Below are positions 1 to 64,000 of a stretch of 64,000 bases of DNA, piece by piece. The notes under the pieces are model-generated. The model did no database searches, had not been told where the DNA came from, and worked only from the letters and a program-made list of their open reading frames with translations. A program made the position numbers and the translations under genes. Source of the DNA: an uncultured Bacteroidota bacterium (lineage in GTDB: Bacteria > Bacteroidota > Ignavibacteria > UBA10030 > UBA6906); contig CAVQPT010000021.1 of assembly GCA_963714855.1 (NCBI GenBank), positions 192,030-256,029 of the forward strand. The letters run 5' to 3'. How positions within the stretch are numbered: the first letter of the stretch is position 1; the number at the start of each line of letters is the position of its first letter.

Positions 1-139
1 GCGGCGCTGGGCCTTCTCCCCGGCGACTATCCCTGCCTCCTCCATCTCGAGCGGATCCGTGCCTACATGCAAACGCCGCCCCCGGAGAACTGGGACGGCG
101 TGTGCGTCCTTACCTCAAAATAGTATTCTGCGGAACCGC

Positions 140-1168
140 CTACTCCCCGACGCGGCGGAACTGATCGCTTTCGAGCGAGAAGGTCATCGAAATGCGGTGC
201 GTGTTTCCCAGCTGACCTGTGCCGTCGAACTTGGCAAACGAATAATCAATGTTCAGTTTGGGAAAGTGCACTCCGGCACCCATGGTGAGTTGCTTCACAT
301 CGCTGTACCCCATCCGCAGCGCCACAAGGTCCTTGAACTGAAATTCCAGCCCCGTGTGAAGATCGAAGCTCATGGGACCGAGGTGTGCAAGCGCTGCGTA
401 TTTCCGGTTTTCAAAACGGATGTCAAAATCCACCGCCGGCGCAAACCGGCCACCGAGGGCTTCGATGAAATATGCCGACCCGACCTTCATCGTCGGAGAG
501 ATCAGCTCGTTTCGTCCGGTGCTCCAGGCCAGAAACGTGGTCGTCACATCCTGCAGGTTCGCCCCGAGCACAAGGTTGTCCATCGGCGTGTACCAGATGC
601 CGATATCAAATCCGATTCCCGTCGCGCTGGCCTCGCCGAGTTCACGGCGGATCAGTTTCACGTTGGCACCATACATGAAGTCGTCCGAATACCGTCGGGC
701 ATACGTGAAATACAACGCGTAGTCGGCGGCATTGAAATACGTCACACGGTCGGGATCCACGCGGCTGAACTGTGCGGGATCATAGGTGAGATTTCCATTG
801 ATATCGACTCCCGCATTGCGCGTATCGGGAATATCGTCAACACCCAGCCGGATAAGACTGAAACCAATGCTGGCACGCGGGCCGACAGGGATCGCTACCG
901 CTCCGTAATCATGATTCACGAGCGAGCCAAACTGCTCGTCGTGCATCAGGGCAATCTGAGGGTAGTTGATCCGGGCCAGACCGGCCGGATTCCAGTAGCC
1001 CGCCGTGACGTCGTTTGCAAGCGCAACATACGCTCCCCCCAACGCAAGCGCCCGTCCACCCACACCAAGGGCAATAAACTCCCCTGCGTATTTTGCCACA
1101 CTCGTCTGCCCGACGGCCCACGCAGCGGGAAGACAAAGAACGACCACCAGCGCTTTGACCGCTCTCAT
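140..1168 (-). CDS. FadL-like/PorV-PorQ-family outer-membrane beta-barrel protein (T9SS-associated type)
   Basis: 352-aa ORF with an N-terminal signal peptide (MRAVKALVVVLCLPAAWA). It has a YWNPAGLA hatch motif typical of FadL/PorV-like 14-strand barrels and an alternating amphipathic beta-strand pattern to the C-terminus. The start was moved to an internal Met. Confidence 0.5.
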   Translation of the reverse strand: MRAVKALVVVLCLPAAWAVGQTSVAKYAGEFIALGVGGRALALGGAYVALANDVTAGYWNPAGLARINYPQIALMHDEQFGSLVNHDYGAVAIPVGPRASIGFSLIRLGVDDIPDTRNAGVDINGNLTYDPAQFSRVDPDRVTYFNAADYALYFTYARRYSDDFMYGANVKLIRRELGEASATGIGFDIGIWYTPMDNLVLGANLQDVTTTFLAWSTGRNELISPTMKVGSAYFIEALGGRFAPAVDFDIRFENRKYAALAHLGPMSFDLHTGLEFQFKDLVALRMGYSDVKQLTMGAGVHFPKLNIDYSFAKFDGTGQLGNTHRISMTFSLESDQFRRVGE

Positions 1169-1447
1169 CGCCCTATCCGCTTTCTGTGATGCGTGCACTT
1201 CACGTAGTCAAAATCACAAAATCTGCCGTCAGAGTCAAGGCACAGCATCTCCCTCCTCCGAAGGCTCTCCTGGACACGGGAGAGAGCAAACGGGCCCGGT
1301 GATATCTGCCTCCCGCATGCAAAGACCCCCGTACATACCAGCACTATTCCCCGGCGGGAAGGCGACACGGATGCCTTCCACTCGATCCCGCAGCTCGAGG
1401 GATACATCCCTGTGCCGCATTCCCCCGGGAAATTTGCGAACTCTGCT

Positions 1448-1663
1448 TCAGAAAGAACTTCGGGTGAAGCAGATAACCTGCGCTCCCTGGCATGAATAGC
1501 CCGCACACTGATCGGGTCCGCAGGAGCACTGCACGAGTGCGCAGGGAAAACAGTCCACATTCTTTCCTTCGACAACACCCGTGATCATGATGGTGAGGAG
1601 CGCTAGCATCAGCAGCCCCGCCAACGCCCCACCGATGATCCGCCGTGAACAATGATGAATCAT
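1448..1663 (-). CDS. small secreted cysteine-rich peptide (paralog P1, 71 aa)
   Basis: AAGGAG Shine-Dalgarno 8 nt upstream of the ATG. N-terminal hydrophobic signal/TM segment, then a Cys-rich tail: DCFPCALVQCSCGPDQCAGYSCQGAQVICF. Shares a C-x-G-G-P/V-D-Q/N-C core with P2 and P3. Confidence 0.45.
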   Translation of the reverse strand: MIHHCSRRIIGGALAGLLMLALLTIMITGVVEGKNVDCFPCALVQCSCGPDQCAGYSCQGAQVICFTRSSF

Positions 1664-1675
1664 AGCTTTCTCCTT

Positions 1676-1886
1676 TCAGGGCAAACGGGAGGCACCGAGA
1701 CAGGAGTACCATGTCCCGTCGTCGCACCGCACCTCAGCGCACTGGTCCACCCCTCCGGCGCATCCCAGATCACCCCGACATGACACGCACGGTTTTGGTG
1801 GACGGGCCTGAAGTGCTACCGTAGCAAGAAGAATCAGGAGTCCGGCTGCGGCAACGGTGTTCAAGACATGTGATCTGCTCACAGGG
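1676..1886 (-). CDS. small secreted cysteine-rich peptide (paralog P2, GTG start, ~70 aa)
   Basis: GTG start preceded by AAGGAG with a 7-nt spacer, overlapping the last codons of the upstream NHL gene. Signal-like segment AAAGLLILLATVALQA, then PCVSCRGDLGCAGGVDQCAEVRCDDGTWYSC. Confidence 0.4.
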
Positions 1887-2982
1887 CTTCTCCTTCTGAT
1901 GTGGAAAGCGTGTCCATCTCCCACACTGTAACGGTTGTGTCGGCAATGCCGTAGAGCCTGTGCCCGGACACGTGGGCAACGGTAAGACCCGCCGGCAGGA
2001 GATATGACCATCTGTACAGTCCGTCCGGATGCCCGTACACATCCATGACACCTCGACCTTCTGTACCACGGGAGCCCGCATGCACATGGACTTCATCGCC
2101 AGTAAGACTCACATGGAGTGACAACCGCCGTGCGTCAGGCGAGACACGGACATAGTGGACGTCGCCGGCGTTGCGCGATACAACATCCGGGAGGCCGACA
2201 TGATCGATGGTCTGGACGAAGGAGTGTTCCGGGGACCTGCCATACTCAAACAGCCCGAGAACACCGGCACGATAGGCGGCGTATGCAAACCGGCCGTCAC
2301 TCGACCCTGCCATGCGGCCATCCAGAGCAATACCCACACGCTCCTGCTGGTCTGCAAGAACGCCAAAGGTCCCGATCAGAGTCCCCCGACGGTCGTACCG
2401 TGCGAAGAGCTTCGGACCTGCGGGAGACGACATCAGAACGTAGCCCTCCGGCCCGTACAGGGCGATGCGGAATGGAGGGCGTTCGGGACGAATGGTCTTC
2501 AGGAGTCGCGCATCCGGACCAAACACGGTAATGCGGCTGTTGACAGGATCGCAGATCCAGACCGTTCCATCGTCCGCGACATCAAAGTCGGTCGGATTCG
2601 TGAACTCGCCCGGACCCTGTCCTGCCTGACCCCCATACACACGGACCGGCACACCGTCGTGGGAGAATCTCCTGACACACCGGTCAGTCCAGTCAAGGAC
2701 GTACACATCACCGTCCGCATCGGTACGGACGCTGACGGGCGCAGACAGGAGAGGCCCCGGTGCACAACCGATGGTGATACCGCGCTCGAGCCTGTTCGCT
2801 TTCCAGATTCTTCCGGTTGATTGTTGCGGTGCAATCGTGTCCACTGCAGTGGCTCCCGGCGAGCGTGTGCCAGAAACGAGTTTCTCGACACGTTCTTCTT
2901 CCGGAACCAGGACCAGGCCGACGACGACTCCAGCGGCTATCGCGCCGGTCAGCAGGAGAAGCAACCGCCTTTCACGTCGCAT
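1879..2982 (-). CDS. membrane-anchored NHL-repeat / 6-bladed beta-propeller protein
   Basis: 367 aa with an N-terminal signal anchor. Repeated motifs (DGDVYVLD, DGTVWICD, GxxGxGxGEF) are characteristic of NHL beta-propeller blades. GGGAG RBS upstream. Confidence 0.6.
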   Translation of the reverse strand: MRRERRLLLLLTGAIAAGVVVGLVLVPEEERVEKLVSGTRSPGATAVDTIAPQQSTGRIWKANRLERGITIGCAPGPLLSAPVSVRTDADGDVYVLDWTDRCVRRFSHDGVPVRVYGGQAGQGPGEFTNPTDFDVADDGTVWICDPVNSRITVFGPDARLLKTIRPERPPFRIALYGPEGYVLMSSPAGPKLFARYDRRGTLIGTFGVLADQQERVGIALDGRMAGSSDGRFAYAAYRAGVLGLFEYGRSPEHSFVQTIDHVGLPDVVSRNAGDVHYVRVSPDARRLSLHVSLTGDEVHVHAGSRGTEGRGVMDVYGHPDGLYRWSYLLPAGLTVAHVSGHRLYGIADTTVTVWEMDTLSTSEGEAL

Positions 2983-3021
2983 GGCACTGTCTCCCTCGAG
3001 AGTGTGTACTGCCCCTTGCTC

Positions 3022-3246
3022 TCACAGGATCGGCCCCGCCGGGGCCCGCATGAAGCAGGTGACCGCAATGGAGACACCCTTGATCGAGATCTCGACCGCC
3101 ATGCAATTATCCGGTCCGCCGCTACACCCGATCTGCGAACAACCGAACGGCGCGGCCGCCGTTGCCTGAGCAGGGACGCCCAGGAGTGTGACACAGCATA
3201 CGCCTGCCAGTAGCAGGATCGCAATATACGACCGCACAGGTTTCAT
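3022..3246 (-). CDS. small secreted cysteine-rich peptide (paralog P3, 74 aa)
   Basis: Perfect AGGAGG RBS 6 nt upstream of the ATG. Signal peptide MKPVRSYIAILLLAGVCCVTLLGVPAQA, then FGCSQIGCSGGPDNCMAVEI. The core GCSGGPDNC matches GCAGGVDQC of P2. Confidence 0.45.
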   Translation of the reverse strand: MKPVRSYIAILLLAGVCCVTLLGVPAQATAAAPFGCSQIGCSGGPDNCMAVEISIKGVSIAVTCFMRAPAGPIL

Positions 3247-3301
3247 TTTTCCCTCCTGACGATATGTGGTACTGTGACGGAGACACACATGCCTGAGCAT
3301 C

Positions 3302-3730
3302 TTATGTCTCCGGCGCGGGCTTCGAACCGAACGTGCCGGTACACCAGACGTACCAGCAGAGGGCGACACAGAGAAGATTCTGGAACACGTGGAGAAGGTC
3401 GGCGTGAGCATATGGAAACGCGAACCAGCACCCGCATGGCCGGCCAGGAGCAACAACCACAAGAACAGCCGTGACCACGGCAAAGACGGTAAACAGGATC
3501 CCCGCTCCTAAGAGGCTGGTGCGGCGGGACGTTCCGAATAGCATTCCTGCCGTGAGGGCAAGTTCGGCTGCCACGACCCCACCTCCCACCGCCGCCGCTC
3601 CCCGTTGTGGAACGATTGGATTGCGCTGCAGAAGATCCACAAAAAGATGCCAGTGGAGAAGTTTGTCCACTGCAGCAGCTCCCAGAATTCCTGCAATGAC
3701 AAACGCGGTCAGAACGGTGATCACCTTCAT
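3302..3730 (-). CDS. DoxX/MauE-family 4-TM membrane protein with a CGC motif
   Basis: 142 aa with four predicted hydrophobic helices and a PCGCW motif. The architecture resembles MauE/DoxX membrane thiol-redox proteins. Confidence 0.5.
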   Translation of the reverse strand: MKVITVLTAFVIAGILGAAAVDKLLHWHLFVDLLQRNPIVPQRGAAAVGGGVVAAELALTAGMLFGTSRRTSLLGAGILFTVFAVVTAVLVVVAPGRPCGCWFAFPYAHADLLHVFQNLLCVALCWYVWCTGTFGSKPAPET

Positions 3731-4175
3731 GCGTTTCCCCCTTCGCCACGCTCCGGATCCCGTTTCTCTCTTACGCTGCTCGTCTCACCGGTGCGGCTGC
3801 GATGTGTCCCGCACCACGGAAGGCGGACCTCCACGCTCGGCAGGGGCGTTCCCGGTTCAGCCTGACGCTTCGCCCGAGTGCGTCCGCCGCCCGGCAGAAC
3901 CCATCTGCCGCAGCCAGAGTGCCCGCCAGTTCCCCGGGTGAACAGCATCGCTCCTTCCGGCGTGGGCGGACGAACCAGCGCGCTGCTGTCGGCCGTGATC
4001 CCAGAGCCGGACCGGAGTGCCGCACCGGTAAGTACGACTGTGCAGGGAAGATATGGAGTGGTTTCTCGAAGCATAGGAGTTCTGCCGCCGCTTCTGCGGT
4101 GGCACGTTCACCTATGACTACACGCGGCGGGAAGGAATTCCGAGGAACGATGAAAAAAAGAAGGGTGGGGATGCG

Positions 4176-5888
4176 CTAGAGTGGCTCTGCGCCCAGTTCT
4201 TTCCGCAGGGCTTTGATCACCGGATGTTCTTCGTCTGCCTGTGACCCTTCGGACGTCTCCGGCGCTTCGTCGGAGACGGGTTGCACCTCTGCCGTCAGGC
4301 GAACACGTTCGTTGAATACTTTGAAAAATATCTCGGCCAGCACCTCCCGGTTGCGCTGAACCGTCGCAACCTGGAATTCATCCGCGCACCCGATGCGGAC
4401 CGTACCACGGGTGACGCCCAGGAGCGAGGTTGCTCCCAGAACGGCACCAAGAGAAATCTTCTGTTGCCCCACTTCTGCAACAAACTCCTGCCACCGCGAA
4501 CGCACTTCGTCTTCATGCGGCGAACGCCCGGCAGGCGGATGTGGATCTGTGCCGTCAACATGTGATGAAGCCCCCGCGGAGCGAGCTGGTGAGGACGGTG
4601 CGTTCTCGTCCCGGGATTGTGGCCTTGGAGTTCGATGCGGCGAATCAGACGGAGGAGCGATTCGTGCACCGGATGAAGCCGGAGCATGGTGCGCTTGCGC
4701 ATCTGCGGGAGCAGGTGCACGGGTGTGGCTGTCTAGGTTACCGACCGGTTTTTTTTTTAGCTCATCGATCCCCTCGATGAGTCCGGCCAGGTCCGTTGCC
4801 CTCGGCATGGTCACCAGTTGCACCATATCCGCTTCGAGGCGGAAACGGGGTTGGGCAGTAAAGCGCAGGGCCTGATCGGTGCCGTGGACAAGCCGCTGGG
4901 CGCGGAGGAGATCACCCACAGAGAACAGGCCTGCGGTTTCACCGTACCGCGTACGATACGTATCCGATGCCTCGATCAGCTCGGTGCTTCCCATCACCTT
5001 CGCCACAAGCAGGTTTCGCAGGTGTTCGAGCAGTCCGGAGAGAAACTCCCGCAGATCAAATCCGCCGCCCATCAGGTCATCCACCAGCATGAGGCCCCCA
5101 TGGGCATCCTGTTTTTCCATCAGGTCCGTGACACGGAAATAGACTTCCGTATCGGCGATATTGAGCGCCTCCTGCATCCGTACAAGTGTCACCTCGTTAC
5201 CGCAGAGAGCGATAACCTGATCGAAAAGGCTCTGCGCATCGCGGAGCGATCCGTCGCCCTTCCGCGCGATCAGCGACAGCGCATCGGTTTCCAGACTCAA
5301 CCCCTCCTCCTTCGCAATCTGCGCAAGGTTTTCCATGATTGTTGCATGGGGGATCCGTCGGAATTCAAACCGCTGGCAGCGCGAGAGGATTGTTGCGGGG
5401 ACTTTTTGCAGCTCGGTGGTGGCAAAAATAAACAGGACATGCGAAGGGGGTTCTTCGAGCGTCTTGAGGAGCGCGTTAAACGCTTCCTTCGTGAGCATGT
5501 GCACTTCGTCGATGATATACACTTTGTAGGCGCATTTTACCGGCGCATAGCGGACAGCATCACGCAGGTTGCGGATTTCTTCAACGCCGCGATTCGATGC
5601 ACCATCGATTTCCTGGACATCAAAACTACGCCCGTCCGTGATTTCTGAACAGTTTTCACAGGCGTTGTCGGGATTGGCGTCTTTCGGGTGGAGACAGTTC
5701 ACGGCTTTGGCAAGAAGGCGCGCGGTCGTCGTTTTGCCGACGCCGCGTGGACCACTGAACAGGTATGCATGCGCCAGCCGCTTGCCGGAAAGGGCATTGC
5801 GGAGGGTTCGCGTTACATGGTCCTGGCCGACCACGTCTTCGAAGACCATGGGCCGCCATTTCCTGGCAGTAACAATGTACTCGCTCAT
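4176..5888 (-). CDS. dnaX: DNA polymerase III subunits gamma/tau
   Basis: N-terminus MSEYIVTARKWRPMVFEDVVGQDHV. Walker A GPRGVGKTT, clamp-loader AAA+ motifs and zinc-binding CENCSEI. 570 aa with a proline/charge-rich tau tail. Confidence 0.95.
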   Translation of the reverse strand: MSEYIVTARKWRPMVFEDVVGQDHVTRTLRNALSGKRLAHAYLFSGPRGVGKTTTARLLAKAVNCLHPKDANPDNACENCSEITDGRSFDVQEIDGASNRGVEEIRNLRDAVRYAPVKCAYKVYIIDEVHMLTKEAFNALLKTLEEPPSHVLFIFATTELQKVPATILSRCQRFEFRRIPHATIMENLAQIAKEEGLSLETDALSLIARKGDGSLRDAQSLFDQVIALCGNEVTLVRMQEALNIADTEVYFRVTDLMEKQDAHGGLMLVDDLMGGGFDLREFLSGLLEHLRNLLVAKVMGSTELIEASDTYRTRYGETAGLFSVGDLLRAQRLVHGTDQALRFTAQPRFRLEADMVQLVTMPRATDLAGLIEGIDELKKKPVGNLDSHTRAPAPADAQAHHAPASSGARIAPPSDSPHRTPRPQSRDENAPSSPARSAGASSHVDGTDPHPPAGRSPHEDEVRSRWQEFVAEVGQQKISLGAVLGATSLLGVTRGTVRIGCADEFQVATVQRNREVLAEIFFKVFNERVRLTAEVQPVSDEAPETSEGSQADEEHPVIKALRKELGAEPL

Positions 5889-5904
5889 GTCCGCTGCACC
5901 ACTG

Positions 5905-8313
5905 TCACGATGATGTCCGTTTCTTCCGTGGAAAGACGTGCCCGAGTGCGTCTTCTATCTGACTGATGGGAATCAGCCGGAGACCTTCTTTTACGCGTTC
6001 AGGTATTTCCGCGAGGTCCTTGACGTTTTCCTGGGGGATCAGGACCGTTGTAATGCCGCTCCGTTGCGCTGCGAGAAGTTTTTCATTCAGGCCGCCGATA
6101 CCGAGGACCTCCCCCCGGAGCGTGATCTCTCCCGTCATGGCCACGTCACTGCGGGCCGGCTTGCCGCTGATCGCCGAATACATGGCCATCGCCATCGTGA
6201 TACCGGCCGACGGTCCGTCTTTCGGTATGGCCCCTTCCGGGAGATGAATGTGAATCTCCCTTCCTTTGAAGAAGGTAGGTGAGAGCCTGAGCTGCTGCGC
6301 CTGCGAACGCAGGTAGCTGAGCGCCGCCTGCGCCGATTCCTTCATCACATCCCCGAGCTGACCGGTAAGCGTGAGCTTTTCCTGCCCGCGCATCACGGTG
6401 ACATCGACGTGCAGAATATCGCCGCCAACGCTGGTCCAGGCCAGCCCCGTCACAGACCCGACTCGATGTTCCCCGCTCTTTTTCCTGCTCCGGAACCTGG
6501 GCACGCCAAGGAATTTCTCCACGCGCTCGGCATCGACCGCGATCGACGCAGGAGCGCCCTTCTTCTTGCTCCCCGCCTTCTTCCCCTGCTTCGATCCGAC
6601 AATCTCTTTCGCCACTTTGCGGCACACCGAAGCGATTTCCCGTTCCAGATTGCGGACACCTGCTTCACGGGTGTAGTCGGTGATGATCTTCGCAATCGCC
6701 CCGTCCTGAATCACCACCTGACGGTGTTCGAGACCATGTTCCTTCAGTTGCTTTGGGATAATATGACGCCGTGCGATCTCCACTTTGTCGTGGTGCAGAT
6801 ATCCGGGGAGTTCGATGATTTCCATTCTGTCCTGCAACGGAAGTGGTATGCTGTACCGGACGTTTGCCGTGGTAATAAACATCACATGCGACAGGTCATA
6901 GTCCACGTCGAGGTAGTGGTCGCTGAACGCCACATTCTGTTCGGGGTCGAGCACTTCGAGGAGGGCGGCGGAAGGATCCCCGCGGAAATCCATGCTCATC
7001 TTGTCGACTTCATCCAGCAGCACGAGCGGGTTGATCACACCCGCCCGGCGCATCGACTGAATGATTTTACCGGGCATGGAGCCAATATAGGTACGCCGGT
7101 GGCCACGGATTTCCGCTTCGTCACGCACCCCGCCGAGTGAAATCCGGACGAGCGTCCGCCCGAGAGCCCGTGCGATCGATTTGGCCAGCGACGTTTTTCC
7201 AACACCGGGAGGCCCCACAAAACAAAGGATCTGTCCTTTCATTTCGCGGACAAGATTGAGGACTGCGATGTGTTCGAGAATACGGTCCTTGGGCTTTTCC
7301 AGCCCGAAGTGGTCTTCGTCCAGAATCCGTTGCACATGGGCGATCCGCAGATTGTCCTTCGTCCGCTTCTGCCACGGAACGGCAATCATCCAATCCAGAT
7401 AGCCCCGTATCACGGTGGATTCCGGCGAGAGGGGAGGGGTCTTCTTCAATTTGCCGAATTCTTCGAGCGCCTTTTCCTCAACCGCCTTCGGCATCTTCGC
7501 CTTCTTGATGTCCTCTCTCAACTTCAACAGCTCGGGGGAGGTTTCCTCATCGCCCAGTTCATCCTGCAGAATGCGGATTTGCTCCTGGATGAAGAATTTT
7601 CGCTGTGAGCGGGCAATGTTGTCGTGGACCTTGGTATCGATTTCCTTTTCGATTTTGAGGACGTCAATTTCCGAATTGAGGATCCGGATCAATTCATGGA
7701 GCTGTTCCCGGATGCCTTGCAGTTCCAGGATGCGGTGTTTGACGTCGACCGTCTGCATGATGTTCGCCGCGATGTAGAAAACGCGCCGGAGCGGTTCGCG
7801 GGTGTTCTCGAATGCCACAAGAACTTCACTCGGGACATTGCGGTTCAGATGCACGTACTCCGCAAACAGGGAGGAGGTATGCCGGAGGAGGGCATCGAGT
7901 TCCGCGTCCAGCGTTGCGGGTGGCACGTGCAGCTGGACTTCCGCCTCGAGGTACTTCGGATTCTGCTCGAAATGCTCAACGTCGGCCTGCACAATGCCAT
8001 CCACCAGAATCTTGATCAGCCCGTTGGGCAACTTCAGTACCTGGATGATGCGTGCAACGGTTCCCTCGCGGTACACATCATCAATACCCGGTTCTTCCGT
8101 GATCGAATTCTTCTGCGCAACGAGGAAGATGTATTTGTCCCGCTCCACGGCATCCGTGACTGCACGCAGCGACGACTCCCGGCCGACAAGCACGGGAAAA
8201 ATCATATAGGGAAAAATCACCACATCGCGCAGCGGCAGTACCGGCATGCGTGTGGGAATGGTCTCACGAGAGTGAGCCGGCTGTTCCGGTTTCAGGGTCT
8301 GGTCGTTATCCAT
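5905..8313 (-). CDS. lon: ATP-dependent Lon protease
   Basis: 802 aa. Lon N-domain ([12 protein letters not shown]), AAA+ Walker [10 protein letters not shown], and C-terminal Ser-Lys protease domain ([14 protein letters not shown]). Confidence 0.95.
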
Positions 8314-8398
8314 GGATGATCATTCGTGGTAGGTGAAGCACATCAAGGTACCACAATAAAGGGCGTTTGTCAAGAAACGGGGGGCGAAGCGGAACGGA

Positions 8399-9238
8399 TT
8401 ACGGTGTTGCGGGAATCGTACCACCGGCAAGTGCGAGATGTGAGAGGAGATCTCTTCGCTGCATCCGCGCAACGGCACCGCACAGCGTGCGGCCTTCGGT
8501 CCAGAAGACCATCGTTCTGCCATCAGCGTCTTCCTCAACATACGGGTGACCTTCCAGCAAGGCGCGTTTGATCTCAGGCGCAAGATCGAGGGGTGCGCCG
8601 GCCTGGATGGTACGCCAGCAGGTCTGATACACGTAGATCCTCTCTCCGTTGCCCGTGTACACGACATACGCAAACGGAACACCGGCTGCTTCGTTCAGTA
8701 CGGCGCCCGAAGGAATGTAATCGCGCAGTGCATGAACACGGACAGGGAATTCGGTCTTGCCTGCAAAATAGCGTTCCAGGACTGTTGGTTCATGCGAAAC
8801 CACCTGCGGAGTTGCACCACCGGTAGTCATTGCGGCAAGATGGAGAAGCGATGCCTGCACGACATCCGCATGATCGGTAATACCGACGTCCGCGGAGTTC
8901 TGCAGAGGACCCACAATGAGGTAGCCGAGCAGAAGTACTGCGGCTAATCCGAAAGACCATGAGAGAATGGTACGGCGAGGCAGGGGAACCACTCCGTGAG
9001 AGCGACCACCCTGTTGTTCCCGTTCAATGATCGTCGATACGGATGCGGTAAGAACATCCGGTGTTTTGATCATGTGCAGACGCTGATGGATCAAGCCGGT
9101 AATGAAGCGTTCTGCTTCGTAGGCCCGACGGCATCCCGGACAGCTGGCGACGTGGTCGAAAAAGGGTTGCTTGGCGCTGGTCTGGAGGTGGTCATCGACG
9201 GCCGGCGTTATCTGTTCATCACACTCACGACAATTCAA
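8399..9238 (-). CDS. anti-sigma factor (zf-HC2, single TM, periplasmic domain)
   Basis: N-terminal CxxC...HxxxC...CxxC putative zinc-finger (CRECDE...HVASCPGC), a central TM helix, and a position immediately downstream of an ECF sigma gene. Confidence 0.7.
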   Translation of the reverse strand: MNCRECDEQITPAVDDHLQTSAKQPFFDHVASCPGCRRAYEAERFITGLIHQRLHMIKTPDVLTASVSTIIEREQQGGRSHGVVPLPRRTILSWSFGLAAVLLLGYLIVGPLQNSADVGITDHADVVQASLLHLAAMTTGGATPQVVSHEPTVLERYFAGKTEFPVRVHALRDYIPSGAVLNEAAGVPFAYVVYTGNGERIYVYQTCWRTIQAGAPLDLAPEIKRALLEGHPYVEEDADGRTMVFWTEGRTLCGAVARMQRRDLLSHLALAGGTIPATP

Positions 9239-9287
9239 CGCTGGATCTCCCGTCTCTCGTCCCGGCCCTCACCGTGCTGCGAAGGTC

Positions 9288-9863
9288 TCAACCCTCCACC
9301 GCGTAACCGCGGTCTTTTGCATACTTCAAGAGCCGTGTGCGCAGAAGACTTCTGCCGCGATGGAGCCGTGAGCGCACCGTACCCAGAGGACAATCGAGGA
9401 ACTCTGCAATCTCTTCGTAGGTTAGTGCCTCGATGTCGCAGAGGATGACGACCGTTCGGAAGTCTTCGGGCAAATCGGCGATTGCGGTGGCAATATCATC
9501 GTCCAGCAGATTTCCGAATGACGATTCCTGCGGGTTGTTTGCTTCCGCGGCTTCATCGCGAATTGTATGATAAAAATTCTGAATCTCGTCGTAATCGACC
9601 GTGTCCGGTTCTTTTGCTTCCCGCCGGTAGCGGTTGATGTACGAATTTTTCAAAATTCTAAACAGCCATGCGCGGATATTGGTTCCCTTCTCATACTTGT
9701 CCCAGAATCGGAATGCTTTGAGGAAGGTTTCCTGGACGAGGTCGTCGGCATCCGCCCGGTTGTTTGTCATTCGGAGGGCGTAGTTGTAGAGGAGATCCGC
9801 GTGGGGAAGGGCCTCTGCTTCAAATTCGCTCTGTTTCGGTGTTTTTCCTGCGCCCTTCATCAT
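9288..9863 (-). CDS. RNA polymerase ECF-type sigma factor
   Basis: Sigma-70 region 2 (LVQETFLKAFRFWDKY, AWLFRILKNSYINRYR) and region 4 (TYEEIAEFLDCPLGTVRSRLHRGR). Confidence 0.9.
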   Translation of the reverse strand: MMKGAGKTPKQSEFEAEALPHADLLYNYALRMTNNRADADDLVQETFLKAFRFWDKYEKGTNIRAWLFRILKNSYINRYRREAKEPDTVDYDEIQNFYHTIRDEAAEANNPQESSFGNLLDDDIATAIADLPEDFRTVVILCDIEALTYEEIAEFLDCPLGTVRSRLHRGRSLLRTRLLKYAKDRGYAVEG

Positions 9864-9965
9864 CGGAGTGCGAAATAACGGGTGTCAGATTCAACGAAGA
9901 TTAAAAGTACGACAAACTTTTTGAAGTGTCAAGGAACCCTCTCCCGAAACAGAGCACAATCGGAA

Positions 9966-11120
9966 TCATGCAGGCAGACAGATCTGTAGAAGGTCGGAGA
10001 GCTGTTGGGAAGTGAAGATCTGTTCAAAACGGAGCGATTCGGCAGGAACCGGACGGTCTGCCACGGTAAGAGTCTGCAAACCGGCATGCGTCCGCAGGTC
10101 ACCAATATGTTGGAGCTGCAAACCGCCGCCAGCGCGAAGGACCATGAGGCCAAGATCAACGGTGTGCGTCCATCCGGACGGATGCTGCATCAACACCCCT
10201 CTCACGAGCACATCGACCACCCTCTTTCCGTTCTGAGGAAGACGGGTGTAGTAGTCAAGCTCGGTGTCCTCATACGCGCCACTGGCAATCGCACGAAGGG
10301 CAGTGAGTATCCCCACGACATTGAGCTTCCGGACGAACTCCTTCTTCGGATCCTGCGGCCAGTGACCCGATTCAATCAACACCGTGCTTGTCCCGGTACC
10401 CTGAAAAAGATCACCGAATGCTCTCGGTTCGTGGACGTCGTCATAGCGCGTGAGGTGGCCGCGGGCGAGCGGCTCGAGAATGCGGCTGACCAGCGCCCCG
10501 ACATGCATGGCGCGCAATCGCGTTGGCGTGGCGGAGCGATCGGGTGACGGCGGGGGAGCAAGAAGGGCAAGCGCCGCGACCGCAGATGAGTCGCCGACCG
10601 AACTCAACTCCTGATCATGAAGATTGAACCCGAACTCGGGGCGCAGCCGCCGCTGCGTGTCAAACAACACACGCGCCTCGGGTGACGCCAGAACCAGCGC
10701 GTCACGGTTGACATCGATCCCCACGGCATTCCGCCTCTGCTTCCGTTCCGCCCCATCAGGATTCACGAGCGGAATCATATGCACCGTACTGCCCTGTAGC
10801 AGGATTCTCACCCAGGGCTCATCGTGCAAAAGAACCAGCGCATGAAGAATATCCATCAATGCCAGCGTGGCCGTTGGTTCATCGCCATGCATTTGCGACC
10901 AGAGCATCACCCGGCGTGCGCCGTTCCCTGCACTCGCCATCGTGAGGACACGCCCCTCGAGCGAGCGACCGATGTCCTCGAGTCTCAGCAGCGGGCTTGC
11001 TGCCAGCTGCCGGAGCTCTCTCTGGATTGGTGCGTGGGTGCAGTCGGAGGGCGTGAGGTGGTCTGCCCGGAACTCCGGATAGATCGCAGCAACGTGGGAA
11101 GCAAATTCCGCCGGTCTCAT
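9966..11120 (-). CDS. M14-family zinc carboxypeptidase-like protein
   Basis: HGDE (HxxE zinc ligand), NPDG and DVNRD motifs in the order typical of M14 / succinylglutamate-desuccinylase-like peptidases. Confidence 0.6.
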   Translation of the reverse strand: MRPAEFASHVAAIYPEFRADHLTPSDCTHAPIQRELRQLAASPLLRLEDIGRSLEGRVLTMASAGNGARRVMLWSQMHGDEPTATLALMDILHALVLLHDEPWVRILLQGSTVHMIPLVNPDGAERKQRRNAVGIDVNRDALVLASPEARVLFDTQRRLRPEFGFNLHDQELSSVGDSSAVAALALLAPPPSPDRSATPTRLRAMHVGALVSRILEPLARGHLTRYDDVHEPRAFGDLFQGTGTSTVLIESGHWPQDPKKEFVRKLNVVGILTALRAIASGAYEDTELDYYTRLPQNGKRVVDVLVRGVLMQHPSGWTHTVDLGLMVLRAGGGLQLQHIGDLRTHAGLQTLTVADRPVPAESLRFEQIFTSQQLSDLLQICLPA

Positions 11121-14100
11121 CGTTGCAGAGCCTCGAAGTACTTCTTGATCAGCTCCTGATAGTCGCGCGCATACCCTTCTTCCAGCGCGCGCAGGAGATC
11201 ACGCTGTAGCCGGTTTCGTCCTTCCTGTGTTGAGAGGTCGATCTCCGGCGGACTCTGGCGGGCCGTGGTTGTGCCGCTCTCCGCTCTGCGTCTCTTCTCG
11301 AAATCCCGTTCCCGCATGGAGCGCTGGGCATCGAGCAGACGCGAAAGAATGCGATCCTGCTTGCGGAGTGTTTCCGGATTGACCGAACCTCCGGCAAGGT
11401 CAGTCTGAACTTCCCGCATATCCTGTGCGACCCTGTTGAGATCGCCCAGCAGTTTGCTCAATTCTCCTGCCCGCGAAGCCTCGCGTGCAAGGTCCTCGAG
11501 CGACTTTCGCACCATCCCCTGTTCGCCGGCCAGGCGTCCGAGTTCGGCGGCCTGTTCCGGAGTAAGCCCCCGTGTGGCATCATTGATCCCCTGCTGTTGT
11601 CCGCCGAGTTGCTGAAGGCGTTGAAGGAACCCTCCCATGCCCATGCCCTGTCCTCCCCCCTGCATCATCCCCTGCGCCGCATCCTGCAGCTGCTGGGCGA
11701 TCTGGTTAAGCGCTCCCATGGCACCGCTCTGCTGCTGCGCCGCGGCCCCGCCGTTGCGCTGGTCCAGCGACTGCAGAGCGTCGGTCATTTTTTGCATCGC
11801 CTCGCCGATGGCTTTGCCCATCTCGGGAGAGATGGAGAACGTCTTCTGGGAAAGCGCCGACAACCTGTTGGTGATGTTGCCCAGGTCGCGGAGGACGTTC
11901 ATCTGCTCCTGCGCGTTCTCCCGGAATCGCTGCGATGTCGGATCCATGGCGCGCGAGCTGTTCTTCAGTTCCTCCTCGCGCCGCGACAGCTCCAGCAGGT
12001 CATGCGCCGCACGCCGCATCTCGTTCACAATCTGGCGCTGCTGGTTCTGCAGCATCTGCTGCTTCATCTGCTGGAGCCCCTGCATCATCTGGCCCATCTT
12101 CTGCATGGCCTGTTGCTGCTGCGTCGCCGCGCGGTCCATCTCTCCGCGCTCCATCTGCTCGCTGATCTCCCGCAGCAGCTTCTCCAGGTCTTCCTGCTTC
12201 ATGTTCTGGAGAAGGTCCTGCATCTCCTTGACGGGCATCTCCGCAGGAAATTCTTCCATGCTTTTCTCAAGCTCCGCAAGTTCTTTCTCGAGCTTCTGAT
12301 ACTTCTCGCGGACATCGTCCTGACTCCGTTGCGCCTCCTGCATCTTCCGCTCGCTCCGCCGGAGCGAATCGGCCATTTCTTTGTGCAACTCCTCCTGCTT
12401 CCCGAGCATCTCCTCCGTCCGTTTGAGCATTTCGTCCATCTTCTGCTCGATCCGGATCCGTTTCAGCAAATTCAGCGTCCGTTCGATACTCTTCCGGAAC
12501 TGTTCCTCGGAGAAAGAAAATTTCTGCAGCGCCTGTTTCATGGCTTCCGGACTCATCTGTTGCATTGCGTCCTGGAGCCGCTTCATGGCCTCGGCGAATT
12601 CCGGTGAATTCATCTCGGTCATCACCTGCTGCAGCTCCTGGTACTTCTGGAGCGTTTCTTCTGAAATCACTTTCTTGTTCTGCATCTCGTCCAGCATCGT
12701 ATCCATGGTGCGCTGAACGTCTTCCATTCTCTTCTGGATCTCTTCATACCGGCGAACCAGTTCCTCGGCCTTCTTCTGGTCTTCCCACGTCATCTTCTGA
12801 TCTGGCTTCTTCATCTCGCGGGCGAGATCATCCAGCTCTTTCTTCGCCTCCTTGGCCTCGGTCAGCGACTGCTGCAACGTCTCGCTGCTCTGGTCGTGTC
12901 CTTTGTCCACTGCGGCGAAGACCTCTTCGAGGGATGGAAGCCGGAGATAAAAGACGGCACTTGAAGCCGACTTTGGACCGCTGACAGCATCGTTGTCAAA
13001 CACCTCCGCATAGTACTGGACGACATCTTCCGGACCGAGGCGCAGCGTGGAGAGATCCCAGGTGTATGGGACCAGCCACTCCTGTCCCGCCCGACCCGTC
13101 AGTGGAATATCGATGAAGGTAAACTCCGGAGCAGCCTGTTCATACTTCGACTGCACAAGCTTGTGCCCGATGCGCAGGCGCGAGAGACCATAATCGTCGG
13201 ATGCCCGTATGAGCACCGCCAGCTTCTCGTCGCCTGAAACATTCAGGTTTATTCCCGGGGCAACGATGGCAACGGTTGGCGCCGCATCAGAGACAACACG
13301 GAGGGTGTAGTCGATGGGATCGGCATTTGCCACGCCATCGCGGTCCTTCACCACCAGATGATACCGTCGCTCTTTGTGGTGGGCCAGCCGGCCGGCGGCG
13401 TTTTTTCCCGTCACCTGCAGAGCCTGTGCCGTGCTATCACTAAAATACACGACGGCCTGGGCAAGCTCTTTCGTCGTCTCCACCTCCATCTGAATAGTCG
13501 TTCCGGCGGGCGCTGTTACATCACCGATGTTGTCATCCATCCGCAGGGAGGCCAGCCCTGTGTAGGGCGGGTAGAGGAGACGCAGGCGGAGGATATTGAC
13601 CACCGGACGATCCAGCACACGCAGGAGATATTCCGAGCTTGCATACGGACCGGCTTCGACACGATAGTGCATGGAAAGCCGGACGCTTGCAAGCGTCGTC
13701 CCGTACATCTGCTCTCCGTGCCGATCGAGGGGGCGCTCTTCAAACGCTAGTTGTCCTTCCGGCCGGACCAGCAGGCGAATCGGATGGTCTGTGCTCCCCC
13801 GAACCAGTGCGGTGATGACAACATCGTCACCTTTCACGATCTCTGCATTTCCTGGTTCCACAGCAATTGTGACATCCGGCGCGAGAGTGAACTCGGTACT
13901 GTAGTGAAGCAACCGGTATGCGGCGCCTCCGAGCGTCCCGGGAAGAAGGACAAGGCCGGCAACGATCGCAAACACTACGGCAGGGAAGAACCGGACCAAC
14001 GACCGGAGGCCTGAACGGTCGACCAGGACGGTGAAATCAAGCGGCTGCACTTCTTCCGACAGGTCGCGGAACGACGCATCGATGAGGTCGAGCGAATACA

Positions 14101-14509
14101 ATCGCCCCGAAGCCTCCCGATCGCGCAGAAGCTGGAGCAGGTTGAGGAGGCGGTCCTTGATGTGCGGAAAACCTCGGCCGACGCGGTCAGCAGTCTGTTC
14201 GTCCGCTTCGTAGCCGAGAAGCCCCAGCAGCCGACCGAGAGGTTTGCCGGCAATCCACACGAAATATCCCACGACACCGGCTGCGGAAAACAGAACCAGC
14301 ACTGTGCGGGTGAAAGGGGGGAGGTGGAGGAGTGATTCAACGATGAGGAGTACAACAAACAGGGCGAGGGCCAGGAGGCCCGTGCGCAGCACTGCCTGCA
14401 CGACCCGTGTCGTTGCTTCCGCGTGCCGCAGCACCTGCAGCCTCCGGAGGATCTCCTCCACACCGATCGGTCCCTGCTGGTCCATCTGGCTCACCTGCGT
14501 AGTGCCCAC
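11117..14509 (-). CDS. giant double-TM-anchored coiled-coil protein (DUF4175-like)
   Basis: 1130 aa. Two N-terminal TM helices, a central beta-rich region, then ~500 aa of K/E/Q/M-rich coiled coil. A Q/G-rich low-complexity stretch (QGMMQGGGQGMGMGG) precedes the C-terminus. Its start overlaps the upstream DUF4159-like gene. Confidence 0.5.
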   Translation of the reverse strand: MGTTQVSQMDQQGPIGVEEILRRLQVLRHAEATTRVVQAVLRTGLLALALFVVLLIVESLLHLPPFTRTVLVLFSAAGVVGYFVWIAGKPLGRLLGLLGYEADEQTADRVGRGFPHIKDRLLNLLQLLRDREASGRLYSLDLIDASFRDLSEEVQPLDFTVLVDRSGLRSLVRFFPAVVFAIVAGLVLLPGTLGGAAYRLLHYSTEFTLAPDVTIAVEPGNAEIVKGDDVVITALVRGSTDHPIRLLVRPEGQLAFEERPLDRHGEQMYGTTLASVRLSMHYRVEAGPYASSEYLLRVLDRPVVNILRLRLLYPPYTGLASLRMDDNIGDVTAPAGTTIQMEVETTKELAQAVVYFSDSTAQALQVTGKNAAGRLAHHKERRYHLVVKDRDGVANADPIDYTLRVVSDAAPTVAIVAPGINLNVSGDEKLAVLIRASDDYGLSRLRIGHKLVQSKYEQAAPEFTFIDIPLTGRAGQEWLVPYTWDLSTLRLGPEDVVQYYAEVFDNDAVSGPKSASSAVFYLRLPSLEEVFAAVDKGHDQSSETLQQSLTEAKEAKKELDDLAREMKKPDQKMTWEDQKKAEELVRRYEEIQKRMEDVQRTMDTMLDEMQNKKVISEETLQKYQELQQVMTEMNSPEFAEAMKRLQDAMQQMSPEAMKQALQKFSFSEEQFRKSIERTLNLLKRIRIEQKMDEMLKRTEEMLGKQEELHKEMADSLRRSERKMQEAQRSQDDVREKYQKLEKELAELEKSMEEFPAEMPVKEMQDLLQNMKQEDLEKLLREISEQMERGEMDRAATQQQQAMQKMGQMMQGLQQMKQQMLQNQQRQIVNEMRRAAHDLLELSRREEELKNSSRAMDPTSQRFRENAQEQMNVLRDLGNITNRLSALSQKTFSISPEMGKAIGEAMQKMTDALQSLDQRNGGAAAQQQSGAMGALNQIAQQLQDAAQGMMQGGGQGMGMGGFLQRLQQLGGQQQGINDATRGLTPEQAAELGRLAGEQGMVRKSLEDLAREASRAGELSKLLGDLNRVAQDMREVQTDLAGGSVNPETLRKQDRILSRLLDAQRSMRERDFEKRRRAESGTTTARQSPPEIDLSTQEGRNRLQRDLLRALEEGYARDYQELIKKYFEALQR

Positions 14510-15159
14510 ACCACGATATTGGTCCCGAACCGGAGCGCTTCCTCACGCTTTGCGGGAGGGTCGCCATGCACGTCTGGATCTGCCCACCCGTCGCTGGGAT
14601 TACTTTCAACGGTATAATAGACGACCAGTCTCCCGTTTGCAAAAAGTCCGTATCCCCGGGGTTGTTTATCGTCGTGTGCATGAGTCTTGGGTGGGCCGGA
14701 CGGGAACGCAAACGGGGCCTGGTACAGTCCCGATGAGAAGGGCACTTCAACAAAATCCTGGTCGGGGAAGACTTTCTTCATTTCCCTGCGAAATGCCCTG
14801 TCCATGCCGTAGTCATCGTCGGCATAAAGGAACCCCCCGTTTCCGAGGTAGGTCCTGAGATTACGCACGTCCTGTTCGGAGAACGCGATATTCCCATGGC
14901 CGGTCAGGAAGACGAGGGGATAGGAAAAGAGCTGCTCGTTGCCGACCTCGACGGCTGTATAGGTCGGGTCCACATCAATGCCGGTCTGCCGTTGTACGAA
15001 CTGAAGGAGGTTTACTTCGGCGGTCGGGTCGTTGTACCAGTCGCCTCCGCCCGCATACTTCAGACGCGCGATACGGACGGCGCTTGTCGGACGGGAGGGC
15101 TGCACGAATGCATCCGCCGCAAAAACTCCAAGAAAGAGAATCAGAAGAAGAATACGCAT
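14491..15159 (-). CDS. secreted DUF4159-like protein
   Basis: Signal peptide (MRILLLILFLGVFAADA), then ARLKYAGGGDWYNDP...FLTGHGNIAFSEQDVRNLRTYLGNGGFLYADDDYG. The family assignment is from memory, not from a search. Confidence 0.4.
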   Translation of the reverse strand: MRILLLILFLGVFAADAFVQPSRPTSAVRIARLKYAGGGDWYNDPTAEVNLLQFVQRQTGIDVDPTYTAVEVGNEQLFSYPLVFLTGHGNIAFSEQDVRNLRTYLGNGGFLYADDDYGMDRAFRREMKKVFPDQDFVEVPFSSGLYQAPFAFPSGPPKTHAHDDKQPRGYGLFANGRLVVYYTVESNPSDGWADPDVHGDPPAKREEALRFGTNIVVWALRR

Positions 15160-15184
15160 GAACAAAAGGTAGAAAAGGAGGGAA

Positions 15185-15231
15185 GAAGAAGCAACCACGG
15201 CGCCTGCAGCTATCTGGCTTGCAGGCGCCGC
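15185..15231 (-). terminator. intrinsic terminator downstream of ftsZ (end of dcw cluster)
   Basis: 11-bp perfect stem CGGCGCCTGCA/TGCAGGCGCCG with an 11-nt loop. On the transcribed (minus) strand it is followed by a U-rich tract (UUGCUUCUUCUUCCCUCCUUUUCUACCUUUUGUUC). Confidence 0.45.
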
Positions 15232-15293
15232 GCATCAGGAGGAGTGTCTCGACGGACGTCGGCCGTCCGCCATCCGGACAATGCGGAGTGCTG

Positions 15294-16475
15294 TTAGTCC
15301 ATCACCTTGCGCAGAAATGCCGGCTTGTCGTGATCGCTCTTGTCGATCTTGTCTTTCGGCATCTCCTGCTCGCCCCGTTGTGTCGGCAGATTGATAGGGA
15401 CCCCGCGACGGACATAGGCGGGCTCGTCGAGCAGCTGCAGATCGTTTACCCCCGAAGGAATACGGTCCACCGGTTTGGCACTTTTCGCATGGCGGGAAGC
15501 CGCCGTCTGTTGAGCGGTGCGCCGGTTAAACCCGGTAGCAATGACGGTCACCATGATCTCGTCTGTCATCTTCTCGTCGATGACCGCACCCAGGATGACG
15601 TTGGCATCTTCACCCGCTGCGTCATGGATGATCTCCGTCGCCTCCTCAACCTCGAACAGGGAGAGGGAAGAACCGCCGGTGATGTTCACCAGCACGCCCT
15701 GGGCACCGCTGATGGAGACGTCCTCAAGCAACGGACTGGAGATGGCCATGTTGGCCGCCTCTACCGCGCGGTTGTCACCGTCGGCTACGCCCGAGCCCAT
15801 CACCGCATCGCCCATCTCCCGCATCACGGTCCGCACGTCCGCGAAATCGACATTGATCAGTCCGGGAACGGTGATCAGCTCGGAGATGCCGCGCGTGGCT
15901 CCGTGAAGGACCTGGTTCGCAATCTCAAAAGCTTCGGTGAGCGGCGTGTTGCGCTCCACGATGGTCAGCAGCTTCTGGTTGGGGATGATAATGAGCGTAT
16001 CGACCTGCTTGCGCAGCTCGTCGAGCCCCTGATCGGCCTGAGAAGAGCGTTTCTTCCCCTCACAGTGGAACGGGCGTGTGACAATCCCGACGACCAGTGC
16101 GCCGAGGCTGCGGGCGATGTTGGCAACGAGGGGTGCACCACCGGTCCCCGTACCGCCGCCCATTCCTGCGGTCACAAAAACCATATCGCTGCCGGTCAGG
16201 GACCGGGCAATCTCCTCGCGGTCTTCTTCCACCGCACGGTAGCCGATCGTGGGGTCAGCGCCGGCGCCGAGGCCGCGGGTCAGGTTCTTGCCGATCTGTA
16301 TTTTGTGCGCCGCCGCGCTGTTCTGCAGAGCCTGCAGGTCGGTGTTGATCGCGAAGAAGTCCACACCGTGCAGACCTTTTTTGATCATGCTGTTGACGGC
16401 GTTGCCTCCGCCGCCACCCACGCCGACGACCCTGATTTTTGCACCACGATCGAAGCCATTGTCCAGTTCGATCAC
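15294..16475 (-). CDS. ftsZ: cell division GTPase FtsZ
   Basis: Tubulin signature GGGTGTG ([16 protein letters not shown]), N-terminus [17 protein letters not shown], and an acidic/hydrophobic C-terminal tail [11 protein letters not shown]. Confidence 0.97.
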
Positions 16476-16523
16476 CGGTAATCCTCCTATGGGTTATGGG
16501 TTACACTTGTTTCAGGATTCACC

Positions 16524-17783
16524 CTAGAGCGCATCAAACCATGCACGCACTTTCCGGGCGACCCCGCTGAATGTCCGTTCTTTTGTCACCGATGCACTGC
16601 CCATGCTGCCGGTGGATTGCGAGTGCTTCAAACCATGATAGATCAACCCCACGGCCGTGGCATAGGCCGGATTCTCAATCTCCCGCACAAGGCCGCCGGA
16701 AAAACCGGCCGGGATGCCGATCTTGACCGGCATGCCGAGGACATCGCGCGCCAGGTCGGCCGTCCCTTTGACGAGCGCACCGCCGCCGGTGAGCACAACG
16801 CCCCCCGCCAGGTGTTTCGCATAGCCGGACCGTTTGATTTCCAGTGCCGCGATTTCCAGGATCTCTTCCATGCGCGGCTGTATGATCTGCGCAAGAACAC
16901 GCTTGTCGATCTCCACCGGCGTGCGGCCGCCGACCCCCGGGAGCACCAGAGGTTCATTGTCGATCACCGAGGAGACATATGCGCAGCCATGCTCTCTCTT
17001 CAGCCGTTCCGCCTGCTCGGTGAGAATGCCAAGCCCCTTGCGGATATCATCGGTGACCTTGCGCCCCGCAACACCGATCACCGCCGTGTGACGGATGGTA
17101 CGCTCTTCAAACACCGCGAGGTCCGTCGTGCCGCCACCGATGTCCAGCAGCGCTATGCCCACTTCCTTTTCTTCATCATCAAGCACCGCATAGCTGGAGG
17201 CCAGCGGCTCCAGAACCATGTCGCTGATCTCCAGTCCGGCGCGCTGGACGCACTTGTAGATGTTCTGGGCGGCGCTGACGAGCCCGGTGATGATGTGCAC
17301 ATTGGCTTCCATCCTCACACCCGACATGCCGAGCGGATCGTAGATGCCATCCTGTCCGTCGATAATGAATTCCTGGGGGATCACGTGGATGATCTTTCTG
17401 TCAGCCGGAAGGGAAACCCGTTTGGTGTCCTCGATCAGCCGGTCGATGTCGGCACGCGTCACTTCATGCTCGGGGCCGCTGATGCCAATCACACCCCGGC
17501 TCTGAAAGCTCTGGATATGGTCGCCGGCAATGCCCACGATCACGGAGCGGATGGCCACACCGGACGAAGCCTGTGCTTCGGCGATCGCGTGGGCCACGGA
17601 AGCCGTCGTCCGGTCGATGTGGGTCACCACGCCGCGGGTGATCCCGTCGGAAACGGCACGGCCGATGCCCAGGATATTCACCTTGCCGTTTGCATCGGTC
17701 CCGGCAACAACCACACAGATCTTTGTGGTGCCGATATCCAGACCTACGATCATATTGTCCATTGTGATTCCTTCCGGAGACAA
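16524..17783 (-). CDS. ftsA: cell division protein FtsA
   Basis: Actin-like ATPase motifs (VGLDIGTTKICVVVA, DIGGGTTDLAVF) and a C-terminal amphipathic helix. Confidence 0.95.
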   Translation of the reverse strand: MSPEGITMDNMIVGLDIGTTKICVVVAGTDANGKVNILGIGRAVSDGITRGVVTHIDRTTASVAHAIAEAQASSGVAIRSVIVGIAGDHIQSFQSRGVIGISGPEHEVTRADIDRLIEDTKRVSLPADRKIIHVIPQEFIIDGQDGIYDPLGMSGVRMEANVHIITGLVSAAQNIYKCVQRAGLEISDMVLEPLASSYAVLDDEEKEVGIALLDIGGGTTDLAVFEERTIRHTAVIGVAGRKVTDDIRKGLGILTEQAERLKREHGCAYVSSVIDNEPLVLPGVGGRTPVEIDKRVLAQIIQPRMEEILEIAALEIKRSGYAKHLAGGVVLTGGGALVKGTADLARDVLGMPVKIGIPAGFSGGLVREIENPAYATAVGLIYHGLKHSQSTGSMGSASVTKERTFSGVARKVRAWFDAL

Positions 17784-17786
17784 GAT

Positions 17787-18581
17787 TCAGTTCGACACGA
17801 TTTCGGTTGACGGATCCCAGCGCGCGATGACCTGCCCGGCAAAACGGAGGTCCAGCGCGCGCAGAGCGTTCGCACCACGGCTGCTCACGACGGCATTCCA
17901 GAACCCTTCCAGGAGCACCAGCTTGTTCACAACATCACCCCGCCCGAACGTCACGGGGATGCCATACTCTGCGGTGTACAGCACCAGATCACCATTTGAC
18001 GCCACATGCACCTCAGAGATCCGGTGATACAGACGATCCTGGAGCGTGCGCGCAACAAGCACAATCTCCAGTGCTTCCAGTACCGTAGGATGGCTCACGC
18101 GTTTTCCCGGTGTACAGGTCTGCAGCGATCCCGCACCGGTAATGACCGGGAGATCGAAGACTTCATCAGACCGGACCGGTGGAAGAATGATTCCCTCGGC
18201 ATCGATCATATACAGCCGGTCAGCGACAACAGCAGCCACGGGAATGCGTTCCAGGACGCGGATACGAATCCGGCTGGGATAATCCCTGTGCACGGAAACA
18301 TCCTTGAAAAACGTATTCTTCAGCACCCTGGTGCGTATGTCCGCGAGATCCACCTCTTCGAGGCGCTCGCCGATCGGTATATTTGCCGCACGAATGATCT
18401 TCTCCGACGGAACGATCCGGTTGCCTTCCACCCGGACGGTGCGGGCCATGAGGTCCGCCTTCCAGAGTTGGGCGCCTCCGGTGAGTGTCGCAACCAGAAG
18501 TGCGAGCACAATCAGAAGAACAAGGCCTCCGCGCCTTTTTCCTGTGTTCTCGGTGGATCGGCGTTGCCGGAAGAGAGGCAC
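17787..18581 (-). CDS. ftsQ: cell division protein FtsQ (POTRA domain)
   Basis: 264 aa, N-terminal TM helix and POTRA-like region. Sits in the canonical position between murC and ftsA. Confidence 0.75.
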   Translation of the reverse strand: MPLFRQRRSTENTGKRRGGLVLLIVLALLVATLTGGAQLWKADLMARTVRVEGNRIVPSEKIIRAANIPIGERLEEVDLADIRTRVLKNTFFKDVSVHRDYPSRIRIRVLERIPVAAVVADRLYMIDAEGIILPPVRSDEVFDLPVITGAGSLQTCTPGKRVSHPTVLEALEIVLVARTLQDRLYHRISEVHVASNGDLVLYTAEYGIPVTFGRGDVVNKLVLLEGFWNAVVSSRGANALRALDLRFAGQVIARWDPSTEIVSN

Positions 18582-18585
18582 TGTC

Positions 18586-19968
18586 TCAGCGCCCTCCTTT
18601 CAGTTGGGCAAGGAATTCCTCGCCGAACTTCCAGATGTCGCCCGCACCCATGGTGATGATGAAGTCCCCTTCGCGTTTCATCCCGTCGAGGAATGCAGGA
18701 ACCGTGGTTTTGTCGGCGACATAGTGCACCTGCTTGTGACCGAATTGTTTCGCCGCGTTGGCGATCAATTCGCCCGTCACTCCCTGAATCGGTTCCTCAC
18801 GGGCCGGGTAAACGTCCGTCACCACGAGCACATCGGCATTGAAGAACGATCGGCCGAACTCGTCATAGAAATCCCGGGTCCGCGAGTAGAGATGCGGTTG
18901 GAACACGCACACAACACGCCGCCGCCACCCGGCCTTCACACCTGCCAGCGTCGCTTTGATTTCCGTCGGGTGATGCGCATAGTCGTCGACGACCGTGATC
19001 CCGTTGATTTCACCTTTGACTTCCCAGCGCCGGAAGACGCCGGTGAACTTTTCAATCCCGGCCTTGACCTGCGCGAAGGGAACATCGAGCTCGAGACCGA
19101 CGGTGATGGCTGCAAGCGCGTTCTGCACGTTATGCTTGCCGGGGATCTGGATTTCAACGACACCCAGCTCGTCGCCGTTGCGCAGGACCGTAAAGCGGCT
19201 CCGGTTCTCTTTGTGCGAGATCTCGACCGCCTGCACGTCTGCCTGGCCATTCAGTCCGTAGGAAATGATCTTCTTCTTGATCTTCGGCATGATTTCCTGC
19301 AACGCGGGTTCGTCCAGGCAGAGGACGACAAACCCGTAAAACGGCACCTTGCCGGCGAACTGCAGGAAGGCCGATTTGATGTCCTCAAGGTCCCGGTAAC
19401 AGTCCAGATGATCTGTTTCCAGTGTTGTCAGAACTGCAATCGTGGGCGTGATGGAAAGGAACGAGCGGTCGTACTCGTCGGCTTCCACAACGATGAACTC
19501 TCCTTTGCCCATCCGCGCATTCGAACCGGCGAGACCATGCAGACGGCCTCCCACGATAACCGTCGGATCCACTCCTCCCTCCATCAGGACGAGACTGACC
19601 ATCGAGGTCGTCGTGGTTTTGCCGTGCGTGCCGGCGATGCCGATGCCGTATTTGAGACGCATGACCTCGGCCAGCATTTCGGCCCGCCGGATGACAGGGA
19701 TCGCGCGCTGGTGTGCAATAACGATTTCCGGATTGTCCGGCGGAATCGCCGATGAAAAGACCAGTGCATCGACGTCCTCTTCGACGTTACCGGCGCTATG
19801 GCCGACGTAGATGTGCGCACCCAGGGCAGCCAGCCGTTCGGTGTTGTCACTTGTCGCGCGGTCCGATCCGGTGATGGTGAATCCCTGATCGATCAGGATT
19901 TCCGCAATGCCGCTCATGCCGATGCCGCCGATGCCGACAAAGTGGAGTTTCTTAATTGAAGAAAACAT
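18586..19968 (-). CDS. murC: UDP-N-acetylmuramate--L-alanine ligase
   Basis: N-terminus HFVGIGGIGMSGIAEIL, Mur ligase P-loop GTHGKTTTTSM, and the DEYDRSF motif. Confidence 0.95.
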   Translation of the reverse strand: MFSSIKKLHFVGIGGIGMSGIAEILIDQGFTITGSDRATSDNTERLAALGAHIYVGHSAGNVEEDVDALVFSSAIPPDNPEIVIAHQRAIPVIRRAEMLAEVMRLKYGIGIAGTHGKTTTTSMVSLVLMEGGVDPTVIVGGRLHGLAGSNARMGKGEFIVVEADEYDRSFLSITPTIAVLTTLETDHLDCYRDLEDIKSAFLQFAGKVPFYGFVVLCLDEPALQEIMPKIKKKIISYGLNGQADVQAVEISHKENRSRFTVLRNGDELGVVEIQIPGKHNVQNALAAITVGLELDVPFAQVKAGIEKFTGVFRRWEVKGEINGITVVDDYAHHPTEIKATLAGVKAGWRRRVVCVFQPHLYSRTRDFYDEFGRSFFNADVLVVTDVYPAREEPIQGVTGELIANAAKQFGHKQVHYVADKTTVPAFLDGMKREGDFIITMGAGDIWKFGEEFLAQLKGGR

Positions 19969-19980
19969 GCCTGTCCGTCC

Positions 19981-20487
19981 TTACCGATCGGTGATACGCG
20001 GCCGCCGCCACGAACGCCGGGTGCGTTTGGGCACGCGTGCTGCGAGGGCGTGCATTTCGTGGATCAGGTCGCGCTCACGCTCGTACCGGCCGACCCTGAT
20101 CCGGTACAGCCGCCTGCGTTCCTTGATCTTGAACACGACCACCTGGAACCGTCCGCCGGTCTGCACTCCCGCTTCCCGTCCGATGTGCATCCATTCCATC
20201 TCGTCGATGCTAATGCGGCGTTCATTCCAGCGGTGGCGGAAGATGATCGCGTCGTGCGCGATGACCAGGCGTCTGTTGCGCAGCGCGTTGAGCGCGAGCG
20301 TCACAAGCGACATGAGCACAAAGAACACGATCACGTACATCAGCGGATCATTGAGGACGTATTCGAACTTGGCCTCGACAAAGTTCCCCCGGATGCCTCC
20401 GTAGACGATCAGCGTAAGCAAATAGATCAACGCCGATTGATAATAGAAGTCCAGTTTGTATTTGAACGATTTTTCGTCAGCCGTCAT
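19981..20487 (-). CDS. hypothetical 2-TM membrane protein with a cytoplasmic bPH-like domain
   Basis: ORF inserted between murG and murC. It has two hydrophobic helices, then a basic beta-rich domain (RRLVIAHDAIIFRHRWNERRISIDEMEWMHIGRE...FQVVVFKIKERRRLYRIRV). The start was chosen at an internal Met. Confidence 0.4.
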   Translation of the reverse strand: MTADEKSFKYKLDFYYQSALIYLLTLIVYGGIRGNFVEAKFEYVLNDPLMYVIVFFVLMSLVTLALNALRNRRLVIAHDAIIFRHRWNERRISIDEMEWMHIGREAGVQTGGRFQVVVFKIKERRRLYRIRVGRYERERDLIHEMHALAARVPKRTRRSWRRPRITDR

Positions 20488-21589
20488 GTCGTGTTCGTGC
20501 AAGGTGATAGAGTGACCGCGCAATGGCCATCGCCGCATCGGGGCGGGCCATTGACCGCGCTGCAGTCGCCATTGCCATCAATGTTGACGGCTGCGACAGT
20601 GTATCGAGCACCATTCCTTGTAACGCTGTTCCAGCGTCTTCGTCCGGACACAGCATCGCCGCTCCCTTTTCCACCATGGCACGTGCATTCGCCGTCTGGT
20701 GGTCTGCCGCGGCATGCGGATAGGGAACGAGAATCGACGGCACGCCGGCACACATCAGTTCTGCAAGAGTCGTCGCGCCCGACCGGCACACCGCGAGATC
20801 TGCCACGGCATACGCGCGTTCCATTGTTTCGCAAAATGGCAGCATCGTCACCATGGACGCCGGCACAGACGGGGGGAGTGCAGCTGCCAGTCTGGCGTAC
20901 TCCCGTTCTCCCGTGAGCCAGAGGATCTGCACACCGGCTGCGGTCACGTCCGCCACTGCGTCACCGATGGCCGCGTTTATCGATGCAGCGCCCTGGCTTC
21001 CACCCACGACCAGGAGCGTCCTGCGTTCAGGATCGATCCCGAGAGCAGCAGCTGCCTCGGCCCGGCGTATGGTGCCCACCGCAGCTCGGACGGGATTTCC
21101 GCTGACCATCACATTGTCCTCCCGGCGCAGAAAGCGGCGGGTCGTCTCAAATGCCAGATGCACGTGTGTCGCCCGCCGTGCGAGAATCCGGGTGGTCGTT
21201 CCCGGAACACTGTTCTGTTCCTGTACCACCGTCGGCAGACCCATCAGGGATCCCATGAAGACGGGCGGACCGCAGACATAGCCGCCGGTCCCCACCACAA
21301 CATCCGCCCCGAACTTCCGGAGAATGAAGAACGACTGAACCAGCGCAACGACAACTTTGAGCGGGAAGGCCAGGGTCGGAAGCGACACCGTCCGCCGGAG
21401 CCCGCTGATCCAGATCGGTGCAAAGTCATATCCCTGTGCCGGTACCACACGTGCCTCGATTTTCCCTTGTGTTCCAATGAACAGAATTGCCGCCTCCGGA
21501 TCGATCGTGCGGAGCGCGTCCGCAATCGCGAGGGCCGGAAACAGATGGCCGCCGGTCCCTCCACCGGCAAACACAACGCGAACAGCCAT
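20477..21589 (-). CDS. murG: UDP-N-acetylglucosamine--N-acetylmuramyl-(pentapeptide) pyrophosphoryl-undecaprenol GlcNAc transferase
   Basis: N-terminus VVFAGGGTGGHLFPALAIA. GT28 C-terminal domain motifs. Confidence 0.95.
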   Translation of the reverse strand: MAVRVVFAGGGTGGHLFPALAIADALRTIDPEAAILFIGTQGKIEARVVPAQGYDFAPIWISGLRRTVSLPTLAFPLKVVVALVQSFFILRKFGADVVVGTGGYVCGPPVFMGSLMGLPTVVQEQNSVPGTTTRILARRATHVHLAFETTRRFLRREDNVMVSGNPVRAAVGTIRRAEAAAALGIDPERRTLLVVGGSQGAASINAAIGDAVADVTAAGVQILWLTGEREYARLAAALPPSVPASMVTMLPFCETMERAYAVADLAVCRSGATTLAELMCAGVPSILVPYPHAAADHQTANARAMVEKGAAMLCPDEDAGTALQGMVLDTLSQPSTLMAMATAARSMARPDAAMAIARSLYHLARTRHDG

Positions 21590-21591
21590 AG

Positions 21592-22777
21592 TCAGTACAC
21601 CTTGCCTACAGCGGCCGTTGCACGGGGTTCCAGTGGACGAACCGCCCCCGGTTCCGCGACAAGCCGCGGGTGCAGATCAGTCTGCGCCGAAATATTCAGG
21701 AGCACACCCACTGCCAGACATGAGACGAGCATGGACGAACCGCCGTAGCTCACAAAGGGCATTGGCAGACCCGTGGTCGGGAGCACGCCGAGTGCAACGC
21801 CGGCGTTGACCAGACCATACAGGGTGATGGATATCGTGATACCGAGCGCAAGCGCCCGGCCGAACTCATCAGGCGCATGCCGCGCAATCTTGAGTCCGCG
21901 CAGCAGAAGAATGACAAAGAGCGTCAGCACGAACAAGGCGCCAATCAATCCGTATTCCTCACCGATGATCGCATACACGAAATCGCCGTACGCCTCCGGA
22001 AGATAGAACTCGCGCTGCTTGCTCCCTCCCGGCCCCAGTCCGAACAGACCGCCGTTTCCGAACCCGAGGATCCCCTGATACACCTGATGGTTCATTTTCA
22101 CCGCACCGTACATCACGCTGTCAATGAACGTCCGGAGGCGAACCATCCGGTATTCTTTACCCACCATGTACACGAAGAGCAACGGAACCATCCCCGCCAC
22201 GGTGATCCCGAGGTGGCTCAGCCGCACACCACCCAGAAAGATGATGATCACGCTGACCACGATCAGCATGCTCCCCGGTGCTGAAAGCCGGCTGCAGGAG
22301 AACCAGGCCGGACACAAGCACGATCCAGAACATCATCGGCAGGTACCCTGTCGTGAAATCGCGGAGCCGTTCCCGCTTCAACGCAATGAGCGTCGCAAGA
22401 TGGAAGATCAGCGCGAGTCGCGCAAACTCCGACGGCTGAATCCCGAACCCTCCGAAACGCAGCCATCGCGCCGCTCCGTTCACCTCGCCTCCAGTGGCGA
22501 TGGTGATCAGCAGAACCACGACGATACCGATGAGGAACTGCTTCGAAAACTTCTTGATGATCCGGTAATCCACCTGCATCATCACAAACATCGCCATCAG
22601 GCCGAGGACCACCTTCGCAGCATGATTGCCGAGCAGGCGCTCACTTTCTCCCAGACGTTCCTGTGCCCAGCTTGCGCTCGCGCTGTATACAACGCCGACG
22701 CTCAACACCAGCAACATGAGAACGACGATCAGCGACGTGATGTCGATGTGATTCTTCTTTGTTTTGCTGATGATCAT
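21592..22777 (-). CDS. ftsW: peptidoglycan glycosyltransferase FtsW (SEDS family), interrupted by a single frameshift
   Basis: Two overlapping ORFs (22157..22777 and 21592..22317) together give a complete SEDS protein. The frame changes by 1 nt near 22265-22300 (LQPAFSTG | SMLIVVSVIIIFLGG). Confidence 0.85.
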
Positions 22778-24246
22778 GATCCGGTCTCAGGCAGACTGCG
22801 CACAAGCTCTTTGAACACCCTGCCCCGGTGTTCGTAGTTCTCGAACCAGTCGAACGACGCACAGGCAGGCGAAAGCAGGACGATGTCTCCGCGGACCGCA
22901 CCGTCCGCCGCACAATGCACCGCATCGTCCATTGTTGTGGCGACGGTCACCGGCACGACTCCTGAAAACGCGGTCCGGACGGTCTCGGCCGACTCGCCGA
23001 TTGCCACGATCGCTTTCACATGTTTCCGCACGAGGTCCACCAGGCGCGTGTAGTCGTTCCCTTTATCGCGTCCACCAAGCAGCACCACGAGCGGCGCGGT
23101 GTAACTCTGCAGTGCATACCAGACGGCATCAACATTGGTTGCTTTGGAGTCGTTGATATACGTGACGCCGTTCAGCGTACGCACAAATTCGAGACGGTGC
23201 TCTACGCCCCCGAAGTTTTTCAGGGTTGCCCGGAGGGATGCGGGGTGTATACCCATGACTTGCGCTGCCAGCGTTGCCGCCATGGCATTGTACAGATTGT
23301 GTGTCCCCGGAATGCTGATCTCCTCCACCGGAACGATGGGTGTTGCGTTGTCGTCAATCCTGGTGGTCAGAGTCCCGTCCTGCACCCATGCACCCGCCGT
23401 CAGGGACGTTGAGACGCTGAAGGGAAGCCGCCGGACAGCCGCGCCGGCCCGTTGCTCCACCACCCGGCGGGAGATGTCGTCGTCCCGGTTGTAAATTACC
23501 ACGTCTCCCTCGCCCTGCCGCGCAAAGATGCGGCATTTGGCTTCAATGTACTTTTCGAAGTTGTGCTCGTACCTGTCCAGATGGTCGGGCGTGATGTTCA
23601 ACAGGACTGAAACCCTGGGTCTGAACGTCTCTGCATGGTCCAGTTGAAAACTGCTCACCTCGAGCACCGCCGTATGGGCGGGTGTCAACTCCCCGATCAC
23701 ATCCGAGAACGCCGTACCGATGTTCCCTGCAACCACGCACGGTCTTCGCGCATCGGTGAACATCCGGCCTGTCAGCGTGGTCGTTGTGGTCTTGCCGTTG
23801 GTTCCGGTGATGGCCACGACCGGACCCGCAGCGAACCAGCTGGCGGTTTCGAGCTCACTCACCACGCTTATGCCCCGGTCCAACGCCTCACGGACCAGCG
23901 GCACGGTTGACGGAACCCCGGGGCTGAGGACCAGTACGTCCGCGTCAAGCACCCGGGGCGAATGTCCGCCGAATTCGTACGGGATGCCAAGGCGGTGCAG
24001 TTCATCCTGCTCCGCACGTTTCGTCTCCGCAGATTTGTTGTCGCTCACAAACACCTGTGCACCCTCCGTCGAAAGCAACCGGGCGACCGCAACACCGCTG
24101 CGTGCCGCGCCGATAACGCTGAACCGTGTGTGTCGTATCCCGCCGCGATCCATCGTCCCTAGCGCACCTTGAACGTGGCGAGGCTGACGATCATCAGCAG
24201 AATCGCCACGATATAGAACCGTGTGACGATCTTGGGCTCCGGCCAT
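22774..24246 (-). CDS. murD: UDP-N-acetylmuramoylalanine--D-glutamate ligase
   Basis: N-terminal Rossmann FSVIGAARSGVAVARLL, Mur ligase P-loop GTNGKTTTTTL, and the murD position in the dcw order. Confidence 0.95.
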   Translation of the reverse strand: MAGAQDRHTVLYRGDSADDRQPRHVQGALGTMDRGGIRHTRFSVIGAARSGVAVARLLSTEGAQVFVSDNKSAETKRAEQDELHRLGIPYEFGGHSPRVLDADVLVLSPGVPSTVPLVREALDRGISVVSELETASWFAAGPVVAITGTNGKTTTTTLTGRMFTDARRPCVVAGNIGTAFSDVIGELTPAHTAVLEVSSFQLDHAETFRPRVSVLLNITPDHLDRYEHNFEKYIEAKCRIFARQGEGDVVIYNRDDDISRRVVEQRAGAAVRRLPFSVSTSLTAGAWVQDGTLTTRIDDNATPIVPVEEISIPGTHNLYNAMAATLAAQVMGIHPASLRATLKNFGGVEHRLEFVRTLNGVTYINDSKATNVDAVWYALQSYTAPLVVLLGGRDKGNDYTRLVDLVRKHVKAIVAIGESAETVRTAFSGVVPVTVATTMDDAVHCAADGAVRGDIVLLSPACASFDWFENYEHRGRVFKELVRSLPETGS

Positions 24247-25283
24247 CCCAGCAGTTCGAAGTGATGGTGGAGCGGCGCCATGCGAAACACCCTGCGCCCT
24301 TCGCCGTATTTCCGTTTGGTGTACTTGAAATAGAGCCGCTGGATAATGACCGACATGGTCTCCGCCACAAACACGCCGCCCAGAGTCGGGAGCAACAGCT
24401 CTTTCTTAATGAGCACGCAGAGGGCCCCGAGTGCACCGCCCAGCGCAAGGGAGCCGGTGTCGCCCATGAACACCTGCGCCGGATACGCGTTAAACCAGAG
24501 GAACCCGAGCGCAGCTCCGGCCATCGCCGCACAGAAAATCACCAACTCGCCGTTGCCGCGAAGGAACGGAATCGTGAGATAATCGCTGAGCAGAGCGTTC
24601 CCCGAAATGTAGCTGATCACCCCGAGGGTCAGCGCCACAATGGCCACGATGCCGATGGCAAGGCCGTCGAGTCCATCCGTAAGGTTCACCGCATTCGACA
24701 TGGCCGTGATGATAAACACCACCATCGGGATATACAGCACGCCGACATCGAGCTCGAGATTCTTGAAGAAAGGGACCGTGGTCGATGAGCTGATCTTCCA
24801 GAGATCTGCGTCAATCCAGTGTGGAAAGAAATAGATCACACTGCCGACCACACACCCCACCACGACCTGCCCGACGATTTTGTACCTTCCGATCAGCCCT
24901 TTGGGTTTTTTCTTGACAACCTTCAGATAATCGTCGAGAAACCCGACTGCTCCGAGCATCAGCGTCACAAACAGAATGAGCAACACATAGACATTTGTCA
25001 GGTTCCCCCAGAGCAGCGTTGGCACCAGAACGCTGGCCAGCACGATGAGTCCGCCCATCGTGGGCGTTCCCGCCTTCGTCAGGTGCGTCTTGGGCGCCTC
25101 GAGCTTCGCCGACTCACCGATCTGCCGGTTGCGGAGTGTTCGGATGATTTTCGGCCCGAGCCAGAACGCAATCAGGAGCGCGGTGACCGCAGCCGCGGCT
25201 GCACGAAACGTCAGGAAGCGCACCACCCCGAACCCGGGGGGGTGATACAGGGCCTCAATCCAATCGAAAAGAAAAAAGAGCAT
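24159..25283 (-). CDS. mraY: phospho-N-acetylmuramoyl-pentapeptide transferase
   Basis: 10-TM protein with the MraY signature DDxxD/NxxNxxDGxDGL (VNLTDGLDGLAIG). Confidence 0.95.
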   Translation of the reverse strand: MLFFLFDWIEALYHPPGFGVVRFLTFRAAAAAVTALLIAFWLGPKIIRTLRNRQIGESAKLEAPKTHLTKAGTPTMGGLIVLASVLVPTLLWGNLTNVYVLLILFVTLMLGAVGFLDDYLKVVKKKPKGLIGRYKIVGQVVVGCVVGSVIYFFPHWIDADLWKISSSTTVPFFKNLELDVGVLYIPMVVFIITAMSNAVNLTDGLDGLAIGIVAIVALTLGVISYISGNALLSDYLTIPFLRGNGELVIFCAAMAGAALGFLWFNAYPAQVFMGDTGSLALGGALGALCVLIKKELLLPTLGGVFVAETMSVIIQRLYFKYTKRKYGEGRRVFRMAPLHHHFELLGWPEPKIVTRFYIVAILLMIVSLATFKVR

Positions 25284-25312
25284 ACCGTGTCTGGATTGTC
25301 CTGAGTTTCTCT

Positions 25313-26719
25313 CTAGCCCGCCGCCGACGGTCGGACCGTGAGCCGTTCCTGCAGGAAGATCACAATGTCTTCCATCCGCATCCCCCGCGACCCCTTGACG
25401 AGGACGGCGTCGCCAGGCCCCAGCAGTTCCAGGAGATACTCTGCAAGCATGTTTTTCTGATCGTAATGCACCGCCGTCCGCAACCCCGGTACGCGGGAGA
25501 TGTCGCGCGCCAGTGCCCCGAAGGTCAGGACGTAATCGATTCCCAGTTCTGCCGCCACATGGCCTACCCGCTCGTGTTCGGTGGAGCTTTCCATCCCCAG
25601 TTCAAGCATGTCGCCAAGGACGGCGATCTTGTTGCCGGCTGCGGGGAGAGCAGCCAGCGTCTGCAGAGCCGCAATGGTCGAATCAGGATTCGCGTTGTAC
25701 GTATCATTCAGAATCGTTACGCCACCGGTTTTCAGGAGTTCCATCCGCTTATCCGCAGCACGGAATTCCTGCAGGGCGTCCCGCACATCGCCCACCGGAA
25801 CCCGGAAAAACAATCCCACGGCAATCGCGGCCAGCGCATTCGAAACGTTGTGCTCCGCCGGTACAGCGAGGTCGACCTCCACAGGTTTTCGCATCCGCTT
25901 TCCGGAAAACTGGAATGACACGGTGCCGTCGCCGGTCAGTCGTACGGCGTTTCCCCGTACATCCGCAGAACGACTGCGAATACCATACGTCACGGTGCGG
26001 CGAAGACGCCGTGCAGCGCGCACGAGCAGATGGTCGTCGGCATTCACAAAAGCCAGCGGCGCTCTGCCCTCGCCCTGCTCCCAGAGTGCGGTTTCTTCAC
26101 GGGCTACGCCATCGACCGATCCGAAAAACTCCAGATGTTCCCGCCCGATATTTGTGATCAATGCATGGGTCGGACCGAGAACATCGCGCAGAACGGCGAT
26201 TTCTCCCGGGTGATTTGTTCCGACCTCCACCACCGCGATGTCATGCTTCGATGTCAGTCCGAACAGCGTAAGCGGCACACCGATATGGTTGTTCAGATTT
26301 CCTTTCGTGCTCAGCACGCGGTGCCGCTTTGCCAGAACCCGTACAATCATCTCTTTCGTCGTGGTCTTCCCGTTGCTCCCTCCCACAGCAATCACCGGGA
26401 GATCAAACTTCCGGCGATAGCGGGCGGCAAGTTCCTGCAACGCACGAGCGGTGTCCTCGACGACAAGGGACGCTACGCCGGGCGGAACCTGGTCCGCGTG
26501 ATGCACATCCACAACGACTCCCGCAGCCTTGCGCGCCAGCACGTCCGGAAGGAAGAGATGCGCGTCGAACCGTTCCCCGCGGAGTGCTACGAAGAGATCA
26601 CCTGCTGCAACCGTGCGTGAGTCCGTCGAGACCCCCGTTGCGTTCCATCGTGGGACCCCGGCAGGAACATGCAGCGCCACATGGCGTACGGCGCGCAGAT
26701 CGGATGCGGTGATCTTCAT
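25313..26719 (-). CDS. murF: UDP-N-acetylmuramoyl-tripeptide--D-alanyl-D-alanine ligase
   Basis: Mur ligase P-loop GSNGKTTTKEM and the murF position in the cluster. Confidence 0.9.
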   Translation of the reverse strand: MKITASDLRAVRHVALHVPAGVPRWNATGVSTDSRTVAAGDLFVALRGERFDAHLFLPDVLARKAAGVVVDVHHADQVPPGVASLVVEDTARALQELAARYRRKFDLPVIAVGGSNGKTTTKEMIVRVLAKRHRVLSTKGNLNNHIGVPLTLFGLTSKHDIAVVEVGTNHPGEIAVLRDVLGPTHALITNIGREHLEFFGSVDGVAREETALWEQGEGRAPLAFVNADDHLLVRAARRLRRTVTYGIRSRSADVRGNAVRLTGDGTVSFQFSGKRMRKPVEVDLAVPAEHNVSNALAAIAVGLFFRVPVGDVRDALQEFRAADKRMELLKTGGVTILNDTYNANPDSTIAALQTLAALPAAGNKIAVLGDMLELGMESSTEHERVGHVAAELGIDYVLTFGALARDISRVPGLRTAVHYDQKNMLAEYLLELLGPGDAVLVKGSRGMRMEDIVIFLQERLTVRPSAAG

Positions 26720-28269
26720 TTCATGTTCCGGATGAACATTTCCACCTCTTCGCGGTCGTCCAGATGGCTCCTTGTTGAACCGACCACCTGATAATCTTCG
26801 TGTCCTTTGCCCGCGATAAGCACAACATCGCCCGCTTCAGCCAGGAGAAGGCCTTTGATGATCGCCTGCCTGCGGTCAATTTCCGTATACACGGTCTTTC
26901 CGGGAAGGACACCGGCAGCAATCTGATCAATGATGGCTTGCGGTTCTTCCTGACGTGGGTTGTCGGATGTAATGACGATGATATCGCTCAACTCGGAAGC
27001 GATCCTTCCCATCTTCGGTCGTTTGTCCCGGTCCCTGTTCCCGCCGCACCCGAAGACCGTGATCACCCTGGCGCCGTTGGTCCGGGGAAGAAGTTCACGA
27101 AGTGCGAGAAGGGTATTCTGCAGCGCATCCGGCGTGTGCGCGTAGTCGATCACGGCGGTCCACCCGGTGGGAGCAAGGATCTGTTCAAACCGTCCCCGCA
27201 CGGCTTTCAGTGTGGCAAGGCCCTGTGCAACGAGGGACGGTTCAACGCCGAGTTCTGACGTCACAGCGAATGCTCCCAAAAGGTTCAACACATTGAATCG
27301 CCCGGTCAGCGCTGAACGGACCGGCGTGCTCACATCGTTCCGCACGACCGTACATGCCATTCCTTCCACGTTCAACTGGATATCACGCGCGACAACATCG
27401 GCGTTACCGGTCCCGTACGTCACGCGCCGTGCCTTCGAGCCCGCATACACCGCCTCGTGAGCAGGATCATCGGCATTCACCACAGCCACTGCATCACCGG
27501 GAAGCATATCAAACAGCATCTTCTTCGCCTGAAAATACTCCTCCATCGACCCGTGATAGTCGAGATGGTCCTGCGTGAAGTTCGTGAACACCGCGGCCGC
27601 AAACCGGAGTCCGTAGACCCGGTGCATGGCGAGCGCGTGGGACGATACTTCCATCACGGCGGCGCTGCAGTTGTTGTCTACCATCGTTGCCAGCAGCGAC
27701 TGCAGATCAACCGATTCGGGCGTCGTGTGTGTCGCCGGAACGATCTGCGTGCCCGTGTCATAGCTGATGGTTCCGATCAATCCGACGCGTTCTCCGGCTG
27801 CCTCCAGCACGGCTTTGATGAGATACGCCGTCGTGGTCTTGCCGTTTGTCCCCGTGACGCCAATGAGCCGGAGCTTTTCCGATGGCCGGCCGCGGAAATT
27901 CGCCGCAGCGCATGCAAGCGCCCTCCGAGCATCCGGAACAACGATCTTCATCACACCCGTATGCTGAAAATACGCATCGGGGTGTGCAGCATTGTCCTGC
28001 ATCATGACCGCAAGAGCGCCACGTTCGACCGCATCCTCGATGAAACGGGCGCCGTCAGTTGCCGTACCCGGCAACGCAACGAACAGATCCCCGCGCTCCA
28101 CCCTGCGTGAGTCATACTGCACGTTGTGGATCTCGATATCCTGCGTCGGCGCCTTCGCCCCGTAATGGAGCAGAAAGAGTTTGCTCACCTGCACTCCGTC
28201 CAGCAGCCGCGCGAGAAGCATGGGAGTTCTCTTTCTACGAGCTGATGGACGCTGAAGAGCGCGGTTCAC
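26716..28269 (-). CDS. murE: UDP-N-acetylmuramoyl-L-alanyl-D-glutamate--2,6-diaminopimelate ligase
   Basis: P-loop GTNGKTTTAYL and a C-terminal DNPR motif (SDNPRQE) typical of the meso-DAP-adding MurE. Confidence 0.95.
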   Translation of the reverse strand: MNRALQRPSARRKRTPMLLARLLDGVQVSKLFLLHYGAKAPTQDIEIHNVQYDSRRVERGDLFVALPGTATDGARFIEDAVERGALAVMMQDNAAHPDAYFQHTGVMKIVVPDARRALACAAANFRGRPSEKLRLIGVTGTNGKTTTAYLIKAVLEAAGERVGLIGTISYDTGTQIVPATHTTPESVDLQSLLATMVDNNCSAAVMEVSSHALAMHRVYGLRFAAAVFTNFTQDHLDYHGSMEEYFQAKKMLFDMLPGDAVAVVNADDPAHEAVYAGSKARRVTYGTGNADVVARDIQLNVEGMACTVVRNDVSTPVRSALTGRFNVLNLLGAFAVTSELGVEPSLVAQGLATLKAVRGRFEQILAPTGWTAVIDYAHTPDALQNTLLALRELLPRTNGARVITVFGCGGNRDRDKRPKMGRIASELSDIIVITSDNPRQEEPQAIIDQIAAGVLPGKTVYTEIDRRQAIIKGLLLAEAGDVVLIAGKGHEDYQVVGSTRSHLDDREEVEMFIRNMK

Positions 28270-30394
28270 AACGCACTGTCACCACCGTACCCTGCCGCAC
28301 ACGCTCACCGGGGAGCGGCGTCTGCCCGACAACTGTCCCCGATCCGACAATGGACGCATCCAGGTGTTGCAGCGTGAGGCTGTTAATCGCCCTGCGCATG
28401 CTCAGGCCGCGCAGATCGGGAACGAGGGCGACGCCTCCAGGAAGCATGCGTGTATTGTCGTTTGTCCGTATGCTCACTTCCGCATGTCGGGCCATCATGG
28501 TGCCGCTGGAAGGTATCTGTTCCACAATGACTGTTCCCCCTCCGGCGACCTGCGGATCGAAGCCTTCCCCTTTCAGCAAGGCAACAGCAACATCCGTTTT
28601 CAGGTTGACGACATCCGGGACGGCCCGCCGCCCTGTGCGCGCGATTGCCGGAGCCTGGTGCGTCTTGAACCGGCCGGCAAGCGTAAAGATCTTCTCCGCA
28701 ATGCCTTTGAAGATCGGCGCGCTCGCGAGTCCGCCATAATAGACTCCACCCCGCGGCTTATCGAGCATGACCAGACAGACCACGCGCGGGTCGTCTGCGG
28801 GAAAGAATCCGACAAACGATGCAGTGTAGCTTCCCGGTTCGTACCGCCCGTTCACAACCACCTTGGCCGTACCGGTCTTCCCGGCGATGCGCAGACCGGG
28901 GACCTTCGCCTGTGTCGCGGTGCCGCGGTCTACCACGCCTTCAAACAACGATGTCAGAATTCGTGCAGTCTCTTCGGACACCACGCGCCTGATTTGCAGC
29001 GGACGGTTTTCTGCAATCACGTCTTGCTCGGCATTCACGACCCGCCGCACTGCGTACGGCTTCATCAAAATGCCGTGGTTCGCCACGGCGGCGTAGGCCA
29101 TGACGAGCTGCAGCGGGGTGACACCAACTTCATAGCCGTACGCAAGCGCGGAGAGTGTCGTGCCCGACCACTCGCGGGGCTTCTTGAGAAGTCCGCCGAC
29201 TTCGCCCGGCAGTTCAATACCGGTGGGCGTGCCGAATCCGAATGCACGGCCCGTGGTATACATCGCTTCCGCACCGATCCGGTTCGCCACTTTCACCATG
29301 ACGATATTGCTGGACTTCTCCACGGCTTCCCGGAACGGGACCACACCAAGAGGGTGTGAATCGTTTACCGGATATGTTTTCCCTCCCGGCAGCGGGACAG
29401 CATACCTCCCCCGTTCTCCGTTGAACTTCTCATCGAGACGCACAGCATCTTTCTCAAGAGCTGCTGCTATTGTCACCACCTTGAAGACGGACCCCGGTTC
29501 GAACGTATCCGTGATGATTCGATTCCGGAGCGTCGCCTGGTCCAGCTCCCCGGTCCGGTTCGGATTGAACGAGGGGGAGATCGCCAGGGCGAGAATTTCA
29601 CCCGTCGCCGGATCGACCATGATCACCAATCCGCCATCGGCCTGGGTCCGCGCAATTCCCTGTGCAAGCTCCTCTTCCACAACATCCTGGTATTCGACAT
29701 CGAGTGTCAGGACCAGGTTGTGGCCGTCGACCGGTTCCACGCGCGGGTAGTCGACGGAGGGTCGGATCCGGCGAAGGGCATCGCGCTGCAACACGACATA
29801 GCCGTCCGTTCCCCGCAACCATGTATCGTACTGGTACTCAAGTCCGCTCAAGCCGGCATGGTCACGCCCAGTAACACCCAGCAACTGTCCGGCTGTACGG
29901 TCATAGTGGTAGAGGCGGTTCGGCTCCTCCAGCACGATCACTCCGCGCAGTTCGTGCGACGGTATGCGGGCGGCCGTGAGCGGCTGGACGCCCCGCTCCA
30001 GCCAGACAAATCTTTTTTCGCCATCCTCCATCGCCGAGAGATAGGTGCCGGATGTTTTGCGGAAAACACGCGCAAACTGCTGCGCGATCTCCCTCCGCTC
30101 GTTTCCCGCAACTTTCGGATCGGCGCCGAATGATACGACCATGGCATTGGACACAAGGACCTTGCCGGTCCGGTCGCTGATAATGCCCCTCGCAGCAGGG
30201 AGATCCACGCGCGATTCGTACTGACGACGCGCTGCTTCCTGGTACCGGGGGGCGTCGACGACCTGAATCTGAACGAGCCGGAGCACAAGAACGACCGTGA
30301 ACAGCAGCAGGACGATCTTCAAAAACAGCACCCGCCTCTGCAATCGGGCACGGGGAGACTTGTCGGCCGCTGCATCCGGCATTGCTCCACTCAC
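28235..30394 (-). CDS. ftsI: penicillin-binding protein (FtsI/PBP3-like) with two C-terminal PASTA domains
   Basis: N-terminal TM helix, transpeptidase motifs SVFK, SSN and KTGTA, then two PASTA repeats near the C-terminus. Confidence 0.9.
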   Translation of the reverse strand: MSGAMPDAAADKSPRARLQRRVLFLKIVLLLFTVVLVLRLVQIQVVDAPRYQEAARRQYESRVDLPAARGIISDRTGKVLVSNAMVVSFGADPKVAGNERREIAQQFARVFRKTSGTYLSAMEDGEKRFVWLERGVQPLTAARIPSHELRGVIVLEEPNRLYHYDRTAGQLLGVTGRDHAGLSGLEYQYDTWLRGTDGYVVLQRDALRRIRPSVDYPRVEPVDGHNLVLTLDVEYQDVVEEELAQGIARTQADGGLVIMVDPATGEILALAISPSFNPNRTGELDQATLRNRIITDTFEPGSVFKVVTIAAALEKDAVRLDEKFNGERGRYAVPLPGGKTYPVNDSHPLGVVPFREAVEKSSNIVMVKVANRIGAEAMYTTGRAFGFGTPTGIELPGEVGGLLKKPREWSGTTLSALAYGYEVGVTPLQLVMAYAAVANHGILMKPYAVRRVVNAEQDVIAENRPLQIRRVVSEETARILTSLFEGVVDRGTATQAKVPGLRIAGKTGTAKVVVNGRYEPGSYTASFVGFFPADDPRVVCLVMLDKPRGGVYYGGLASAPIFKGIAEKIFTLAGRFKTHQAPAIARTGRRAVPDVVNLKTDVAVALLKGEGFDPQVAGGGTVIVEQIPSSGTMMARHAEVSIRTNDNTRMLPGGVALVPDLRGLSMRRAINSLTLQHLDASIVGSGTVVGQTPLPGERVRQGTVVTVRCEPRSSASISS

Positions 30395-30837
30395 GGCTTC
30401 TTCTCCTGCCGGAGTTCGGCGGCGCGGGCTTTCAGATCACCATCCAGTTCGAACCAGACCGGCTGCTCCTGTGGATACTTCATGCCCAGTTCATCCACCG
30501 CGATCCGTCCGATCCTGTCAAGGGACGATTTTCTGTTCACGTCCGCCTGGAGAGTCGCATTCCGGTCGAGCTGCCGCTGCAGTTTTCCCTGCAGCTCACT
30601 GACGTAAGCCAGACGCTGATTGACCACTATTATATTGTTGATGTACAGAACGGTCAGAATGCAGACGATGAACAGGCCGACGATGATATTGAACGTGGAT
30701 ATCGTTCTGCGTGCCGGCCGGCGATTCTGGCGAAGGGCGTACCCCGCTAGGTCCGTCTGCCGATCCCCATTGTAGACATACCGGTTCTCACGCGGCGGCG
30801 CGGCGGCAATAAGTGCTTCGTCGTCCTTCTTATGCAT
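30391..30837 (-). CDS. ftsL: cell division protein FtsL-like (TM + coiled coil)
   Basis: 148 aa, single TM helix followed by a coiled coil. Sits between rsmH and ftsI. Confidence 0.6.
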   Translation of the reverse strand: MHKKDDEALIAAAPPRENRYVYNGDRQTDLAGYALRQNRRPARRTISTFNIIVGLFIVCILTVLYINNIIVVNQRLAYVSELQGKLQRQLDRNATLQADVNRKSSLDRIGRIAVDELGMKYPQEQPVWFELDGDLKARAAELRQEKKP

Positions 30838-31774
30838 GATCCATTCTCACGTCCATACGCTCTGCAGCCCGCAGCCTGGCGCTGCGCGCGCGCGGGTTCT
30901 GTGCCGTCTCTGCGTCCGGCGGCGTGACCGGCTTCCGTGTCAGAAGACGGAGCCGCGGCGCAGGTCCCTGATCATCCCGGACCGGCAGTCCGCGGACGAA
31001 CGGGCGTGTTGATTCCGCCCTGAACAGCTCTTTGACGATCCTGTCCTCGAGCGAATGATATGCAATCACCACGATCCTGCCGCCCGGACTGAGCAGCCCG
31101 ACGGCATCGTGCAATACTGCCTGAAGACTCTCCAGCTCTTGGTTCACTGCAATGCGAAGCGCTTGAAAGACACGGGCAAGCGATTTCGTCAGAAAACGTT
31201 GGCCGACGACCGAGGCGACCGCTTCCCGCAGTGCGCCTGTGGTTTCAACGGGCCGCTGCATGACAATCCGCCGGGCGATTCGCCTCGCGAAACGCTCTTC
31301 GCCCAATCGCCAGAGAATGTCCGCCAGCTCCCGCTCCTCCAGCGAATTCACCAGATCGCGTGCCGACGTGCCCTGCCGCCGGTCCATCCGCATATCCAGA
31401 ACCTGATCGTCACGGAACGTGAAGCCCCGTGACGGAACATCAAGCTGATGCGACGACACGCCCAGGTCCAGCAACACGCCGTTCACCCGTGTGACGCTCA
31501 GGTCCTCGAGCGCGGCGCGGAGAAAGCGGAAGTTGCGATGACGAAACACCGTTCGTTCCGCAAACCGCGCAAGGCGAGCGCGGGCGGCTTCAAGCGCTTC
31601 CTCATCTGCATCGAGACACACCAGCCTGCCGGGACCGCTCAAACGGCTGCATGCTTCCAGCGCATGTCCGCCTCCGCCAACCGTTCCGTCAACGTATATG
31701 CCCTGTGCGTCGGTGATCAGGAGATCCACCGCCTCCCGGCACAGGACCGGGATATGGAACGATGGATCCTCCAC
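30830..31774 (-). CDS. rsmH: 16S rRNA (cytosine1402-N4)-methyltransferase
   Basis: SAM-binding DGTVGGGGHA and conserved RsmH/MraW motifs. Confidence 0.95.
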   Translation of the reverse strand: MEDPSFHIPVLCREAVDLLITDAQGIYVDGTVGGGGHALEACSRLSGPGRLVCLDADEEALEAARARLARFAERTVFRHRNFRFLRAALEDLSVTRVNGVLLDLGVSSHQLDVPSRGFTFRDDQVLDMRMDRRQGTSARDLVNSLEERELADILWRLGEERFARRIARRIVMQRPVETTGALREAVASVVGQRFLTKSLARVFQALRIAVNQELESLQAVLHDAVGLLSPGGRIVVIAYHSLEDRIVKELFRAESTRPFVRGLPVRDDQGPAPRLRLLTRKPVTPPDAETAQNPRARSARLRAAERMDVRMDHA

Positions 31775-31778
31775 GGCG

Positions 31779-32222
31779 CTACTTCTGCAGAACGGTTTGC
31801 GCTACGGTCTCGTAACTTTCAGCCTGTGCCTTCTGGTACTCTTCGTATTTGCCGGGATTCCAGATTTCGATGTGTTCAAGAACGCCGAGGATGAGAACAT
31901 CATTCTCGATATGGGCAAAGTGCAGGAGCTCTTTGGGAATGCTGATGCGGAATTGTCCGTCAAGCTGAGACTCTGTCGCACGCTCCAGCAGTGTCCGCAT
32001 GAAGAAGCGGTGACGGGGATTGGTGGATGAGAGCTGCCGAATACTCTCTTCGAGTCTGTTCCACTCGTCGAGGGGATACACGTAGAGACATTGCTCGTAC
32101 CCGCGTGTCACTACAAATGTGTCGTTTGCATCGGTCGAGACATACTTCCTGAGGCGCGCGGGGATGTTGATACGTCCCTTGCTGTCAACGGAGTATGCGT
32201 ATGACCCTTTGAAGGAAGACAT
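31779..32222 (-). CDS. mraZ: transcriptional regulator MraZ
   Basis: 147 aa with two MraZ (UPF0040) repeats (DSKGRINIPARLRKY / DGQFRISIPKELLHFA). Confidence 0.95.
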   Translation of the reverse strand: MSSFKGSYAYSVDSKGRINIPARLRKYVSTDANDTFVVTRGYEQCLYVYPLDEWNRLEESIRQLSSTNPRHRFFMRTLLERATESQLDGQFRISIPKELLHFAHIENDVLILGVLEHIEIWNPGKYEEYQKAQAESYETVAQTVLQK

Positions 32223-32240
32223 GGTCTACCTCTAGTACAA

Positions 32241-32270
32241 TGTACCCACCTGTAACCCACTTTTACCCAC
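32241..32270 (-). promoter_or_regulatory. MraZ-operator-like direct repeats (3 x GTGGG at 11/10-bp spacing) in the mraZ upstream region
   Basis: Plus strand reads CCCAC at 32245-32249, 32256-32260 and 32266-32270, which is GTGGG x3 on the transcribed strand, 23-48 bp upstream of the mraZ ATG. This matches the known MraZ binding-site architecture. Confidence 0.5.
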
Positions 32271-32377
32271 GATACGCCCGTAAGATATGGATTTGGGTAT
32301 GAAAGTCAAGTGAGGAGATACGCTTTCTGGCGCGAAATGGAGGATTTAGCGAGGAGACCGAAACGAAGGATCTGAAT

Positions 32378-35300
32378 TTATCCGGCCGGATTACCCACCT
32401 GACTGGCATTATCCACAGAACTGGAGAGTTCATGGAGAAATGCCAGACTCTGGTCCACCGCTGAACCATCGTCGCCGGCAGAAGCGAGAGGAACGACGGT
32501 CTTGAGCAACGTGTCGGACTGGACCACTCGGACGCCCCGACCGCGCATATGTGAGATCACGGTCATGAGCCGCTGGAATTTGTCGGATCCGTAAAACGCT
32601 CCATCGGCGTGCGGAGGAAATGAGACCTCGAGACGTTCGCCCGTAAGATGCAGCTTCGGGAACCCCAGGCGGCCGGCGGCAAGCTTCAAACGGATTACCC
32701 CGAAGAGTGTGTCGACTTGCACCGGCGGACGCCCAAACCTGTCGCGCAATTCGAGACCGATTTCTTCCAGCTGTTCGTTGGTGTTCAGCGCATGCAGACG
32801 CCGGTAGATCGTCAGGCGCTCCGCCTCGCTCCCCACATACGTTTCCGGCAGAAATGCCTCGAGCTCAGCTTCCACCACGACCTGTGACGGTGCCCCGGGT
32901 CGCGCGACTCCTGCAGGAAGAAGGTCCGCAAACTCTTCCTCCTTCAACTCCTGCACAGCTTCTTCGAGGATGCGCGTATATGTTTCAAACCCCATGGCCT
33001 CGATAAAACCGCTCTGTTCGCTCCCCAGGAGATTTCCTGCGCCGCGAATTTCCAGATCGCGCATCGACAGATTGAATCCGGAACCCAGCTCGGTGAACTC
33101 CTGGAGCGCCTGCAGACGCTGCAGCGTGGGTCTCGTCAGAACGGAAACCGGCGGCGTGAGCAGATACGCATAGGCCTGGGCGTTCGACCGCCCGACCCGT
33201 CCGCGCAGCTGGTACAACTCCGCCATCCCGAAACGGTCAGCCCGGTGAATGATGATCGTGTTCACGTTCGGGATGTCGAGCCCCGACTCAATGATCTTGG
33301 TCGACACCAGAACATCCACCCGCCGCTCGAGGAACGCCATCATGGCCTCTTCGAGCTCACGGGACTGCATCTGTCCATGAGCCGAGAGAATCCGGACACC
33401 GGGCAGGAGGCCCTGCAGGCGTTCGGTGATCGCATCGATGGTCTGCACGCGGTCGTGGACAAAGTAGACCTGTCCCCCACGCTGCAGCTCACGTCGAACG
33501 ACTTCGCGGAGGAGATCATCGTTCCACTGCGTGATCTCGGTCAGAATTGGCAGGCGGTTCCGGGGGGGCGTTGCGATGATCGAGAGGTCGCGCGCGCCCA
33601 TCAGCGAGAAGTGCAGCGTCCGGGGAATTGGCGTCGCTGTCAGGGCCAGCGTGTCCACCTGCGTGCGCATCTGCCGGAGCTTCTCTTTGGCTGCAACGCC
33701 AAACCGGTGCTCTTCGTCGACGACGAGCAGACCGAGGTCTTTGAATCCCACATCTTTCGAAAGGAGGCGGTGGGTCCCGATGATCACGTCCACCAGCCCC
33801 TCCCGCAAGCGGGCGAGGACTTGTACCTGGTCTTTTTTTGACGTGAAACGGGAGAGGGCCTCTACCGAGACGCCGTAACGTTGGACACGATCACGAAAGG
33901 TGTTGAGGTGTTGCATGGTCAGAATGGTCGTCGGCACCAGAACGGCCACCTGCTTACCGGCTACAACGGCTTTGAACGCAGCACGCACCGCCACTTCGGT
34001 CTTGCCGAACCCCACGTCACCGCAGATGAGTCGATCCATGGGCGACGACGCTTCCATGTCGCGTTTCACATCAACTGTCGCCTTGGCCTGGTCAAAGGTG
34101 TCTTCGTACATGAAGGAGGCTTCGAGTTCAGCCTGCCAGGGTCCGTCGTCGGGGAACGGAAACCCCTCCATGTGTTTCCGCCGTGAGTACAGGGCGATAA
34201 GATCACGCGCGATATCCTTCACGCGCTTCTTTGTCCGTGCCTTCAGCCTTTCCCATTCGCCGCTGCCCAGTCTGTGGAGCGCCGGCACATGTCCGTCTTT
34301 TGAGGAATACTTCTGCAGCTTGTTGATATAGCTGATGTTCACGTACAGCGTATCGTTTTCGGCATAGGTGACGGCAGCGACTTCCATTGCAACATCGCGG
34401 ACACGGATCGTGCGCAGCCCCGCGAATTTTCCGATGCCGAAATCTTCGTGCACCACATAGTCGCCTTTGCGGAGTTGCTGTATCTCCGATTCGGACATCC
34501 CCTTGAAGCGGGGGCGACGTCGTTTGCCGTGTCGTTTGATCCGTCCGAACGCCTGGTGTTCGGTGAACACGGCAAGCTGTAACGAGGGGATCACGAACCC
34601 CTCATGCAGTGCTTCAAGGGAGAAGGTGATGACAGCAAGATCGGGAGCCGGCCCGTCGGCAGGTGCAGCGGCAGCCGTACCGAGGAGTTCTTTCAGGCGG
34701 TTGAGTTCCGACTGACTGTCGCACGTCAGGAGGATCCGGTATCCTTCCGCCTGGCGTTCGGCAATCTCCCGACACATCACCTGCGTGCTGCTGTTGAACG
34801 ACGGCTGGGGTCGTGCGCCCGCATCGACATCTGCGGAGCGTTCTGACAGGGTAACAAGGTGCATGGCGGGAAAGAGTGAGGCCACGTCGCGAAACCGGTC
34901 GGCCGTGTGAAGCCGCTCACGGTGGGTCTCAGCCGCTGTCAGACGCCGGAATCCCTCTTCCACCAATAACGGCTCTAGCATCACCAGGAGGGCCCCATCG
35001 GCGACGTAGTCCAGAAGCATCCCGCTGCCGGCGGGTTCCTCCCCGTCACCCGCCATCAGGTCGGGCACGAGAAGCGCCGAGGACAGGGTCCTGATCGAAC
35101 GCTGCGACGTCACGTCAAACTCCCGCACCGACTCTATCGTCTCCCCGAACAACTCGATGCGCAACGGATTCTCCCCGACAAACGGAAACACGTCGATGAT
35201 TCCTCCGCGTACCGCATATTCCCCCGGTTTCTGCACGAGATCGACACGGTCGAAGCGGAACCTGCCAAGAACGTCAATCAGCGTTCCGTATTCCGCATCC

Positions 35301-35749
35301 CCTCCCGCTGCAAGGGTATATGCGTTGGCGCGGACCGCCGCAGGAGACGGCACACGCAAAAGGGCACCCTGGGGATGCGTCACCACCAGCGCGGTCTGTT
35401 CCGTCGTCAGAGACCGGAGCGTGTGCACATCGTTGACCTCGCGGCTCCGCTCCGTCAACACTGCTTCCTTCTCCTCACGCCCGAGGAATACCCGGACGCG
35501 CTCGGAGCCGGCCAGCAGACCGAGGTCGTCCGAGAGGCGAAGAGCCGTTTCTTTGTCGGGGGCGAGAATCAGAAGTTGACGCACGGTGCGTCGGGAGAGT
35601 GCTGCCAGCACGATCGCCGTCATTGAGCCGGCCATCCCTGTCAGGGTGCAGGTCTTCCCCGCTTCCAGATCCGACACACGGCGGATCAGTTCATCCAGGA
35701 GTACGGTGTCGTCGAGCAGAGAGGGAAAGAGAGGGGAAGGCGTACTCAT
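32378..35749 (-). CDS. mfd: transcription-repair coupling factor
   Basis: 1123 aa. UvrB-homology N-terminal region, superfamily-2 helicase motifs (GDVGFGKTEVA, DEEHRFG) and TRCF/TRG domains. Confidence 0.95.
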   Translation of the reverse strand: MSTPSPLFPSLLDDTVLLDELIRRVSDLEAGKTCTLTGMAGSMTAIVLAALSRRTVRQLLILAPDKETALRLSDDLGLLAGSERVRVFLGREEKEAVLTERSREVNDVHTLRSLTTEQTALVVTHPQGALLRVPSPAAVRANAYTLAAGGDAEYGTLIDVLGRFRFDRVDLVQKPGEYAVRGGIIDVFPFVGENPLRIELFGETIESVREFDVTSQRSIRTLSSALLVPDLMAGDGEEPAGSGMLLDYVADGALLVMLEPLLVEEGFRRLTAAETHRERLHTADRFRDVASLFPAMHLVTLSERSADVDAGARPQPSFNSSTQVMCREIAERQAEGYRILLTCDSQSELNRLKELLGTAAAAPADGPAPDLAVITFSLEALHEGFVIPSLQLAVFTEHQAFGRIKRHGKRRRPRFKGMSESEIQQLRKGDYVVHEDFGIGKFAGLRTIRVRDVAMEVAAVTYAENDTLYVNISYINKLQKYSSKDGHVPALHRLGSGEWERLKARTKKRVKDIARDLIALYSRRKHMEGFPFPDDGPWQAELEASFMYEDTFDQAKATVDVKRDMEASSPMDRLICGDVGFGKTEVAVRAAFKAVVAGKQVAVLVPTTILTMQHLNTFRDRVQRYGVSVEALSRFTSKKDQVQVLARLREGLVDVIIGTHRLLSKDVGFKDLGLLVVDEEHRFGVAAKEKLRQMRTQVDTLALTATPIPRTLHFSLMGARDLSIIATPPRNRLPILTEITQWNDDLLREVVRRELQRGGQVYFVHDRVQTIDAITERLQGLLPGVRILSAHGQMQSRELEEAMMAFLERRVDVLVSTKIIESGLDIPNVNTIIIHRADRFGMAELYQLRGRVGRSNAQAYAYLLTPPVSVLTRPTLQRLQALQEFTELGSGFNLSMRDLEIRGAGNLLGSEQSGFIEAMGFETYTRILEEAVQELKEEEFADLLPAGVARPGAPSQVVVEAELEAFLPETYVGSEAERLTIYRRLHALNTNEQLEEIGLELRDRFGRPPVQVDTLFGVIRLKLAAGRLGFPKLHLTGERLEVSFPPHADGAFYGSDKFQRLMTVISHMRGRGVRVVQSDTLLKTVVPLASAGDDGSAVDQSLAFLHELSSSVDNASQVGNPAG

Positions 35750-35873
35750 GAATTGTCAGCGATGCTGGATCTGTTCCGCAGGCATCTATGGATGTCGTGT
35801 GTTCTCATTCGCCATGAGAGCGCGTGTCGCGCTCCGTGCCCGTGTGTCGTGAACAAAGCCCGGAAGGGATCCC

Positions 35874-36782
35874 CTAGCCAATGGCGCGGCGTACGAAGCC
35901 ATCCGCTGCCGCGATCCGTCGCTGTGCTTCGATCAGGTCCACACCCACCCTGATCATCACGATCGCACTTTTAACATGGCCGTGTGCTCGTTCCAGGACC
36001 GCGGCGGCAGTGTCGTAGTCAACGCCCGTCGCCATCATCACGATGCGTTTCGACCGCTCCACCAGTTTCTTATTCGTCAGCTGGAGATCCACCATCATGT
36101 TCTCATACACCTTTCCCAGCTTGACCATCGCGGTGGTGGTAAGCATGTTGAGGACGAGTTTCTGGGCGGTTCCCGATTTCATCCGTGTGGATCCCATCAG
36201 CACTTCGGGGCCGACTTCCGGACAGATAGCCACATCGACATCGAGGTTGAATTCGGATCGTGGATTTGTCGTGACGTAGATCGTTTTCGCCCCGAGCGTT
36301 TTTGCATGGGCCACTGCTGCCACGACATAGGGTGTGCGACGACTTGCTGCAAGGCCGCAGACAGTATCGTGCGCCGTCACACCATGGCCCTCCACGTCCT
36401 TCCGTGCCTGTGCTTCGCTGTCTTCCGCACCTTCCTGGGAACGGAACATCGCAGCATCGCCCCCTGCGATCACGCCAACAACCATCGTCGGATCGGTGCC
36501 GAACGTGGGCGGGCACTCTGAGGCGTCCACCACACCAAGACGCCCGGACGTGCCGGCACCGAAATAGAGGAGGCGTCCTCCGGCGCGAAAGGATTCAACA
36601 ATCAGCTCCGTGGCACGGACGATGTACGGAATCTCACGTTCCACGGCAATAGGGACGAGTTTGTCCTGCGCGTTGATGAGCCGAAGGACTTCTTCCGTGG
36701 ACATTATGTCCATGGTCATCGAATCGGGGTTCCGCTGCTCGGTAAGGAGGCGGGCGAGTGCGTCGGAAAATTCTCTGGTCAT
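35874..36782 (-). CDS. murQ: N-acetylmuramic acid 6-phosphate etherase
   Basis: SIS domain with GAGTSGRLGVVDASECPPTFG and a C-terminal MurQ-type helix (AAAVLERAHGHVKSAIVMI). Start moved to an internal ATG. Confidence 0.8.
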   Translation of the reverse strand: MTREFSDALARLLTEQRNPDSMTMDIMSTEEVLRLINAQDKLVPIAVEREIPYIVRATELIVESFRAGGRLLYFGAGTSGRLGVVDASECPPTFGTDPTMVVGVIAGGDAAMFRSQEGAEDSEAQARKDVEGHGVTAHDTVCGLAASRRTPYVVAAVAHAKTLGAKTIYVTTNPRSEFNLDVDVAICPEVGPEVLMGSTRMKSGTAQKLVLNMLTTTAMVKLGKVYENMMVDLQLTNKKLVERSKRIVMMATGVDYDTAAAVLERAHGHVKSAIVMIRVGVDLIEAQRRIAAADGFVRRAIG

Positions 36783-36911
36783 TGTGCAATAACGGATATA
36801 TAGTGAGCGATGACGTTCGAGGCACCCACGACTCCTGTGCCCCTGTGACTCTGTTCCCCCCAAGACATTCACCCCCGGCTTCCGCACACCACCATCCCTC
36901 CCGGCTCTTCC

Positions 36912-37664
36912 CTACGTCCTCCGTCCCTGCCGCTTCCCTCCACGGACCGCGGGTACTTCCACAACAACGATCTTCTTCTCCTGCAATACCCCATCATCAT
37001 CCCCCCCGAATACCAGAGGGACAACGGCAGACGGCGCAATCCCTTCTTTGAGCATCATCCCCTTCTCCTCCAACTGGAGATCTCCACCCTTGTACGCAAG
37101 AAGAACGGGCAGCGCTATCGCACCATCCGCCCCACGTACCTGTATGACGCCACCATCAGGCCGCATATACGGACGCGACCAGCGGACAAGCTCTGCGAGA
37201 GGCGCGATACCACGGGCCAATACAATATCGAACTGTCCGCCATAAGTGGCAAGCACAGACGGATCTTCCGCCCTGCCAGTTGCTACGGTCACACGCTCGA
37301 GCCCAACTCTCCGAACGATATCCTCAACTGCAGTGCACTTCTTCCGGATGGAGTCAAGAAGGACGATTCGCCAGTCCGGCTGCGCAATCGCCAGCGGAAT
37401 GCCCGGCAATCCACCCCCCGTACCCAGATCCAGAGCATTCAGCCGGTCCGGAAAGGAGATATGGAAGAGCGGAGAAAGCGAATGAAGAATGTGGCTCGCC
37501 CAGACGTTCTCTTCATCCCTCCGGGAGACCAGGTTTACCTTCGCGTTCCATTCGAGCAGGTACTGAACATACGCATCTATCGCTTCTCGCTGTGTATCGG
37601 AGAATGGAACACCGCGCGAGCGAAGGATGCCAAGCAGGCGAAGGGACTGTTCCACGTGAAACAT
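36912..37664 (-). CDS. rsmG: 16S rRNA (guanine527-N7)-methyltransferase
   Basis: GidB family with SAM motif DLGTGGGLPGIPLAIA. The ATG overlaps the mnmG stop (TGATG). The protein starts MFHVEQ. Confidence 0.9.
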   Translation of the reverse strand: MFHVEQSLRLLGILRSRGVPFSDTQREAIDAYVQYLLEWNAKVNLVSRRDEENVWASHILHSLSPLFHISFPDRLNALDLGTGGGLPGIPLAIAQPDWRIVLLDSIRKKCTAVEDIVRRVGLERVTVATGRAEDPSVLATYGGQFDIVLARGIAPLAELVRWSRPYMRPDGGVIQVRGADGAIALPVLLAYKGGDLQLEEKGMMLKEGIAPSAVVPLVFGGDDDGVLQEKKIVVVEVPAVRGGKRQGRRT

Positions 37665-39544
37665 CACCTGAGAAGCGCTATCATGAGCACCGAAATGTCG
37701 GCGGGCGTCACACCGCTTATGCGCATGGCCTGTCCGATCGACGAGGGGCGAACCCTCGTCAACTTTTCCCTCCCCTCATTGCTGAGGGATCGTATCGCAT
37801 GGTAATCGACTCCGCCAGGGATCATCATCGCCTCGTTCTTCCTGAAGAAACTGATGTGGTTGTCCTGGCGCTTCAGGTATCCTTCATACTTGACCTCGAT
37901 CTCAATCTGGAGCCGGGCCTGTACATCATCCTGCAGCCGGGAAAACAGCGCATACTCCCTCAGGCGAGGAAGCGAGAGGATTCCGCTGAGCGTGACTTCG
38001 GGGCGCTTGAGGAGCTGATAGACTGTCTCACTTTCGGGAACCGATCCTTCCCAACCAGGATGCTTGCCATGCTGCAGATCCTTCCCGCTCACACGGACGC
38101 TCTTCATCAGCTCTTTCGCGTCACGTACCCTCTTTTCTTTGGCGTCGAGCTTCGCAATGGCTTCATCGGGGATGAGGCCTAGCATCGCTCCTTTTCTCAT
38201 GAGCCTGCTATCGGCATTGTCCTGCCGCAGAGCAAGACGATACTCCGCACGTGACGTGAACATGCGGTACGGTTCGTCCGTGCTCTTGTTGATCAGGTCG
38301 TCAACAAGGACTCCGATATATGCCTCACTCCTGTCAAGAAAGAATGGATCACGGCCGTTGATCCGGAGCGCGGCGTTGACGCCGGCCACGATGCCCTGCC
38401 CCGCCGCTTCTTCATATCCACTCGTTCCATTGATCTGGCCTGCAAAAAAAAGTCCGCGGACTCGCTTTGTCTCCAGCGTGTGGTGGACCTGATGCGGTGG
38501 AAAGAAGTCATATTCCACAGCATACCCCGGACGCGTCATGCGGCACCGCTTCAACCCCGGGATCGTTTGCAGTGCTGCTTCCTGCACGCGCGCCGGAAGA
38601 CTCGATGAAAACCCGTTCACATAGACGAGAGGCGAATCATACCCTTCACGCTCCAGAAAGATCTGGTGGCGCTCTCTGTCCGCAAACCGGTTGATCTTGT
38701 CTTCGATGGATGGACAATAGCGCGGGCCGATGCCTTTGATACGGCCGGAGAAGAGTGGCGACTCATCAAATCCGGTTCGCAGGACGTCGTGGGTCTCCCG
38801 GTTGGTATACGTCAGATACATCGGGATCTGACGGTTCGTGATCTCTGCCGTCTGGAACGAAAACGGCGTCGGTCTCTCGTCCGGCAATTGCTCCTCGGTC
38901 TCGCCAAAATCGATGGACGCACCATCGATCCGCGGAGGAGTCCCCGTCTTCAAACGCCCTGAAACAAATCCGAGCCGGGCAAATTTTTCCGTAAGGCCGA
39001 TCGATGCCGGTTCGGCATAGCGCCCCCCAACTGTCGTCTGTGTTCCCGTGTGCATGATGCCGTTGAGGAATGTCCCGCTGCAGAGCACAATCGACTGACA
39101 TCGGATGAGCTGTTCGCCGTTGATCTCCGCTCCAACAATTGCGCCGTCCTCAATGAAGATGTCGGAAAGGAGACCTGTAACGACTGAGAGCCCTTGCTGC
39201 GCCTGAATCCTGGAGAGCGCCTCCCGGCTATACCACTCCCGATCGTTCTGGCTCCTTGGAGACCAGACAGCAGGGCCTTTCGATGTGTTCAGCATCCTGA
39301 AGTGGATACCGGTCGCATCGGCGATCTTTCCCATCTCCCCGCCAAGGGCATCGATTTCCCTGACGAGATGCCCCTTTGCGCTCCCTCCAATGGCCGGATT
39401 GCACGACATCCGCCCCGTCGCATGCGGATCCATGGTGACAAGGGCGGTCGAGCAACCCATGCGTGCCGAGGCCAGGGCCGCTTCGATGCCGGCGTGTCCT
39501 CCGCCGACCACACACACATTGAATGATTGTTTCACGTGAAACAT
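37664..39544 (-). CDS. mnmG: tRNA uridine 5-carboxymethylaminomethyl modification enzyme MnmG
   Basis: N-terminal FAD-binding [16 protein letters not shown]. 626 aa of the GidA family. Confidence 0.97.
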
Positions 39545-39556
39545 CTGGCCGTCCTG

Positions 39557-40954
39557 TCACTTCCCGATACAGAATTGAGAAAAAATATGATGAAGGATCT
39601 CTTCGCTTGTTACCTCTCCGGTGATTTCCGCGAGGGCGTGTGCCGTCTCACGCACATCAAAAGCCACATACTCCAGGCTCGTCCCTGCAGCAAGCGACTC
39701 GAGGGCGGTGTCGAGAGCAACGCCGGCTCTTGAAAGAGCCTCCTTGTGCCGCAGGTTCGTCACATAGACCGCGTTTTCGCCAAGAAGGAGATCTCCCTCC
39801 ATTTCATGTGCGAGCGCGCTACGCAGATCTTCCAGACCTTTGCCGGTGATTGCTGAAACCGCGACAGCGGGGGTGCTCGCGGGCTGTTCCCCTGTCGTTC
39901 GGGCGGGGGCGGGCCACGACGGAAGCAGATCACACTTGTTCAGAACGTAGATCACATGCTGGTCTCGTGACGCATCCGGGAATGTGCCCACGTGGTCGGC
40001 AATCGACGCCGACACGCTGGCATCAAGCACCCGGAGAATGATGTCAGCATATCGCACCGCTGCCAGCGACCGCTCGACCCCATGCCGTTCCACCTCGTCC
40101 ACGGTTTCGCGCAGCCCGGCCGTATCCGTCAGACGGAATGCAAGTCCATCGATGGCAATACTTTCTTCAAGCGCATCCCGTGTCGTTCCCGGAACTGGTG
40201 TGACAATCGCCCGTTCCTGACGGAGCAGGGCATTGAAGAGGCTGGATTTTCCCGAGTTCGGTTCGCCGGCAAGCACAACAGAGACGCCTTCACGGCAGAG
40301 GCGCCCGTGCGCGTACGAATGTGCGAGGTTCATGATAGCCGCGCGCAGGAGCGAAATCCGCCGGGCCGCTTCTGTTGGCGCAATGATCTCGAGCCCTTCT
40401 TCGGCAAAATCCAGATCGATTTCCAATAACGCACATAAGTCCAATACCTGGCCTCGCACCTCCCGTACACGCGCCCCAAGCCGCCCGGCAACCTGCTCGA
40501 GCGATGCACGCTGGCCGCGACGGCTCCCGGCTGCAATCACGTCCGCTACCGCCTCCGCCTGCGACAGATCAATCCGCCCGTGCAGAAAGGCACGTCGCGT
40601 AAACTCCCCCGGTTCCGCCAACCGAGCACCTGCCCCGAGCAGCGCCTCCAACACCAACCGCGTTACCAGCAGACCGCCATGACACCCGAATTCCACCATA
40701 TCCTCCCCAGAATACGAGCGAGGAGCCCGAAACACGGTTGCAAGCACTTCGTCTACCTCCCCACCGGACTCATCAACAAGAAAGCCATGGTGCACCGTAA
40801 ACCCCGGGGCGCGGCCGAGATCCGTCCGCCCACGGAATACGCGGGCACCGATCGCCAGGGCATCAGGCCCGCTCAAACGCACCACCGCCAGGGCGGCCGT
40901 ACCGGTAGCGGTGCCGACGGCTGCAATGGTTTCGCCTGTGCGTTCTGCAATCAT
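39557..40954 (-). CDS. mnmE: tRNA modification GTPase MnmE
   Basis: GTPase G1 GEPNSGKSS, G3 DTAG, and C-terminal CIGK. The N-domain sequence TIAAVGTATGTAALAVVRLSG is typical of the MnmE/TrmE family. Confidence 0.95.
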   Translation of the reverse strand: MIAERTGETIAAVGTATGTAALAVVRLSGPDALAIGARVFRGRTDLGRAPGFTVHHGFLVDESGGEVDEVLATVFRAPRSYSGEDMVEFGCHGGLLVTRLVLEALLGAGARLAEPGEFTRRAFLHGRIDLSQAEAVADVIAAGSRRGQRASLEQVAGRLGARVREVRGQVLDLCALLEIDLDFAEEGLEIIAPTEAARRISLLRAAIMNLAHSYAHGRLCREGVSVVLAGEPNSGKSSLFNALLRQERAIVTPVPGTTRDALEESIAIDGLAFRLTDTAGLRETVDEVERHGVERSLAAVRYADIILRVLDASVSASIADHVGTFPDASRDQHVIYVLNKCDLLPSWPAPARTTGEQPASTPAVAVSAITGKGLEDLRSALAHEMEGDLLLGENAVYVTNLRHKEALSRAGVALDTALESLAAGTSLEYVAFDVRETAHALAEITGEVTSEEILHHIFSQFCIGK

Positions 40955-41066
40955 ACCGTGCTCTGCGGGTGGGTGGTGGGACTCCAGAGAGTTCAAGTGT
41001 ACGAATTTCCTCACCGATGCGCAACGCAACCACCCCTCCCCTGCCGGTCAGGCGCCCCGTACCAAC

Positions 41067-41097
41067 AAAAGGCCCGCCCCAAGGGGCAGGCCTTTGT
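41067..41097 (-). terminator. probable intrinsic terminator between yidC and mnmE
   Basis: GC-rich imperfect 10-bp stem, GGCCCGCCCC..GGGGCAGGCC, flanked by an A4 run on one side and a T-rich run on the other. It could terminate in either direction. Confidence 0.45.
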
Positions 41098-41123
41098 CTG
41101 CACTCGCTTCCGCACACAGCGCG

Positions 41124-42923
41124 TTACTTCATCTTCGGCAGATCCTTTGTCATGCGGGCAAGAAAGCCCCCTCCCGATTTCTTTGGATCGACCTTCCGCA
41201 ACGGCTCATCCTTATGCTGGCGGTTGAACAACATCTGCTGGCCGATGGACAGCACATTGAAGACAAAGTAATAGAGGTTCAATCCCGACGGGAGGCTGTT
41301 GAAGATGAGGACCATCATGATCGGCATCATGTAGATCATGGCTTTCTGCCGCGGGTCCGTCACGGTCATCTTCTGCTGAATGAACATGGTCGCCCCCATC
41401 ACCACCGCAAGTCCGCTGACCTCGGTGATTCCGAAGAGCGGGATCGTAAAGGGAAGTGTCGCGATAACATCCGGTATGGACAGGTCAGTGATCCACCAGA
41501 TGAAGTTCGCCTGTCGCAATTCTATCGAGGCCCGGAACACCGAGTAGAGGGCAAAGAGGATCGGCATCTGGAGCAATAACGGCAAACAGCCTGATGCCGG
41601 GTTGACCCCGTACTCCTTGTACAGGTTCATCACCTGCTGGTTCATTTTCTGCGGATCATCCTTGTGCTTCTCCCGGATCTCGTTCATCAGCGGCGTCAGC
41701 GCCTGCATCCTCCGCATCCCCTTCATACTCGTCCGCGTGAGCGGATGCAGCCCGGCCTTGATGATGAGCGAGAAGAGGATGATCACCACGCCGTAGTTGG
41801 GAATAAACAACCGGAGGAACTGCATCAGCGGAAGCATCACATACTCGGCGATTGGCCTGATGATCCACGCGGCACCGAGGTTCATGGTCTGCTCCACACC
41901 CACCCCGAGTGCCTTGACGGTATCGTACTCCAGCGGGCCAAGGTACATCTCAATCGATGACCGTTCCATGGCGCCTCCCCGGAACGGCATTTTGAGCGCC
42001 ATCAGGTACGACTCTTTCACGCCATTGTTGGGCAGTATGATGTGCGTCCCTTCAAGAAACGCTCCTTCGCTCTTCGGCGAAAGCGGTATCATGGCTCCGA
42101 TAAAATACTTGTTCCGCGTTGCCACCCAGCTTGTGGCTCCGGTAATATCGCGCTGGGCTTTCTCCTCTGCTGATGTAGCATCAATCTCCGTCAGCTCACC
42201 GCCGGAATGCGCATACGCCATCGCAAAGCTTGCTTCATCGACACTATTCCGCTCCGCGTACTGCAATCCGTGCTCCCAGACGACGTGGTATTCAAAATTG
42301 GACACAACCGAATCCATCCGCTCGAACAGGAACGTTGCTCCGAACGCATAGCTTCCGTTCCGGAAGGTGAATGTTTTCACCAGCCGTCCGCCTCCCTGCA
42401 CCGGAAGGCTCAGTGAGATGGCAACGGAATCCGAATTTTCCAGTCGGACTGTCTGCCATTGGCCTCCGCTTATGTCAAAATAGAGGTCGTGTGTGTTGAT
42501 CAGCTTTCCATCGCGGGACGTAAACAGCACGCTGAGGTCTCCGCCGTGATCATAGTCCACGAGCTGCACGGGAAACCCGTCCCAGGTGTTGTAGGCATGG
42601 AGCTCCCATTTCCTGAGTACGCCCCCTTTTGTGCTCAGTTCTGCGGTGTACTGGTCGGTCACGATCTTGACAATTTTCTCTGTTCCTGTTGCGCGCGCGG
42701 CGAAGTAGCTTCCCAGCGGGCGGGCTTCCTTCTGTGTCTTCGGCTGCTCAACGGGAGGTGTCCGCACGGGCGGCTGACCCTCCTGGCGCGGGGGGGGCGC
42801 CACGCTCACGCTGTCGCGCCCTGCGGGCTGAGTGTGCGGCGGCGGGCTTTGCAGCCACATCCACGCAATCAGGACGATGCCGATGAGCACAAAACCGATC
42901 GTTGAATTTCTATCCATAACCAA
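41124..42923 (-). CDS. yidC: membrane protein insertase YidC
   Basis: 599 aa. N-terminal TM helix, large periplasmic domain, then five C-terminal TM helices. The short basic C-terminus ends in K-rich residues. Confidence 0.95.
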   Translation of the reverse strand: MVMDRNSTIGFVLIGIVLIAWMWLQSPPPHTQPAGRDSVSVAPPPRQEGQPPVRTPPVEQPKTQKEARPLGSYFAARATGTEKIVKIVTDQYTAELSTKGGVLRKWELHAYNTWDGFPVQLVDYDHGGDLSVLFTSRDGKLINTHDLYFDISGGQWQTVRLENSDSVAISLSLPVQGGGRLVKTFTFRNGSYAFGATFLFERMDSVVSNFEYHVVWEHGLQYAERNSVDEASFAMAYAHSGGELTEIDATSAEEKAQRDITGATSWVATRNKYFIGAMIPLSPKSEGAFLEGTHIILPNNGVKESYLMALKMPFRGGAMERSSIEMYLGPLEYDTVKALGVGVEQTMNLGAAWIIRPIAEYVMLPLMQFLRLFIPNYGVVIILFSLIIKAGLHPLTRTSMKGMRRMQALTPLMNEIREKHKDDPQKMNQQVMNLYKEYGVNPASGCLPLLLQMPILFALYSVFRASIELRQANFIWWITDLSIPDVIATLPFTIPLFGITEVSGLAVVMGATMFIQQKMTVTDPRQKAMIYMMPIMMVLIFNSLPSGLNLYYFVFNVLSIGQQMLFNRQHKDEPLRKVDPKKSGGGFLARMTKDLPKMK

Positions 42924-42944
42924 TCCTCGTCAGAAAAATCATCG

Positions 42945-43154
42945 TCACGCGGGATCGTACCCGCCCGGATGGAACGGATGGCATCGCCCGATGCGCTTAA
43001 GAGCGCGCCAGCTTCCGCTGAGTGCTCCGTATTTGTGCAGAGCATCGATCGCATACTGTGAGCACGTGGGAGAGAAGCGACAGGTATTCGGCGGCAGGAA
43101 CGGCGTGATCACTATCTGGTATCCTCGCACAAGGAACACAAGAACCTCACGCAT
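42945..43154 (-). CDS. yidD: membrane protein insertion efficiency factor YidD
   Basis: ~70 aa with [57 protein letters not shown], matching the YidD family. Confidence 0.8.
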
Positions 43155-43539
43155 GAGAGTGCTCTTCCACGCGTTCCTGAATTCGCTGGCAGAAGCCTGC
43201 GATTTCTGCACGGATGGGGTGGAGCGTGACTCGTTCAACGTGCGATTCCTTTCTGGGCCGGAACAGGAACACCAGATCGGCGGAAACCTTCGAGACAAGA
43301 ACCGCGGAGCGGAGAGATGGACTCTCCAGACGGTAGGCCTCACGCATTAACCGACGGAGCCGGTTGCGACGAACCGCGTGGTAGGCCCTATGGGGAACTG
43401 CATATCCGGCACGGAGCGAAGGCTGATCGGACACCTCGAGCAGAAACACGCATTGGACCAGGGTGCCGGCCAGCCTGCGGCCACGCGAAAAAACCCGGTC
43501 AAAGCTCCCATGGCCGCGGAGTGTTTCTACCTTTTTCAA
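43147..43539 (-). CDS. rnpA: ribonuclease P protein component
   Basis: 130-aa basic protein with the RNR-like motif ([16 protein letters not shown]). Positioned immediately after rpmH. Confidence 0.85.
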
Positions 43540-43686
43540 CTACCGTTCGTCGCTGATCGTCAGCTTCCGCCGTCCGCGGGCGCGCCTGCGGGACAGCACG
43601 CGGCGGCCATTCTTTGTGGCCATCCGAGCCCGGAAGCCGTGCGTATTGCGGCGCTTTCTCTTGTGTGGCTGATACGTGCGCTTCAT
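43540..43686 (-). CDS. rpmH: 50S ribosomal protein L34
   Basis: Translates to [48 protein letters not shown], which is the canonical L34. Confidence 0.95.
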
Positions 43687-43820
43687 GGAACCTGCCCCGA
43701 CAAGCTTGTGAATTTTAGAAAATTGGACTAAGCGTCATAAGCTATAAAAAAAACGCCACAGTTTCAACCGGGTTGAAGTGAAAATACCGAAGAAATCCCT
43801 TGCGGTGCCCCACCGGATGT

Positions 43821-44072
43821 GTTATCATCCACGTAGGTCATGTCCATGGAGCCGTGTTGATAAGTTGTGCATAACAAGCGCCCAGTCGTACTCCCGCAGG
43901 CCACGATCCACAATTGTTGACGTTCATCACCTAATAAGCGAACGAAGCTGTACAAGATGTTCCTTTGGGTGATGTTATGGCGGTTTTTGCCCAATGTGTA
44001 CTTGTTGACAACTTTGTGAAGAACGAAGAATCCAAGAGTGAATTCCACAGATGTGCACAACTCTGTGCATAA
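43821..44072 (+). promoter_or_regulatory. dnaA upstream region with DnaA boxes
   Basis: TTATGCACA (reverse complement of tgtgcataa) at 43866-43874 and 44064-44072. TTGTGCACA at 44052-44060. GATCCACAA at 43905-43913 and ATTCCACAG at 44042-44050. Confidence 0.5.
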
Positions 44073-44073
44073 A

Positions 44074-45570
44074 ATGATTGAAGATATGGACAACTCCCCA
44101 ACCGCAGATCTTTCCAGCACTAACAGGCCGGTGATCGCATCCCCACCATCGGAGCTCGAACAGGCCAGACGCGTCTGGATGGCCTGCCTCGACCTTATCA
44201 AGGAGCGGGTGAATTCCCAGAGCTTCAAGACCTGGTTCGAACCGATCCTTCCCCAGGGACTGCAGGCCGGCACGTTGACCGTACAGGTGCCCAGCCAGTT
44301 TTTCTTCGACTGGCTCGAAGAACACTATTACAGCATCATCAATTCCACGATCACGAAGGTGCTTGGACCGGATGCGCGGCTCGACTACGCCATCCGGACA
44401 GATGAAACTCTGTTGGAGCTCGAGTACACGCCGGAAACTGCTCTCCCGGCCCGTCCGACGCAGCAGGCGGTTCCCTCGCCCCCGCCCGTCCCGTCGCGAC
44501 TCTCGGCACCGCCGCCGGCACCAACGGTCAATTTTCCGAACTTCCTGAATCCGCGCTATACCTTCGAGAACTTCATCAAGGGAGACAGCAATCAGCTCGC
44601 GAGGGCAGCGGCATCTGCCGTCGCCAATAATCCCGGCGGCACGTCATTCAACCCCCTCGTGATTTACGGAGGAACCGGCCTGGGCAAGACGCACTTGATG
44701 CAGGCCATCGGAAACCACGTCATTGCCACGCGCAAAGCCAAGCGCGTCATGTACGTCTCGAGCGAAAAATTCACCGTCGAATTCGTCGAGGCCATCCAGA
44801 GCGATCGCATCAGCGACTTTTCCAACTTCTACCGGAGCATGGACCTTCTGATTGTCGACGATATTCAATTCTTCTCCGGTAAGGAAAAAACCCAGGACAA
44901 CTTCTTCCATACGTTCAACGAGCTGCATCAACTGGGCAAACAGATCGTCCTTTCCTCCGACCGCCCCCCCAAGGAGCTCAAAGGCCTGGACGACCGGCTT
45001 CTCTCCCGGTTCCAATGGGGCCTGACGTCGGACATTCAGCCTCCGGATCTTGAAACTCGCATTGCCATTCTCCGCAAGAAGAGCGAAACGGACGGCATTG
45101 ACCTCCCGCAGGACGTGGTTGATTTCATTGCAGCCAACGTCACAAGCAACATCCGCGAACTTGAAGGGTGCCTTATCAGCCTGCTTGCGCGAGCGTCCCT
45201 CGAGGGGAGGGAAATTACGCTCGACCTCGCCAGGGACGTGCTCAAAGTCGTCGTGGGTGATGTCCGCTCTCCAATTACCATCGAAACAATACAGCGAACT
45301 GTCTGTGATTATTTCAATGTTCCGGAAGACCTCCTTCGGGCAAAGACGCGCAAACAGGAAATCGTCAATGCACGGCAGATTGCCATGTACCTTGCAAAGG
45401 AATTAACCAACGCCTCCCTGAAGACCATCGGCCTTCACTTCGGAGGACGGGATCACAGTACTGTCATTCATGCCTATCAATCCGTGGAAGACCAGATGCG
45501 TGTCGACGGCAAATATCAAACTCATGTACAACAGGTAAAGCGGCGCCTTCAGCTTCTCGGCCATGTCTAA
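44074..45570 (+). CDS. dnaA: chromosomal replication initiator protein DnaA
   Basis: AAA+ Walker A GGTGLGKTHL, a sensor/DnaA signature, and a C-terminal HTH. The start was moved downstream of the ORF-track start because DnaA boxes lie within 44042-44072. Confidence 0.93.
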   Translation: MIEDMDNSPTADLSSTNRPVIASPPSELEQARRVWMACLDLIKERVNSQSFKTWFEPILPQGLQAGTLTVQVPSQFFFDWLEEHYYSIINSTITKVLGPDARLDYAIRTDETLLELEYTPETALPARPTQQAVPSPPPVPSRLSAPPPAPTVNFPNFLNPRYTFENFIKGDSNQLARAAASAVANNPGGTSFNPLVIYGGTGLGKTHLMQAIGNHVIATRKAKRVMYVSSEKFTVEFVEAIQSDRISDFSNFYRSMDLLIVDDIQFFSGKEKTQDNFFHTFNELHQLGKQIVLSSDRPPKELKGLDDRLLSRFQWGLTSDIQPPDLETRIAILRKKSETDGIDLPQDVVDFIAANVTSNIRELEGCLISLLARASLEGREITLDLARDVLKVVVGDVRSPITIETIQRTVCDYFNVPEDLLRAKTRKQEIVNARQIAMYLAKELTNASLKTIGLHFGGRDHSTVIHAYQSVEDQMRVDGKYQTHVQQVKRRLQLLGHV

Positions 45571-45916
45571 GAGTATCACCATTTCGTGTTCTGTCTCTCC
45601 CGTGTGTGGAAAGCGTGGGCAAAAACCTGTGCAAACATTGTTCTATCCGGTTTTTTCGCGGTGTATTATTCCTTATGAGTCTTCTTCTTTCGTTCTTTTT
45701 CTTTGTTCATGTGCATAACAAAGCTCATCATTCACACCGGTTCGGTTCAGACTCTCCTTCATCGGAACGTCGTTTTCTTCAGTCTCCCAACTGTCTTTCA
45801 TCATCATTTTTTCTTTTGTCAACATATTCACACCATCTATAAGTATTCTTATATGTATATATAGGTAGAATGGATTATTATAGTAATAATGCGTATATTT
45901 ACCGAGATAGAGAATA
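45571..45916 (+). promoter_or_regulatory. candidate oriC in the dnaA-dnaN intergenic region
   Basis: Sharp AT-rich island in a GC-rich genome (tatatgtatatataggtagaatggattattatagtaataatgcgtatattt, ~45840-45900), a candidate DNA unwinding element. A TTATGCACA box lies at 45710-45718 plus weaker boxes TTTCCACAC and TTATCATCC. Confidence 0.5.
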
Positions 45917-45955
45917 TTGGACCCGGATTTTATCATCCCTCCCAAGGAGATCACG

Positions 45956-47071
45956 ATGAAATTTACAGTCGGCACTTCGGACCTCCAGCGCATACTGGCA
46001 AAGCTTGGCGGTGTTGTTCCTGCCAAATCGCCAATGCCTATCTTGGAAACATTTCTTTTTGACCTTTCCAATTCGACTCTGAGTATAACGGCGACAGACC
46101 AGATGATTTCGTCCACAATGATTCTGGAGGTAACGGGATCAGAGGACGGAAAAATTGCCATTCCTGCAAAACGCCTCAGTGATACCATCCGATCTCTTCC
46201 GGTGACGGATGCAACATTTACAATCGACATTCAATCGAGCAAAATACGAATTGTCACACCGAACGGGGAATATATACTCACGGGTGAGCCGGCAAAGGAA
46301 TATCCGGTTGTTCCCCCATTCAAGGGAACGACAGGTATAGTTCTTGACAGTTCGATATTCCGAAAACTCATACACCGGACCTCGTTTGCTGTGAGTATAG
46401 ATGAACTGCGACCCGCGATGATGGGAATTCTCCTCCAGGCACACGGTCCGGAATTACGCGCCGTTGCAACCGACGGACACCGTCTGTCTCGTTTTGTGTA
46501 CACGTCGAAGGATCCTGTCACGCTCAGCCGTGATCTCATCATTCCTGCAAAGGCCATGGGCATACTGCTCAAAGCGCTTGAAACAGGCACATGCACTATG
46601 AGCACGAGCGATACACACGTACGATTTCAATTTGATCAGACAGTATTGGTTTCGCGCCTGATAGAAGAAACCTATCCGAATTATGAAAGTGTCATCCCGG
46701 CTGACAACACGCGGGCCCTGACGATCAACCGTGATCAGTTGATAGGATCGATCCGACGGGTTGCCCTGTACGCCAATGCCAGCACCCACCAGGTGCGCCT
46801 TGATCTCGCGTCAAATGCCTTGAAAATCAGCGCACAGGATGTGGATTTCGGGGGAGAGGCATTCGAGACGCTCCCATGTCTGTACAGTGCTGAGGCTCTT
46901 GAAATAGGGTTCAACGCCATGTATCTTGTAGACATTCTTTCGCATCTCGACGGCGATCAGATCGTGATGAAATTCGGCACGCCCACGCGGGCCGGAATAG
47001 TTTCACCGGCCGACTCGCCGGCCAATGAAGATAGTCTGATGTTGATCATGCCGGTGAGAATCAATACCTGA
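45956..47071 (+). CDS. dnaN: DNA polymerase III beta sliding clamp
   Basis: Start MKFTVGTSDL preceded by an AAGGAGA RBS. Three-domain beta-clamp of ~370 aa. Confidence 0.95.
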   Translation: MKFTVGTSDLQRILAKLGGVVPAKSPMPILETFLFDLSNSTLSITATDQMISSTMILEVTGSEDGKIAIPAKRLSDTIRSLPVTDATFTIDIQSSKIRIVTPNGEYILTGEPAKEYPVVPPFKGTTGIVLDSSIFRKLIHRTSFAVSIDELRPAMMGILLQAHGPELRAVATDGHRLSRFVYTSKDPVTLSRDLIIPAKAMGILLKALETGTCTMSTSDTHVRFQFDQTVLVSRLIEETYPNYESVIPADNTRALTINRDQLIGSIRRVALYANASTHQVRLDLASNALKISAQDVDFGGEAFETLPCLYSAEALEIGFNAMYLVDILSHLDGDQIVMKFGTPTRAGIVSPADSPANEDSLMLIMPVRINT

Positions 47072-47169
47072 ACGCCAGTGATGAAGCCCGGATGCCGTCC
47101 AATCACTGTGTGTAAACACGGGAGCCCCGCCAAAAGCGGGGCTGCCGTATTCTAAGAAGGCTGTTTCCG

Positions 47170-48306
47170 ATGCGCCTGCTCGAGCTCCGGCTGACGCAAT
47201 TTCGCAATCATGCGCAGACGGCCCTGCACTTCGGCGACGGGATCAACGCGCTGGTTGGAAATAACGGCCAGGGAAAGACGAACATCCTCGAGGCGGTTTC
47301 GTATCTGAGCCTCGGAAAGAGTTTCTTTGGTGCGGCCGACCAGCAAGCGCTCATGAACGGCGGCAGATTCTTTGACATCAGAGGCGTGTTTGTCGATGAC
47401 GCAGGACGAACATCCGACGTTCACGTCGTCTTCGACAGTATGGCGGGAGAGAAGGGGATTACGGTCAACGGAACGCGCCTGGAGAAGATCTCCGGTGTCG
47501 TCGGCGAGTATCCGGCAGTCATTCTTTCGCCGGAACATGGCGGTATCATCGCGGCCGGGCCGGCAGAGCGTCGCAAGTTTCTGGACATCGTGCTGTGCCA
47601 GACCAGTCCATCGTATCTCGAGGACCTGCAGGAATACCGCAGGGTTCTGCGGCAGCGGAATCGTCTCCTGCTCGACGCACGTTTAAGCGGCCGCATCTCC
47701 ACCGACGCCCTGGAACCCTGGACACAGTCACTGGTAGTAATTGGGAGCCGCATTCTGCACCGGAGGATGTCCTTTATCGAAGAAATCCGGCCAACGCTCA
47801 TCGCGGCGTACGCAGAGATTGCCGGTGCGCCGGAGGAGCTGACTGTACAGTATGTCACCGTTCCCGGGATCGTGCCCGGGATTGCTGTGGGAGAGATTGC
47901 GGGAGTTCTGGGGACGACGCTGGCGGCACGCCGGACAGAAGAGCTCCGGCGGGGGGCATCGGCCTCAGGTCCGCATCGCGACGACATGGCATTCTCAGTG
48001 CGGGGCATGAACGCACAGACATTCGCCTCCCAGGGGGAACAGAAGACGCTGCTGGTTGCTCTGAAGCTCGCCGAGCACCGGTATGTGTGCGATGTGCGGA
48101 ACGAGCGTCCGGTGCTGCTGCTGGACGATGTGTTCGCTGAATTGGATCCGTCTCGGGCGGAACGCGTGCTCAGCCGTCTGCGTGATGAGAGCCAGGTCGT
48201 CATCACTGCGACAGATGAGGGGGTGTTCGCACAGAGTGTCCCGTGGAACAGCCATCACCGGAGATTTGTGATTGAACGCGGCACGTGCACGGCGCAGCAC
48301 GCGTAA
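47170..48306 (+). CDS. recF: DNA replication and repair protein RecF
   Basis: N-terminus MRLLELRLTQFRNH. Walker A GNNGQGKTNILEAV and an SMC-like signature and Walker B (LLLDDVFAELD). Confidence 0.95.
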   Translation: MRLLELRLTQFRNHAQTALHFGDGINALVGNNGQGKTNILEAVSYLSLGKSFFGAADQQALMNGGRFFDIRGVFVDDAGRTSDVHVVFDSMAGEKGITVNGTRLEKISGVVGEYPAVILSPEHGGIIAAGPAERRKFLDIVLCQTSPSYLEDLQEYRRVLRQRNRLLLDARLSGRISTDALEPWTQSLVVIGSRILHRRMSFIEEIRPTLIAAYAEIAGAPEELTVQYVTVPGIVPGIAVGEIAGVLGTTLAARRTEELRRGASASGPHRDDMAFSVRGMNAQTFASQGEQKTLLVALKLAEHRYVCDVRNERPVLLLDDVFAELDPSRAERVLSRLRDESQVVITATDEGVFAQSVPWNSHHRRFVIERGTCTAQHA

Positions 48307-48604
48307 GGGCACCAAGGCGAAGAAGCAACCGGTTGCCGTTGCACAGGCCCTGGAGGAATTTGCCGTGGCCCTGGGGATTGATGCCACGCTGCGGCGGTAC
48401 GCGGTACTGACGGAATGGGAAGTGATTGTGGGAGAACAAATCGCCCGTGTGACGAAACCGCAACGCGTGGAAAGCGGCATTCTGTATGTCGGTGTGGCCA
48501 GCGCACCATGGCGCGCAGAACTGACCCTTCAACGCAGAGAGATCATCCGCAAGGTCAATGATGCTATCGGTACGAATGTGATTAAGGATATCCGGTTCCG
48601 CTAA
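48272..48604 (+). CDS. DUF721 (DciA-like) protein
   Basis: ~110 aa in the canonical recF-gyrB slot. The DUF721-like core is AVLTEWEVIVGEQIARVTKPQRVESGILYVGVASAPWRAELTLQRREIIRKVN. The start codon is uncertain (TTG overlapping recF, or a downstream GTG). Confidence 0.6.
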   Translation: MNAARARRSTRKGTKAKKQPVAVAQALEEFAVALGIDATLRRYAVLTEWEVIVGEQIARVTKPQRVESGILYVGVASAPWRAELTLQRREIIRKVNDAIGTNVIKDIRFR

Positions 48605-48674
48605 CAGCGATCCGGCTGCTGCCCACCCGGCAGCAGAAGAGCACAGAGGTATCAGAGATCAGTAAGGAGTCTGA

Positions 48675-50744
<2,070 letters not shown>

Positions 50745-50775
50745 TCGCTGACAGCGACAAAGGATTAGATACGGT

Positions 50776-53551
50776 ATGGCAACGCTGAACGAGAAGATCG
50801 TCCCCGTCGATATCGAAGACGAGATGAAGGGATCGTACATCGACTACTCGATGTCGGTCATCGTTTCGCGGGCTCTGCCGGACGTCCGCGATGGCCTCAA
50901 GCCGGTTCACCGGCGCGTGCTCTATGGCATGCACGATCTTGGCCTCGCGTCCAACCCGCCCGTACAAGAAATCCGCCCGAATCGTCGGCGAGGTGCTTGG
51001 GAAATACCACCCCCATGGTGATAGCGCTGTGTACGATACCATGGTCCGGATGGCGCAGGAATTCTCCATGCGCTATCCACTCGTGGACGGACAGGGAAAC
51101 TTCGGGTCGGTCGACGGTGATTCGGCCGCGGCCATGCGGTACACCGAGGCGCGACTGACACGCATCGCCGAGGAGATGCTGCGCGATCTTGAGAAGAACA
51201 CCGTCGATTTCGTCCCGAACTTTGACGAGACGCTGACGGAGCCGTCGGTGCTTGCCGTCGCTGGTCCCCAATTTGCTGATCAACGGCTCAAGCGGTATCG
51301 CCGTCGGCATGGCCACAAATATCCCGCCACACAATCTCTCGGAAATGATCGACGGATGCATCGCGCTCATCGAAGAGCGACGATCACGACCGAAAAACTG
51401 ATGAAGATCGTCAAGGCACCGGACTTCCCGACAGGCGGTATCATTTACGGGTATGATGGTGTCCGCCAGGCGTACATCACGGGGCGCGGGACGACATCGT
51501 GGTACGCGCACGCGCGAGCGATCGAGACCGGAAAGAGTGATCGCCAGAGCATCGTGCGTCACGGAGATCCCGTACCAGGTGAACAAGGCCAACCTCATCG
51601 AGAAGATCGCCGACATGGTCAACGACAAGAAACTTGACGATATCTCCGACATCCGGGACGAGTCGGATCGGGACGGCCTGCGAGTCGTGATCGAGCTTCG
51701 GCGCGATGCAAATGCGGACGTGATTCTCAACAATCTGTTACAAGCATACGCAGATGCAGACCACCTTCGGCGTGAACATGCTTGGCCCTGGTCGACGGGC
51801 GCCCGCAGGGTCCTGACGCTCGCAGGAGATGATCGCAGCACTTCATCGCCCACCGGAACGAAGTGGTCGTCCGCCGATCGAAGTATGAGCTTGACGAAGC
51901 GGAAAAACGCGCGCATATCCTCGAAGGCTACATCATCGCGCTGGATAACATCGATGCGATTATCAAGCTGATCAAGGCCTCGCGCGATGTCGAGACGGCC
52001 AGACTCGGACTCATGAAGAAGTTCAAGCTCTCCGAGATCCAGGCCAAAGGCGATCCTGGATATGCGCCTGCAGCGCCTGACAGGGCTGGAGCGAAAGAAG
52101 ATCGAGGACGAGTACCGCGAAACGATCAAGCTGATCGAACGCCTGAAAGCGATCCTGAAGAACAAGCAGCTCCAGTTGCAGATTATCAAGGATGAGCTGC
52201 TGCAGATCAAAGAAAAGTACGGCGATGAGCGGCGAACGGAAATCGTCTATAAAGCCGAAGAGTTCAGCATCGAGGACATGATCGCTGAAGAACAGGTTGT
52301 GATCACCATCAGCCACAACGGCTTCGTGAAGCGTTTCCCGGTCAGCGGCTACCGGCGTCAGTCGCGCGGCGGCCGGGGAAGCATGGGAGCAAGCAACACG
52401 GGAAGACGACTTCATCGAAGCGATGTTCATCGCCTCGACGCATGACTATATCCTGCTGTTTACCGACCAGGGGCGCTGCTACTGGCTCAAGGTCTTTGAG
52501 ATCCCGGAAGGCGGAAGAGCGACCCGGGGCAAATCGGTTGCCAACCTGATCTCCAAGGAGACCAGCGAGACCATCGTATCGTATGTGGCGGTCAAGACGT
52601 TCGACGCGCCGCTCAACGTCTTCATGGCCACGGAAAAGGGCGTGATCAAGAAGACTGCTCTCGGAGATTTCAGCAATCCACGGAAGAGCGGTGTCGGCGC
52701 GATCGGGCTCAAAAAGAACGACCGCCTGGTCGATGTCCACCTTACTGACGGGAAGCAGGACGTGGTGATCGGCACGGCCGAGGGCATGGCCATCCGCTTC
52801 GGCGAACATGAGGTCAGGACTATGGGCCGCACGGCAAGCGGCGTGCGCGGCATCCGCCTCGGCAAAAAAGACACCGTCATCGGCGCGGTGGTCCTTCGCC
52901 GCGCGGGCACGACGATTCTTGTCGCGACGGAAAAAGGATTCGGCAAGAGGAGCGAAACAGAAGAGTACCGTATCAGTCACCGTGGCGGTAAGGGGATCTT
53001 TACCGTGAAGACCACCGACAAGACGGGGCACATGGTGGCCATCAAGGAGGTGATGGAGAACGACGATGTGGTTATCGTCACAAGCCGCGGTGTGGTGATC
53101 CGCCAGCATGCAGCCGATATCCGCCTTGCAGGGCGGAACACCCAGGGCGTACGCCTCATCAAGCTGGATGCAGGCGACTCCGTGTCCGATGTCGCGTCAG
53201 TCCCGGCCGAAGACGAAGAGCCGACAAACGGCAACGGTACCAAGACCGGAGCCCCCGGGGGTGCTGACGAAGACCCAGAAAAGCAGATTGACCTGTTCAC
53301 CGGAGACGAAAAAAAAAAGGTGAGGGGGAAGCAGGCGGTGAAGGCGCAGACGAAAGGAGCTGAGAGGAAATCTCAACAAACCTGCCGGGAAAAGGCTGCG
53401 GACGAAACCCGCCGGGAAGAAATCTCCTGAAAAGAAACCTGTGGAGCAGAAACCCGCCAGGAAGAAACCGGCGGGAAAGAAACCGCCACAGAAGAAACGC
53501 CCGGCACCGAAGAAGCCAGCCGGGAAACCGGTGAAAAAGAAGAAACGCTAG
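50776..53551 (+). pseudogene. gyrA: DNA gyrase subunit A, split by about 10 frameshifts, with a KPAGK-repeat lysine-rich C-terminal tail
   Basis: GyrA peptides appear in alternating frames. [13 protein letters not shown] is in the 50776 frame, [52 protein letters not shown] in 50891, [23 protein letters not shown] in a third frame, and [26 protein letters not shown] in 51453. The C-terminal beta-pinwheel lies in 52423..53430, followed by a frame carrying KPAGKKSPEKKPVEQKPARKKPAGKKPPQKKRPAPKKPAGKPVKKKKR. Confidence 0.9.
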
Positions 53552-55710
53552 ATCATTCCGCTTCGTTTGCGGAGGAACCATTCCACCGCAAGAAGAAGAA
53601 CGATGGCCGCTACCAGCCAGGGCCAGTTGCGAAGCGTGATTTCTGAAGTTGACGTTGTCACGACCGGGGCAAACGAAGGGGAGTGCTCCAGGAGCGAATC
53701 AAGACGGCCGATGTCGGCAGGAAGAAGAAACTCCCCGCCGGTGCGCTCCGCGATCTGCCGTAATGTCGCCAGGTCCATCCTGGTGTTGAGAAACTCAATC
53801 GCAGTCCCTCCAACAGCGACTCTCCCGCTGTCAGCACCAAGTGTCTGCCCTCCGCGTCGTGCGGTCACCCTGTACCGATACGTTCCCTCGTCACCAACGC
53901 CCTGGATTTCAGCACTGTACCGGCCGCCCGGCCTGGGCGTGAGTACCGCCTCGCGTGTGTTGTCCGTCGCTCCCTGAAGAACAAGTTCTACTTCTGCATC
54001 ACTCACCGGCTGTTGACGGGCATCATACACCTGCGCCTCAAAGACGAGAGGTTCTCCCGCTGCGAAGAGTTCTTTCAACGGCCGGGCGATGACAGGTCCG
54101 GTTTCTTCCGGCGTCGTCAACCAGAGAAGTGCATTCCGCAGCAACTCAGTGAAGAATTGGCGTGTGAGTGGGGACCGCTGTGCCATCAGCCGCCAGCGCC
54201 AGATACTGTGGGCCGCAAGCGCAAGCACCCGCCGATCCTGGAGACTTCGGGCGACGAGCACGGGTGCAGGACCAGTAAGTCCCCTAACCTGCGCGGCGAC
54301 CAGCACACTGGCTTCAGGTCGCGGGCGGAAGACGCTCCGCGTTGCGAAGACCGGCGGCAGGACGGCCCAGGGGTCCGTCCCATCGGACCGAGCAGGCGTC
54401 ACGAGCGGCATGCTGTGCTCGGCCACAGTTGCTTCACAGGCAATCTCCTGTTCAGCGGACGACGGCGTTTCGACCGTGAACGGGAGAAAGGAAAGCCATG
54501 CACCGATCCGGCGCCAATCGGTTTCCCGTGTCACCTGAAAGAACAACGGTAACCGGCGTGATTGCAGGGCGCCGAGCAGACGTTCGTTCATTGCAGATGC
54601 TGTTGCGGCTGTCGGAAAGCCCGACACCACAAGGCAATCCGCAGAATCAAGATCCTGCAGGCGGAAGGTCCCCTCATAGAAGCCGCCCGAAGGATTCTGG
54701 GTGTATGATGTGACGGCGAACTGCGGCTGCTCGGCGAGGGTCTGCCGCATGAGTGCGAGATCATGCGACGGAGAACCCGCGAGCAGAAGGATGTGCAGTT
54801 TGCTTTTGCGCACGCGGACCGTAAACGTGCGACGGTTGTTCTTTGTTGTCAGCTCGCCTGCAACGGAGGAGACAGTGACCGTCAGCGACCGCAGACCGTC
54901 GGTGGATGGCGTGTAGGAGAGCGAGACACTGTACTCGCGCGTTCCTTCTTCAAAGGTCAGCGAAGCTCTGTCGAGAACCGTCCCACCATCCAGCAGGCTG
55001 ATGTCAACACGCTGCCCTTCAACTCCGGCTCCCTTGATCAGCACTTCGACAGGAACGGTCGTCCCGCTGTAGACAATGGCGTTCGATGCGATATGCGTAA
55101 TCACGACGTCGCGTTGTTCGGAGGAATCGCCGATGCCAACGGTGTACAGAGGGATGAGTACATTCTCCGCTGCATGCACGGGGTTCTGGCCCAGCGTGAA
55201 CACGCCGTCGGACAGGAGAAGAGCGGCGCCACGTGAGCCGGGCCCGAGAGAAGTCGCAAGGGCGGCGGCGATATCCGTTCCGTCTTCATCAAAGCGGAGA
55301 GAGTCCAGGTTCCCGTCCGTAACCGGCCGGACAGAGGTGCCGAAGCTCAATGTGCGGAGATCTGTGCGGGAGGCGAGAGTGCGAAGAGCCGGCGACTGCA
55401 GCAGAGTACGGACCTGCTGCGATCGGTCTCCCAGCCGGTCGACCACCGTCATGCTGCGGCTGTTATCAATGAGGAGCGTCAGTACAGGCGGTGTGGTTGT
55501 TGTGGAGATCAGATGGATGATCGGGTCGACGAGAGCGAGGACAAGCAGGACTAGGACGGATGCGCGCAGCACAAGCAGCAGACGCCGCCGCAGGGGCGCA
55601 ACAGGCGGGAGGGTCGAACGGTAGAACAACCAGGCGAGAACGATGGCGACGCCAATTGCCAGCAACACGAGTGCGGGTGAGGCGCCGAGACGAACCTCAA
55701 GCTGCGGCAT
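53548..55710 (-). CDS. BatA-like double-TM N-terminal domain + von Willebrand factor A domain protein
   Basis: Two N-terminal TM helices, then a vWA MIDAS motif (VLTLLIDNSRSMTV), and a C-terminal TM helix. Located immediately downstream of a MoxR ATPase. Confidence 0.7.
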   Translation of the reverse strand: MPQLEVRLGASPALVLLAIGVAIVLAWLFYRSTLPPVAPLRRRLLLVLRASVLVLLVLALVDPIIHLISTTTTPPVLTLLIDNSRSMTVVDRLGDRSQQVRTLLQSPALRTLASRTDLRTLSFGTSVRPVTDGNLDSLRFDEDGTDIAAALATSLGPGSRGAALLLSDGVFTLGQNPVHAAENVLIPLYTVGIGDSSEQRDVVITHIASNAIVYSGTTVPVEVLIKGAGVEGQRVDISLLDGGTVLDRASLTFEEGTREYSVSLSYTPSTDGLRSLTVTVSSVAGELTTKNNRRTFTVRVRKSKLHILLLAGSPSHDLALMRQTLAEQPQFAVTSYTQNPSGGFYEGTFRLQDLDSADCLVVSGFPTAATASAMNERLLGALQSRRLPLFFQVTRETDWRRIGAWLSFLPFTVETPSSAEQEIACEATVAEHSMPLVTPARSDGTDPWAVLPPVFATRSVFRPRPEASVLVAAQVRGLTGPAPVLVARSLQDRRVLALAAHSIWRWRLMAQRSPLTRQFFTELLRNALLWLTTPEETGPVIARPLKELFAAGEPLVFEAQVYDARQQPVSDAEVELVLQGATDNTREAVLTPRPGGRYSAEIQGVGDEGTYRYRVTARRGGQTLGADSGRVAVGGTAIEFLNTRMDLATLRQIAERTGGEFLLPADIGRLDSLLEHSPSFAPVVTTSTSEITLRNWPWLVAAIVLLLAVEWFLRKRSGMI

Positions 55711-55715
55711 GATAC

Positions 55716-56726
<1,011 letters not shown>

Positions 56727-56741
56727 GGAACTCCTCCGGCG

Positions 56742-58028
56742 TTAGGGATAGATCTTCCAGTAAATCCTGGAGCGCAAATCGTCGAGCCACACCTGATAAT
56801 CCTTCGAACGCTTATAGTTGAGGGCAAGCGTCTCAAGTTTGTGGTAATCTTTTTCGAGGTTCATCTCGTGTGCCGGGATGCGTTGCCGCATCAGGACGAT
56901 ATGATACCCGTACGAACTCCCCACCGGCAGGCGGGCAGGCATGCTGATTTTGCCGGGCGAGAGAGGCTCGACGGTGGGATACCAGGTCTTGTCCAGCTGC
57001 TCGAGTTCCAGCGTTCCCAGTGCGCCGCCGACCATATTGGTCTCCTTGTCTTCGGAGTACTTCTTCGCAAGCTCGGCGAAGTTGTTCTGGGCCAGGGCCA
57101 CCGTGCGGAGCGAATCGAGCAGTGCCACTGTTGCCGAATCGCTTGCCTCGGTGCGCTCGATACGCATGAGAATGTGGCGAGCGCGTACGGCGTCGCCCCT
57201 GCGCTCCATCAACTGAATGATATGCAGACCGATTTCCGTCTCAACGATTCCTGACGTTTGACCGTCGGCCAGACTGAACACGGCACTTTCGAATTCCTTC
57301 ACGAATTGTCCGCGCCGGACCAGCCCGAGACTCCCGCCCTGCGGTGCCGAGCCGGGATCTTCGGAGTGGCGCTTGGCCAGCTCGCCGAAGTCGATGCCGG
57401 CGGCGAGGCTATCGAGCAACAGCTGCATCTTCGCCCGTGCCGCCGCCTTCTCCGCCTCACTGAACCCCGGCTTGATGTAGATATGTGCCAGTTCGACCTC
57501 CTCGGGAACGCGGGGAAGGCTGTCGCGATACGTCGTGAAAAATTCTTCCACTTCAAACCGGCCAATCTGCGAAGACCCGAACCGTTGCTGCTGGAGGCGT
57601 TGTGCAAGCAAGTTCCGGCGCATCTCGTCGCGGTACTCCCGTTTGATCCTGTTCAGGGGCATGCCGTACAGTTCTTCGAGGCGCGCTTCCGAACCCACCT
57701 GCTGGATGCGCTGCTGGATGGAGGCATCGAGCTGTTGCTGCACCTCATCGTCCGATACCGTGATGCTGTCTTCAATAGCCTTGGCAACGATCAGTTTTTC
57801 ATTGATCATCGACTGCAGCACCTGATCGCGCAGGCCCGGGGACTTCGGGTCCATCCGGTTGTTCATCACAAAGAACTGGACCTGTGCGTTCAGTTCGGAT
57901 TCGAGGATCAGATCTTTCTCCACGACGGCAACGATCCGGTCGAGTACCTGCGAAATGGCCGGCATGGAGAGCAACGCAAGGACACAGGCCAGGACACACA
58001 ATCCACCACTCTTCACTGCACGCATCAT
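56742..58028 (-). CDS. SurA-like periplasmic chaperone / parvulin-type peptidyl-prolyl isomerase
   Basis: Signal peptide, SurA N-terminal chaperone-like region, and a PpiC parvulin domain (HILMRIERTEA...GGALGTLELEQL). Start moved to an internal Met. Confidence 0.8.
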   Translation of the reverse strand: MMRAVKSGGLCVLACVLALLSMPAISQVLDRIVAVVEKDLILESELNAQVQFFVMNNRMDPKSPGLRDQVLQSMINEKLIVAKAIEDSITVSDDEVQQQLDASIQQRIQQVGSEARLEELYGMPLNRIKREYRDEMRRNLLAQRLQQQRFGSSQIGRFEVEEFFTTYRDSLPRVPEEVELAHIYIKPGFSEAEKAAARAKMQLLLDSLAAGIDFGELAKRHSEDPGSAPQGGSLGLVRRGQFVKEFESAVFSLADGQTSGIVETEIGLHIIQLMERRGDAVRARHILMRIERTEASDSATVALLDSLRTVALAQNNFAELAKKYSEDKETNMVGGALGTLELEQLDKTWYPTVEPLSPGKISMPARLPVGSSYGYHIVLMRQRIPAHEMNLEKDYHKLETLALNYKRSKDYQVWLDDLRSRIYWKIYP

Positions 58029-58029
58029 C

Positions 58030-58890
58030 CTACTCCTTGGAAAGAGAATCTCCCGCATCGATTGCGGGTTCGCGGATATCGACGGAATGCCGTCCGCGCA
58101 GGGCGCCGAGAAATTCTTCATACCGCGAGCGGCGCAGGTCCATCAGCAAATGCGCCCGCACTTCAAGCCGGGCATAGTCCAGCGGCGGGACTTCTCCCGG
58201 GCGCAGGACCCGATGCACCTGGAGCACATAATAGCCGTCGTTGGTCTTCAGAGGAAACGAGACATCGTCCCGCGGCAGGCTGCGGGCAAGCCTCCAGAGT
58301 TCTTCTGGATACAGCATGGCCCGCGTCACGTATTCGTGTTCCACCATATGCACGACCTGCTGACGTAGAGCAGGATCGGCGAGCAACTCACGCTTTGCAC
58401 CGTCCCACGGCATACCGCGTAAAACACGCGAGCGGAACGCGTTGGCAGCTTCCCGGTTCTGGAAAATGATGTAGCTGACCTGGACCACGTCATCCCGCAG
58501 GGCAAAGGCGGTCCCGGATGAGTCGAAGAATGCCTTTACCGCCTCCTCCGTGATTGCGCTGCTGTCGACCGGACCGTAGACTTCTTCTTCGAGCAACGTT
58601 GCGACGGCGAGTCGTTTGCGTGCGGCTTCGAGCTGCGACTGAAACGGCTGCGTTTCGGTCAGGCCCCTTCGTTCTGCCTCCTGGTAGAGCATCTCCGTGA
58701 TGATCCACTCGTTCACATACTCGCGTGAACGGGCTGCGGTCTCTCCGAGCGAATCGCGAGAAACGGCAAGATCCCTCTCGGTCAGTACCGCATTATTCAC
58801 GCGTGCAACGTATGTGCCACGGTTGCCGGACCTGTCGCACCCTGCTGCCAGCATGGACACGAGCGCGAGGAGGGCGATGGCATACCGGCT
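58030..58890 (-). CDS. PpiC-type peptidyl-prolyl isomerase lipoprotein
   Basis: Lipobox LAAGC and a parvulin-like domain. The ORF-track start overlaps the upstream gene, so the real start is likely a GTG/TTG near 58890. Confidence 0.55.
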   Translation of the reverse strand, partial: SRYAIALLALVSMLAAGCDRSGNRGTYVARVNNAVLTERDLAVSRDSLGETAARSREYVNEWIITEMLYQEAERRGLTETQPFQSQLEAARKRLAVATLLEEEVYGPVDSSAITEEAVKAFFDSSGTAFALRDDVVQVSYIIFQNREAANAFRSRVLRGMPWDGAKRELLADPALRQQVVHMVEHEYVTRAMLYPEELWRLARSLPRDDVSFPLKTNDGYYVLQVHRVLRPGEVPPLDYARLEVRAHLLMDLRRSRYEEFLGALRGRHSVDIREPAIDAGDSLSKE

Positions 58891-61303
58891 ATTGCTGGGG
58901 CGGGGCAAAGGCCTTCCCGAGATTCTCCCTGTATTCCACAACCGGATGCTGCTGACGGATGCGGCTGAGCCATTCCGATTCGAGGCGTTTTGCTTCGTAG
59001 TCCTGGAATGCACTGCTCACTTCGGCACCGGCCTCTTCGAACGTCTTCAAGCGGGCAGATTCCCGGCCGTCGAGACGCACCAGCGAGAAGCTTACCTTCA
59101 TGAAGAATGGCGCAGAGACTGCCCCGGTGGAAAGGGAGTCTGCACGCCGCGCACGCTCATCAGTCTCCGGAGCCAGTAGGTGCTCCTCCAGTGGGCTGAT
59201 CACGAGTGGCTGGCGTCCGATCAGCTGGAGTTTTACCTGCTGTTGGAGCGCTGCGGTGTCTTTTTCGCGGGCTGCGCCGAACTTCTGTGCCTTCATTTCA
59301 GTGAGAATTCGTTCGGTGCCGATGCCCAGCTTTTCTGTGAGAAATCCCTTCATGGTGTCGAGCCGCTTCTGGGCGAGAGTTTCATTCTGTTTTCTGCGCA
59401 CACTGGTGTCGGGATACGCGGTGAGCAGTGCCCGCAGTACCGGGTCGCCCGTGAGCTGGTGTCCAATCGCCTTCAGCGTTTGTGTGGCCCCGCGGTCCAG
59501 CGCACTCTTTCCCGTTGCGAACCGAAGCGGAAACAGCGTCGGCATCTTCATGCGCACGGAATCTTCTCGTACGATCTGCTCGAACGTCAAGCCCGCATCG
59601 AGAGCGTTCCGGATGTTCTTTGCCTGGGTTTCGTTGGCGGCACGAATCTCTGTGAAACGCACCCTGTCAGGATAGGTGAACTTGTTCCTGTTCTGCTCGA
59701 AATAGTCGCGCAACACGGTGTCGTTGGTTGCGACGCGGTTCCATACCTGCTCTTGTTCCGCCTGATAGAGGAGAATTCCTTCGCGATACTCGCGCAGCAG
59801 AGCCGCAAACTCAGGGTCCTGCTTCTCCAGCAGATCGGCTTTTGCGCTGAACACAATCTGCTCGGCGATCTTGTCGAGCGTCGAGGAGAGGGTGATCCGG
59901 TGCAGGGATAGGTTCGACCATTCGAGATGGCTCCTGATGATCCCGATGACAGAGTCGACGCTGATCGGCCCGCTGTGCACGCGGAACATCGCGGCGCGGC
60001 GGAACGCGGTACCCAGCGTGTCGGTCCAGGCACTGTCGCGCGTGGTCTTTGTGGAATCGAAGGATGTCGTGAACTGTGTTGCAACAGAATCGATACGCAC
60101 GAAACCAACTTCTGTGCGCATGCCGGCGAGGAATTCGGCATACCGGGCCGGAAACCGCTGTTCCTGATACTTGTTCTGCAACTCCTGGCGCGCTTCGTCA
60201 AACGTCTTGGGCGGACGGGTCTCGGAACAGTTGATGATGTGGTAGCCGTAGGCAGTACGGATCACCGGCGACGTCTCGCCCACCTTCAGATGAAAGGCGG
60301 CTTCGTCAAATGGCTGCGGCCAACGCCCGCGCGAGAACCATCCGAGGTCGCCCCCCTGATTGGATGAACCGCCGTCTTCGGAATGGCGGCGGGCCAACTC
60401 GGCAAAATCCACACCCTGCTTCACACTGTCCACCAACGGCATGATCTTGGCAAGCGCGGCTGCGGTGTCGTCGGGCGACGGACTCATGCTCGGGAAACGG
60501 ATCATGATATGACTGCACCGTCGTTCGCCGGACGATGGTTTGCGTTCGGTGACTTTGATGATATGAAGGCCGAACCGGGTTTTGACTGGTGTGGACGTAA
60601 CCTCCCCGACCTTCAACGCATAGGCGGCATCCTCAAATTCGGGGACCATCCGTGCCACCGAGAAATAGTAAAGGTCTCCCCGATTCTGCTTTGCGCCCGG
60701 GTCCTGTGATTCATTGACAGCGATCTGGCCGAAGTCTTTGCCGGCCTTGAGCTCTGCGAGGATCTCTGCGGCACGTTTGTACACTGCTGCCGAATCTTCC
60801 GCGGTGGCGCCCTGCGTGAAGGTGAGCAGTATGTGACTTGCGCGGAGTTCTTCCCTGCTGCGATCGTACATCTGGCGGACCGCCGGCGTGACGAGCACCC
60901 TGTCAGTGAGGTAGGAAGCCGCAAGGCTTCCCTTGTACTGCTGGATCTCAGCCAGGAGATCAGATCGCTTGTCCATCCCCTTCTGGTACGCATCCGTAAG
61001 CTTCAGGCGATACTTGATCATCAGGTCGAGGAATTTCTGGCGCTCTTCCGGGGAAGCCTGTGCGCCTGCGTCGCGGCTTCCATTGCTCTTCACATACAAC
61101 TTCTCATAATCTCCAAGCGTGATGGGTGTCGATCCAATGCTGGCGACAAGAGTGTCCTGGGTCTTCGGCGCACAGCCGTTGAGAGACCAGGAAAGGATGA
61201 GAGCAGCGACGACCGGGAGAAGGTGGGCACTGTGCCACAGACGATTGCTCCGTTTCACCGTGATACTCCACGAATTGTTGCGGGGATGAGTTGCACCGGC
61301 CAT
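58889..61303 (-). CDS. large multi-domain parvulin-type PPIase (two PpiC domains, PpiD/SurA-like)
   Basis: Lipoprotein-like signal (LILSWSLNGC). Two PpiC domains (ASHILLTF...NRGDLYYF and CSHIMIRF...QGGDLGWF), then an OmpA-like C-terminal segment. Confidence 0.65.
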   Translation of the reverse strand: MAGATHPRNNSWSITVKRSNRLWHSAHLLPVVAALILSWSLNGCAPKTQDTLVASIGSTPITLGDYEKLYVKSNGSRDAGAQASPEERQKFLDLMIKYRLKLTDAYQKGMDKRSDLLAEIQQYKGSLAASYLTDRVLVTPAVRQMYDRSREELRASHILLTFTQGATAEDSAAVYKRAAEILAELKAGKDFGQIAVNESQDPGAKQNRGDLYYFSVARMVPEFEDAAYALKVGEVTSTPVKTRFGLHIIKVTERKPSSGERRCSHIMIRFPSMSPSPDDTAAALAKIMPLVDSVKQGVDFAELARRHSEDGGSSNQGGDLGWFSRGRWPQPFDEAAFHLKVGETSPVIRTAYGYHIINCSETRPPKTFDEARQELQNKYQEQRFPARYAEFLAGMRTEVGFVRIDSVATQFTTSFDSTKTTRDSAWTDTLGTAFRRAAMFRVHSGPISVDSVIGIIRSHLEWSNLSLHRITLSSTLDKIAEQIVFSAKADLLEKQDPEFAALLREYREGILLYQAEQEQVWNRVATNDTVLRDYFEQNRNKFTYPDRVRFTEIRAANETQAKNIRNALDAGLTFEQIVREDSVRMKMPTLFPLRFATGKSALDRGATQTLKAIGHQLTGDPVLRALLTAYPDTSVRRKQNETLAQKRLDTMKGFLTEKLGIGTERILTEMKAQKFGAAREKDTAALQQQVKLQLIGRQPLVISPLEEHLLAPETDERARRADSLSTGAVSAPFFMKVSFSLVRLDGRESARLKTFEEAGAEVSSAFQDYEAKRLESEWLSRIRQQHPVVEYRENLGKAFAPPQQ

Positions 61304-61383
61304 CGTATGCTTCGATGGCAGGATTGACCTTAGACCACTATTCTACACAAAAGGGGGATGAAGGTCAAGAAAACCGGGGCCGG

Positions 61384-62616
61384 TTACCGCCGCCCCGTCC
61401 GGCGGAGCGCCTTCCGGAAATCCTCGAAGATGTCCTCCGGATCCTCTAAACCGACCGAAATACGAACCATCCCGGGGGTTACACCGTGTCGCTTGAGTTC
61501 ACGGGAGCTCATATTGACGTGTGACGAGTAGACAGGAATGCTGACCAGGGTTTCGGCGCCGCCGAGAGACATGGCATTGACGGCGACCCGGAGGGCGTCG
61601 CACAGACGGACCGCTGCCCGGAGACCTCCGCGCACTTCGATCGTCACCATCCCTCCGTACCCGTCTCCTCCCGCCTCGACCATCTGGCGGCGTGCAACGA
61701 TGTGCTGGGGATGTGAAGGCAGGCCGGGGTACAGGACGCGGGCGACCTGCGGCTGATGCTCGAGAAAGGACGCAAGCGCCATCGCCGTGGCATTCTGCCG
61801 CCTCACCCTGAGGTCGAAGGTCTTCAGGCTGCGGAGCAACAGGTACGCCGCGAACGGGTCGGCACAGCCGCCGTAGTACTTCATCTGCGTGTGTGCATCC
61901 TTCACACGATCAGCCGGACCCGCCACAACGCCGGCGATGATGTCGGAATGTCCGCCGAGATACTTCGTTGCGCTTTCGACCACGATATCGACGCCCCATG
62001 CGAATGGCTGCTGATTGATGCACGTGGCGAACGTATTGTCGGCCATGATAGTGACTTTCTTTCCCGTACGCCGCTGTGCCGCACGCACGCCGCGCACGAC
62101 GGCTCCGATGTCGACAACGCCGAGCGTTGGATTCGTGGGGGTTTCAAGGTAGACCAGCTTCGTCGACGGAGTGATGAGAGAGGCCAGGGACGCAATGCGG
62201 TCCGGGTTCATGTACCGGACCGTGATTCCATGGCGGGGAAGGATGTCCCGGAAAAACCGGTACGTTCCGCCGTACAGCGCCGGCGTACTCAGGATCGCAT
62301 CGCCGGTCTTGACGACGGCAAGCACCGCCGACGAAATTGCCGCCATCCCGGACGCAAGCAGCAGTGCCTTCGGCGCACCGAGCATCAATGCAAGGTGCTC
62401 TTCCGCCCGGCGGACGGTGGGATTGTGATAGCGGGTATAGACGTAGACCTCGGGATCGCCGGAGGCGTACCGCATTGCATCATCCGAATTCGCAAACCGG
62501 TAGGTGGAAGTCTGCACGATCGGTGGTGCGACCGGCCCGCGGAATGCGCGGAGCTGATCGCCATGAATGGCACGCGTTGCAAGCCCGGTGCGCTGTGACT
62601 GTGGGCGGGAAGCCAT
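61384..62616 (-). CDS. Cys/Met-metabolism PLP-dependent enzyme (cystathionine gamma-synthase / methionine gamma-lyase family)
   Basis: N-terminus GLATRAIHGDQ..., the PLP-lysine region SATKYLGGHSDIIAGVV, and an overall length of ~410 aa. Confidence 0.8.
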   Translation of the reverse strand: MASRPQSQRTGLATRAIHGDQLRAFRGPVAPPIVQTSTYRFANSDDAMRYASGDPEVYVYTRYHNPTVRRAEEHLALMLGAPKALLLASGMAAISSAVLAVVKTGDAILSTPALYGGTYRFFRDILPRHGITVRYMNPDRIASLASLITPSTKLVYLETPTNPTLGVVDIGAVVRGVRAAQRRTGKKVTIMADNTFATCINQQPFAWGVDIVVESATKYLGGHSDIIAGVVAGPADRVKDAHTQMKYYGGCADPFAAYLLLRSLKTFDLRVRRQNATAMALASFLEHQPQVARVLYPGLPSHPQHIVARRQMVEAGGDGYGGMVTIEVRGGLRAAVRLCDALRVAVNAMSLGGAETLVSIPVYSSHVNMSSRELKRHGVTPGMVRISVGLEDPEDIFEDFRKALRRTGRR

Positions 62617-62620
62617 GGTA

Positions 62621-63972
62621 TTATTCCTCATTGTGCGATAGAGAGTGCTTCTGTTGCGGAGGAAGGCCGGGAGCCACAAGTAACACATCTTCCCGCGTGA
62701 TGACCACGGTGCCCGGAGGTGCACCGCGGGGTTTGTGGACGTATTTGCGGCGGGTGACGGCCACAGGGACCATACGGGCTGTGCGCATTTTGCTGTAATA
62801 CGCCGCAATCGCTGCCGCCTCGAGCCGCGCCCGTTTTCCCGGTTCACCGCGGGCCGACGATACCTTCAGTACAACGTGCGATCCGGGACGCGACCCGCGC
62901 GTGAAACCAGAAATCGTCCGGTCGAGCATGATGCAGCGTCAGATGCGTCGTTGTCCCTGCTGCTCTTGCCCGCCCATACTTCAAATCCGCCGTGCACGGT
63001 GAAGACGCGGAATGGAACACGTTCACCCTCATCGTCCTTTCCCGTCGCACCGATGGCCTCGAGTTCATCCCGCCGTTCTTTCATAAAAGCCTTGAGATCG
63101 TGACGTGTGGCAAGTTTTTCCAGATCGGCAAGCAGCGCCTGTGCCCGTTCCGCCACGGAGGCGTAGATCAGCAGCCGGTCAGCTGCAAGCGCATGCGATC
63201 GCTGCGAGCTCTTTGCTTTTTCGAACCAGCGTTGGGCGTTTCCGACTGCGTTCAACGAAGGTACCAGAGGGATTGTCACGGTCGTACCGTCAGCGTCAAC
63301 GGTCCACGATTCCTCTCCGCGGGGGATATCCAGCAGGTGCTGCATGAGGAGCGAACCGTACTGTTGATACCGCGCAGCTCTGTCTTCCTGTCCGGCATCC
63401 TCCCGGATTGCGGCCATTGTCCGCATGGCCCGGTCCCTGCGACGGCGCACTGCATCCCTCAGGCGGTGCGTCTCCGCATCAACCTGTTCCGTCGATTTGC
63501 GTCGGACATAAAACTCCTTCAGCGCCTCATGAATATCCGGGATGAGCCGCTCCTGGCACCCCTGAACATGCGTCAGACTGATGAGTGAAAAGTGTTTCAG
63601 GGGGCCTGAAGCCGCTCCTTCTTCCGTCCCCGCAAACACGAGCCGCGGTTGCGGCGACACAAGCTCACGGTCGATCTCCGTCCAGGTGGTCCGGAGGCGG
63701 TCCATCTCGGCAACAGTGCACGCTCCAGCGCGGTGAGCAGGAGGGATGCCCGCACGTGAAATCATCTCCCGGATGACCACCGGTGGCAGCAGAGGTGCAA
63801 TGCGCTTGACGGCCGTCTGCAGGGGCTGATCCCCGGCTGAGGCAATCAGACGGACCGCTTCCTCGATATCCGGCATGGCAACAGCAGGGGGGAGATCGAT
63901 ACGCGTACCGACGACATCCCGCGGACGCTTGAATGCATCGAGAACGGTGGACGATGTGTCGAGCAGATACAC
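62621..63972 (-). CDS. NFACT/FbpA-family (RqcH-like, DUF814) protein, with one frameshift
   Basis: ORF 62866..63972 carries an NFACT-type region ending in PFRVFTVHGGFEVWAGKSSRDND. The overlapping ORF 62621..62929 continues the DUF814 core (RGSRPGSHVVLK...AAAIAAYYSK). The N-terminus is probably incomplete or shifted. Confidence 0.6.
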
Positions 63973-64000
63973 ATTGGCAAGCGACCCGTAGAACTGGGCA

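What the first reader, a model, noticed from the sequence alone, without database searches (positions are those of the whole stretch)
1448..3730. Operon-like cluster of three paralogous secreted Cys-rich peptides with an NHL beta-propeller and a DoxX/MauE-like membrane protein
Three small ORFs (1448-1663, 1676-1886, 3022-3246; all minus strand) each have a strong AGGAG-type RBS and an N-terminal signal sequence, followed by a ~35-40 aa Cys-rich mature region.

The cores are recognisably homologous:
- P1: QCSCGPDQCAGYSC
- P2: GCAGGVDQCAEVRC
- P3: GCSGGPDNCMAVEI
- Shared pattern: C-x2-C-x3-4-G-C-[SA]-G-G-[PV]-D-[QN]-C.

The peptides are interleaved with a membrane-anchored NHL 6-bladed propeller (1879-2982) and sit downstream of a 4-TM DoxX/MauE-like protein with a CGC motif (3302-3730). 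A FadL/PorV-like outer-membrane barrel (140-1168) lies just past the last peptide.

This gene architecture does not match any named system I know. MauE-type proteins are known maturation factors for the disulfide-rich methylamine dehydrogenase small subunit, and NHL propellers often partner with thiol-redox or peptide-modifying enzymes. The locus is therefore a good candidate for a novel periplasmic disulfide-rich peptide family with dedicated maturation/export partners. Possible roles include bacteriocin-like, signalling or metal-binding functions. P2 also contains an RGD tripeptide.
Basis: partly seen in the sequence, partly recalled or inferred. Interest (0 to 1): 0.7.

Follow-up and report, generated by a model that had tools for sequence, protein, structure and literature searches.

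The report
MauE, cysteine mini-proteins, anchored propeller module
This is a real, conserved but undescribed gene module in uncultivated Bacteroidota/Ignavibacteriota-type bacteria, in which a membrane disulfide-forming enzyme (MauE) is encoded with small secreted cysteine-rich hairpin proteins and a membrane-anchored six-bladed propeller; it offers candidate natural substrates for the newly recognised MauE disulfide pathway.

Summary
On the minus strand lie MauE (3730-3302), peptide P3 (3246-3022), a TM-anchored NHL propeller (2982-1879), P2 (1882-1676, a GTG start overlapping the propeller stop, not 1886) and P1 (1663-1448).

All three peptides are under purifying selection against the closest relative.

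The peptides belong to an uncurated family with no Pfam, NCBIfam or PDB match. It has a Sec-type signal ending in an AxA site, then C-x4-[G]C-xGG-x3-C, a beta-hairpin and C-[YF].

Of 47 distinct homologous propeller genes from MAGs and metagenomes (31-60% GC), 43 have such a peptide directly upstream. A MauE with an invariant CGC lies upstream of 26 of 36.

A 2026 preprint shows that MauE is a DsbB-like disulfide oxidase whose CXC is the active site.

Most likely MauE oxidises the Sec-exported mini-proteins, which then act with their cognate propeller at the periplasmic face of the inner membrane. What the pair does remains unknown; the options are a complex, toxin and immunity, or substrate and enzyme.

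The PorV-like neighbour is a clade-specific neighbour, not part of the core. The RGD tripeptide is not conserved.

The parts
3302..3730 (-). MauE-family four-TM membrane protein (142 aa), a putative DsbB-like disulfide oxidase. Its CGC motif lies in the predicted periplasmic TM3-TM4 loop.
   Evidence: Pfam PF07291, E=2.6e-15. CGC, the DK of TM1 and the E of TM2 are invariant in 11 module-linked homologues. CGC is present in 48 of 49 MauE hits across the loci. The topology is inferred from the positive-inside rule by eye.
3022..3246 (-). P3: 74-aa precursor of a 4-Cys 'long-hairpin' mini-protein. It has a signal peptide with an AQA/ATA site, then GCSQIGCSGGPDNC, a beta-hairpin and CF.
   Evidence: Orthologues lie directly upstream of the propeller in every related locus. 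dN/dS is 0.29. AF2 gives pLDDT 73, a signal helix and a hairpin at 46-55/58-66.
1879..2982 (-). Six-bladed NHL/DUF5128-like beta-propeller (367 aa) with an N-terminal signal-anchor helix. It is predicted to face the periplasm.
   Evidence: Pfam NHL 27.2 bits against a cutoff of 20. AF2 gives pLDDT 83. The top Foldseek hits are NHL domains. There are 15 full-length homologues.
1676..1882 (-). P2: 68-aa precursor of a 6-Cys 'short-hairpin' mini-protein. Its GTG start overlaps the propeller stop (GTGA).
   Evidence: Sequence read directly. The orthologue P0051 in L006/L007 has the same 4-nt overlap. pN 0.27 against pS 0.79. It is not called as a gene in the source record.
1448..1663 (-). P1: 71-aa precursor of a 7-Cys short-hairpin mini-protein that contains a CSC motif. 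It starts 12 nt after P2.
   Evidence: Orthologues are P0038 and a copy in L006. dN/dS is 0.28.
140..1168 (-). PorV/PorQ-family outer-membrane beta-barrel. It is a neighbour, not part of the conserved core.
   Evidence: NF033709 127 bits against a cutoff of 90; PorV2 226 bits against a cutoff of 325. It follows the module only in the high-GC clade and is absent after the module in L020, L042, L062 and L073.
3731..4175 (-). 445-nt non-coding gap between dnaX and MauE, the presumed promoter region of the operon.
   Evidence: No conserved ORF was found: the 115-aa ORF looks non-genic and the 110-aa ORF of L004 shows no resemblance by eye. There is no Rfam hit and no consensus promoter. This assignment is inferred only.

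Best explanation
The locus is a five-gene operon encoding a conserved envelope module.

1. The three small proteins are exported by Sec. Signal peptidase I cleaves them after an AxA-type site, giving mini-proteins of about 38-46 aa.
2. Each mini-protein has a short Cys-bracketed loop (C-x4-C-xGG-x3-C) followed by an amphipathic beta-hairpin that is closed by the last Cys.
3. MauE has a CGC loop predicted on the periplasmic side, as in the MauE proteins recently shown to replace DsbB. It supplies the two disulfides of P3 and the three of P2 and P1. It does so either directly or through a thioredoxin-fold relay, passing electrons to quinone.
4. The folded mini-proteins then act together with the cognate NHL propeller, which is tethered to the inner membrane by one helix and faces the periplasm.
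5. The most likely form of that action is a small bound subunit or ligand. This would be formally analogous to the Cys-rich light subunit and propeller heavy subunit of methylamine dehydrogenase, which also depend on MauE.

Shown: gene presence, purifying selection, conservation of the module, the invariant motifs and the predicted folds.

Inferred: signal cleavage, disulfide formation by this MauE, and peptide-propeller binding.

The biochemical output of the pair is unknown.
For: Operon organisation:
- Gene spacings are 55, 39, -4 and 12 nt, and each gene has an SD-like site.

The peptides are real genes:
- All three are under purifying selection.
- The family recurs with four invariant Cys and a G.

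The module is conserved:
- 43 of 47 unique homologous propeller genes have a Cys-rich, signal-bearing ORF within 900 nt upstream. The background rate is 0.09 per 900 nt.
- This holds across 31-60% GC and propeller identities down to about 25-30%.
- Variant peptides such as 'GCGWPG...GRCY' fill the same slot.

MauE looks module-dedicated:
- It lies upstream of 26 of 36 propellers.
- It is duplicated together with the module in L048.

MauE chemistry:
- CGC, the TM1 Lys and the TM2 Glu are invariant.
- They match the active-site features of MauE proteins that complement E. coli dsbB (bioRxiv 10.64898/2026.03.05.709764).

Accessory genes in distant loci fit export, cleavage and oxidation:
- Signal peptidase I in L073 (TIGR02227, 116 bits against a cutoff of 47).
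- Thioredoxin/redoxin-like proteins with CKC or CDIC motifs in L061, L063 and L049.

Predicted folds:
- AF2 models show a complete six-bladed propeller behind a TM helix and a hairpin peptide.
Against:
- The preprint describes MauE as a generalist oxidase that probably works through a DsbA or MauD-like relay. No such relay is encoded in the window cluster.
- About a quarter of the propellers lack a nearby MauE.
- One propeller here serves three peptides, which fits strict 1:1 pairing poorly.
- P1 has an odd number (7) of mature Cys.
- Signal-peptide cleavage was judged by eye only.
- The mature peptides show no conserved residues beyond Cys and Gly that would point to a function.
Confidence: 0.55

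Rival explanations
1. Toxin and immunity. The mini-proteins are disulfide-stabilised bacteriocin-like toxins, and the membrane-anchored propeller is the producer's immunity protein that captures them at the inner membrane. MauE matures the toxins.
For: - Peptide-propeller units are repeated in tandem arrays with diversified peptides on a fixed Cys scaffold (L021, L047, L048, L054). This pattern is typical of toxin-immunity loci.
- The window carries several peptide paralogues.
- An OM barrel sits nearby in one clade.
Against: - No exporter across the outer membrane belongs to the conserved core.
- The peptides are net neutral, not cationic (read from the sequence).
- dN/dS is about 0.28, so there is no sign of diversifying selection.
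- The module sits in a syntenic core-chromosome position between dnaX and a PorV-like gene, near the dcw cluster, not on a mobile island.
Confidence: 0.15
2. Post-export RiPP-like pathway. The propeller is a periplasmic enzyme (lyase, cyclase or similar) that chemically modifies the Cys-rich peptides after Sec export, with MauE providing redox chemistry.
For: - Substrate genes are tightly coupled to the propeller gene.
- Six-bladed propellers include peptide-processing enzymes such as peptidyl-alpha-hydroxyglycine lyase (general knowledge).
- The propeller weakly matches ScyF, an NHL protein of scytonemin biosynthesis (38 bits).
- MauE homologues occur in candidate RiPP clusters of Streptomyces (PMC7794033).
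Against: - The residues invariant across the wide family are mostly the structural NHL motif (GxGPGEFxNPTD) and blade Asp and Tyr residues. No metal-binding His/Cys constellation or catalytic set is evident.
- The top structural matches are binding-type NHL domains.
Confidence: 0.12
3. Housekeeping oxidase with fortuitous linkage. MauE here is simply the cell's general DsbB-type enzyme. The peptide-propeller pair is an unrelated envelope component, structural or stress-related, that happens to sit beside it.
For: - The preprint argues that MauE is a generalist.
- 10 of 36 propellers have no MauE within 1.8 kb.
- In L002 the module is embedded in an Mdt-like RND efflux operon, suggesting a general envelope-stress context.
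Against: - The MauE-peptide-propeller order persists from 31% to 60% GC lineages.
- MauE is duplicated with the module within 6 kb in L048.
- MauE directly abuts the peptide or propeller, at distances of 3-60 nt.
Confidence: 0.1
4. Metal-binding peptides. The four to seven Cys act as thiolate ligands for copper or another metal in the periplasm, as in bufferins, rather than forming structural disulfides.
For: - The peptides are Cys-rich and carry signal peptides.
- They are encoded with a DoxX-clan membrane protein, which recalls bufferin clusters (PMC12452194).
- One locus lies inside an RND efflux operon.
Against: - The cluster has no MNIO/DUF692 or DUF2063 genes.
- The RND pump in L002 scores best as a multidrug type, not Czc/Cus.
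- The partner is a MauE with the oxidase CXC site, and Trx-like accessory genes occur in other loci.
- No His or Met accompanies the Cys residues.
Confidence: 0.06

Closest known systems
Methylamine dehydrogenase maturation (mau cluster: MauB propeller heavy subunit, MauA Cys-rich light subunit, MauE, MauD)
   Same: A MauE-family membrane protein is encoded with a small exported Cys-rich protein and a beta-propeller protein. MauE is needed for the disulfide-rich small subunit.
   Different: - The peptides are about 40 aa, against about 130 aa for MauA, and show no detectable similarity to it.
- They have no conserved Trp pair for a TTQ cofactor.
- The propeller is a six-bladed NHL type and membrane-anchored, not the seven-bladed soluble MauB.
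- The window cluster has no MauD, MauG or amicyanin genes.
[quoted passage not shown]
   Same: It is a Pfam MauE with four TM segments, a CGC in the TM3-TM4 loop, and a conserved Lys in TM1 and Glu in TM2.
   Different: - The characterised MauE proteins are presented as generalists acting through DsbA in E. coli.
- Here MauE is genetically tied to a specific peptide-propeller pair.
- The CXC is followed by x-F (CGC[WTAS]F) rather than F-G.
- Activity has not been tested.
Bufferins and other MNIO-modified RiPPs with DoxX genes (PMC12452194)
   Same: Small Cys-containing precursors with Sec signal peptides are encoded beside a DoxX-clan membrane protein. Tandem precursor genes occur.
   Different: No MNIO or DUF2063 genes are present. 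The partner is MauE rather than DoxX proper, together with a propeller. The Cys pattern is different.
Bacteroides DUF5128 / TolB-like six-bladed propeller gene arrays with small upstream 'NVEALA' proteins (recalled from genome annotations, not tested here)
   Same: Small proteins with a hydrophobic N-terminus are encoded just upstream of DUF5128-type six-bladed propellers, often in arrays. The arrays in L047 include DUF5128 and TolB_like propellers.
   Different: The peptides here do not match Pfam NVEALA. The two distant NHL/DUF5128 loci examined (L023 and L025) had neither a Cys-rich peptide nor MauE. No literature was found.
Disulfide-stabilised beta-hairpin peptides (protegrin, tachyplesin, thanatin class)
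   Same: A predicted amphipathic beta-hairpin pinned by disulfides.
   Different: The peptides here are bacterial, net neutral and twice as long, carry an extra N-terminal Cys loop, and are encoded with a propeller and an oxidase. No fold match was found in the PDB.

Membership tests
MauE (PF07291) / DsbB-like oxidase | Matches the Pfam MauE model above the gathering score | tested here: met
   57.3 bits against a cutoff of 27, E=2.6e-15, covering 2-129 of 142 aa.
MauE (PF07291) / DsbB-like oxidase | CXC active-site motif between TM3 and TM4 | tested here: met
   GRPCGCWF in the window. CGC is invariant in 11 aligned module MauE proteins and present in 48 of 49 hits. The periplasmic location is inferred from the positive-inside rule only.
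MauE (PF07291) / DsbB-like oxidase | Conserved Lys on TM1 and Glu on TM2 (the proposed quinone site) | tested here: met
   The motifs DK[LIV].HW and A.E are invariant in the alignment. The feature is taken from the preprint.
MauE (PF07291) / DsbB-like oxidase | Phe-Gly immediately after the CXC | tested here: inconclusive
   The high-GC module MauE proteins have CGC-x-F. MauE#2 of L048 has the canonical CGCFG.
MauE (PF07291) / DsbB-like oxidase | Restores disulfide formation in a dsbB mutant | not testable with these tools
   Needs a complementation assay.
NHL-repeat / DUF5128 six-bladed beta-propeller | NHL repeat signature and a six-bladed fold | tested here: met
   NHL 27.2 bits against a cutoff of 20; DUF5128 22.6 against 22.9, just below. 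AF2 gives six four-stranded blades. The top Foldseek hits are the Brat and TRIM NHL domains, E about 1e-14 to 1e-11.
Methylamine dehydrogenase (mau) system | A MauA light-subunit homologue with the TTQ-forming Trp pair, and a seven-bladed MauB | tested here: not met
   The peptides have no Pfam or NCBIfam hit and no conserved Trp in the family alignment. The propeller has six blades.
Bufferin / MNIO RiPP cluster | MNIO (DUF692) enzyme and DUF2063 partner adjacent to the precursor | tested here: not met
   All five operon genes are accounted for, and none matches these families.
GG-leader bacteriocins (class II / bacteroidetocin type) | A double-glycine leader and a C39-peptidase ABC exporter in the cluster | tested here: not met
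   The N-termini are Sec-type (a basic n-region, a hydrophobic core of about 12-20 aa, then AxA). There is no ABC or C39 gene in the window cluster or in the related loci.
Type IX secretion cargo | A C-terminal T9SS sorting domain | tested here: not met
   No T9SS CTD model in Pfam or NCBIfam matched the peptides or the propeller. The peptides are only about 40 aa when mature.
PorV/PorQ family (the neighbouring gene 140-1168) | NCBIfam PorV_fam above its cutoff | tested here: met
   127 bits against a cutoff of 90. The specific PorV2, PorQ and PorV equivalogs all score below their cutoffs.
Sec / signal peptidase I substrates | A tripartite signal peptide with small residues at -3 and -1 | tested here: inconclusive
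   AxA-like sites lie 3-12 residues before the first conserved Cys in nearly all members. P2 has L at -3. No formal predictor was available. A signal peptidase I gene follows the module in L073.

The most novel reading that the evidence does not exclude
The peptide-propeller pair is a new kind of periplasmic two-component system. In one version, the mini-proteins are chemically modified after Sec export by the propeller, which would be a post-export RiPP pathway using MauE redox chemistry. In the other, they form a diversifying toxin-immunity pair that uses a beta-propeller as the immunity protein. Neither has a described precedent in bacteria.
Probability: 0.2. Interest if true: 0.8.

Novelty: new variant of a known kind. 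Interest (0 to 1): 0.58.

Why it matters
MauE has only just been shown to be a widespread DsbB-like oxidase, and its native clients outside methylamine dehydrogenase are unknown. This module gives a genetically linked candidate client: a compact mini-protein of about 40 aa with two or three disulfides. That makes specificity testable, including whether MauE oxidises substrates directly or through a relay.

The work also defines a new disulfide-rich mini-protein family. It gives a first functional handle on a TM-anchored branch of the uncharacterised DUF5128/NHL propellers of the Bacteroidota-Ignavibacteriota group, namely that these propellers come with a cognate secreted peptide.

The gene callers behind the protein collection's record of this contig missed one of the three peptides, which shows how such modules escape notice.

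Tried and rejected
- **Curated family for the peptides.** Pfam, NCBIfam and PDB sequence searches, and Foldseek of the peptide model, all gave nothing.
- **Word-index protein searches for the peptide.** These returned only close relatives. The full HMMER scan was needed, and it still missed the variant subtypes found later by context.
- **A general DUF5128/NHL link to such peptides.** The two distant propeller loci (P0017, P0034) had no Cys-rich peptide and no MauE, so the link is specific to this subfamily.
- **A conserved propeller Cys (C144) forming a mixed disulfide with the odd Cys of P1.** Rejected, because C144 is replaced by S, A, N or T in the wider family.
- **A heavy-metal link through the RND operon of L002.** The pump scores best as a multidrug Mdt-like type.
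- **Regulatory RNA, promoter or terminator in the 445-nt leader or after P1.** Nothing rose above background.
- **An upstream 110-115 aa ORF as a sixth gene.** The window ORF is Arg/Gly-rich and shows no resemblance by eye to the L004 ORF.
- **Literature on NVEALA, DUF5128 or a MauE-propeller module.** None was found.
- **RGD in P2 as an adhesion motif.** It is not conserved in the orthologue.
Full report
**1. What is in the window**

Between dnaX (5888-4176) and a PorV/PorQ-family barrel (1168-140), five minus-strand genes lie in a tight row:
- MauE, 3730-3302.
- P3, 3246-3022.
- A 367-aa propeller, 2982-1879.
- P2, 1882-1676.
- P1, 1663-1448.

The gaps between them are 55, 39, -4 and 12 nt. 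Each peptide start has an AGGAG-type site 5-8 nt upstream.

P2 starts at GTG 1882, in a GTGA overlap with the propeller stop. The orthologue in L007 has the same 4-nt overlap.

Domain assignments:
- MauE matches Pfam PF07291 (E=2.6e-15).
- The propeller matches the NHL repeat above the cutoff and DUF5128 just below it.
- The barrel passes the NCBIfam PorV_fam cutoff.

AF2 models the propeller (pLDDT 83) as one N-terminal TM helix followed by six complete blades. Foldseek finds NHL domains first.

The region is core chromosome. lon and dnaX lie upstream, and the dcw cluster (ftsZ, ftsA, ftsQ, murC, murG, murD, mraY) lies at 15-25 kb.

**2. The small ORFs are genes**

The closest relative, from metagenome contigs L006 and L007, has a propeller 62% identical. 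It carries orthologues of all three peptides in the same order.

Nei-Gojobori estimates against those orthologues:
- P1: dN/dS 0.28.
- P3: dN/dS 0.29.
- P2: pN 0.27 against a saturated pS of 0.79.

A peptide HMM hits only these three ORFs in the 64-kb window.

P2 is absent from the gene calls on record for this contig.

**3. The peptide family**

Alignments show the following layout:
- A basic N-terminus.
- A hydrophobic core of about 12-20 residues.
- An AxA-like site.
- Then C-x4-[G]C-x-G-G-x3-C, a beta-hairpin, and C-[YF].

Four Cys and one Gly are invariant. There are two subtypes.
- The P3 type has four Cys and a long hairpin.
- The P1 and P2 type has an extra Cys two to three residues before the first conserved Cys (C-x2-C) and another in a shorter hairpin. 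P1 has a seventh Cys, in a CSC motif.

AF2 on the family alignment gives a signal helix and a hairpin at residues 46-55 and 58-66 (pLDDT 73).

Nothing matches in Pfam, NCBIfam, PDB sequences or PDB folds.

A full HMMER scan of 1.84 billion representative proteins found 22 hits at E below 1e-3. Twenty-one are proteins of 65-76 aa with the same design; the other is a 3471-aa protein.

An HMM built only from foreign 4-Cys mature regions scores P3 at 1.7e-19. P2 (0.04) and P1 (0.22) score weakly, although they are ranks 2 and 3 of 1164 window ORFs. Homology between the subtypes therefore rests mainly on the shared motif and on context: 6-Cys peptides occupy the slot upstream of homologous propellers in L020, L042, L044 and L047.

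**4. The module is conserved**

The propeller has 15 full-length homologues in the protein collection. It has 10 loci in GTDB genomes, all MAGs labelled Bacteroidetes, Ignavibacteriae or Ignavibacteria. It has 51 metagenome loci.

Using my own HMMs and a family-agnostic rule (50-100 aa, a hydrophobic N-terminus, and at least 4 Cys in the last 45 aa), the counts are:
- 43 of 47 unique propeller genes with at least 400 nt of upstream sequence have such an ORF ending within 900 nt upstream on the same strand. The background is 0.09 per 900 nt.
- The four exceptions are one frameshifted copy (L016), two second propellers in arrays (L047, L050), and one distant member.
- A MauE lies within 1.8 kb upstream of 26 of 36 propellers. 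Most exceptions are additional propellers inside arrays.

The order MauE, peptide, propeller holds from 31% to 60% GC.

Further observations from other loci:
- Extra peptides after the propeller, as in the window, also occur in L054, L062 and L063.
- Tandem peptides occur in L021.
- Arrays of peptide-propeller units occur in L047, L048 and L054.
- L048 holds two complete MauE-peptide-propeller sets within 6 kb.

Accessory genes in distant loci:
- Signal peptidase I directly after the propeller in L073.
- Thioredoxin or redoxin-like proteins with CKC or CDIC motifs in L061, L063 and L049.

The PorV-like gene follows the module only in the high-GC clade. In L002 it is replaced by an Mdt-like RND operon that encloses the module.

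Two distant NHL/DUF5128 loci lack both the peptide and MauE.

**5. Mechanism**

A 2026 preprint (bioRxiv 10.64898/2026.03.05.709764) reports the following for MauE:
- A CXC in the periplasmic TM3-TM4 loop is required.
- A TM1 Lys and a TM2 Glu are conserved near a predicted quinone site.

The module MauE proteins have all three features invariant.

By the positive-inside rule, which is my reading of the sequence, three elements meet at the periplasmic face of the inner membrane: the CGC loop, the propeller ectodomain and the exported peptides.

The best-supported model is therefore Sec export, cleavage by signal peptidase I, MauE-dependent formation of two or three disulfides, and then action of the folded hairpin mini-protein with its cognate propeller.

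I favour a bound small subunit or ligand. The reasons are the near-obligate gene pairing, duplication as units, the amphipathic hairpin, and binding-type NHL domains as the best structural matches. This would parallel the MauE-dependent Cys-rich light subunit and propeller heavy subunit of methylamine dehydrogenase.

The parallel is one of working principle, not membership. The peptides have no MauA similarity and no conserved Trp, and the propeller has six blades and is membrane-anchored.

Binding, cleavage and oxidation are all inferred.

**6. Rivals**

- **Toxin and immunity.** This fits the arrays and the paralogues. It lacks an outer-membrane exporter, a cationic character, and any sign of diversifying selection.
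- **Post-export RiPP.** The propeller would be an enzyme. This is not excluded, but the conserved propeller residues look structural.
- **Housekeeping MauE.** This fits the preprint's generalist view and the propellers that lack MauE. It is opposed by the persistent adjacency and the co-duplication of MauE with the module.
- **Metal binding, as in bufferins (PMC12452194).** This lacks MNIO and DUF2063 genes and lacks any metal-type pump.

**7. Novelty and verdict**

The components belong to known superfamilies, and MauE's chemistry has been published. The peptide family and the three-part module are not in Pfam, NCBIfam or the PDB, nor in the literature I could search.

I rate it a new variant of a known kind: dedicated oxidative maturation of a small exported Cys-rich protein that partners a propeller.

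Interest is moderate to good. It hands the new MauE pathway a compact, genetically linked candidate substrate, and it gives an uncharacterised propeller clade a partner. The function of the pair remains open.

Noticed in passing
window 1676-1882 (-): P2 is missing from the gene calls on record for this contig, although its orthologue is called in another assembly. It has a GTG start in a GTGA overlap with the upstream stop.
   Followed up: yes
L002/L003 4018-13086: In one relative the MauE-peptide-propeller module sits inside an RND efflux operon: an adaptor gene whose stop overlaps the MauE start, then two Mdt-like RND permeases after the propeller. This replaces the PorV-like neighbour.
   Followed up: partly
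L016 3880-4810: One MAG (CAVPCZ01) has two copies of the module (L016 and L019). In L016 the MauE-peptide region is split over two frames, so it is either a pseudogene or an assembly error.
   Followed up: no
L054 1372-1611; L047 1468-1683 and 5121-5354: Other, unrelated-looking Cys-rich signal-bearing peptides sit next to TolB_like or DUF5128 propellers in the same arrays. One reads ACCYATCTAGSCSCGSCLNCSCTCDKAGNPSCTCTGCAD. This hints at a broader rule of peptide plus six-bladed propeller.
   Followed up: partly
L073 4988-5566: A signal peptidase I gene lies immediately downstream of the propeller in a marine (TARA) scaffold. It may be a dedicated processing enzyme for the peptide.
   Followed up: partly
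L061 3345-3896; L063 3360-3905: Membrane-anchored thioredoxin-like proteins lie between the peptide and the propeller. They carry a CKC (CXC) motif where a CXXC would be expected, mirroring the CGC of MauE.
   Followed up: no
window 53400-53498: An imperfect tandem repeat with periods of 15, 30 and 45 nt (unit GGAAGAAACCCGCCG). It lies mostly in the gap between two large ORFs.
   Followed up: no
window 1506-1545: Tandem Repeats Finder reports a 21-nt imperfect direct repeat (1.9 copies) inside the P1 coding region, spanning the CSCGPDQC/AGYSC segment. It may be a trace of internal duplication or chance.
   Followed up: no
window 15294-25283: A division and cell-wall (dcw) gene cluster (ftsZ, ftsA, ftsQ, murC, murG, murD, mraY) lies on the minus strand. 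It shows that the module is in a core chromosomal region.
   Followed up: partly
window 11117-14509 (-): A 1130-aa protein with a DUF4175 domain sits next to an M14 carboxypeptidase-like gene (9966-11120). Both are uncharacterised.
   Followed up: no
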